64,000 nt of DNA. Source: Raillietiella orientalis. Taxonomy: Eukaryota. Each line of letters begins with the position of its first letter. Within the stretch, counting starts at the first letter, position 1. The DNA lies in the NCBI GenBank assembly GCA_036172245.1, contig JAYWIR010000005.1, positions 496,001 to 560,000 on the forward strand. Reading direction: 5' to 3'. The translations under genes were made by a program, and so were the position numbers. Shown here one piece after another: positions 1 through 64,000 of this stretch. Below the pieces are notes generated by a model that was not told where the DNA came from, did no database searches, and saw only the letters and a program-made list of their open reading frames with translations.

Positions 1-143
1 TTTTACTATTTATTTTATTATTTCTTTGAAGAAAGTATAAATATTTATAGTACAATCAGATATTACTCCAAAGTTCTAGCAATTAGCATTCTATCTTGAA
101 TAGGGGAGGATTAACATTGGATCAAAAATTTCGTTTCGTGCAG

Positions 144-14484
<14,341 letters not shown>

Positions 14485-14752
14485 AAGGACGGGACCAGCC
14501 GGGTGAGGATGAGATGGAAAGCAGGCGTGGCGGTGGCGGCGGCGAACGACGGACTCTTCTGCAGGTGGCACGCGCGAGTCTCCCGTCGCTTCCTCGGCGG
14601 ACTCCCCGGCAGGTAGAAATGGAAAGGAGGGAGGGAAACTTGAGGGTAGAAAACCACCCGTCCAGCCCCCTTCGCCCTGTTCCGCTTGGACTGCTTTACC
14701 TTCCTTCTTCGTGTCAGTAAGAAAGTGGTATTGGTTTCGCTCTTCAAACACT

Positions 14753-14758
14753 AATAAA
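14753..14758 (+). promoter_or_regulatory. Probable polyadenylation signal of KAT2
   Basis: AATAAA ~270 nt after the KAT2 stop codon. Confidence 0.45.
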
Positions 14759-17192
14759 AGCGATCACTGCAGTGCCCATGTACGTTATCCCCCCCTCCCC
14801 CGCATCAGTGGCCCGCAGCCCTCAGACATCCACGTGCTTGGGGACCTGTCGCATTTTTGTGTTTTTTTTTGCAGGAAGTGTTCGCATCCAGAGACGCATT
14901 CCAGAGACGACCCGCGGTTCTTCGTAAACCATGGATACGCAATTTTTCTGCCGGACTTGTCTTTGTTCGTTCCGCCAGGTAACGTCTGATGAGTACCCAG
15001 TAGGGAAGCAGGGATGATACTGCTGCACATGCTCAAAACACGCACACAAATAACGAGCCTCCACGCGGAATGAGCTCTGGCGATCGTACCACCCCCAGTT
15101 GGCGTCTTCCCGAATCGTAAGGTCGTTTGGGGAAGCTCTGCCTACGTCGTGACCGAGGAAGTTCAGCCGGCCTCCCGGTCTGCCTCTCCCGGACCGCCTT
15201 GGGGCGCTCTTGGCAAACCCGCACGCGTCCTCGAGCCGGTGGCATCAGGCGTGTTTTCGGCGCCCCGCGTTCACATGGCGCGCCGGTGCCGCTTCCGTCA
15301 TGAGCTGGTGGTAGGGATCGGGAGATTAGCGCCGCCGCTGCTCCCGATCCTGGAAGAATCGAAACCGGGTAGCAACTGCGGATTTTATTTCGCCCAGGAG
15401 AAGGCGAAAAAGGTCGCGGCCCATCGCGGCGAAGCAGCTGCCCGAGCCCTCGCAGCGGGTGCGCACAATTCGGAAACGGAAGCACCAGGAAAGATCTCTG
15501 CAGTGGTCTCTTTCGTTCCACTTCGTAGCACTACATATGCACCTGTACATATGCGCCCATACATGTGCTTCATGCCGAGCGTACATACGCTTGTATACGT
15601 AAACATGACGCAGTATGATGCAGATCCGCAGAGATCGGCGAAAAACGACGGCAGCATTCCTCGCGTGGCTCCGTCGATCAGCCCCTTAACGCAAAGCGGC
15701 TGGGGGCAAATTTCGACGTTGTGGTGCAGCCTCGGCGCAGCAGCCGTCTTTTGAAAGGGAAACGAAAATTGAAACGCACGACTCAAGCAGGTGGGCTTCT
15801 GTCCTTCGCAGATTTTCGCGAATAAGAAGAAAAAAAAAAAAGAAGCAAGATGCATCTTTCGACAGGGAAAGCGATAGGGGTGACTTCCCTTGAGGAAACT
15901 TCAGCAACAGTCCAAGAGCCTTTTTCCTTCCGATTGCGTTCGGTTGCGTCTTGAGCAGCACTTGATTTTTCCTTCTTCGTTCCCAAGCAGAGTAATAATA
16001 ATGGATAGCGTATTAAGATACAGTCCACATCTTTTATACATACTTTCGCCATGTCTTCCACTCACCCATTTCTCCCCAACCCCGCATGCAGGGTGGTTGC
16101 AGTTTCCAAGGGAACCACGTGTACGGAGCAAAAGATCCTCTGGCTCTCATTGACATTTTAGGTGATTCCCACGTTGAGCGCGCTCGTGGTCCTTCGGTTT
16201 TCTTCTACTTCCTTCCTGCTACTTTTACTTATTTTTTCTTTCGTACTTTTTTTTTGTAACGGTTCTCAAGGACTCCTGAAGAATCGACGGTCGCCTCCTT
16301 AGAGAGAGCTCACTAAGCTGCTTTTTAACACCATCCACGCCAGCCGCGTGCAACTCTTCACGTTGAAGGACCACCCCATGAATCCAGGAAGGCACTGGAG
16401 GGGGGAATCTGTTCCTCGCACGCTTGGTGAGGAAACCCCGAAGGGAAGCACCTCTTCCTTATTCGCTCCGGGGAAGAGGACGTTCCTTGTTTGTTTTCCA
16501 GTGCAACCCCCGGAAAGGATCCCCTCCTGATTTCCTCCTCTCAAGAGAACCCCGAAGGAACGCTTCCCAATTTTCTTTGAATGAATTTCCCAATTTCCCG
16601 AAGGGAGGAGCGCGCTTCTTGCACTCTGTAGAGGCCATCTCCGAGGAAGGTTTCAACCAGCCCCAAGGTACGCGATCCAGAATCCCCCCCGAGTGGAGGG
16701 ACTGCTTCATTTTTTTGCAAACGGAGGGGAACCTCGAAGGGCTCCTCAATTCCTGGAAGGATCCCGAAGGGTCAGCTTTCAGTCCCGGCCAGCTAACGAG
16801 GGCATCTAGCTTCACGGTGGACCGCTCGATAATGGTCCACCTTCTTGGAATAGCGTTGCGGATGACCAAGGAGGCCGTCCGCAACGAACTTGCGAAATAT
16901 GGCACGGTCCACGCGCTGTGGACGAAGCCTTCTCCCTTCGTGGAACACGGCGAAATTCGGGGGAGGGAGGGGGGGCTCGCGGCAGCGCGAATCACCGTGC
17001 GCGAGGGCTGTGGGTTACTTCACAAGCTACAGGTTGCCGGGGAACCAGCAGACCTTTGGTACGTGGGGACACCCCAATATTGCGCACAGTGCACCACTTC
17101 AGACCACCTCAAAAATAGGTGCCCGCATGTGTAGTGCCAGCAGTGCCACGTCACGGAGTACACCAGCACGGTGTGTGTACGCAAAGCGTCGT

Positions 17193-17466
17193 CCCTGTCG
17201 CATCTGCTAGAAATGCGAAAGAGCGCGCGGCTAAAAAAGTAAAAAAATTGGCAGCGAAAGCCGCCGCACAAACTGCTACCCCTCGTTACCAGCTAATCGG
17301 TCATCCCATTGCTGCTAAGCATCTTGTTGGATTTAAGGTACCAGCTGATTGGACACAAGACAAGACTATAAAAGAAGTCCAAGTGATTAAAAAAAGTGCA
17401 CCCATGTTTCGAATTTGGAGAAAATTTTATTTTCAATTCAAAGGAGCTAGAGACATTCGATACTAG
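17193..17466 (+). pseudogene. Putative viral capsid C-terminal fragment
   Basis: Open frame ending ..MFRIWRKFYFQFKGARDIRY*, similar to the C-terminal Y-x-QF(K/R) strand of circovirus-like capsids. Its stop overlaps the rep stop (17463-17466), as expected for convergent ambisense genes. Confidence 0.6.
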
Positions 17467-18437
17467 CGTTCTGGAGAATACATAGTTGTTATTGTAAATT
17501 TGGTTATGTTTTTATTTCTTTCATTTATGAAGTGAACTATCCATCTGTCGGAACTCATCTTTTCGTAATTGGGGTCCATGTAGGCGAATATTATGACGTG
17601 TGGGCTTGGAAACATTTTAACATGTCCTTGATACTTAGTTGAGCAGAGAATTCCATTTTTGATTGTTTCTATAAGTCGATAATTAATCATTTCTTGAACA
17701 TCTTTTGTTAAGTCTATTATCACTATTTTCTGTCCTGTGTACATGAATGATGCATCTGCTTTTTTACAATTATTTAAGTAGAGTGCATCATATTTGAGAT
17801 AGATGTATTTAGCGATTGTAGTCTTGCCTGAGTTGCATTGGTAATCCGTGAACCAGTGGATGTCTCTGTCGTTTGGTTCCTGGTTGATGTCAAGTAAATT
17901 TTTCTGCCACTGCTGTAATGATTTTCCTTCGATTGGCTCAGAGTCAAAATATTTTGTAAAGTGTATGGTGTCGTTTATAAATTGGCGGTGTTTGTCGTAA
18001 ATTTCTGTTTTTTCCTTCCATATCCATTTTTCAATTTTGCCATTGTATATCCAATCTTGAATCTGGGAACACTTAGAATATTAGTCAATTTTGATTACCT
18101 GTTTGTATATATTGAGTTTAAGTTTTGTTTGTATTTGTCCATAAGTTCATGGCTCCTTGTCTTCTTTTGTGCAGTATTCGGAGGCTTGTTGAGGTCTTCC
18201 TCTGCTTGATTCGATGTGGGCTCTTCTAAATTCTGGTAGTTTTTTTAATTTTGGTATAGTTGTTTGTTCATGTAATTGGAAATAACCCTGTAGATGTTTT
18301 GTGCCTTGTATGCCTATTTCTTTAGCGATGATTGCGTAAGAACATTTATCTTCTAGCCACTTTTTAAGTATTTCTTCTTCACTGCTTGTATAGTTGTTCA
18401 CTGTTATACACCAGTTGTTGCTTACTGCGTATGGCAT
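17463..18437 (-). pseudogene. rep: CRESS-DNA virus Rep (HUH endonuclease + SF3 helicase) pseudogene, ~324 codons
   Basis: The two ORF-track pieces are in one frame (starts 693 nt apart), broken by TGA at 18147-18149 and TAA at 18081-18083. Motif I WCITVNN, motif II KHLQGY, motif III YCTKED; Walker A degenerate CNSGKT; Walker B IIIDL; KNG..STKY; motif C PHVIIFAY (N>Y); Arg finger SSDRW. Confidence 0.93.
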
Positions 18438-18470
18438 GTTGTTTTTAATGTGCGGTTTCGAATCCGTGTC

Positions 18471-18477
18471 TTATATA
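18471..18477 (-). promoter_or_regulatory. TATA box for viral rep
   Basis: TATATAA on the minus strand ~35 nt upstream of the rep ATG (18437). Confidence 0.5.
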
Positions 18478-18490
18478 GGTCTTACCTGGG

Positions 18491-18530
18491 TCAAGAGGCA
18501 TATTACACTTGGGTCATATTACACTCTTGA
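18491..18530 (+). promoter_or_regulatory. Putative rolling-circle origin stem-loop with duplicated nonanucleotide-like motif
   Basis: Stem TCAAGAG (18491-18497) / CTCTTGA (18524-18530) encloses GCATATTAC (18498-18506) and TCATATTAC (18514-18522; one mismatch from TAATATTAC). It lies between the rep and cap starts. Confidence 0.7.
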
Positions 18531-18587
18531 AGTTGTGTGGACGTGTTATCTTATCTCCGGTTTTTAATTTTGGAGGCAGAGGGGGTC

Positions 18588-18658
18588 ATGGTGTTGAGTA
18601 AGGGATCTGCTTTATATCGTAGGCGTCTGTTTGCCTATCGTAAATTAAGGAGGCGACG
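18588..18658 (+). pseudogene. Putative viral capsid N-terminal Arg-rich fragment
   Basis: ATG 18588 gives MVLSKGSALYRRRLFAYRKLRRRR, divergent from rep and just past the origin; Arg-rich arms are typical of CRESS capsids. Confidence 0.55.
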
Positions 18659-19424
18659 TGCTGCCGTATCGATCTCAGGCGAAAGTGCTGAAAAGGTCGA
18701 GGGGCACAGCCAGGAAGGATTGCAGGTAGTTAGGTATAAGAAAAGGCTGAAAGCAAAGAAAAAGCGATCGCGACACGCAGCGAAAATCCACCGCGTCACG
18801 AAAAAGCTCTGCCGCGTGACCGTTGACCGCATCCCAGCGATCGAACAGTGCGGCACACCTGACCTCGCTGCTGCCGAGTCACCCTCGGAGAAAACAAACG
18901 AGGAGGGGGGCGAGGCGACGCCGTCCGTCGGGAACGGCGTAACTCCAGAACGAGCGGTGGAAGAGGTCGTCGCCGCCCTCCCAGGCCCCGAAAAAGGACT
19001 TGAGGCATCTGGCCTCTAAAAAGGGGTCCGAGATCTCGGACTCCGACGTAGAAGCCGGAAAAGCATCTTTCACCACAGCAGCACCTCGTCGGAAGTCTGC
19101 ACGACAGTCCAAGGCTCGTCGGAGGCACTCCCCCGCTGAAGGGGAAGAGTTCGCCTCCGGCAGCGAGGGTGCGATGGGCACTCGGGACTTGCCGCCCGAG
19201 AACGTCCCACACCCTGCTACGGAGGAGATGGAGGGGGTGGAGGCCGTCCAGGTGCCCACCGGCCCCGAAAACCTGCCGCGCACTCAGGCGGCGGGGGCCG
19301 ACACGCCACTTTCTCTGCAGTAATGCCGGGAATCGCCTCGCCGTCGTCTGCGGATCGCCTGTTGGAACGTCAACAGGCTATGCAAAGACAGCAAGAGGCG
19401 GGACGTTTGTCATCCGGCTATGCT

Positions 19425-20870
19425 GGGCATTTATTGTTAAAAATTTTTTTACAAAAATTCCATAATAAAGTCGTCATTAGAGTTCGTTACGCGATAGAAC
19501 ACTTGGTTCTACTACGCTCAGGAGACTTGCCATAAACCGGTAAGAAGATCAGTGACTCCCTCTCCAATGGCCAAGGGGAAAAGGAAAACAACACAAAAAT
19601 AAACAAAAAGATTTGCAAAGGGGAGGAAAATGTTTTTTCGGGGAGGGGAGGGGATGGATGGATCACTGCTCGCCTGCATTGGTCCTCTGCATCCTGTTCA
19701 AGATGCTGACAAGTGCTGCTCTGTCATTATTCCGGTGGGGCTAAATTGACGCGGTCTCCAGAAAAAACGCCATCCAACTGATAGCATCCCTGCCCTTTTG
19801 CCTTCTTTTGGCGTTACACCTTGCCACGATTCCGCGAACAGGTTAGAGAACTGCTAGAGACGCGGCGGAGAGTAGGGCATCGCCCATGAAGAGCTGCCGG
19901 GAAATGCCTTTAGGGTCGGCTACTGGAATATTCAGGATCGACGAGAATCGATCCCAAAGTTCAAGGAGGGCGACACAGTCTGTGAGGAGATGCGGGAAGG
20001 TTTCCCTTTCTCCGCACGCTGCACAACGGGCATCGACACTCCTAGTGTCCAGTGAGAGAGGCGAGCTCCGCAGAGGATTCCCCAATGCAAGAATAACAAC
20101 GCTGTCTCTTGCCACTTCATCGGGAGGGTACCATTGTCCCAACATCCTGGGGTCCACTTCACCTCCTCCGGAGGGATTCCGAGCAGCTCGTGCCAGCGCA
20201 GAAGAGCTTCAGGCGGGACGCTCTGGGTCGCAGCGTCCGCTAGCTGCCGAGTTGTCCACTTCTTCAGCAGTTTTTTCCTGCCTCCGATGAGGCAGGACAC
20301 TTCCCACAATGCCTGCTCGTTGCTGTCCCTAGCGTTCCTGAGAAGGGGAAGCATTGGAGCAAGGAGAGTAAAAGAAGCCTAGCCCACAGCAGCCTGCGTG
20401 GCTTGTTGATCTGCAGGGGCTGTCGAGCGTACATTCCTTGTAGGAGGAAGTCGTATTCCTCCTCGCTCGAGCCGTTGATTTTTCCCCATGCGGAAACTGA
20501 CTCCTGAAGCCAGGTAGTGAGTGCATTTCGCGGGAGGCAAAGGATCCACGTATTCTGTTTCACCAGGGCAACCATCTGGCGCAGCTGATGGCCAGAATGG
20601 TTCAGAATGCCACGAGGATCGAAGACAATCCTTCGCAGCTAGTCACTCTGCTGGCGAGGAGGCGTGCTGCTTCGCACCATGGCAAAGAAAAAGAAGCCAG
20701 TTAGGATGTAAACAGCGCCAACTACAAACGGCACAGGCAAGCAGACAGAAGTGACTCCGCACCCAAGCGTGAGGACCACTTATGCAAGCTCTGAAAGCAC
20801 GGACCGTTGCGGCACTGCCATCGGGAGCAGGAAGAGGATCTGTATCTGCACGGAAGAAAGCGAAGAGCAA
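19425..20870 (-). mobile_element. L1/Tx1-like ORF2 3' fragment (zf-RVT) with 3'UTR
   Basis: RCAACGERETFPHLLTDCVALLELWDRF (C-x2-C..ET..HL...C) in frameshifted ORFs. The 3'UTR and AATAAATGCCC end are homologous to 31925-32220. Confidence 0.7.
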
Positions 20871-20954
20871 GCGATTCTAGCTCCTGCTGCTGAACATGGG
20901 TGCAGACGCTTGCCTTAGGGATCCTTGACGAATTGCTCTCGACCAGGAAGGCAA

Positions 20955-21110
20955 GGACTTGTCCGCGTTGTGGCTGCAGTCTCCGCGCCTACTACCTAGC
21001 ATCGCGGGTTCTAATCCCACCCGGGGAAGGGTAGACAACGTGAACGGGGATGCATCGTGGGTTTCGAGTCTCCCCCGCAGATGACGCTGGTTGGCGTATT
21101 CGGGTGCAGC
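20955..21110 (+). mobile_element. tRNA-derived (SINE-like) head
   Basis: B-box-like GCGGGTTCTAATCCC followed by CGTGGGTTTCGAGTC; homologous to 31340-31450 (+) and 25050-25184 (-). Confidence 0.5.
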
Positions 21111-21199
21111 AGTGGCTGACATGCGGTCACGCCGGGACGTTTATGTATGAACCCACATGTCTGTGGCAGTAGGTTTGGTCTTGCCACGTTACTTATGGA

Positions 21200-22150
21200 T
21201 ACGAAAAGGAACCTGCCGCGAACTGGCAAGCAAGACTGCGAGGTTCGCCTCGGCAGTGCAGGGGAAGGGGAGACAAACAAAAAGAAAAAAGTAAAACAGT
21301 AGAAAAAGGAAGGGGGGAGGGGTTCGAGAAGAGATCAGTGTCTGCTGAAGGGCGTCCTCTGCATCCTTGTAATGATGCCAGCAAGTTCCTGTTTCAAGAC
21401 TCCAAGATGGGACCATGTTTACGCTCTCCTCATGAAGAGGACAGCCAAAAAGATAGCGTCCCTGTCGTCCTGGCCTCCTCTGGCGCTGCTGCATTCAGCC
21501 ACGGCCCCGCCGCGTGGGCAGAAAAGTGTTCCTAGAGTCGCGGCCTTCCGGCATGAGGGCGTCACGAAAGAAGAGGCGTTTTAGGTCTCTGGTGTTGCCG
21601 CCGAAGGTTCCAAGGTCGCGGCAAAGTGTTCCCACAGGGGACGGAGGGCAACACACTCCATGAACAGGTGCGAGAGGGACTTTCTCTCGCCGTACCTGCC
21701 GCAGTTCGGGCTTATATTCCCCGGGTCCAGTGGTGTCGGAGGGTGTTGCACTGGAGACCCCAGTGCAGCGGCAGCGGGACAGCCGAATCCTGCTCCTTTA
21801 GGGAGAGGGTAGCACTGTTCCAACATGCTGGGGGCTATTGTATCTCCTCCAGAGGAATTTGCAGTAGTTGTACCCAGAGTAGTAGTTCTTTTAGTGGGAC
21901 ACTCGGGATCCCGGCGTCCTCCAGTTCCCGAGTTGTCCACGCACCCAGGTGTTTTTACCTACTCCCTATCATGTAGGTCACTGGGAGGGCGGCACTGGGG
22001 AGAAATGGGTAAGCGAGACCCACAGCAGATTTCTGGTGTTCCCCAGGATCTCCTTCAGCGGCTGGCAGGCGTATCCATCGGCTGTTTCGAAGGCAGGTGT
22101 ACTCTGCCTTGCCCGTGCTGGTGGCACTGACAGGCAGGTCTAGGCGACCA
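21200..22150 (-). mobile_element. L1/Tx1-like ORF2 3' fragment (zf-RVT) with 3'UTR
   Basis: NCGRYGERKSLSHLFMECVALRPLWEHF; the ORF-end motif GATCA..GTCCTCTGCATCC..GATGC..CAAGT is shared with 19661 and 32155. Confidence 0.65.
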
Positions 22151-22699
22151 TGCAGCCTCTGACGGTATGCTTTTCTGGCAGAGTCTCTTGCGGCTACAGC
22201 AATGGGGATGATAGCTCGCTGACGACATTGCTGCTCTTCCATACGCAGTTCAACACCGGGAAGAACACAAGAGAACGAACGGCAACCACAGGAAGAATGA
22301 ACCAACAACGGCAGAGAACCATGGACTGACACCTCACGAGAAGGAGAAGAGGAGTAAGATGAAGAAAAAGCCAGGAGCCTGTCGCACGAACGCGGCGGCC
22401 AGGAAGCGATGCTCCAGGTTACGAAAGGGCTGAAACGCAATCGCATGTGCGGGGCACCCTGGAAGTGCGTCAAAAAAAAAAAAAACTTCGTTCCTCTACG
22501 GATCGTTCTCTGCAACCCACCAGGAGATGTTCAGCAGAACTGGATGAAGTGGTCTCGTCTGACCGTCATACGTCTCGCCGCCGCACTGTCTCTGTCCTGA
22601 GGGCAAGCAATCGCAGCAGCCTACCGGCTGGCCACGAGTTCTCCTGCACCACTGCGGGAGTAGAGACACTCCCGGACGGCCGGGAAGACGAGCGATTCG

Positions 22700-22960
22700 A
22701 TGGATGGCGCCAGTCTTCGTTCCCAGGCCATGGGATCCCTTCGGCGGAGCGACCGGCATAGGGTGTCCCCCTTCAAAAACCCGTGGTTCCTCCCTCGTGC
22801 CCAGACGCTACGGCGCCGCCGTTACGGTGGAAACAGAATTTCCTGCTGCTTCTGCGCCGGGATCTCCTGCACAACCGGCTTAGGCAACACCTACCTGGTT
22901 TCCGGGGGAATCGCGTCCCTGAACTGTTCCTGGTGCGGTGCGATCGAATCGCTTCCGCAC
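22700..22960 (+). mobile_element. L1/Tx1-like ORF2 zf-RVT fragment, opposite orientation
   Basis: LGNTYLVSGGIASLNCSWCGAIESLPH. Confidence 0.5.
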
Positions 22961-23681
22961 ACTAGCAGGACACCTCCGAGGATCCCTGCGGCGACTCTTC
23001 GCGCGCGGCGAGTATCGTCGGCGGCTCCAGTGATTTGCAGAGAGATGTCGCGTTCGCGCCATCGTCACAACCCACCATGCACTGGAGTCCTGGGCGCAGA
23101 GAAGGAAGGCCACACGCATTGATGAGGACGGTTGCGAGACCTCCCCCCCCTTCGGGAAGCAGTCATCAAAAATGATCACTAGCATCCTGAGCGGGTTCCT
23201 TTAAGAAGGAAGCACTAACGGTTCTTTAGGGTCTTCCTTCCCTCCGTTCCTCCTCCCCGGTTCTTTCCTGAGATCCCTGTGGACCCTCCCCGTGCACCAC
23301 TCTTTGTCGTATCCAGGAACTGCACTCCCGAGCTGTCTATTCATTTATTTCTAAGAAGGATGCTCCGGGGTCACCAGACTGGAAGATGCCCGGCTCTTCC
23401 TTTCGTTCCGACATCGGTGCACACCTCCCTATGGACGCTCTTCTGTTCTGCTTCTCAGTTCATGTCAGAATTCTTCGCTCTGGCAGGTACGGTCGCCATT
23501 AAGTGTCCCTGGGGGAAGGGGAGGCTTAAAGATGGACACTACACACCCTTCTTTTTTTGACACAAACTGCACACCTCCGACTTCCTCTTCTTTGATTCTC
23601 TACCCTGCCTAGTTGCTTCGTCGGTGATCCAGACCGTAGGAAACCCAGCGTCGAGCTCGGATGTTTCACGTCTAACCGTAG

Positions 23682-23715
23682 GGCTTGTATAACGCGAAAC
23701 CGCGTTATACAAGCC
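23682..23715. repeat. Perfect 15-bp inverted repeat (hairpin)
   Basis: GGCTTGTATAACGCG-AAAC-CGCGTTATACAAGCC. Confidence 0.95.
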
Positions 23716-24469
23716 AACCTTCCACTTGCTTGTGTATAGGGGGAAGGGGAAAAGCTCCCATTTGCACACAGTTAGTGAGCTCCAATATGCACTGTAAACG
23801 ATAGCATACGTGTCCTGGTAGGTTGCTCTTCCCTACTCGTCTAGCAGAGAGTCCACGGACAGCTCCGCAGGTTCGGGTTTCGGCGCCGATGGCGCACAGA
23901 GGCTGCGCCCGCAGAGGCTGCGGTGAGGGCTTGCGGTCCGCGGAGGACTCTGAGGACTGTAGCGCTTCTGCCGACTGCTAGAAGGCGCCGGAGAATAGAA
24001 ACAGCGAGGGAGGAGGACGACGATGCTTCCGGCGACCGTCCCAGGCCGAGCGGACCGCCTCGAAATCGGCTCCCGATACGTTCACCTGCCTTCCTCCCTA
24101 CCGCCTCTTCGAGGAGACTGCTTCCGCGGCCACGTGACCTCCCCTGCACCTGCTGGACGAGGAAGTGGCGCTCTTTCTCTTGCCCACCGAGAGCACCCGT
24201 CGTGGACGAAGCAGCCCAGAACCACCTCGTCCGCGGTCCATTGCAGGAAGTAATAAAAAAAAAGAAAGAAACGAGGGCATTGGGTTCGTGTCCGCTGTAA
24301 CCCGTGGATCAGGACCTTGTTGTTTGCGGAGCTACAGCGGAGGATTCCGCAACTTCGAATCCGGAGATGAACAACGAAGCAGTCCCACAGAAGGAAGAAG
24401 AAGCAGAGACTCCGGTGAGTCAGCGAGGCAGGCTAAGGGAGGGGGATTCTCCTCCGCCTTGGCTATTGC

Positions 24470-25184
24470 CCTTCCAGCTTCCTCCTTCCCCTTTTGGGGT
24501 TACTTTTTGGGGGTTTGCAATCTTAGGGAGGGCTCACGGAGCTCTTTAACGCCATCCGGGAGTGCGCGTGACTCGATGTAGGAAGCGACCTCGGGAGGGA
24601 AATGCCCTGTGAATCCAGGAAGCCTCCAGTGGAAGGAGGCCGTTCCTTTCGCGCTTGGGAGGGAACCCTCTCCCTGGTTGTCTCCGAAGGATACCCTGGA
24701 GGGAACCTTTTCCTTGTTGCCTCCGAAGGGACCTCCGGAAGAGCCAGCTCCATTGTTTCTTCTCGCGAGGGAACCCGGAAAGCATCCGCTACCTCTTTCC
24801 TCTTCTGAAGAGAACCTCGAAGGGTGTAGCAGCGCGCTTCTTGACACTCTGCGTAGAGACAACCCCCTAGGAGGTGTCAACCAGCTCCATGGAATGCTAT
24901 GGAGGGGAACCCGGAAGGACTCCGCGACACCTGGAAGGACTCCGGAGGGTCAACTTCCAGTCACGGCAAGTCAACGGGGGTACCCGGCTTCTACCGGTAC
25001 CGCACCCGGGGCACCCACAGACCAGTCAACGCCATCTGCCTGCTATGGGGGGAATAGAAACCCGCGACGCACCACGAGTTCTTGGCGTCGCCCCCTTCCC
25101 TCCCGGGCGGGTTTCGAACCCGCGCCGTGAGGCGCCGCGCGCCCGCGGAGACGTCGCCGCAGCCGCACGGCTGCCTACGCGGGC
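24470..25184 (+). mobile_element. Retroelement terminal module copy: 3'UTR-like segment, ~40-nt tandem repeats, truncated ORF1 start, antisense tRNA-like head
   Basis: Colinear with 16290-16815 (e.g. TGAATCCAGGAAG; GCGCGCTTCTTG; GGAGGGGAACC..CCTGGAAGGA..GGGTCA). Four CTCCGAAGGG-type units at 24681-24830. Minus-strand A/B-box-like head GGCAGCCGTGCGG..GGGTTCGAAACCC at 25105-25184. Confidence 0.7.
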
Positions 25185-27925
25185 TGATCCTCCAGCAAGT
25201 GCGGGACGAGGAAACGGAAGCGCCTCCCTCCGCAGGCCTCGTTCCTAGTCGATGGCGTTTTGAACCGAGCGCGGTCCGCATGCTGCGTACGTCCCTTGCT
25301 GCGGGGTCAGTTTGTTAGCTGCTGCACCAAAAGCGACAAGCAGCGCGTTATCAAAAATGGGTTTTGGAAAATAGGGAATGCACGCCTATGAATCAGGAAA
25401 CTTGGAGTCATGCATGTTCCTTTTTTTTCGCTGGGCATAATGACACGAAGCGCCAGAAGTGTGGCGCGGATTGCAGCCAGGATTAATTGCATTTCTACTA
25501 TGTTGGTTTGAGGAAGTGAACGAGTCTGGATAACATCACTGTCGACAAAATCACGTTGTGCGCTACTACACCAGAATAGCAGCAGCATCAGGTATCAGAT
25601 TTCTATGAATATGATGTAGCTGCTCTTGTGAATAGGGGATTTCATTTTTCAGTTTGAACTCATGATCTCGTCGGCAGTGTTTTTTTTTTTTTTGATCTGA
25701 TGTACTACTTCTTTCTATTAGTTACCATACGATAGCACCATCACTCAGTCATTTTGGTAATTGTTTCACAGGAATCCTTTGCATTAAGTTCTACTACTCC
25801 ATCAGTCCCAAACTCTGGAATGGATACTGTGTGGCGACTAATCCTGTGGTCCGAAGAAGGCGCTTGAAAATCCAAACTTTCCTAATGTGCCAACGTTTTT
25901 TCCTTAGATTTGTTTGAATACTGATTGGGGAGTTGTGTGTGCCATCTGGATGAGAAATTTTGTTGAATGAACACGTGGCATTCCTTCTATGGAAAAGTAG
26001 ACGAAAAGTAGAGGCTACATTTTGTTGAACAGAAGTTCACGTTTATCAGATTCAGTTTCACGGATATACCTTCTATCCTAGAATGGAAAACTAATGTAGG
26101 TGTTCCTAGTTATGATTTGTATTCATTAAATGAAAAGGAGGGGATACAGAGCAGAGATACTGAATTCGGGAGCTATTTCTGAGGCATTTAACTCGCATAC
26201 TCAGAAGCACTACAAATCTTTCAAGGCTTGATAAGATCTCATACAAAATTCATTGAGAAAATATTAATTTAAACACATTTTCAAGTGTTGAGAATATGTA
26301 TCTTTATTTCATAAAGGCCTGCAATGCTAAATAACAATCGTAGGAAGCAAAATAATTCAGGTTACGAATACATAATGATGCATTGCAGTGCAAGGAAATT
26401 GTTGAAATAGCAGAATGAAAAAACCAAGATTGTACTGCAATTTGATGCTCTGAAACCTATTGTGAATAAAATATTTTTTGATCAGTAATATTCGTTTAGT
26501 TTCCTCGATTTAAGTGGCAGGTCAGGTATCACTTCGGAAATGCGAAACCTGTAAGCAATTATTTGATGACAAACAAGATTCCAGAAATACAGCAATGTTT
26601 GCTTAATTGTTTCCTTATGTAGTCAGTGCTCCAGGAGTGTTCAAATGGAAGAAAGTTTCTCATGATTTGCATTCATTTCTTCATCGTATTACAAATCAGT
26701 GTGAATCAAGGAAAGAAGAGGAAGTTTACTAAATATATCAATACGTACAAAAACGGCGGAATTCTCAAACTTGCATTAGCATATATGTGATGCAACTGGA
26801 CAAATCATGATGACAAAATAAACAGCAATAAAAATAAGCCTAATTGAGTAGCCAAATTAAAGGGACAACAAACACATGTATATGACTATAATATTTAACC
26901 ATTTCATAGAGCATGAAGTGAATTTGAATTTGACATGCAAAACATTCATGTAATTGTTAGATTGTTTCTAGCAATGCTAATTGTAATTCGCAAGCATATC
27001 GATAAGGCTATTGTATGTATGTGCTAAATACTTATCACTTCCATGTGAGTGTTGCATGTGTATCCATATATGCATTTTTCTGCGTATGTGGATTCGTACT
27101 TGTGCATAACGGAATTATCTCGGGAGTTTCGTTGCCTACGAATATACACATATATATTTTTCAAAATGGCATCTGGCAATCGTAACTGTATACAGTTCAG
27201 CGAAAATGCAAAATGCACTTTACATCGTGAAATTAGTTACGAATGAGTGTATTATATTAAATTGTATATCGGCATTATGAAGCATTGCAAAATTGTTGCG
27301 AGGCCAAAGCGTAACCGATTCTTCCATGACTGGACATTTCATATTTGTTGTTGATATACAACGTAATGGGGTAAACTAATTCATGCGATGAAAACTGAGC
27401 AAAAAATGCCGATCAGTTAAATTTGGGTGACCCGAGGTAACTTCTCATAATGAAACTAAGTTGCAGAGACCCATTTAAATGATAAGAGTAAAACCGCATT
27501 GAGCTCATTTTGTAGATTGAACAAGTATACGCTTTCCTGCATTTAAATATTTTTCAAACCACTCGGTGGCAATTTCTTTTCCCTTTAATTGATTTCATAT
27601 TTCATATGTGACATTTTCGCAGTTGCTTCCAGTTGTTTGGTTAATCCACGTTATTTGTGTTTTAAAGTATTGGTGTGCATAAAAAAGTTCAAAGTGAGTT
27701 AATATGTGTGCCTGATCGAGAAATTAATTTTGTGAGTTTGCAGTTACATGTTGCATCATAGCAACTGGAAAATGAATTGTACAATTCTGCATTTTGAAAT
27801 CTACCAAAAGCTTTAATTTAAGTTTATCAGTTGTAATTTCAAAGAAATGTTGTATCCTTGGACAAGATTTGCACCCAAGCTATCTTATTGAAATATTTTC
27901 AACTGAATTCAGTGATTGATTTAGT

Positions 27926-29559
27926 ATGTCTGCAAATGACATGCCTGTTAGATTGTATCCTCCCCAGTCTCCTGTTTCTCCATCATCTGCCATTGCACAG
28001 CAACGGTTTGCATCTCCACCAATAAGAACTTATTCTCCTTCACCATATCAGAATCCAGTTAGTATTTTCTCAGAGTTTGATTTGTCAAAGTTGCTCATGG
28101 TAAATTAACAGCAAGCACCAATAAGAACAGGATTCCCACCAGCAATGGGAGCTCTTCCTCCACAGTCTGTGGTCAATCAGCGGCCCACTGGTTCTTCAGC
28201 TGTTTTATATCCAGCACCCCAACAACAAGTGCGACAAGTGGCAATTACACCGCCAGTTGCAGCAAAGAGACCTATTGATGCTCGACCCCCTCCTTCAGTT
28301 CCACCACCAAAAAAGTAAGCTGGTGATTCAACAACAATTATCTTTTGTGTAGTAAAAAGAAAAAGAAATTGTCTGAACGAATTCTGCCACAAAAAGTTCG
28401 GGATTTGGTTCCAGAATCACAAGCTTACATGGATCTGTTAGCATTTGAAAGAAAGTTGGATGCAACCATCATGAGAAAAAGACTAGACATTCAAGAAGCA
28501 CTGAAGAGGCCTATGAAACAGAAAAAGAAACTGCGCATATTTATTTCAAACACATTCTTTCCAGCTGAGGGAGAGGAAGGTTCAGTAGCTTCATGGGAGC
28601 TTCGTGTAGAAGGTCGCATATTGGATGATGTGAAAGGAGATTCTAAACATAAGCGCAAATTTTCATCCTTGTTTAAAAGCCTGGTTATTGAATTGGACAA
28701 AGATTTGTATGGACCAGATAACCACCTGGTAGAATGGCATCGGACTCCTACTACACAAGAAACTGATGGCTTTCAAGTCAAAAGACCTGGGGACAAGAAT
28801 TTACGCTGTACCATTTTGTTGTTACTGGACTATCAGCCATTGCAGTTTAAGCTTGATCCACGGTTGGCTCGTCTTCTAGGAGTTCATACCCAAACGCGAC
28901 CAGTTATCATCAATGCCCTCTGGCAGTATGTCAAAACCCATCGCCTACAAGATGTTCATGAACGGGAGTACATCAACTGTGACAAGTATTTGGAGCAGAT
29001 CTTTGGATGTTCCCGTATGAAGTTTGCTGAAATACCTCAGAGATTGAATCCACTGTTGCATCCACCTGATCCAATTGTCATCAACCACCTAATTAGTGTA
29101 GAAGGACCCAATCAGAAGAAAACTGCGTGCTACGACATTGATGTTGAAGTGGATGATAACTTGAAACTGCAAATGAATAATTTCTTGTTATCAACTGCAA
29201 GCCAGGAAGAAATCCAGAACTTGGACAACAAAATCCACGACACTGTGGAAACCATAAACCAGCTAAAAATTAGCAGAGAATTCTTCTTATCCTTTGCTCG
29301 TGATCCACAACAGTTTATCAACAAATGGCTTATTTCTCAGAATCAGGATTTAAAAGTAAGTGCAGCGTTGCCATTGATATTTGTTAATATCATTTTCTTG
29401 CAGACCATGACTGATGTTGCAGGCAATCCTGAAGAAGAGAGGCATGCAGAGTTTTTCTATCAACCATGGACGCAGGAAGCTGTGTGTCGTTATTTTTACA
29501 GTAAAGTGCAGCAGAAACGGGCAGAATTAGAGCAAGCTTTAGGAATGAGAAGTACCTGA
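27926..29559 (+). CDS. SMARCD1/Bap60: SWI/SNF subunit SMARCD/BAF60 (BAP60), SWIB domain
   Basis: Exons 27926-28057, 28112-28314, 28353-29355, 29404-29559 are frame-consistent. Motifs: [90 protein letters not shown]. Confidence 0.97.
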
Positions 29560-31099
29560 GTGCCATGGGTGCTAAAAGTGAAGTAAATTAAGAAAGGAAA
29601 TTCTTAATTTCTTAAATTCTAATTCTTATCTTACATACAAATGTAAGTTTGCATGGATTAAAGTCATGCATTTCTTAAGTGGCATTATTTTTATTAGTTT
29701 TTTTTATATATTCTGTTCGTGAAATGAAAATTGAAAATAACCCTGATAACATTTGCTTACAGTACACTCCCCATTTTACATTATGCAACTGTGTAACCAT
29801 CCATTTGTTGCAAGTAAACTGATTTCGGAAACTTCAGTTTTAAAAAGGTTTCCTGTAAGATTACATCTAAAAGTTTGGGGAATAAAACCTCAGTTATCCT
29901 TTCATGATCATGTCATGTGAAAATCATGAAATTTTTCTGTGGCAGCTTTCACCAAATTGGGTTACTGAAATGAACACAACTTCAGAATTTCTTCTGTAAA
30001 AAAAAAAAAAAAAATTACTTCTGTAGCCACGAAATTTTGACAACACTGGCAAGTTGTGCTTGCTTGACTTTTGACTCCACCGTATTAAGATAATAAACCA
30101 ATTTCAGATGGTAAACATGCTGTGACATACTGAAACCACCATCGCTCCGTGAGCACCAAAAACCTAAATTCATTCTGTGCAGGAGATGCAAAAGGGGGAA
30201 AAAAGGTGCATAAAAATAGCACCTTCAAAGTGACCAGCGAGTGCCCCTCCCGGATTTATTCGTACTTAGCGAATCCTTGACATTCGGTCACATGCACTTT
30301 GCGTTCGGCGAAAAAACTGGCAGGGTGCCCCGGGCAACGAGTGACGCGATCATGTATCCATATGTCCTGATACGTACGTGTACATCTTAGCCAAAGGGTC
30401 GAGAAGCGACACACGTGTGTACGCATGCTGCCAGCTTGTTCTTATTGCCAGGAGCAGTATCGAGAGTACGTTTCGGTACGGTCGCAAAGAAAATAGCGGC
30501 CGTGGTGGTTCAGAAGGAGTCTTCAGACGGGCTTTTGTGGATTCGAATATACGTGCTTTGCTTTCTAGCAGACGATCATCGACCCTGAGGGAATTTCTGA
30601 GCCACGGTGCACGAGCCCCACTTCCTGGCGACGCGAGCCACCACTTTGGTCATCTCTTTGGTCTGTGCAGGCGATGTCGCGGTCAAAAGATTTCGATTGC
30701 CCTCGGTGGAGGCGAGGCGATTCGGCACCCTTTTCTGTACGAACGTGAACGTCTCAAGTTGTTGCTCAGGTTGGTTCACTCTGATGCTCAGAGTACAAAA
30801 AACAAAAAGAAAAAAAGTGTACTAGCTACACGTATAAATGGCGGATGGATTCCAATTTGCAGGTGCTGCGCTTGAATGCAACCTTTTTTATCAGCGGCTA
30901 AGAGTACAGGAAAACGTTTTTTTGTGTGTGTGTGTTTTTTGTCAATCCACATCAAATAAGCGCCATTTGATATTGATCATGTTGATTCACTGTTCCTTCT
31001 TCCATAAAAGGGACAATTAGCTGTGCACATAATAAACCCAAGCAAAACCGATTGTTTCGTAGTTACTTGCTAGTAAAATTCTTCAAGATAGGGGATGGC

Positions 31100-31260
31100 C
31101 CGAGAGGGGACCGCCCTATGAATCCAGGAAGGACTCGGAGTCCGTTTCTCTCACGCCTGGGGAGGGATCCCCGGAAATGGAGATCACCTGCACCCTGGTT
31201 GTCTCCGAAGGGAATCTTATTCCTTCCCTTTGGGGTTCCCCTTCCGAGAACTCCAAAATC
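31100..31260 (+). repeat. Partial terminal-module copy, inverted relative to 31820-31890
   Basis: ATGAATCCAGGAAGG..CTCTCACGCCTGGGGAGG..CCCTGGTTGTCTCCGAAGGGAA matches the reverse complement of 31820-31890. Confidence 0.75.
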
Positions 31261-31299
31261 ATCAGGGAATTTTTTTTTTACACTTGGAGACCGTAACCT

Positions 31300-34200
31300 T
31301 ATTGGCCCGTGTCGGAGGCCACGGTGGTCTCTTCGTGTGGCTCCCGGCGTTGCGGGTTCGAATACTCGGCAAAAATGGACGCAAAGAGTTTGTGCGCGTC
31401 GTGGGTTCGAGTCGGAGACCCGCGGGATAACGCTGCTCGGCCTACTTCCGGGGGCGGCGCCCAGTAGTGGTTCAAACTGTATGCCTCCGACGAGGTCCCA
31501 AACAATGGAAGTCGACCTCCGGGTCCCTTCCAGGAATCAAGGAGTGGGAGTTCCCCTCCGGTTGTGCATAGGAGAGGAACCCCCCTTTGAGGGAGACCCT
31601 CCGTAGAGTAGGTGTGTCGCCACATCTCTAGAGTTCCAGAGAAGTGTGCCGCTTTCTTCGGGGAGAGCGCCCTTCTGAATTTCGGAAGCGTCCCTTCGGG
31701 GTTCTCTTCAGAGGAGTAAACAGGAGCGGTTCCCTTTCGGGTTCCCTTCGGAGAAAAAAAAATATGGAGCGGACCCCTTCGGGGGTCCCTCGGGAGAGAG
31801 TAAAGAAGGAGTATTCTCTTCCGGGTTCCCTTCGGAGACAACCAGGGTTGGGAGGTTCCCTTCAGGGATGCCTCCCCAGGCGTGAGAGGCGGTCCCCTCC
31901 CGGGTTTTTCACCCGAGTTTTCCAGGGCATTTATTATTAAAATTTTAAAAATGGAATTTCTAATAAAGTCTTTACATCTTTTTAAAGGCAGGGCACGTGG
32001 TTCTGCCTGTTTTGAAACACTTGCCATTACCGGTCCGCAAGCCGGTGAGGTCCTCTGCGCTGGTGAAGGGGGAGGGAAAACCACAAAAAAAAATAAAATA
32101 AACAAAAACAAAAGGGGAGGACAATGTTTTCCGGGGAGGGGAGAGCACGGAAGGGATCACTGTTCGCCGCGAGTGGTCCTCTGTATCCGGTTTTGGATGC
32201 GGACAAGTGCAGGTCGTATCGTTCGTAGCTGGTCCCATCGGGAAGCCTTCTCCATGGAGATTGCTGCCCATTGAATGACATTCCGGCTATCCACTCCCAG
32301 GCACACTCTATCTTGAAGAATTACACGTACCAACGGGTGGTGTGGAAACAGCCTCCAAGAGCTGCGTGGGCCGTCAGGCACGCGATGCTTCTTGAGGTAT
32401 TCAGGGACCCCCCCTCCCCCAAAAGATAAAAGGCTGAAAGGAATAACAGCGAAGACACAAAGGAACCCAAAAAGGATTCCCATCGTGAGGACATTTTTTA
32501 TTTCTTGTGAGCAACCGATTGATCCCAACGCTACACATTCCATTGAAATGAAAGCCTCTCAAGGCAGTCACCGCTTCTGAGACCACAACAAGAATTGCTG
32601 ATGTGTGCTCAGGAGATTTGCTCATAATGAATGGGAGTGTGGACCTAAAAAGACACTCTTCAGCATTAAAAAAAGCGACGAGGATTTTAAAAGTTTCCTC
32701 TACAATCAGCCTATAAATTACTGTGCCCTTAATCAGCATACAGTAATAGAAATCATCATATTGAGGTTGGGATCCTAATGTCTTGGACTTTCTGTAGCGT
32801 GTATGATAGTCGAACTGGATGTACACACCCGTGAGCAAATTTTTTTATGCCCACGAGAAAGACCCGCTTTCCGACGTTCGTGCACTTCGAAAAGTTTTCT
32901 AAAAGAAAAAGTCGATATGGTACTTATTCGAGGACCGAGAGCCAGACCAGGACAGTAGGTCAGTTTCTCCCCTGCGGCTGTGAACACGCCTAAAGTTTGG
33001 GCTGAACCATCGCTTGAAGAGAGTGGTTTCACTACAAGACAACGCGAAGGTGTGAGGAGTCTTTGACCTGCTACGGGATGAGCATCCAACTCGGGAGTGC
33101 TTATGTGCATCACTATGTAAAAGGGATACCTCTACTGTACAATGTCCGTAGGTCAAGTGCATTGCAGGCGTAGCTATGGAGACGGGAAAAGCAAACTCAA
33201 CTGAAGAAAAAGGAAAGCTGAGGAATCGGCTAGTGACGCGACGGCTTTCAAGACAAGATGAGAACTGGTGAGATGAGATCTCTTGAGATGAGAACTGGTG
33301 TCGAAAAAGGGGAACAAACTTGAGCGCCACTTTCAAGCAGCCGAACCGACTAAATGGCACCGAATCAATCTTTTTCTGTTCTATTAACACAGCACTGAGT
33401 TAAAAATGTATTGACCGCCAAAGAGGACTTTCTCCGAGCACTTTTCATAGAATCGTGAAGCCAATACTTCCAGCACTTCTGTTTTCTGAATTATGTATTA
33501 TTCTTCACTTCAATGATAAATCTACAAGCTCTGAAGATAGCTCTTTCACAATTTCTAGGTTTGCTGTAAGTAATTGAAAGCGTTGAGGTTTTAGAAATGC
33601 CGAGAGAGATCACTCACCTGGCTAGAGGCACGTTTTTTTTTTTTTTTTAAAGGTCAGCCCTCCATCAACTAAAACTTCATGAATGTATGGAAAAAACACG
33701 CCTTTACAGATTCAATACTTGGCCCCCGGGCATGATTTGAAGTTGAGCTTGAAAGAAGCAGCAAAACTCGGGAACAGCAAATGCAGCTTTTTCCCGGGTT
33801 GGTGCAACAGTAGTTGTCCACATTGAAGGGGATAAAAGCAGCGATCCAAAATGGGAAGAAGGAGAAACGTTAAAAAATATCATTGGAGGAGTTGAAGAGA
33901 AAAGCGGGGAATACAAAGGCATGCAAGCATTCTTAAGCAGGGAAAGTGTAGTACATGTTGCCCCAAGAATACTGATTGCCCCTTATCTTACTCATCGATT
34001 GCCAGTCTGAAAATTCTAAGAATTCAGTAATGGCAGCTTTAAAAGGCAGGAAATTTCATGCAAGAAAACACGTGCGGGGGGGGGGGGAGCAGGTAGTTCG
34101 GATTTTGTAGAGTGTACCAGAAAGACGAACATCCAATTCAGAATGTGTGTGGGATTTTCGTGCTGAGGGCCAAAGGATAAACATCAGAGATGCTGGACCT

Positions 34201-34300
34201 TTTACGTGATCTCCAAATCCCATCGCGAAAGTTTGGACTCAAAGATGAGAGATGACAGTCAAACGGAATCCTTGCGGGCATTTTTTGGTCATGTTGATGA
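31300..34300 (-). mobile_element. Degenerate L1/Tx1-like element: ORF2 remnant, 3'UTR, tandem-repeat module, antisense tRNA-like head
   Basis: Minus-strand RT-like traces (QIMPGGQVLN; PFSRFGCLKVALKFVPLF; TLGV), ORF end MECVAL..RIQRTTRGEQ* (32157), 3'UTR homologous to 19425-19720, ~41-nt repeats at 31690-31870, plus-strand GCGGGTTCGAATACTC at ~31352. The right boundary is uncertain. Confidence 0.6.
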
Positions 34301-34459
34301 CTCTTTTTATTCGGTCGCTGTTATAAACTAGTAGTTGATCAGATAGATATTTTCAGTTATTGATTGGCCTTGTGTCACAGTGAACTGTCTTGACCTAAGA
34401 TATATATAGAAAACAGCCATTTTCAAATGAAAATAAAAGCCCGATAGTATTTAAACCTT

Positions 34460-34960
34460 TGAGTACGATTCTCTCGAGGGAGAGAGGGAGGCAAAAATTT
34501 CCGGGCTCGGATCAGCGTTGCAGGAGATGGAGCCTGGGGTTACGGTCCAGCTGGCATGTTTTCCCCAAACTGCACTGCGAGTCGGGGCAAGATGGCTGGA
34601 GGCAACGCATCCGTGGCTGTCATCCCTGCTCTCAAGAGTTCCCCGGGCTCCGACGTGATCTTCGATGCCGTTTGCTCCGACTGGTTCTGGTTCCGTTCCT
34701 CTGGAACTCGTTCAGCCACCGGCCAGGGAACCGTAGGTCACGTCACCGACCCCTTCATCCCGACACCTTGGCGGTCTGGTTCGTGGACCTTCAATGCGTT
34801 CACTCGATCCCTGATCCAAACGACCCGACTTTTGTCTCGAAAGCACTCTGCAAGGAAGAGGAATTTTTTTGTATGTTCGATGGTCCCTTCGCAAAGACGG
34901 TGCACGTGCACGTTGCCTGCGGCATTCACTTTGGCTGACCACCACCAGCACAACGAGTGC
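34460..34960 (+). mobile_element. Possible APE-endonuclease remnant of a LINE
   Basis: GC-rich island; broken frames give FVDL..PDPNDPTF and LADHH, resembling the APE C-terminal D..P....TF and SDH motifs. Weak. Confidence 0.3.
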
Positions 34961-35525
34961 ATCTGTTAGAAACACACACACAAAAAAAGAAGCCGTGAAG
35001 CTTCAATGCTAGCCGTGTCGCACATAGTAAAAATCAGGTTACACCAACACGAAAAGCACCGTGTCGGTTATTCATGGCATTACCAAACCCACGGGTCGCC
35101 TTTTTGGCCATGATGTTTGCAAGGGGTTCGTCCCACGGGCGTGAACTTCTGAATTGCAAACTTTACACATTCTTCTTCCACCTGCCGGCACGATGCTACT
35201 GAGCTTTCATTCATAAACCAGGTCACCAAGAAAATGATAATAATAATAATAAAAGGTACCAAGAGTTTGCACTGCCTTCCACCAAATCAAAACATTCGAT
35301 TGCAAATAACATTTATTAATTGAAATAAATACATCAAACTTCATAGAATTGCAAAACAACATTGGAAAAAAGTCGTTCCTCAAAACATTATTCTGTAATC
35401 TTTTATGTATACAACTGAATCGAGATTCATTCTTTGTTCAAAGGTAATAAATATATGATTGCTTCTGCCTACTGGATTTAAGAGAGTTACTTAAAGAGAT
35501 CAAATTCAGTTGTACTAAAAATACC

Positions 35526-36491
35526 TTATTTTATTAAAACATTTAGCAAAGGTAATTTATGAGAATCTGTGAGGATACAAGAGACTATGTAAAAAAGTCC
35601 AAAATAACAATTCAATGCAGACATGAGCTGTGGAATATGTTCTGAATTTCCAGATCGAAATTGTTTTTCATAATAAAATGCCTTACCTATAGTGCAGACT
35701 GGCAATAAAAACCACAATGAATAATGTATTGTTAATACAAAAAACATGATATATGGAGTAAATAATAATACTGCAAACAAAACATGCGAAAACGTTTTGC
35801 CCAATAACATTGCTAAAGTAACAATATTTTTGTCTTTGTCTTTCAGTAAGTCTCTAGCATTATTACTGTGTAGAATGGCTTCAGTATGCAATGCTAAGGG
35901 TATTGCATAAAAGATGATAGTCCATGCAGTTGTTCCAGTTTGAGCCACATAAGAGAACAGCACTGTCAGTGGTCCAAAAATTATTAAAATTAATATATCT
36001 CCAAGGGCAATATATTTCAAACCAATTCCACCAGTATACAAGAATGAACTAGAAAGGCCACCAAAATAAATTAAAGCTAAATGTTCCATTTTCGCTGGTG
36101 AAAACATAAGTAATAATATAAAACCAGCACTTCCTACAACATAAAGAAGTACACCTAAGTGTGTCACTTCATCCAGTGTTAAAAGATGATCGACCAGAGT
36201 TCTATCATCGCTTTTTCCACTGTCGATTCCGTTCACATAATCGTAATAGGTATTCACAATATTTCCGGCTGCATGAACTGATAATGCAGTGACTCCAGAA
36301 AGGATAAGAATCACAACATCAAATTCTCCAGTCACTTTATAGGCTAATACACATCCCAAAAAAACAGGCATTAAGGATGTTCCAAAAGACCACGGTCGGA
36401 GGGCTAATAAATACGATGAAAACTTCATTAAATTGCTATTAGAAATATTTACAGAAGATTTAAAAAATCCAACAGTTCCTTCAGATTCCAT
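35526..36491 (-). CDS. UBIAD1: UbiA prenyltransferase domain-containing protein 1 (heix), uninterrupted CDS
   Basis: YLLALRPWSF, HAAGNIVNTYYDYVNGIDS..DDRTLVD, SFLYTGGIGLKYIALGD, EAILHSNNARD. ATG at 36491 (the ORF track starts at a non-ATG codon); a short upstream exon is possible. Confidence 0.96.
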   Translation of the reverse strand: MESEGTVGFFKSSVNISNSNLMKFSSYLLALRPWSFGTSLMPVFLGCVLAYKVTGEFDVVILILSGVTALSVHAAGNIVNTYYDYVNGIDSGKSDDRTLVDHLLTLDEVTHLGVLLYVVGSAGFILLLMFSPAKMEHLALIYFGGLSSSFLYTGGIGLKYIALGDILILIIFGPLTVLFSYVAQTGTTAWTIIFYAIPLALHTEAILHSNNARDLLKDKDKNIVTLAMLLGKTFSHVLFAVLLFTPYIMFFVLTIHYSLWFLLPVCTIGKAFYYEKQFRSGNSEHIPQLMSALNCYFGLFYIVSCILTDSHKLPLLNVLIK

Positions 36492-39400
36492 ACTGTTTTT
36501 TCGTGCTAAAACATAAAGAGGGAAACAGAAACTAAGGGAACAACTAAAACAAGATTTCGAATTATTCACAAATGTATTAGAATGCTCTCTACAACACCCA
36601 CAATTTGGCACCGACACACTAAACTTGAGTTCCGTGCTTTAACATAATATCAGCAGGGTTACCAAGACATGAAAATCACATGTTCGAGTCAATTTGCCTT
36701 TACGATACCATATAGGATCAAGAAAATCATATTCTGGAAAATTAATAACTCGAAATATTGAATGCTGATAGCATTTATAATATATATAATGATGGAATTC
36801 TAATTCCTAAGTAACCTAAGAACCGAATTTCTTGGGAACACTTGTTTAGAAAGTATAACAGAAGTAGGATGTGCTGGATTCAGCAATTAGCTATCTAAAT
36901 ATCGCTTCTCCGCCTTTTGTCTAAGATCAAAGTGTTATGCTCAGCTTATCTAAAATGCTCGCGCTAAAAGTGTAAGATGCCTAGGTTATCATTATACTAA
37001 ACTATAATATTATGCTTATGATGCATATCCTTCCTAACGATCACAGAAAAAATAACTTTTAAACTTTGCAAGCATTACTATCCACACTAGTTACTCACTC
37101 TCAAAGATCCCTTCGGGCAAGCATAGATATGCATTTTCCTATCTTAATTAGGACACAAAAAACAACATTCATTTTTCTCTCTTATTATTTATAAAACACA
37201 TCATCTTTGTTTTTCAGTCGATTTCAGCTTAGAAAGATGGCAGTTGCAATATTTAAATCCACTGTCCTTAAATCTTTCCTTAAAGATCTAGTTTGTAACT
37301 ATCAGGAACCCACTTCCGCATTCCTTTTAGTTTTGTTTGCTTTTCGAGTATACATTCCTCGTAAATACACTGAGCCATTTTTAAGACTCTCACTGATCTA
37401 CACTAACTTAATTTTCCCTCTCATATAAAGATTGAATACTTCCGCCAAATCTTCAGGTTCTCACTAACTTTAATTTCTTGGAATGATGAGCAAGATTTTA
37501 AATAAATACATAAAATCGACATTCAGTGTACTGATAGTTAGTTGTAACTACAGCTTAGAAATTTCTCATTTGCAACATTGCGTCAACAAAATGAAAGGAA
37601 TTGAACGCAGATTAAATAATCACATGAAAATTTTAAAGACTCATTGTTTTAACTTTCCCATAAAGCCTATTTCGAAAAAAAGCGATAATACCTCAAAGCA
37701 TAATATTTGTATACTAAATACAGAATACTATCGACGTGATGCAAAGGAAAATATAAGAACCTTCAAAAAAAATTAATAGTTTGCATCTCTGTTAAATGTT
37801 AAAAAAAACTCTCAAAAATTCGTATTCTTACTTAGTTTTGAGCATTATTTGCGTGGAATACATTCTCTAGTTACATTGTTCATAGTATAATGCTTTCCAC
37901 TTTCAAAATATATATCATGGTTAAATTCTACCATTATATACTGATACAATCCAAAATCTTTACAATCATGTGTTATTTCATAAGATAAATAAAAAAATGC
38001 AAAGTTTTTGAGAAAGGACACGTTTATTAAAAATCATCTCTGCTGTCTACTCTTAAGCATTTCAAAGGAAAATCAAATACATGTGGAACACAACCTTTTT
38101 CTTTGCATAAAATGCCCACCTAGGAATACAAATTCTTATTCTTATGCCGTGAAAATTTGATCCGAATTTCGAATTTGGATCCCTTATGCATTCATGAACT
38201 AAAATTCCTTGTTCACTTTCCATGACGGTTGTCAAAACTTGGATCCAGCTTCCAAATTTAATTTACCTATAGATTCGAATATCTTGTTTACGGATGGCTT
38301 TGTTATTATCTTCGTTGAGTCTCAAAACATTGGACTTTTACGACGAAATCCAAATTCTGTTCAAATGTCCAGTTGCATAGAAGCAAGAGGTCCGTTACTC
38401 CTGCAGCATTCGCGTTACAAATCTAGGAATTCTTGTAATTAGGAAGCGAAATTTTTAAAACTCAACTTTCGGAGCCAACTTGTTGAAACGAAGTGCTTTC
38501 TGCCTTCATTTTCATTTTTAAGACTCTTACTGGCAGCTGCAGATGCGAAGAATGCCTCCAGGAACATAAAATCCAGCTGTTCCTTTGAAAAGGTAAATCT
38601 AGACTAGCTCTTTAACACAAGAGAAAACACAGCTGACAGGATTTGCCTATATAAAATGAATTAACCGATTGGCGTTACCCTGTTGTTGACTTGACAGATT
38701 TTCGAGAAGGTCTCAAAACTGTGGAATCGTGTGACTTACCTATTTCGAGCAAGTGGAATGGCTCCTGAGTTTCTGGCTTTCAGATACGTGAAAGAATTTC
38801 TGATATTCAGAACAGAGTTCTCTATGAATTTACTGAAACGATAATCCCCCTACTTCCTCCCTCCCTGTCAAAAAAAAAAAATTGCATATGAATTTTCAAT
38901 GAAATATCGAGAAACTATGATAATTTATACATAGATGATAAAATAATTAAAGGTTAGCGATGCTGCTGCGGGTAAAATGAAATGAAATTTGAATTTTCCC
39001 ATTTGGCATTCCAAGTTTCGTCGAATTCTGTTCGTAGACCTAACACATCTGTCTGTGTCATAAGAAGGTAGCTGTATGCCCGAAACCTACAAGTCTTTCG
39101 GGTAAGGAGGAATGACGATATGAATGTGCACGAAATCATGAGCAGCTGTTGTCGACCTCAAAACGATGAGCTTCCATTATCGGACGATGAACCCAATAGG
39201 ATTAAAACCTGAATGGTCTTGACTGCTTGACATATAATTCGAAAGTCCATCCTGTTTAGAAAAAAAACAAAAACTACTGTAAAACTTGTGATTTAGAGGA
39301 TACTGGATATTTTGAATTTGACATGCACGTACTGAAACTCGAAATGGAATTTTCTACTGTATGAGATTTCATAAACACTGAGGTCAGCTACATGTCAGAA

Positions 39401-41792
39401 TGGCCTTGAGTGTTCACAGTGCACACACACACACACACGAAGGTTACTTTTGCTGTTCAAGAAAAGCTGAACTACATAAATCCTTCTTCATGTTTTGGCT
39501 TGGATTCTCAGGATTCTTAAGAATTCTTAGGAAACTTTTCAAATGATGAAAAGTTGTTAGATGTAAACGCTATCCATGATATGATGTTTTCATGAAAGTG
39601 TTCAACATTCAATTTTTTTTTTTTGCAATTGGTACTCTAATAATGGAAGCAAGTTCACAGACACTATAAAGATGTAAGAAAAGACTTGCGTTTTATGTAT
39701 ATCGGCACAAACTATTAATGAAAGACAACGGTAATCTTATTCTAAAAATTTTGAAATATTGCTTTTCGATAATCGTGTACTGAAATAGCATTCAGTGAGA
39801 ATGAGACTGTAAAGCTTTTATTTTTGCTATAGATTAGAGACTTGATGTTCCTCTCGAAAAAAAAAAAAACGAAAATAAAAGAAACCTTGGGTGAAAAAAA
39901 TCCTAGCAAATATCAGACACACTGAAAAACACAGGATGAAGTACCTCTCAAGAATTTTCAGGAAGAAATAAAAGAAAATATCCTATAGCACTTGTCCTCC
40001 TTTTTCTCATTTAACGTAGACAAATTCATACGATAGATTTTGGAGATGTTCCAAAGATCCTTCGATCATTAACTTGTATGCCGACAAGTGCAATTAGAAG
40101 AAATAAATCTTTTTCTTCAGCACAGTCGACATCTAAAGTCTTTTATACATTATGGTTCAGTCATCTTGAAAACTGATAATTAAATCCATTCACAGATAGG
40201 AAAGCATTTTCATGATTTTGTCATTATAAATGCTCTTGGTAGAAAAAAAAAGTTCTCGCCATTTTCCTCGAAAATTCATTTTAAATAATTTGCAGAATTA
40301 GTCAAATTTAAAGCGTTACTGAATAACTAGATTAACTAGAAGAATTGAATCTAGAAGGTCTCCAGGACCTTAATATTTCAATGCAGTAGGCGTGCGTAAG
40401 ACATTGTTATGTGCAATCAACATGGGTTTGCTTTATTACAAGAGAGTATACAATTATTGCAATTCAGTGAACATTTTTCTTGCAATTGAAAAAGCTTAAT
40501 ATGTAAATTTAGAGACGATTCCTCACTCTATGTAGTTTGTGATTCCTAGAATACAACTAGTTTCTCTTGCAAAGACTCATGGCTCTACGAAGGATGCAAA
40601 ACATTGTTAACCTTCTCCAACTTGTAAAAAAATGACCTGTTTGTTTCTTCCTCAAAGGAAGAAATAAACTGCTATGCTCCATCAAACCATATATCAATAA
40701 GGAAGAGGATTATTATTCAGAATGAGATAGATGCTAGAAATTGCTTACCACAGCCAAGATGTTATCTTGTAAAACGAGTGAATCAGTCAATATTTAAAGA
40801 GAATCCAGTCGAGCAGTTTCCCTCTGCATCTATTCTTCTATAGACCTCATTTTATCTATGGTTTCGAAAATTCAAAAGTGCCTGCACTTCACAAAGACTC
40901 TTTGTAGATGAGTGGTCGCGGCTAGCTAATGATTGAATCTGTCAAATTAAGATAAATTGGGATTTTGACATGCATCTAGAAGGATGGTACACAGATTTCA
41001 TGAGCTGAACATTGAAGCAAAAATTATTTGTAATATGGTTTTAAACTACATGTACATCATAAGAGTAATGTTACGAGTGGAGGATTTTGTTGTAGTTTTC
41101 CTTTTATAACTTCGAAAGGATTTGAGATGGGTCGTCACTACATGAAAATAGAAAAAGAGCGGAAAAGTAAAAAAAAAAAAAAATCCAAGTATTTAGTCTA
41201 AGAATCCTTGAAACCTGAGCAAATGTTTGCATATGTTTAATGCTCGTTTGATGATTTTTCGAGACAGAGAAAATTGGATCCAAAACTGAGGGAAAGTGTG
41301 GAGTTTGGAACGAAGTATGGACTTTGAACCGTCATATCAGTTCTAGACGATTTCCATCTCCGATTCAGTTTCCATGATTTGGCAGCTCTTCGAAGATTCC
41401 ATGTTACTGCCGGGAGATATGTGGGAGAATTGCTGGCATCAATAAGTTAGCTTGGGGAGGTGGCACATTTTCTGGAGGTGATTAGGGAGTGGCATCAGGG
41501 ATGAGGTCGAGTTGGCCACCATTCGTAGGCTGTAATGAATTCGTGCTGATTGTAAATTAGCATGATGTTATGCAACCCCATAAATTCATTGCAGGGATAT
41601 TTTGGCTAACAAGGATATGGTCTATTGAAACAGTTGAACACCCTTGTGTTTTTCAAGCACAGCGTATGTATTCTTAGTATTAATGGTATTTTATCGTGCT
41701 CTTTCAACTTTCAGGTGTAATCAATGACAGTGATATCAGACATATTATTTGTATGTACACTGTAATAACAATTTTTAAAGCTCAAGAGATCG

Positions 41793-44700
41793 ATGAAAAC
41801 TGTAAACTTCGTTGATCGTTTAAAATTGGAAATAAAAGGCAATTTTTCTAAAGATGCCTTTGCTTTTGGTGATGTAGATGAAGATGGTGGCAATGAATTG
41901 GTAGTTGGAACTTTGGAAGGAACTCTTTTTGTGTTTAAAGGACTCAGTGTGCAACCTTGGAAAAAAGGTTATAGCTTTGGTATGATTACAACAATTACGA
42001 TGGGAACTATTTGCAATACTAGACATAATTGTATAGTTGCTATTACTGGAGATGGAAGATGCTACTTGTTTTATTTGGGAAATCTTGTTTCATTAAAGGA
42101 ATGTGATTGTAAGATGGAAGAGCATATGAAACCTTTCCATCAACAGAGATTCCCTGCTAATGTTAATTTAAGTCTGATGATTAAAAATAAAAATGATAAT
42201 ACAATGCAGCTTGTGGTTGGTCTAACTGACCGTGTGGTTCGTACATATGTTTGGGTAACAACAGCATCAGATGACTCTGAAGTTCCTGAGGGCAGCTTAA
42301 TAGCACTGCAGAAATGGGAATTTGGATGTCAGATTGGCAGCCTATCTCTTGACATTGATGCATGTGGAAATGAGTGTTTACTTCTAGCACAGGATGGTGG
42401 AATCTATTTTAGAATAAGTGGAGATGATATTAGCACTTTAAATACAAGGTGATGCAAAAAGAAACGTATTTATGAATATGATTCAACGTAATTAATTACA
42501 TGGAGGTTATTGGTTTTTATTTTGAAAAACGACTACAATGAATATGTGTAACAGATGTATGAAGATACCTCAATTCAGTGACAAGTTGAATGTTAATGTT
42601 TTTTGAAAATGAAGAACGAACATGATTTCTCCTATATTCCGTATTTGTTAATATGAAAAACAGTGTATTATACATATGTGTAATATTTGCAAAACATTTA
42701 CTTGTAACTAAATGTTCACTTGTAAAATTTTAGATGATTTTTTGCGGTACCTTCATAACCACTGAATATAACAGCCTGTCGCCCATGTGTTTTACATACA
42801 AACAATTTTATAATTGTTTTTTTGTAAACTGAATTAATTATAGTATGTAAGTACTTGCCTATCAGATGATTCGTTGAAAGAATATGAATGGAGTGGTTGT
42901 AATTGGGAGTAATGCTAACTATAGGATGTGTAAAACATTTCTTACCTGATAGGGTTGGATTTGAAATGTAATCATGGAGTAATGATAACTATGTCACAGC
43001 ATAATTATGATATGTCAATCAAACAAGTCGAAAATCTGGCATCAGAGGAAAGTTTGAGAATGGATTTTTACTGAGGAAGCATTTAAAGTGTTTTTGATAA
43101 TGCTGCAACTAGGAATTATTGATAGCCAGCTCATTGTTGATAGCCTTTAAGTTGAAATTGAAATTTTACATAAAGCTAAGTACAGAGGGTTTTGCTTTTC
43201 TAATATTCATGCCATTATTATAGTTGATGACATCTGCATCTCACCATTGTATCTTTTTGTTATTTGAATTAGGCTTTTATCAAATTGAATGAATGCATAA
43301 AATGAAATGAAGTTCTATTCCTCATTTAATGATTTTGAAGATGGTTTTAGTTTTCCATGCTTCGAGTCATTAATGAAAAAGCATGCAATTTGTTGGTTAT
43401 GTTTTAGAAATTGAATGCAATAGTGAAGTACTTGGATATATCTTTAAAAAAAAAAAAGAGAGAAGCAATATCATAAACTTTAAAATAGATATTACATGGA
43501 TGCTCATAAAACAGATTAATGTTTGCCCTCCACTTCATTTTATTTTGTTTTATCTATGTTTGCAGTGTATCAGTAGTTGCAGATGCTGTTTAGGTTTCCT
43601 TTCGATAAAAAAAATGAAATATTGAAAGCAATTGTATTTCAAGGTAGACATTAAGAATAATATTGAATGAATCAAATAACTACAATTAATAAGACCATAT
43701 CGCAAAAAAGAATTTATGTAAGGATTTACATGCAACATCATAATGATAAATGATTCCTTATTAAGCCTTTGTTTTTTTTCTCTGTCCTGAAAAAGTAGAT
43801 TTATTCTGGAAAAAAATTACCTCAGAAAAGCCTCGTTTATTTGATTGTCTAATAAAGAGCGAGAATGAGTTCTGTGGACAAAAGATGTGGTGATGACGAT
43901 GATATGAAAAGCAATGACTTGAAAAAATTGAAACCCTAGGTCAAACAAGTCACAGCATTTCGGAAATGTTCAAGTCTTCTAATGTAACAAAGGAAGAAAA
44001 TGTAAAAAAAAACGTGATTAAGTAAGAAAGGAATAAAAAGAATAAACTGTAATCAGAAGTTGAAACCAATAAAATAGCTTATTTATCCAAATGCATTGAC
44101 AGTTTAATCATATGTTGAAATCATCATGTATTGAAAATTAATATGCAAATGAAGAATTGACAAATACATAATGCAATCTATATCAAAATTTTAGTTGCAC
44201 AGTTTGCAGTTTGCAAGTAACAACTAAAGCTGTAGAATAGCATTTGTGGTTTGATCATTGTAGAGCAAAGTATTCTTTGTATTGTTAATATGAAACAGAC
44301 AAAATTCAATAGAAAGTCATGTCTTGGAAAACTTATTTCATGGGGATGAAAAAGGTAATTGGAGAGAAATACGAACTTATGAGTATTTTAACAGTTAGTG
44401 GTGTGTGAAATAAATTATTTTTCTTAATTTAAACCATCAGTCATCTGATCTGGAATATTTGATGGCTAACTCTAGATTTGACCAGGATAAAAGTTGACTC
44501 ATGAAGGGCATTTTTGAAGGTTCAGTAGAAATGGAAGAAAACTGAACTAAAGGTCAATGAATGAATGCTTTTTGAACAGCTGATAGCTGTTAAAAACAGT
44601 TTAGGAAAACTGTTGAAAACAAATAATGGGTGTAGATTTTCAAAACAATTAAGAAAATGGGTAATGCATTTGGGTAAACAGAAGTGCGTTAGATTAAGAA

Positions 44701-47519
44701 ACAGTACAGTTCTGCTTTCTACAGAAAGGCAAGGTTTTCCTTGAAGCAAATGAAAAGTCAGTGATCTCACTCAAACAGCTGACAAGGTGATTATTTTGGA
44801 TATCATGCAAAACATGGGTTAATTCTAATAAGATACAATTAAAGCTAGGTGAATCACTTCAGAAGAAACTTAAGTTGACAGAAGTAAATGAAAATAACTG
44901 ACGAACTAAAAAAAAGGGTCTAACCAAACTCAACAGATGGGAAACTTTCTAGTATGAATGATGGAACTTACTCACTATTGAGGCTCATTCATTACAGCTG
45001 TTTAGTATGATGCAAATTCTTTGAACATTCAAAATTCAAGAACCTTTTGGATACGAAAAACCCGAGTATCACGGAATGCTTACTTTTCAAGTATTTTTAT
45101 GTATTTGCTAGAAAATACGCGATAATTACCTTGAAGTTTTCATGTATTAATAGAGTCTGTGAGCCAAAAATCTTTGAATTTCAACAGTTTTATTCTTGTA
45201 TTCTAGGAAGTTTAATTTTTAAGGATTCATATAATGGACTAAATGCTATGGATTGTGATTGCGCATTTTATTTTATTTTACACTTTGCCTAATTCTGTGA
45301 TGCTAAAATAAAACAATAATGAAATACACAAGTATATGAACTATATCATTAATAATCTTTGCCACTGCCTGTGTTCTTTCTCGTTGTAATTGATAGATCA
45401 GCAATGCAGATATGGTATTCTTTATGTAATGGAAAAATTTTTCTTATGCCTTTTTAATTACCATGAGGTAGATTTGTAATTCTTCTAGTGGTTTGTTTGA
45501 GACCATAATCCCAAATGAATTGATTCATTTTTGTTCCATGACATCTTATTTTGATTGCAGCTGCTTGTTTATTGTAAACAGGATTACTTGAATATTTCCT
45601 TTCAGAAATGCAGAAGCCGGTCAGGAAGTTCCTCTAAAGTCAGTTACACTTGCTGTTCCATATGTAGATAATCATGATGTTTCCACAAAAGTTCTTGGAA
45701 ACATATTTATACCCACTGAGAAAGAGGGTTCTCAAACAAAAAATGCATCCATTGTTTCAGCAGTTATTTCAAGTGATGGAACATTATTATTAATCCAGGA
45801 TGAATCAGTAAAATGGTGATGCATTTTTTTAATTACATGAATGAGTTTATCATTGCCATATCATTATGTTGCATGTGTAAAACCTCACTTTGAAAAGTTA
45901 TAGAGTATTCATTTAGAGAAACCCTTTTAGAAATGACACGACTGTATCAAAAATAAAGTTTCCACCGGAAATATTACAGAAACCGCAGTTTTAATAGTGT
46001 TAAAAGTGCAACTATGCTAAATTAATAATTGGATTAATTAATAACCACTGCATTCAATATAAGAGCATAAAATTGTTAATTTTTCCGTATTATTGAAAGT
46101 ATCTATTTTCAATTGAGATATCTGTACATTTAACTCGATCAGTCATCTTTAGCTTACATTGGGTTATTTTGTTTTCATTTCATTTAAACAAATTCTCCAG
46201 TTTATAGCTCATGGCATGTAGAGTTTAATGGACAGTCCTAGAAAAATACAGATGTTTAATCTTCCTATCATGTTGGCATGCATAGTTATTTGGAAGCATT
46301 CTTCCATGCATCAATCAAATGCATTTTATGTCTTAATTTTGGACTGAGATTTTTTTTGCTTTCTGTGCATAAGAATGATGATTTTGGATTTTTACTTTAT
46401 AAAGAACAATGTTGTTTCTACTTTGTTAGATTAAGAAAGTGTATAGCACAACTGACTTATCAAAAAAAATGTGTGACCGAAAATTTCATACAATCATTAG
46501 GAGATAAAATTGCAATTTATTCCCTTGAACCTTAATGTTATGTAGTACAATTTGTACTGCTTTGTATTTTATCCGCGTTATAGCTGTGCTTTGCAGTAGC
46601 ATAGCCTTTATGATTCTTTTTTTATTTTTCTATGTATCCTAAATTGCTGCTCATTTATTGACATATTCAGTGTATCATTCTAATAAATTCTTTCCGCCCT
46701 TTGTGTTAAAGCTCATAAACATGCCTTCTGGTGAAATGTTTTGTGCAATCACTTTGATAGTAAGTCTAAATTCATTCCCATTCCCATTTCATCCATTAAT
46801 TGTTCTGCCTAATCACAAAGGATGCTAATGCATTCTCTGTGATTGTAAGTGTCTCAGTTAATATTGTGCTTAAAGATGCAGCATTGCATAATATTGGATT
46901 TGAAAAGGTATCCATTTCATAGGTATCCTTCTTCCATCACAGAAATAGCATATTTCTTTTGATATGGAAGAAAGAAATGGATGTAAAGCACAAATGAATT
47001 CGATATGAATTTTTTACAATTTTCAACATTGCAGTCTTTCAATTTGTATAATTTCGAAAATTATATTAAAGGCATCATTTTCCTTCACCCAGGTGTGCTC
47101 ACATAGATGGAAATGCATTGGCCATCAATAAGCTTGATGTTTTGAGAAAAGGATCAGATCAGATTGTCATATGCTGTTGGAATGGGAAAACTTTTTTTTT
47201 TGATGAATATAGTCATCATGCAAAATTTCATTTTGAAGAACCAGTTGCTGGTTTTCTCACTGGACAATATGCCTGCTTTTCAGAAAGTGACAGCAATCGT
47301 ACCAATGTACCATGCCTCCTGTATGCCACATTTACAAATTCCTTATACCTTTTTTATGATGTTTTCATCAATGACATGATGTGTCATAATATTTTGGATG
47401 CATTGAAAGAGAATGATAGATGTGTGGAATTACTTCACAAGAATATGGTTAGTTTGGAAGAACAGGAAGCCATGCAGAAATGTATTGAGAAATCACTTTA
47501 TTATTGGAGAAAAGAATAA
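41793..47519 (+). CDS. ITFG2: KICSTOR subunit ITFG2 (FG-GAP repeat protein)
   Basis: N-terminus MKTVNFVDRLKLE..FGDVDEDGGNELVVG; LVVGLTDRVVRTYVW; KLDV..GSDQIVICCWNGKTF; LLYATFTN. Exons 41793-42448, 45606-45815, 47093-47519 join in frame. Confidence 0.9.
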
Positions 47520-49305
47520 ACACTTTGTATTGACTGAAAAGTGCAATTTCTACATTATTTTGTGATTGCTACACATTAGTCCTGTGTAAATTAAGCCACC
47601 TCTGTTGTTTTTTTGTTTTCTTGAATAAATTAAGACTATTTTTCGACAGTTCCCAGATTTAGTTTATTTTAAGAGTGAAACCAATACAGCACATTCCAAA
47701 TCACATTCTAATGATCACTCAGCATTTTATGGCTAGAAACACGAATGAATGAGTCATGAATCATGACTGCCTTGAAATGAACAGAGTCTCATTCTAAATG
47801 TCTGGATGACACTTCTGGATGACCTCTCTTAAGACAACTAGAAGTGTTTGAAGAATGTTTGTCTGGCAGAGTTCCTATACTTTCACCTCCACTCTCACTT
47901 TGTATATGTGAACTTACTGCAAGCACTGTCTCACTTTGGTGTACGTTCTTTTATTCACATGCTGCTTTGCTCCTTATTTAATGAGATCTTTGCATAAGCA
48001 ATGCCCTATAGCAGTATTATAAAATATGTTCAGTGAGGCTGCTGTGGGAGCTTCAGCTCCTAAGGATAAACCAACACATGAGCCATGAGTGTAGGGAACA
48101 GGAGGGATGATTTCCTGCAGAATGTTTTCATTGGTTTTTAGAGCATTATACTTAGGAAGTGAAATGGTGTGTTGCTTTCACAGTAACTCATGTCAGCAGT
48201 AAAGACACAAGAGTTTTCCATCCTTTCGAATGGTAGAATTTGTATGCAAAACTACTGAGAAATAGTAAGTGTCCAAGAACAAGCAGAAACCAAAACCAAT
48301 TTGTAATTCGAGAAAATAAAAACACTTGTTGGGATCCTCTGATGACTTTCAAATGCTATTCACTTCCCAGAAGTACAGAAGGTATAATCAAAAAAGCACT
48401 GCATGATTACAGTTCTCATAGAATCAGTAACAGTGATCAAAAGCTCCAAATAAATGGAAGAGACGCCTACCTGTCTTGATTGGGATTGATTGCAATGACT
48501 TAAACAGTTCACATAACATGCCTCATGCCAAACCTGCAGCACTGTCAAACTGACCCACAGTCAACAGAGCAAATCATCAATTCACTAAAAAATCGCCATG
48601 AAGAGCAATTGGTATGACAAACATTCCAGCATCTGCATTTGAATCAATGGCATTCAACTCCATGCGCTTAAGATTTACATTTTGAAGTATTTTGAAAACA
48701 GCAACACATTTGGGTTTTTAAGTCAGCAAACAATTAAACTTCTGAGCTTCAGGAAAAAAATAAAATAAATTTCGCCAAATAAAAACCCTTCTATCATTTC
48801 GAATCGGAAAGGAGGTTCCAAAACCATTAGCAAAATTACTTCTACTTGCAGTACCTACTGACTTGATGATGCTATGTCGATGTCTAAGTATGTAAAAAAA
48901 AAAAAGTCGAAACTGGTAATTTAACTTTACGCTCAGGACATGGAATGTTGCAATTAAGAAACTTTTGAAAAAATGCTGGAAAAATTGTTAAATTGCCAAC
49001 TGATTGAATTCATTCATACATAACCAACATGGTATATGGAGAAAACAAATGTTTTTGTTTCAACATATTCACCTAAACCAGAGAATTTCCAAAACTCCAT
49101 TTAGGGGAATCAGTAGTAAGCTCCAGTTCTGAGAAGCAATTTACATGAATAAACAACTACATTTCCATAAGTGTAACGTTTTTCGAAGAAAAATAATTCA
49201 CGCAATGGGAAAAAAAAATCATTTTTTAACTCTACCAAGTTAAATACTACAACATACAACCATAAATTTATTATCAATAAAGTACTACAACATGTAAATA
49301 TAACA

Positions 49306-50985
49306 TTACCACATTACTCTCTGTGGGAGATGACTATCTGACCAATAAAAAGTTTTGTTCAAAAACACATAAAATGTGCAAATGTTTATAAAAATAAAAA
49401 AAGAAATTTCCAATAAAAGCAAAGCAACTGAACGAGGTTTCTGGTGCAGATAAAGCCAAATAAAAGGTAATACAAAATATCGGAATTCCAGTAATTGCTG
49501 AAATATTAACATCAGTGGAAGAAAAACTACATATGCTACTCTATTTTGGTAAGGCATGGATTTGATCTGCTCGATTAAAAGACGGCAAGATATCCAATAT
49601 ACTGGAGTAAGCCAATATCTTGCAGGCTTCAGCAGCTTCCTCCACACATAAAATGAATAATGTCTGTTATCAGCTAGTAAATACGGATGAGGTGATGGTT
49701 GGAAGAGCAATAAAAGTAAAATTAAAATCGTAATTGCAATGTCCTGTAATATGTGAATCTTTAGATTTTTAATGGAATGAAGAAAAGAAGGGGCACTCCA
49801 AAATGATACAAACAAAGAATAGTACAGCATCTGAATGAAATATAAGCCCATTTTATGAGCAGAGTGGTCTCCAACAACCAAACTCCCATTCCAAATCACA
49901 AAGGCTATAAATACAATACCCACGACAACATAAGGCAATACTGCAGACATCATTTGTTGGCTCTGCTGTTTAATGCTTCTAAAAACTTGACACTACAAGT
50001 GCTCAGTGATTTCCATTTCCTGAGATGCAACTCACCAGCACTTCGTTCCAATTATGCGATAATCTATTGAAATCTATGATCCTCATCAAACTCTCACTTG
50101 CAACCAAAGCTACCCACAAGACATTTGTTTGTCTAACAAAAATAGCTATTGCACCTGAATATATTTTTTTTGATTGAAAAAAGCTTTTCAGAAATATTCT
50201 TACCAACAAATGCTGACATTTTATTATATCCATGTAAATGTAGGAAGTACAGTAACAAAACTGCAGTAACTGACACTACTTCTGTGTAATATAGAAATGA
50301 AAAAAAGTAATATGTGGGGAAAGTTGCAAGCATTATAGAAGCCAAAAGAAGCTTACTTTCTGAAATACTCTAGAGCAACTTTTTCTCTTGGAATCATATT
50401 GGGATACACTTACTGGAAAGAGTTTCCTATAAATTTCCTTGAATAAGAAAAAATTTACGAAAGATGAGATCAGGTTAACAAAACGCAACCAATGTAATTT
50501 ACACAAATTGACAGCTGCAAGGAATGACAACGGTTTCAGAATGATCGCTGTAATCACATATAATCCAGGTAAGGTGGTGATTTTGGGGTTCCACTGAAAA
50601 TTTAAGATCTACATAAATAATAATCAGAAACAGAAAAGGTGCACCAACAAATTCTAGAAATTCATTATAAATGTTGGCAATACAATGAATCGAAACTAAG
50701 TACACCAAGTTTGATAACAGATTAACTTTCCAAAAATAAAAATAATGCTTCCCACCTTACTTGAAAATCAGTCAAGTGTAAATTTTATGAAATGAATTAT
50801 TCTAAAATTTCCCTTACACTGTAATACTCATTGTTGCAATACTTTTGAACTTGTGGCACATGAAATATCTCATCAACAACAAGATACCGTACTTCCTTGT
50901 TCACGAAACTCCACAGGTAAATACTAATGCTTACATATACAAGCATGACCAAACTGGTTGGATACATGAACTTCAGCTGCACCAT
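49306..50985 (-). CDS. ALG10: Dol-P-Glc alpha-1,2-glucosyltransferase ALG10 (DIE2), multi-exon
   Basis: DEIFHVPQVQKYC (exon 50985-50818), WNPKITTLPGLY (exon from 50593), FFSFLYYTE, FVRQTNVLW, FVIWNGSLVVGDHSAH, HPYLLADNRHYSFYVW, QQLLEFRYFVLP, QRVMW*. Confidence 0.95.
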
Positions 50986-51750
50986 TTTCTCATTCGTTTA
51001 TTAGAATTTCAAAAAAACAAAATCACTTGAAACATCTGCTACAGACAAGACACCGTGTGTATACAAAATAAATATTTTTTTCCTACATTTCTTAAAATGA
51101 TAACTTCTTTCCTCCAGGTTAGTCCGTAACCATGCATTGTCCGTGACCGGTGCATGCACGGAAGCTACAGCACAAAGGGTTTTCCTTATACGATAAGGAT
51201 GCAAAATTGCAAAATAAGATAACTTATCACTTCAGATAGGTTCCCAAAGGCACAAGCAACACTCACTACATCATGCTACAACCGTACGGTTACTCCAACA
51301 CCGATCGGTCCCGTAGATGGGGGTTGCCACACCATGACAGAGGAGCATCCATAAAGCCACGCTGTATTGGGGTTAATCTCTGCAAATAAATCTTTCTCAG
51401 GAATCCTTAGCCAAAAGGGGATGCTATGAGGTGTAAGGACCTTTTTTCAAACTAATCTCTTCGTTTCTGGCTACATCACCTAGCATTCCATTACAAATCT
51501 TCGATGAATGCTTCTTTTTTGTGTGTGTGTTCGGTGTTTCGGTGAGATGAAACCCGTCAAACTTTGTTCCATATCATCAATGATCTTCATTTCTTAAGAT
51601 CAAATTAAGTGAACAAATCTAAAGTACACAAAATAATGATATATACAGCCTTCCACATTCCATATATCATTTTGTCCATTATGTAAAATGAAATGAGCAA
51701 TATGTCAAAGTTCGAAAGAATGCTGCTTTAAATCAGCTCGCATCTTCATT

Positions 51751-52726
51751 GGTAAACCGATCTGAAACGCGGAAGAATGCTTTCAATGCTATCATTCTGT
51801 TGCCTATAAAAAAGCAGCTCGTATCGAACCTCTTATTGTATTCTTGAAATCTCATATTTCACTCTATGATCCTGAAGTCCTTATCTCCGAATAGTACTAT
51901 TATGATCACGAACAATAAACACCTTGAAAAGTATACAAGGATGACTTTGTTCGCAAACTTTCCTTTTCATTCATCGATCTCAACAATCTTTCAGTTAAAG
52001 AATTACAAATTCTGTCAAGCTAATCTTCCCTATAATTGGCAACTATCGAGGTATTGGTTTCCCCATACCTCGATATATCTAAACCTATTTGCGTAGTTCT
52101 CGAAATCCTTCAGAAACGCAGCAACATCCATTTTTAAATCAAACACGGAGTACATGCCTCTAATAATTAACTGTGATTCAAGGTTGAAAAATTATAGAAA
52201 ACGATGTACATTCAACAACATACTGGGAAAGAGCTTAGAAACAATTAGTCGCAATAGAAAATAACACTTCCTTATGCTGTTCGTAAAGCAACATTTACTG
52301 AAGGATTCATCTCGTTCAAGATTCTTTCATTCTTTCAATATCAATCAATATAGATTTTATGTTTTTTTTTATTCTAGCTACTTTTTCATTTCTTTAAAAA
52401 TTCTGAAGTTCTACATATTGCAATCAAAATTCCAACCAGAAAATCTTTTCTTTAGTTAAAGGATTGAACTTGATGTTCGGAAGATAACCCAACTTTCATG
52501 AAGAATTGAAATATATTTCGCTCCAATTATTTTACAGTTTACCTAATTTATACTAACTGAAATTTATCGTGAGCATAATAGTACTATTCGTAGATAAGGA
52601 CTTAAAGATCATAAGAGAGAAGTATGAGATTTCAAGAACAATAAGAGGCTTGCGATGAGCTCCTTTTTTATAGCCAACAGAATTATAGCGTTGAAAGTAT
52701 TCTCCTATATTTCATATCGGTTTACC
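51751..52726. repeat. Diverged ~160-bp inverted repeat
   Basis: 51751-51911 matches the reverse complement of 52567-52726 (shared GGTAAACCGAT, ATTCTGTTG.CTATAAAAAAG, TTCTTGAAATCTCATA, GAATAGTACTATTATG); roughly 80% identity by eye. Confidence 0.85.
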
Positions 52727-52779
52727 TAATTCATCCTATCTGAAAGAAAATATATGTTCTACGAAAGTTTTTCTTTGAA

Positions 52780-54150
52780 GCAATAAAAACTGATTTTGTT
52801 TACCAGATTCATTATTTTCCAATAGCTTCGAAACTTTCGATTTTTTTTCCATTTGGATCCTATATCACCAAATGATTTTGAATATGTCTTTTAAATGGAA
52901 AAGTGCAAAATCTCTGAGACTTCCTATTATAATATCTTGTTATTCTTTATAATTTACCTCCTCAACCTTTTCGTTTGACTGATCTTTCCAAGCAGTTCCT
53001 GAAAAATCAAATTTCAGTCCTCAGTCAATCAAGTAAATCTTGAGTGATTAACTGGAAAGGTGCCTTATCCGTTGAAACAAACCCTCTGTGGATAGTAGTT
53101 ACTTTGCTATCGAATCGTGATATAAAAAAAAAATGCTTCGATTTGAGATCAAGGTGGATCACGCCTCGGATCAATTTCGCGATCATAATGACATGGAAAC
53201 GTTTTTTGCTTTAAAGCATAGGACAGATAAAGAAACTTTTCTAAATACCTCAAGTTATCACCAGCAAGAAAAAGTCCAGTGTGAACGATTTCAGTCTCTA
53301 CCTCATTAATCGACACTACAGTACTTATACGGGAACCCAAAGAACCTTACACTTGGATGCACTATCCTTACCAAATTTAAACTAATACAAAACCTTCTTT
53401 CTTGGTGATTGGATCTAAGAAACAGGAATCATCTTTGCATGGAGGTCTCGCATGCAATCGCAAGGTAATCCTTTCTTCCAGGTAGGACACTACGAAAATT
53501 CACCTAACGATTCACAAAAAGGAAAATAAAAGATGGAGGACAAGGTCTAAATGCATTTTGGCATTATTTCCTGAATAATGGACATGGTAATAAGACTAAA
53601 GAACAGTCTCCCATTAGACAGAGCTTTCTCAATTGCATTCTGCCCTAGTTTTAGAATCGCTCAAGGAATTCCATTCGGCTGATTGCCAATTCTCTTTAAA
53701 TGTAAATTTATTGAATGCCTTCATTCTGATTTTACCGCTTTCAATTATGGATTCGTTGTTCTTTCGACGAATCTGAGCGTTCTACATCCATTATATGAAA
53801 GGCCTTTTAGTTTAAGGAAAATCTTTACGGAATGTACGGTAACAAGAATAGTGATGCAAGAACTATGTATGGGTATCGAAATCATATAGTGAAAGGCATC
53901 TTGAATGAACTTTACTGTGGGGTCTGGGACCCCTTTAGCTATCACAAATCTCTAAACGTTGTATCCATTCTGTGTAATTCCGAGCCCAGAAACAAAAATC
54001 CGGAAGCTGCTGTGTGAGATCCTCAGTTTGAATTGGTTATTTTGGGATTTCCTATTCAAAACCCACTATACTTGTATGTTTCAAATGCTTATTGAATGGA
54101 AATCTTTTAATCAGTCTTTAAAATCTAATAACCCGTATATATATATTTTT
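52780..54150 (+). mobile_element. Old AT-rich L1-like ORF2 remnant
   Basis: Scattered motifs in the expected order: KDGGQGL (cf. PK..GGLG) near 53530 and YPFCVIPSPETKIRKLLCE (zf-RVT-like) near 53960. Heavily degraded. Confidence 0.35.
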
Positions 54151-55852
54151 TCGCCGTCTCTTTTGTGCTTTTGCAGATTCTGCCATCTTCTGCCAACTCT
54201 TAGACACACTCTTGGAATTTTGCTCCAAATCAAATGGACACGTTCCAAGTTTTAACTCGGTGTTCCAGATTCAACAACCCCACTAAGACATTAAATTTTC
54301 CAAACTCAACATGTGCAAGATTGGCTTCTCGCATGATCACTTCAAGGTGCTCAAAACTGATCCCCAGCTTCTGCAGCTCCCCCCAAGAGCATCTACTTGC
54401 TGCTCATGTATTTCAATTCTTGTTTAACAAATCTGCCAATGAGGATGAATAGTATTCAATGTCTGTGTCAAGTGCACACCTATGCAAATCCAAAAAAATG
54501 AATTTTTTCTACTTGAACAGTCATACACTTTTCAATGTGTCACTGGCCTGGCTCAGTCACTAGGTTTCTTCCCTGGTAACAAATAAAGTATCTTTTGTTT
54601 CAAATTGAGGCAATTCATCCTACTGTTCTAACCTTTTGAACTCTGTAAATCTGATTCGCAAAAAATCGAACCTCACTTTTTGTCACAATAGCTCAAAATG
54701 GGGAATATTTTGTTACTGAGTATGCATTAACATAATGTTTTCACTACATTCCTGCCCAGATCCAATTGAAATACAGACTCTTTCAAGCAATGAGATAAAT
54801 ACACTTTGGAAAATTCCAATCATGCAAAGGCAACTCTACATAATATGACCAATCAGAATTTTGAAATAACTATATTCCATGTAAATGAAGAAGGAACTTT
54901 CAATTATTATTTGGAGCCCAAGATTAATTAATAAAAAAAGGGGCTCTTCATTAAAATATTTCTGATTAAAGAAACAGAAAATTATAGGAAAAAGGTAGTC
55001 CTGAAATAGCTTCTTGGAAATAAGTTAACAAAAACGATGGAATTACACATACTACAAGTATACACTTAACTTCACCACAGAAAGGAAGAGAATCATAAAA
55101 CATAACAGCCAAGACAGATGTTTCTGAAAATTTTGCTGAGCATCATCAAATGGAAAAAATCTCCAGTTTCTCAGAGCCAGCATATACCTTTACATTGCAG
55201 ATAGTTTTGGTGATTAATTTGATTTCAAATTCAAACTAGTGGTTTTCAGTCTAACTACCATTATGCACTTGGGAATCAAACTTATAACTGATGGTCTTTC
55301 AAATTTCAAGTGAAACCACCTCAAATTACATTTGAAAACTGTTGGTAAAACCTTGAAACCAGCACAGTTAACTTACCTAGTGATGAAGAGATGCTGAATT
55401 CTAAGCTGAATAAATTAATGCTGGTGAAATTCAGGTTACATTGAACAGAAACATAATTCAAAGGATGCTAAAGCTATTATTCAATTTATTTGTTGATGTT
55501 GTCAAATTACCTTTTTACTTATGAGAAAAAAAATTTCAAAAATAAGGGAATACAAAAATGTATCCATGTTCCTACTTTGCACACTTGCTTAAAATTGTTG
55601 CGTTGGATTGTTAATAATTTACATTGTAATTGCCAATTAATTACACTTGTGATTACTGACTCTCTTCTTTATTAGAAATTTTCACAGATTTTTCGGAATC
55701 ATTATCTTTTCTCTGATTTAAGCATGAAAATATAATTGACATGCTGAAACTTTTGCATCTAATATATGCAGAGAATGAACAGGGCACTTGCTTAGCTTAA
55801 TTTTTACACAAATATAAATCCAATCTTGGAAAGAAAACACAGAATCTTTGGC

Positions 55853-57151
55853 TTACATGTGCGAGCTTAACTGTAAATATGCAACAGAATCTCTCCCTAA
55901 TCTGCGTCCATTTACAACCAACATTAATGGATTCTGAACTCTTACCAAAGGAAACTCTAGATTTTGGTCTTGTAGAGCAATGCGAATGTGCTTCAAAAAT
56001 GGTTCGGGGATTGCTACAGAATCTCCAATTACAACACCTTTACCATCAGCAAGGTTGTACAATGTTACACAAATGACTTGTTTTTGTTGGTCACAAATGC
56101 AAAAAGTGAAGGGAACATGATCTTCAGAAAACACTTGAGCAACAACAATACCCAAGATAACTACTTTTCCATTGGTACCTTCTTGTAACTCATTAAAAGT
56201 TTTTAATTTCAAACACTGTTTCAAAGAGTGACAATGTCCTTCTTGAAATGGGCCTAACTGAGAAGGTGTCAAAGCTTTCAGCATCTTCTCGAGTTTCCGT
56301 AATCTAAGTTTACCTCGATTCCTTACAAGTAAATCAATTTGTTTTAGGTATGTTTCAAGAGCTGCATGATATTTAACAGGTGCTTCCCACTGTGGATCCA
56401 AGTTAATAGCTCGATGAAATTCATCTAAAGCTTTTGTATACTGTTCTTCATATCTGAATACCATGGCTTTGTTGTAATGTAAATCAGCACACTGATTAGC
56501 CAGAGGATCCTTCTCTGCTTCCAAATAGGCATTCATGCATTTCTGCAATAACTGAGGGTCATTTTGACCATTGAAAAATTTGAATAAATAAGCATTTCCT
56601 AGAATACTCCATGAAATGCCATCCTTCAAATCAAGGTTCACTGCTGCTTCTGCTTTTCCCACACTTTCTTCAATATTTTTGGCAATCTGATCCACATCCT
56701 CGCATTTACCTTGCCTCAAAATAATCGAGAGATTCCTTAACGAAACTTTATTTTCTGAGTATCTGAGGGCATTTTTAAAACATATTTTTGCAGAATCAGT
56801 ATCTGTTTTTTTCCAAAAGCATTCACCAAGTTCATTCCACCCATCTACAAACCTCGGATTAAACTTTACGGCTTTTGAAAGCACTTCCTCTGCATTTTTG
56901 TCATATTTGTCTTTGAAATTATACGCTTTTCCAAGCAAGTAATAAAATATACCTTTATTTTCGGTTTCGCACGTTTCCTTCAAATCATGTAATCGTTCCA
57001 GGCAAACCGTCAAGTTATCGTTGAACAACTTTTGCTTCAGCTGCGCATTATCACAATCCACTGCGTTCAGCGGCTTGTTCTTTTGGTTTTCCAAGTCTTG
57101 GACCAGGTCGCTTGCAATTCTCAAGTGCTCCCATTCTGCAGGCAGCTCCAT
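55853..57151 (-). CDS. TTC5: Tetratricopeptide repeat protein 5 (TPR + OB fold), intronless CDS
   Basis: LLGKAYN..AEEVLSKAVKFNP..WNELGECFWKK, NKVSLRNLSIILRQ, DGISWSILGNAY, DLHYNKA, YNLADGKGVVIGDSVAIPEP, VRVQNPLMLVVNG. First ATG at 57151 gives 432 aa. Confidence 0.95.
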   Translation of the reverse strand: MELPAEWEHLRIASDLVQDLENQKNKPLNAVDCDNAQLKQKLFNDNLTVCLERLHDLKETCETENKGIFYYLLGKAYNFKDKYDKNAEEVLSKAVKFNPRFVDGWNELGECFWKKTDTDSAKICFKNALRYSENKVSLRNLSIILRQGKCEDVDQIAKNIEESVGKAEAAVNLDLKDGISWSILGNAYLFKFFNGQNDPQLLQKCMNAYLEAEKDPLANQCADLHYNKAMVFRYEEQYTKALDEFHRAINLDPQWEAPVKYHAALETYLKQIDLLVRNRGKLRLRKLEKMLKALTPSQLGPFQEGHCHSLKQCLKLKTFNELQEGTNGKVVILGIVVAQVFSEDHVPFTFCICDQQKQVICVTLYNLADGKGVVIGDSVAIPEPFLKHIRIALQDQNLEFPLVRVQNPLMLVVNGRRLGRDSVAYLQLSSHM

Positions 57152-58399
57152 GTTCGACGGGGGCGGTTCACTTGCACTTTCTGGCCCACCCACCCCCACG
57201 AGCAGCGGCGGCCGGAAAATTCGCCTCGACGCCTTGTGCTCAGGGGTGCGTCACTCCGAACGGGAGCTGGGGTGTGCACGCAGAACTGCGACAAAGCATC
57301 CGCACCCCAATCCCGTTCCCTTTGCCTGGAGTTCACACCAGCAGGCTCATACGTGCTCCCATTTCGCAAGACCTACTACTCCAAGGCTTCGAACATTCAC
57401 GAATCGCCGAGCAGCTGCTCTCCCTCAGCGCCCTGGCAGGGTTGCCGCAGCAAAGATTAGACAGATGCTAATAATCTCGTGTGATACGAAGGACGAGCTT
57501 TCCACAAATACGAATAGACAAGTTTGATGCAATCAAAATCTTCGGAAGTGAATGTTGCTATCTTGAAAGTCATGGTGCTTTCTTTACGTCAAACTTCAAT
57601 TGCATACGGAAAAAGCTGGAGGAACATCGAACTAGAAACGAAGTTTGGTCGACGCCCGTCTTATTACTGGTTCATACGCAGAAGAAACATCTCACAATCG
57701 AAAAAAACTGCAGAAACAACACTGGTTCCAGGCATCAGATACAAATCTTAAAATCAGTAAAGGACTTGCATTATGTTTCACACTTAGAGGTCTATAACAT
57801 TAGCACTTTTTTTCTTGTAGCAGTGTCGAAACGCAGTTGTTTGTAACACACCAGCAAAAATAAAAATGAAAGCGTTTACAGAGATTCCTGAAAAAGAACG
57901 TATATCCAGAAACTTGTGGCAAATCTTGAAAAATCAACCTTTGAAACAGACTCATTTCACGAAAGAATGAGATGGTTTTGAAAATGTAATCATGCACTTA
58001 AATTCTCCGGGAATACCTAACGGATACATATATTCAAAATCTAAATATATTCGAAAAACAGGAAGAAACAAAAATGAATGGAATGATGGATCTGGCGATT
58101 TTAATAAAGGTTGGATATGTGTCTCAACAGGTTGTAGTTAAATCAAAGGATCTTAACAGTGCACTAACAGGGTGAAGGCAGTGGTTGCTCCAATCGGTGC
58201 GTAGTGGTGGACAAACTCCATGGCTTCGTCTGAGGATTCACACGTTCACGTACTTTAAGTATCGTGGCGTTCCATTGGTCATCACTGTCTCCAGAAGGCC
58301 TTTCATCCGGTTGCACCGGGACGTTTATTTATAAAAATAAAACTACAGTAACTTTGTTCCTTGTGAATCAAAAAAAAAGGTCTTTTGGGAGTTCCTGCC

Positions 58400-59350
58400 T
58401 ACTCGTAGTTCAGTTCAGCTAAAGAAATTGTTTGGAGCATTGATGGGGAGAGAAGGGCACACAAATAAATAAATAATGAATGGAGGGGGGGCAGAGGATT
58501 GACAAACCGGGGTTCGTGCTCCTATCGAAAACTGCAAGATGGTAGCGATCTTCCTGCTCACTTTCAGCCTAAGATGGGCCCACATGCATGCCTTTGCCAC
58601 GAAGAACATAGCAATGTAATTACTTCATGTTGCCGTTGCTTCAGCTCTAGCGGGGTAGAAGGCGTTTATTATGCAACGGATGCACCATACCGTTGCGATA
58701 ACGGCGGCAGGCGAGAGACCCTCTTGCGAGAAGAACGGCTGCAGCATTTCAGCCAGCCATCCCTCAGGATGCAGGAGCGCTCAAGCCAGTAGTTTCCACA
58801 ACCCACGGAGGACGATGCAACTTCTCAAGATGTGAGGCAGCGATTCGACTTCCCGGCAAGTACCACACATAGGAGAGACGATCCACTCCGTCATGTTGTG
58901 TAAACGCTCGTTGCATGAGAGACCCCAGTTCGACAGGAGCACCACGTCGAGGGAGAGTACCTGAGGGGGAACACGCAAGTCTCTGGTCACAAGCAAGGGA
59001 CAGACGGTTTTTCCGGGAGAACCACTCCAAGTTTCGGTCCACCGGTGAAGTCCCTTCGAGTGGGCGCATGGAGTGGCCCTCTTAGCCAACACTCTGTATC
59101 TTCATCCTCCCAGGAGTTTCTCCATTCCTGCGATCGTAGAGAAGAACCCATCGCTACCTTGCCGGTTGGCAACTGTCGTCGCTTTTCCACAGGGAAGGCA
59201 GCGCTGCGGTCAAAGGTATGGCGGATGTGAGGGGGCTCACTTGGTTGCTCCTCAAATGATTTTTCGTGGGGACATCCTTCCTGATCTTTGGACCCGAACG
59301 AGATCTTCGAGTCTTCGGTGCAGCTCAAACGCGTCCAGGTATCCACGGAA
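58400..59350 (-). mobile_element. L1/Tx1-like ORF2 3' fragment (zf-RVT)
   Basis: SPMCGTCREVESLPHILRSCIVLRGLW in broken frames within a GC-rich island. Confidence 0.6.
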
Positions 59351-60194
59351 TTTCACACCTTAGCCTTCAAGAATCTCCAATCCAAGATCTATATCCACAG
59401 CACATTTTAATTTATGCGCCCCTTTTAATATTACACTTCTTATTAAATCCGGTTTCAACGCACATTCGACATTCGTTTTACGAATACATCGGTAAACATA
59501 CGCACATCAAGTAGGAGGCACATCTCAAAAGCAGGGGTCCATCAGATGTAAAGAAAGAACAAATACAAAAAGAAAAATATATGAGTGGTTCTAAACACGT
59601 ACATCCCCATACCATTTTTCTGCGTAGTCACCATTTTTCCCCAAAACACTTCTGATCCCGTGGAACGAGCTTTTTGGAACCCACTGCATCGAATTCCGCA
59701 GCCTGGGAGTTCAGTCAGTTCAGCAGCACTGCAGTTTACCACTCCTCGCCTTCCCCCTGGAATCTTTGAACCACTTCTTGTGGTGCGGGAAGACGTGGTG
59801 ATCAGTAGGCACGAGGTCAGGACAGAGTGATCGAAAAGTTCCCATTTTAATTTCCGAATTGTCTGGAGTGTGCGCGGACAGCAGTGTCCACAGTGTGTGG
59901 GACCAAAAGGGTGAAATGACAGACTGAAGGTGAAACGACGGCCAAGAAGGGGGAATGGTAGGAAACGGGGATCTTGTTGGGGGGAAACTCGCGCGCCTCT
60001 TGGCTCTACCCGGGCTCCAAGAGCTCGCGGGTTTCCGAGTGCCTCGTTCTGCTGAAGCGGAAAACTACCGGTCGGTGTCTGGCAGCCGGAAGTTTGCCTC
60101 GGTTCATTCTGGACTTATCAGCGAGGCGGCCGGCTCTGGGAGGGTGTAAGAGGAGGCGAGGAGGACGGTCGTTTCGTGCGATCGGGTCGTTGCA

Positions 60195-61106
60195 ATAGGA
60201 ACCTTTTGATAGGAATCACAAGCAGCACGTAAGAAATAATAATGATGAAAAAGGATTCCGAAGAGAAATAGAGATGCCTCCGGGATTGCAAATTTGCAAG
60301 CATGAAAACAACCATTTCAGCATTTCAAGATCCCCATTGCCCACCTCGGACATGCATCATCCAGTGATTGTACCAGTCATTCTCGTAAATGGATGGTTAC
60401 CATACGAAATTCCAAGTACTCACACAGGTAAATTACCCATGTAACCTCAAATGCAATTTTTCTTTTCTTTAATGCAAATTGGTTTCGTTTTCAGTGCTGT
60501 AAACGCATGAACAGCTGAAGCACAAGAGTGGAGAAAAGAAACAATCCGCGATCTCTAGCTGGCTCTTTCAAAGCATGAAGTGGCTTTGCATTCCATCATC
60601 TTCTCCAGCATCATCAAGATCGGAAAAAGTTAGTGGCAGCAGTTTCAGACGAGCTACTGAGAACAGAGAAGATAGCAACAGAAGATGCCGTCAACCGTCG
60701 TGAAGTGGAAATGTGGTGTGAAGCGCTGCTCTTCAGATCCAAGCAGAGGTCACGGATTGTTTCTTTTCTCCACTCTTGTGCTTCAGCTGTTCATGCGTTT
60801 ACAGCACTGAAAACGAAACCAATTTGCATTAAAGAAAAGAAAAATTGCATTTGAGGTTACATGGGTAATTTACCTGTGTGAGTACTTGGAATTTCGTATG
60901 GTAACCATCCATTTACGAGAATGACTGGTACAATCACTGGATGATGCATGTCCGAGGTGGGCAATGGGGATCTTGAAATGCTGAAATGGTTGTTTTCATG
61001 CTTGCAAATTTGCAATCGCGGAGGCATCTCTATTTCTCTTCGGAATCCTTTTTCATCATTATTATTTCTTACGTGCTGCTTGTGATTCCTATCAAAAGGT
61101 TCCTAT
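60195..61106. repeat. Near-perfect 362-bp inverted repeat with ~188-nt spacer
   Basis: 60195-60556 is the reverse complement of 60745-61106, with ~3 mismatches seen by eye. The ORF track shows the same peptide (MVVFMLANLQSRRHLYF..) on both strands. Confidence 0.97.
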
Positions 61107-62223
61107 CGAATATGCCCGAGTTGAGCTTCCTGACATCTGTTGGTTGCAGCCATTTTGCAGCACTGGAAGCCATCTAAGAGGAAATCGAGTTTTCGTATGT
61201 CTGATAAGAGTTCTTCAAAAGAGTAAAGAAACTTTTTATGCACTACGAAAATTTTATTATTGTATGAAATGATCTTGGTGAAAATTATCATTTAACATAA
61301 TTTGTCTGGTCTTTAAGGAGAAATACTGGAGGAAAAAACCTGTTGCTTTAGAGGAGTCCTATGAACACTCAGTTTTTGAATATTAATTACTTGTCAGCAT
61401 TATTGCTTAAAGTAAATTCGCTTCTTAATGTTTCTCTCTGTAAACTGATTAAAATCTTCCTTTTGGTTGAGTTGCTAGTTTTGCTTTTTCTGTTAGATAA
61501 AACTAACCAGAATGCTTCAAATGCAAACTATTTCCGTTTCATTGAGAGATGTGCTTCCTGATTATTGGGGAAGTTGTTTATTCGTCCTGACGTAATGACT
61601 TTGTTCACTTTATTGTAAATTCATGACAGAACTGTGCAAGATCTTCATGCCTCTGTCGACCCATCTAGTTTCTGGAATATTGTAAGATTAATGTGATACT
61701 ACTCATTCTTCAAATTACTTTAGAATATGGTTATTAAGCTATTATTTTATTGTAGGAAGCAACGAAATGGAAGCATAGTTGAATGCTTTTAAATACTTGC
61801 ACGATCACTTGAATGGATGATGTGTATACACTGGATTATGATTGCAGATTTTGAAGCCTTCCATATGACTCCAGTTTTTGTAGATCTGATGACTTTTGGA
61901 TCTTAATTGCTCTGCTCACTAAATAATTGTCGATCGATTTTAAAGAATAACCGGGAAAAGTTTCATGGCAAGATTGGATCACTAATGGCGGAAGGTCTTG
62001 CGAATTCATAGCGTACGTGGTTGAGCATGCGAAAGTTAAAGGTTTCTTACAAAGTGCGTAAGCGATAAGCTGTCATGAAATTCGTGAAAGTGCTCGCAGT
62101 TTGACAGCGGGAAACTGGGTAGTGTGTATTTTATTAATGATTATGGTGCTGAGATAATTGAATAGCAACTTTTCAAATTAGGTAGATACATGTTGCAAAT
62201 TACACTACTAAGTTGACTGGTTT

Positions 62224-63992
62224 ATGGATAAAAAAACCAAGCGAAGAATTAAAAAGGTCAAAAAAAAGGCAAGACCAGGTAGGAGATTTTTAAAATATTC
62301 ATTTCGTCTCCAGGATGCTTACAATCTCTTGCAGAGCTTAACGTACACTATGGTTGGCAGAAAGAAAATCACTTTCACACTTTTGACCTATCGTTGGATA
62401 CAGTAAAAGATAATCTGGAAAGAATCGATGGCAGGAAAGTCTCGAAAGCCGAATTTCAGGAGAAATTTGAGAAGAATTACAAGCCTGTTGTCATACTCAA
62501 TCTAATGGATAGATGGAGAGCCCAAGAAAAGTGGACCATAAAAGTAATTTATTTTTATTTGTGTGTGCATATTTCCAATCGACTTCACAAGTTCGTTAGG
62601 TAGGGTTTCTAACTTGGGTAGTAGATTTTGCCACTAGTTGAATTAGATGAAGCATTAGTTTTAGTGTTCTGTCAAATTTGTGAGTAAATGAATGTTTTGT
62701 TTGAAAATTTAGAAATTAGGAAAGAAATATCGCAATCAGAAATTTAAATGTGGAGAAGATAATGAGGGCTACAGTGTGAAAATGAAAATGCGATATTTTC
62801 TTCAGTATGCATTAAACAACAAAGATGATAGTCCTTTGTATATATTTGATGGGAGTTTTGGAGAGGTAAGTGGTAATTATTTTTGGAATGGCGGAGCTCA
62901 GTTTCTTGTAGCATCCTAAGAGAAAACAACTTCTTAGAGACTATGAAGTTCCTGACTACTTCAAAGAAGATCTTTTCCATTACGCTGGTGAACATCGTCG
63001 TCCACCATATCGGTGGTTTGTGTTGGGTGGTCCCAGGAGTGGTACTGGTATCCATATTGATCCTTTGGGTACTAGTGCCTGGAATGCTTTGCTGGTGGGT
63101 CATAAAAGGTGCGCTTCAGATTGCAATCCAGATGCAAGGGTGCACAGTTTATTTGTATTAAGGTCTCTGCTTACTGCATTCATCCAACAGGATTAATCAG
63201 GATGTACGGGGAATTGAGAACTAGTTAAGTTGGGAAAGGGTTTTTTGTTCCAAAGATGCTCAAGTGATGATCAGCGCAAATAATTGATGAATGACTTTCA
63301 GGTGGTGCCTGTTTCCAACAGATACTCCCAAGGAATTGATAAAAGTTACTCCTCAGGAGGGGGGTAAACAGCAAGATGAAGCCATAACATGGTTTCACTG
63401 TGTGTATCCTCGAACCCAGCTCCCTTCATGGCCTAAGCAATTTCGTCCTGTGAGTGGACCCTCATTTGACTGTAATTACATCAAGTTTGCAGCTAGAGAT
63501 TCTCCAAAGAGCAGGTGACACTGTCTTTGTTCCTGCAGGGTGGTGGCATGTGGTCCTTAACCTGGATGTCACAATTGCAGTCACACAGAACTTTTGTTCT
63601 CACGTCAATTTCCCTGTAGTGTGGCATAAAACAGTAAGGAGTCGTCCAAAACTATCACGCAAGTGGTATCAGGTGCTTAAGGTGAGGCAGCTGTATTAGG
63701 AGGAAATGTTTTATTCGTGAACAGGAATGCCGACCAGATTTAGTTCTTGTTGCTAATCAGGTTGACATAAGCAAGAACATTGGAATGGCCACAGATAGTT
63801 CTGATTCTAGTTCGAGCAGTTCAGATTCAGATGTTGAGGAATCCCATGTTGAACCCAAAAAGAAAAGGTAACATGGAGATCATTTGGCAACAAAACTTTA
63901 TTTCCTTTTTTTTTTTTTTTTTTTTTCCTTTCGTTTTTAGGAGAAAACTGACCCATTCACCTCCAGCTCGCAAAAAATATGGTAAATCGTAA
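62224..63992 (+). CDS. JMJD6: JmjC oxygenase JMJD6 / phosphatidylserine receptor (PSR)
   Basis: Exons 62224-62278, 62335-62543, 62713-62865, 62912-63108, 63302-63449, 63493-63681, 63725-63867, 63941-63992. Motifs: [57 protein letters not shown], Ser-rich tail. Confidence 0.97.
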
Positions 63993-64000
63993 ACCGTGGA

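Follow-up and report, generated by a model that had tools for sequence, protein, structure and literature searches.

The presence of a viral replication gene in the middle of a GC-rich repeat of Raillietiella orientalis raises the question of where this DNA came from, how it reached its present position, and what has become of it since. Judged by its sequence, the insert clearly derives from a CRESS-DNA virus of the phylum Cressdnaviricota, and it is most probably a dead, partial endogenous viral element lodged in a eukaryotic chromosome within a GC-rich, LINE-like repeat. The viral portion is linear and about 1.35-1.44 kb long (1436 nt at most), and contains in order the 3' end of a plus-strand ORF, a minus-strand Rep gene, a 150-nt intergenic region and the start of an Arg-rich plus-strand ORF. 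It coincides with a block of ~36% GC at 17309-18660, compared with 55% and 64% GC in the flanks. The insert had initially been described as AT-rich, which holds relative to the surrounding repeat but not relative to the rest of the window (26000-64000), which is 37% GC; the window is the whole 64-kb stretch of DNA that was analysed.

The strongest evidence for a viral origin comes from the Rep gene, which is annotated together with a hexamer downstream of it as follows.

17463..18437, minus strand: Rep pseudogene with HUH endonuclease and SF3 helicase domain (ORF translation, Pfam, phmmer and profile)
17426..17431, minus strand (Rep strand): AATAAA hexamer read from the sequence, 32 nt past the Rep stop; a candidate by sequence only

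Rep comprises 325 codons (975 nt) in a single frame without a frameshift, and contains internal stops at codons 97 (18149-18147) and 119 (18083-18081), in agreement with the initial annotation of a full-length minus-strand rep with two stops; its interrupted reading frame is not that of a functional gene. The HMM searches bear out the identification. Pfam Viral_Rep matches residues 7-92 over profile positions 2-82 of 82 (E = 3.8e-17; 62.7 bits, with a cutoff of 26), and this N-terminal HUH rolling-circle endonuclease domain is also recognized in the PDB, where the sequences matched at E<=0.01, eight in all, are each a Rep endonuclease domain. The sole full-length Rep chain among the PDB matches, 7lar_A (314 aa), aligns to query residues 7-93 only, and the likeness to circovirus Rep is such that the PDB matches cover the endonuclease domain alone. 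Positions that we take to be motifs I, II and III are visible in the homologue alignment. The C-terminal SF3 helicase part is present as well, with the homologue alignment running through the helicase region; Pfam RNA_helicase, taken alone, gives 20.0 bits, under its cutoff of 21.5. Across 16 homologues, 40 columns are conserved at 90% or more, and Rep differs at 5 of them. These include one column of Walker A and one of motif C where the homologues are nearly invariant; the Walker A lysine column is retained. The proposal that the locus carries an intact ori-rep cassette does not fit with these five altered columns and the two stops.

An exhaustive phmmer search of 1.84 billion representative proteins identifies 11,340 Rep relatives at E<=1e-3, of which 296 have E<=1e-30. 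The best E value is 4.4e-54, and identities are 30-44% among the best 150 of the 11,340. A profile built from 15 homologues aligns to Rep as one domain (296.8 bits, profile positions 7-307 of 319), and finds no second Rep in the 64-kb window. As far as protein sequence goes, the viral lineage is poorly sampled and lacks a close sampled relative.

Among the loci compared, the nearest Reps (phmmer E 1e-47 to 1e-55) are encoded by the uncultivated CRESS-DNA virus genomes L083-L088, L090 and L013, which are IMG/VR and metagenome contigs. The eight nearest loci are 2127-2324 nt long and have basic-armed coat ORFs of 223-297 aa. These genomes share with the insert an ambisense layout, an xxxTATTAC motif opposite Rep and a basic-armed coat ORF (putative in the insert), but they are free circles with GC-rich 9-bp stems and the motif xAGTATTAC, whereas the Raillietiella insert has a 7-bp stem, a duplicated motif (GCATATTAC / TCATATTAC) and no detectable coat similarity. 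The elements that would form its origin lie between the starts of the two divergent genes.

18438..18587, no strand: intergenic region of 150 nt, between the Rep start and the start of the Arg-rich ORF
18477-18471, minus strand (Rep strand): TATATAA, 40 nt upstream of the Rep ATG, read from the sequence
18484-18493 and 18507-18516, no strand: direct repeats ACCTGGGTCA / ACTTGGGTCA in the intergenic region
18491-18497 / 18524-18530, no strand: 7-bp inverted repeat enclosing 26 nt
18499-18509 and 18515-18525, no strand: two exact copies of CATATTACACT within the inverted-repeat region

Just two exact matches to CATATTACAC are present in the whole 64 kb, and both are inside the 7-bp inverted repeat between the gene starts. 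The TATTAC motifs are on the strand opposite Rep; of the 10 viral loci whose Reps are most similar, 8 likewise have their motif, xAGTATTAC, on that strand. A TATA box and an origin stem-loop had been proposed here, and the TATATAA and the inverted repeat with its TATTAC motifs are indeed present, but the hairpin folds no better than shuffled sequences (z = -0.42; 68 of 200 shuffles fold equally well or better). It is a weak hairpin, with a 7-bp stem and a 26-nt loop containing two TATTAC-containing 11-mers, whereas the relatives have a 9-bp GC-rich stem and a single motif.

A less certain assignment is that of the two plus-strand pieces at the ends of the insert.

17309..17466, plus strand: ORF tail, putative coat gene 3' end, with a TAG stop at 17464-17466 and converging on Rep
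18588..18744, plus strand: start of an Arg-rich ORF, putative coat gene 5' end, with an ATG at 18588; the first 30 residues include 8 Arg and 2 Lys

At 17463-17466 the sequence CTAG contains both the Rep stop codon and that of the plus-strand ORF, which overlap. This layout fits the ambisense arrangement initially described, with rep and cap converging at their 3' ends, and matches that of 8 of the 10 nearest genomes. In the frame of the ORF tail, open lengths of 51, 61 or 87 codons are matched in 147, 80 and 17 of 5000 dinucleotide shuffles, respectively; the other two frames contain 5 and 8 stops. At the other end, the GC content climbs from 45% to 50% across 18588-18744, and the right-hand limit of the viral sequence is somewhere at ~18660-18744. 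In the nearest relatives, the coat ORF is encoded opposite Rep and opens with a similar basic arm. From their position, strand, open frame and basic composition, the two pieces are probably the ends of a coat gene.

The pieces had been described as capsid-like, and although the Arg-rich start and the convergent ORF tail are both present, neither matches a capsid protein. Searches with the end pieces return no Pfam family at E<=1, no PDB sequence at E<=10, and one PHROGs family of unknown function (E = 0.12) but no capsid. The best phmmer E values are 2.8 against 1310 ORFs of 82 loci and 0.93 against 518 non-Rep ORFs of 173 loci. Nothing is found with 10 cluster profiles, and with 18 cluster profiles the coat profile of the nearest relatives (64 loci) never exceeds 3 bits, and across the 18 the only matches on the right frames are two weak ones to basic stretches, at 7.2 and 4.9 bits; profiles from the 8, 15 and 19 nearest coats give at most 2.6 bits. 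Coat proteins of Cressdnaviricota diverge fast, and these blank searches are therefore weak evidence. Comparison of the insert length with the 2.1-2.3 kb genomes of its relatives and their 223-297-aa coat ORFs supports the view that the majority of the coat gene is missing, corresponding to ~0.6-0.8 kb of genome, as was proposed initially for the middle of cap, the identity of the coat ends being putative. With two in-frame stops in Rep, 5 of 40 conserved columns altered and ~0.6-0.8 kb of genome absent, the element is now inert as a virus.

The host side of the locus is a GC-rich repeat with the following components.

16200..17228, plus strand: GC-rich repeat, read as a LINE-like 5' region and ORF1 (ORF list, CCHC regular expression, Atlas lead and repeat copies)
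16382-17134, plus strand: open frame in the left flank, with an in-frame TAG at 17132-17134
17081-17122, plus strand: C-X2-C-X4-H-X4-C motif, the sole match to the regular expression in six frames of the 64 kb
17135-17176, plus strand: degenerate second knuckle following the CCHC motif
17229..17308, plus strand: left copy of an imperfect direct repeat, 49% GC
18745..18836, plus strand: second (right) copy of this imperfect repeat, 57% GC
18837..19440, plus strand: GC-rich continuation, read as an ORF1 tail, with frame shifts near 18943-19019 and a TAA at 19321-19323
Same frame after the TAA at 19321-19323, to a TAA at 19438-19440, plus strand: 38 codons resembling what we take to be the usual N-terminal pattern of a LINE endonuclease

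The initial annotation placed the insert directly after the CCHC knuckles of an ORF1. One exact motif and a degenerate second one are there, but the ORF1 reading of the left flank has no Pfam match, with zf-CCHC absent even at E<=10, and two word-index searches (1378 and 529 candidates) find no ORF1 homologue. The best PDB match for the ORF1-like flank is no better than E = 0.93, and an AlphaFold model of the frame is unusable (pLDDT 46.9). An Atlas feature search of the left flank gives CCHC / ZCCHC3-RBD clusters at 0.95 and 0.90, a language-model lead only. Partial, diverged copies of 16374-16826 are present in the window at 24605-25004 (plus strand) and 31677-31902 (minus strand), and the downstream flank (18837-19440) has no further copies there. 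The endonuclease likeness of the 38 codons has no Pfam support, and a six-frame Pfam search of 12000-26000 reveals no reverse transcriptase or endonuclease family. The identity of the flanks as a LINE-like ORF1 is putative, drawn from the one CCHC motif, the Atlas lead and the repeat copies in the window. We note that nested repeat fragments, in both orientations, occupy the stretch between 12 and 25 kb.

A more complex relationship than simple interruption is apparent where the flanks meet the viral core. It had been proposed that the ORF1 tail simply resumes beyond the insert, but the flanks share a diverged direct repeat of 80-92 nt in which they overlap, and do not abut, which is not what a simple insertion into one copy predicts. 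Local alignment of 17229-17308 with 18745-18836 scores 20.8, a value reached by none of 1500 GC-matched window segments (mean 10.1, maximum 18); a shorter core (17251-17308 and 18777-18836) scores 18 and has identical bases in 43 of its 63 columns. The copies are spaced 1516-1526 nt apart and differ by 8 gap runs in ~90 nt, with many of the indels not multiples of three.

The insert is colinear with a viral circle opened outside the origin, and the explanation we favor is that this opening was inside the coat gene. End joining would have incorporated a broken double-stranded replicative form at a chromosomal break, with one copy of the GC-rich LINE-like repeat as the probable target, and integration would thus have occurred as DNA, involving neither Rep nicking nor an RNA copy. 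Because the origin-like region is internal to the insert, the insert ends are not products of Rep nicking, and the initial suggestion that the circle was opened away from the Rep nick site is upheld. The origin region and both gene directions are kept, and the insert is therefore permuted relative to the conventional map.

Several published systems provide a context for this locus. Carnivore endogenous circoviral elements are described as fused to LINE-1 and amplified apparently by LINE-mediated retrotransposition (Dennis et al. 2019, PMC6372831), and are similar in that Rep-derived CRESS sequence is inside a LINE-type repeat of a host genome. Compared with the elements described there, the Raillietiella insert has a Rep that appears not to be close to circovirus Rep, retains the origin region and putative coat ends, and is present as one copy in 64 kb, in a repeat without homology support. 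Among the whole-genome krikovirus (Draupnirviridae) integrations reported in saurians, Rep-like and Cap-like parts occur together in 17 of 36 cases, with stop codons in both (Kinsella et al. 2023, PMC10193959); these resemble the insert in the joint integration of the two parts, but differ from it in that its coat gene is represented by two putative end pieces, with most of the gene lost. The full-length tandem circovirus genomes of cypriniform fish, as cited in PMC6372831, also keep a non-coding origin region and both gene directions, but they are complete tandem units, and the insert here is less than one unit. Neither the nesting in a LINE-like repeat nor the permuted layout is new in kind, and the fossil is clear but fairly ordinary; with LINE-fused and whole-genome CRESS fossils already published, it adds to them incrementally unless further copies, expression or small RNAs come to light. 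The element does connect a lineage of CRESS-DNA viruses with a eukaryotic host, a link missing for most named lineages (hosts are known or proposed for 14 of 57, according to Kinsella et al. 2023, PMC10193959), and the Rep of this lineage shows no more than 44% identity to any of the best 150 of its 11,340 relatives, drawn from 1.84 billion representative proteins. The retained origin-like region shows integration without use of the Rep nick site, a data point on the germline entry of small circular DNA viruses.

It is unlikely that the Rep-origin cassette instead lived on inside the LINE-like repeat as its passenger, whether copied along in a recent amplification that left other copies elsewhere, or with a Rep that was long selected and only recently disabled, in which case it may have been a domesticated Rep or a small-RNA source. 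The two flanks do resemble a single repeat family with a shared orientation, set among the repeat fragments of both strands at 12-25 kb; the flank repeats have accumulated 8 gap runs in ~90 nt compared with no frameshift in the 975 nt of Rep, and the carnivore elements (PMC6372831) offer a published precedent. However, there is one Rep only in the 64-kb window and no reverse transcriptase in 12000-26000, the Rep has stops and altered helicase motifs, and the repeat copy is itself broken, with an in-frame stop, frame shifts and a second ORF that ends after 38 codons.

Capture through RNA, with LINE machinery reverse-transcribing a viral transcript into the genome, is very unlikely, contrary to the retroelement-mediated route raised in the initial annotation. 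The LINE-like neighborhood would suit such a process, and PMC10193959 suspects that single Rep genes were transferred to poxviruses at the RNA level. But the insert holds plus-strand ORF ends, a minus-strand gene and the promoter-bearing intergenic region together, and because genes of both strands and this region are included, it extends beyond any single ordinary viral mRNA. The 3' side of Rep also lacks a poly(A); an A-rich run does occur at 17234-17248, but on the strand opposite to what Rep would require, and it is part of the flank repeat.

CRESS viruses are common contaminants of sequencing samples, and the junctions here are those of the assembly, yet we regard it as slightly less probable again that the locus is a contaminant or an assembly chimera of exogenous virus and host sequence. 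The viral sequence adjoins host DNA on both sides at the assembly level, passing at both ends into the same kind of GC-rich repeat, in a 64-kb window that contains no N and includes host genes (bromodomain exons at ~13.2 and 14.3 kb, and a TTC5 gene at 55.9-57.2 kb); and with two stops in Rep and most of the coat gene lost, the insert is not a viable virus. Least probable of all is that the flanking 80-92-nt repeat is viral and the insert slightly more than one genome of a ~1.5-kb virus with a coat protein of ~100-135 aa, as would fit the 1516-1526 nt between the copies and a repeat start that is read in a locally open frame in both, since the copies are 49% and 57% GC against 35% for the Rep stretch, many non-triplet indels separate them where Rep has none, and the nearest relatives have larger genomes (2.1-2.3 kb) and longer coats (223-297 aa).

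The CRESS-DNA virus-derived block in this window is a true viral fossil. It is disabled, amounts to less than one genome, keeps its origin region and lies in a LINE-like repeat. Its viral origin, proposed in the initial annotation, is borne out by the similarity of its Rep to viral proteins and by a layout that matches that of viral relatives.

Components of the viral insert (the TATATAA and AATAAA motifs are read from the sequence)
17431-17426, minus strand: AATAAA, 32 nt after the Rep stop
17464-17466, plus strand: stop of an ORF tail (putative 3' end of the coat gene), which overlaps the stop of Rep, the two forming the palindrome CTAG
17463-18437, minus strand: Rep, a single frame of 325 codons that is interrupted by stops at codons 97 and 119 but has no frameshift
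18477-18471, minus strand: TATATAA, 5' of the Rep ATG on the Rep strand
18491-18497 and 18524-18530: 7-bp inverted repeat, enclosing a 26-nt loop with two exact copies of CATATTACACT

The description of a full-length minus-strand rep with two stops holds. A profile of 15 homologues compared with the window gives just one match, a single domain of 296.8 bits that covers profile positions 7-307 of 319 and lies at 17502-18425 on the minus strand, and it finds no second Rep in the 64-kb window. The read-through product matches Viral_Rep in Pfam at E=3.8e-17, and RNA_helicase falls slightly below the cutoff (20.0 versus 21.5 bits). A word-index search with Rep returns three proteins from 432 candidates (best 6.3e-28), and an exhaustive search of 1.84 billion representative proteins returns 11,340 homologues at E<=1e-3, of which 4,610 reach E<=1e-10 and 296 reach E<=1e-30; the best has 4.4e-54, and identities are 30-44% among the 150 matches listed. 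In PDB, eight sequences match at E<=0.01, each of them a Rep endonuclease domain that aligns with only the N-terminal 100 residues. In an alignment with 16 homologues, all three endonuclease motifs as well as those of the helicase occupy their expected positions. The window's Rep deviates at five of the 40 columns conserved at >=90%; one of these lies in Walker A and another in motif C. It is a complete though inactivated Rep whose lineage has no close sampled relatives. An alternative genetic code that reads through the Rep stops is rejected, as the host ORFs in the window are fine in the standard code and the stop codon used differs between the two sites.

We note that the second Rep stop lies within a GT..AG segment of 27 nt (18072-18098, minus strand; nine codons, in frame), in which a CTAAT-type motif precedes the AG by about 10 nt. 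At this place Rep is some 12-14 residues longer than most of the 16 homologues in the alignment. For an intron the segment would be very short, and the Reps of the nearest relatives are unspliced ORFs.

The Rep ATG is separated by 150 nt from an opposite-strand ATG at 18588. This intergenic region contains the inverted repeat, whose loop holds the only two exact matches to CATATTACACT in the window, as well as a pair of 10-nt direct repeats. In its present form the hairpin does not fold better than shuffled sequence. The segment at 18484-18530 looks like a canonical hairpin with a 10-nt loop to which a 16-nt internal duplication has been added, and this duplication would repeat the TATTAC motif together with the upstream 10-mer ACCTGGGTCA.

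Comparison with 173 CRESS-type loci provides a context for the rest of the insert. The sequence xAGTATTAC is on the strand opposite Rep in eight of the ten loci with the most similar Reps, and the TATTAC strand is the same in the window. The eight nearest loci measure 2127-2324 nt, and in each the strand opposite Rep carries a 223-297-aa coat ORF whose N-terminal arm is basic. The viral part of the window is at most 1436 nt (17309-18744), and about 0.6-0.8 kb is therefore absent, corresponding to most of a coat gene. The missing length fits the initial proposal that the circle was opened inside the coat gene and the middle of that gene lost.

Because neither of the two end pieces matches anything capsid-like, their putative coat identity is drawn from position, strand, open frame and basic start. 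The ORF from ATG 18588 has eight Arg and two Lys within its first 30 residues. The plus-strand ORF tail is open for 51, 61 or 87 codons, lengths seen in 147, 80 and 17 of 5000 dinucleotide shuffles respectively, and the remaining two plus-strand frames have five and eight stops. Searches with the end pieces find no Pfam family at E<=1, no PDB match at E<=10, and a single PHROGs family of unknown function at E=0.12; the best phmmer E value is 2.8 against 1310 ORFs of 82 loci, and the best against 518 non-Rep ORFs of the 173 loci is 0.93. Profiles built from the 8, 15 and 19 nearest coats have no match on the end-piece frames, and neither does a set of 10 cluster profiles. Among a set of 18 cluster profiles, the one that includes the coats of the nearest relatives (64 loci) gives nothing above 3 bits, and two weak matches on the right frames (7.2 and 4.9 bits) fall in basic or low-complexity stretches. 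Profile matches on minus or other frames within Rep (clusters 1, 2, 6 and 8) are set aside as ORFs that overlap Rep in other frames.

Objects of this type are already known; the particular virus lineage may be new, as may the locus. Dennis et al. (2019; PMC6372831), where they treat carnivores, describe circoviral elements that are overwhelmingly LINE-1-associated and were apparently amplified via LINE-mediated retrotransposition, and their account of cypriniform fish includes full-length tandem circovirus genomes. In the data given by Kinsella et al. (2023; PMC10193959), 17 of 36 cases pair a Rep-like with a Cap-like element; these were integrated as whole genomes and have many stops. As to how the present insert arose, its origin-like region is set inside the viral DNA, about 1.2 kb away from the left end and 70-160 nt away from the right, so the ends did not come from Rep nicking at the nonanucleotide, and the earlier suggestion of an opening elsewhere than the nick site stands. 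LINE machinery is unlikely to have produced the insert by copying an mRNA, since the insert spans a gene on each strand together with the intervening promoter region and lacks poly(A) at its Rep side. Most economically, a double-stranded replicative form of the virus would have been broken and then joined into a chromosomal break in repetitive DNA by end joining.

The surrounding DNA is repetitive and of distinct composition, with the following features.

Repeat-related features of the window
16382-17134: left-flank open frame, with C-X2-C-X4-H-X4-C at 17081-17122, followed by TAG in frame and by a second, degenerate knuckle
24605-25004, plus strand: diverged partial copy of 16374-16826
31677-31902, minus strand: diverged partial copy of 16374-16826
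19321-19323: TAA in the right flank, followed by 38 codons in the same frame that break off at 19438-19440
19843-20208, minus strand: ORF fragment with a Cys/His motif
21581-21958, minus strand: ORF fragment with a Cys/His motif

The window is GC-rich from about 12 to 25 kb and has 37% GC elsewhere. The block at 17309-18660 has 36% GC, compared with 55% in the left flank (16200-17228) and 64% in the right flank (18837-19437), and the insert is therefore AT-rich, as initially reported, relative to the surrounding repeat but not to the genome. The split in composition is sharp (50-70% GC at 12000-25000 versus 37% at 26000-64000), and CpG observed/expected ratios are 0.87-1.07 in the repeat flanks versus 0.67-0.71 in the viral core and the rest of the window.

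The surroundings may plausibly be a LINE-like ORF1. The CCHC motif is the sole one of its form in six frames of the window, and the diverged copies at 24605-25004 and 31677-31902 identify the left flank as repetitive DNA; the right flank has no further copy within the window. The putative repeat ORF1 matches nothing in Pfam, two homologue searches or PDB, its AlphaFold model has a pLDDT of 46.9, and Pfam finds no reverse transcriptase in 12000-26000. The retrotransposon first proposed is suggested by the motif and the repeat copies. As a lead only, a 114-aa left-flank piece adjoins CCHC and ZCCHC3-RBD clusters in a protein-language-model search (Atlas; 0.95 and 0.90), where arthropods are the most frequent taxon. 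The 38 codons after the right-flank TAA resemble what we take to be the usual start of a LINE endonuclease domain, and the Cys/His motifs of the two ORF fragments, which have no Pfam match, resemble those typical of LINE second ORFs at their C-terminal end. With these fragments, the 12-25 kb region has the appearance of nested repeat pieces that lie in both orientations. A second shared segment is also present (19596-19716 and 32095-32210, 80% identical), and its sequence suggests that 19596-19716 may be the 5' end of another minus-strand repeat copy abutting the truncated element at about 19440.

Contrary to what had been supposed, the putative ORF1 tail does not simply resume past the insert; instead, the flanks overlap by one diverged direct-repeat unit. 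The imperfect repeat (17229-17308 and 18745-18836) has an alignment score of 20.8, reached by none of 1500 GC-matched window segments (null mean 10.1, maximum 18). Its core (17251-17308 and 18777-18836) is identical in 43 of 63 columns and scores 18, which is attained by none and three of 1500 random segments and by one of 300 shuffles; neither copy has another match above 14 in 16200-25000. The copies have 49% and 57% GC, like the repeat and unlike Rep, and the direct repeat limits the viral DNA to 17309-18744. There are eight gap runs in about 90 nt of the direct repeat versus no frameshifts in 975 nt of Rep, and the duplication was therefore not made at insertion, if both evolved neutrally. 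A target-site duplication is rejected, the copies being far too diverged beside a frameshift-free Rep. The possible readings are an older internal repeat duplication, flanks that derive from two diverged copies, or a Rep long protected by selection.

The host is a eukaryote, and the window includes a bromodomain gene and a TTC5 gene.

Host genes in the window
10544-14433, plus strand: host gene
28327-29559, plus strand: host gene
35526-36638, minus strand: host gene
49306-49992, minus strand: host gene
55853-57250, minus strand: TTC5

Bromodomain exons of a GCN5-like gene are at approximately 13163-13246 and 14296-14433, and TTC5 occupies a single ORF, 432 aa counted from its ATG (Atlas score 0.99). 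Further long ORFs may be SMARCD/BAF60-like, UBIAD1-like and ALG10-like. It is unusual for an animal gene to have a very long single exon, as TTC5 and the SMARCD-like gene do. Rfam and tRNA scans of the window give no matches. The Atlas leads on host taxon, which are leads only, differ, with arthropod clusters for the repeat ORF and chordate clusters for TTC5.
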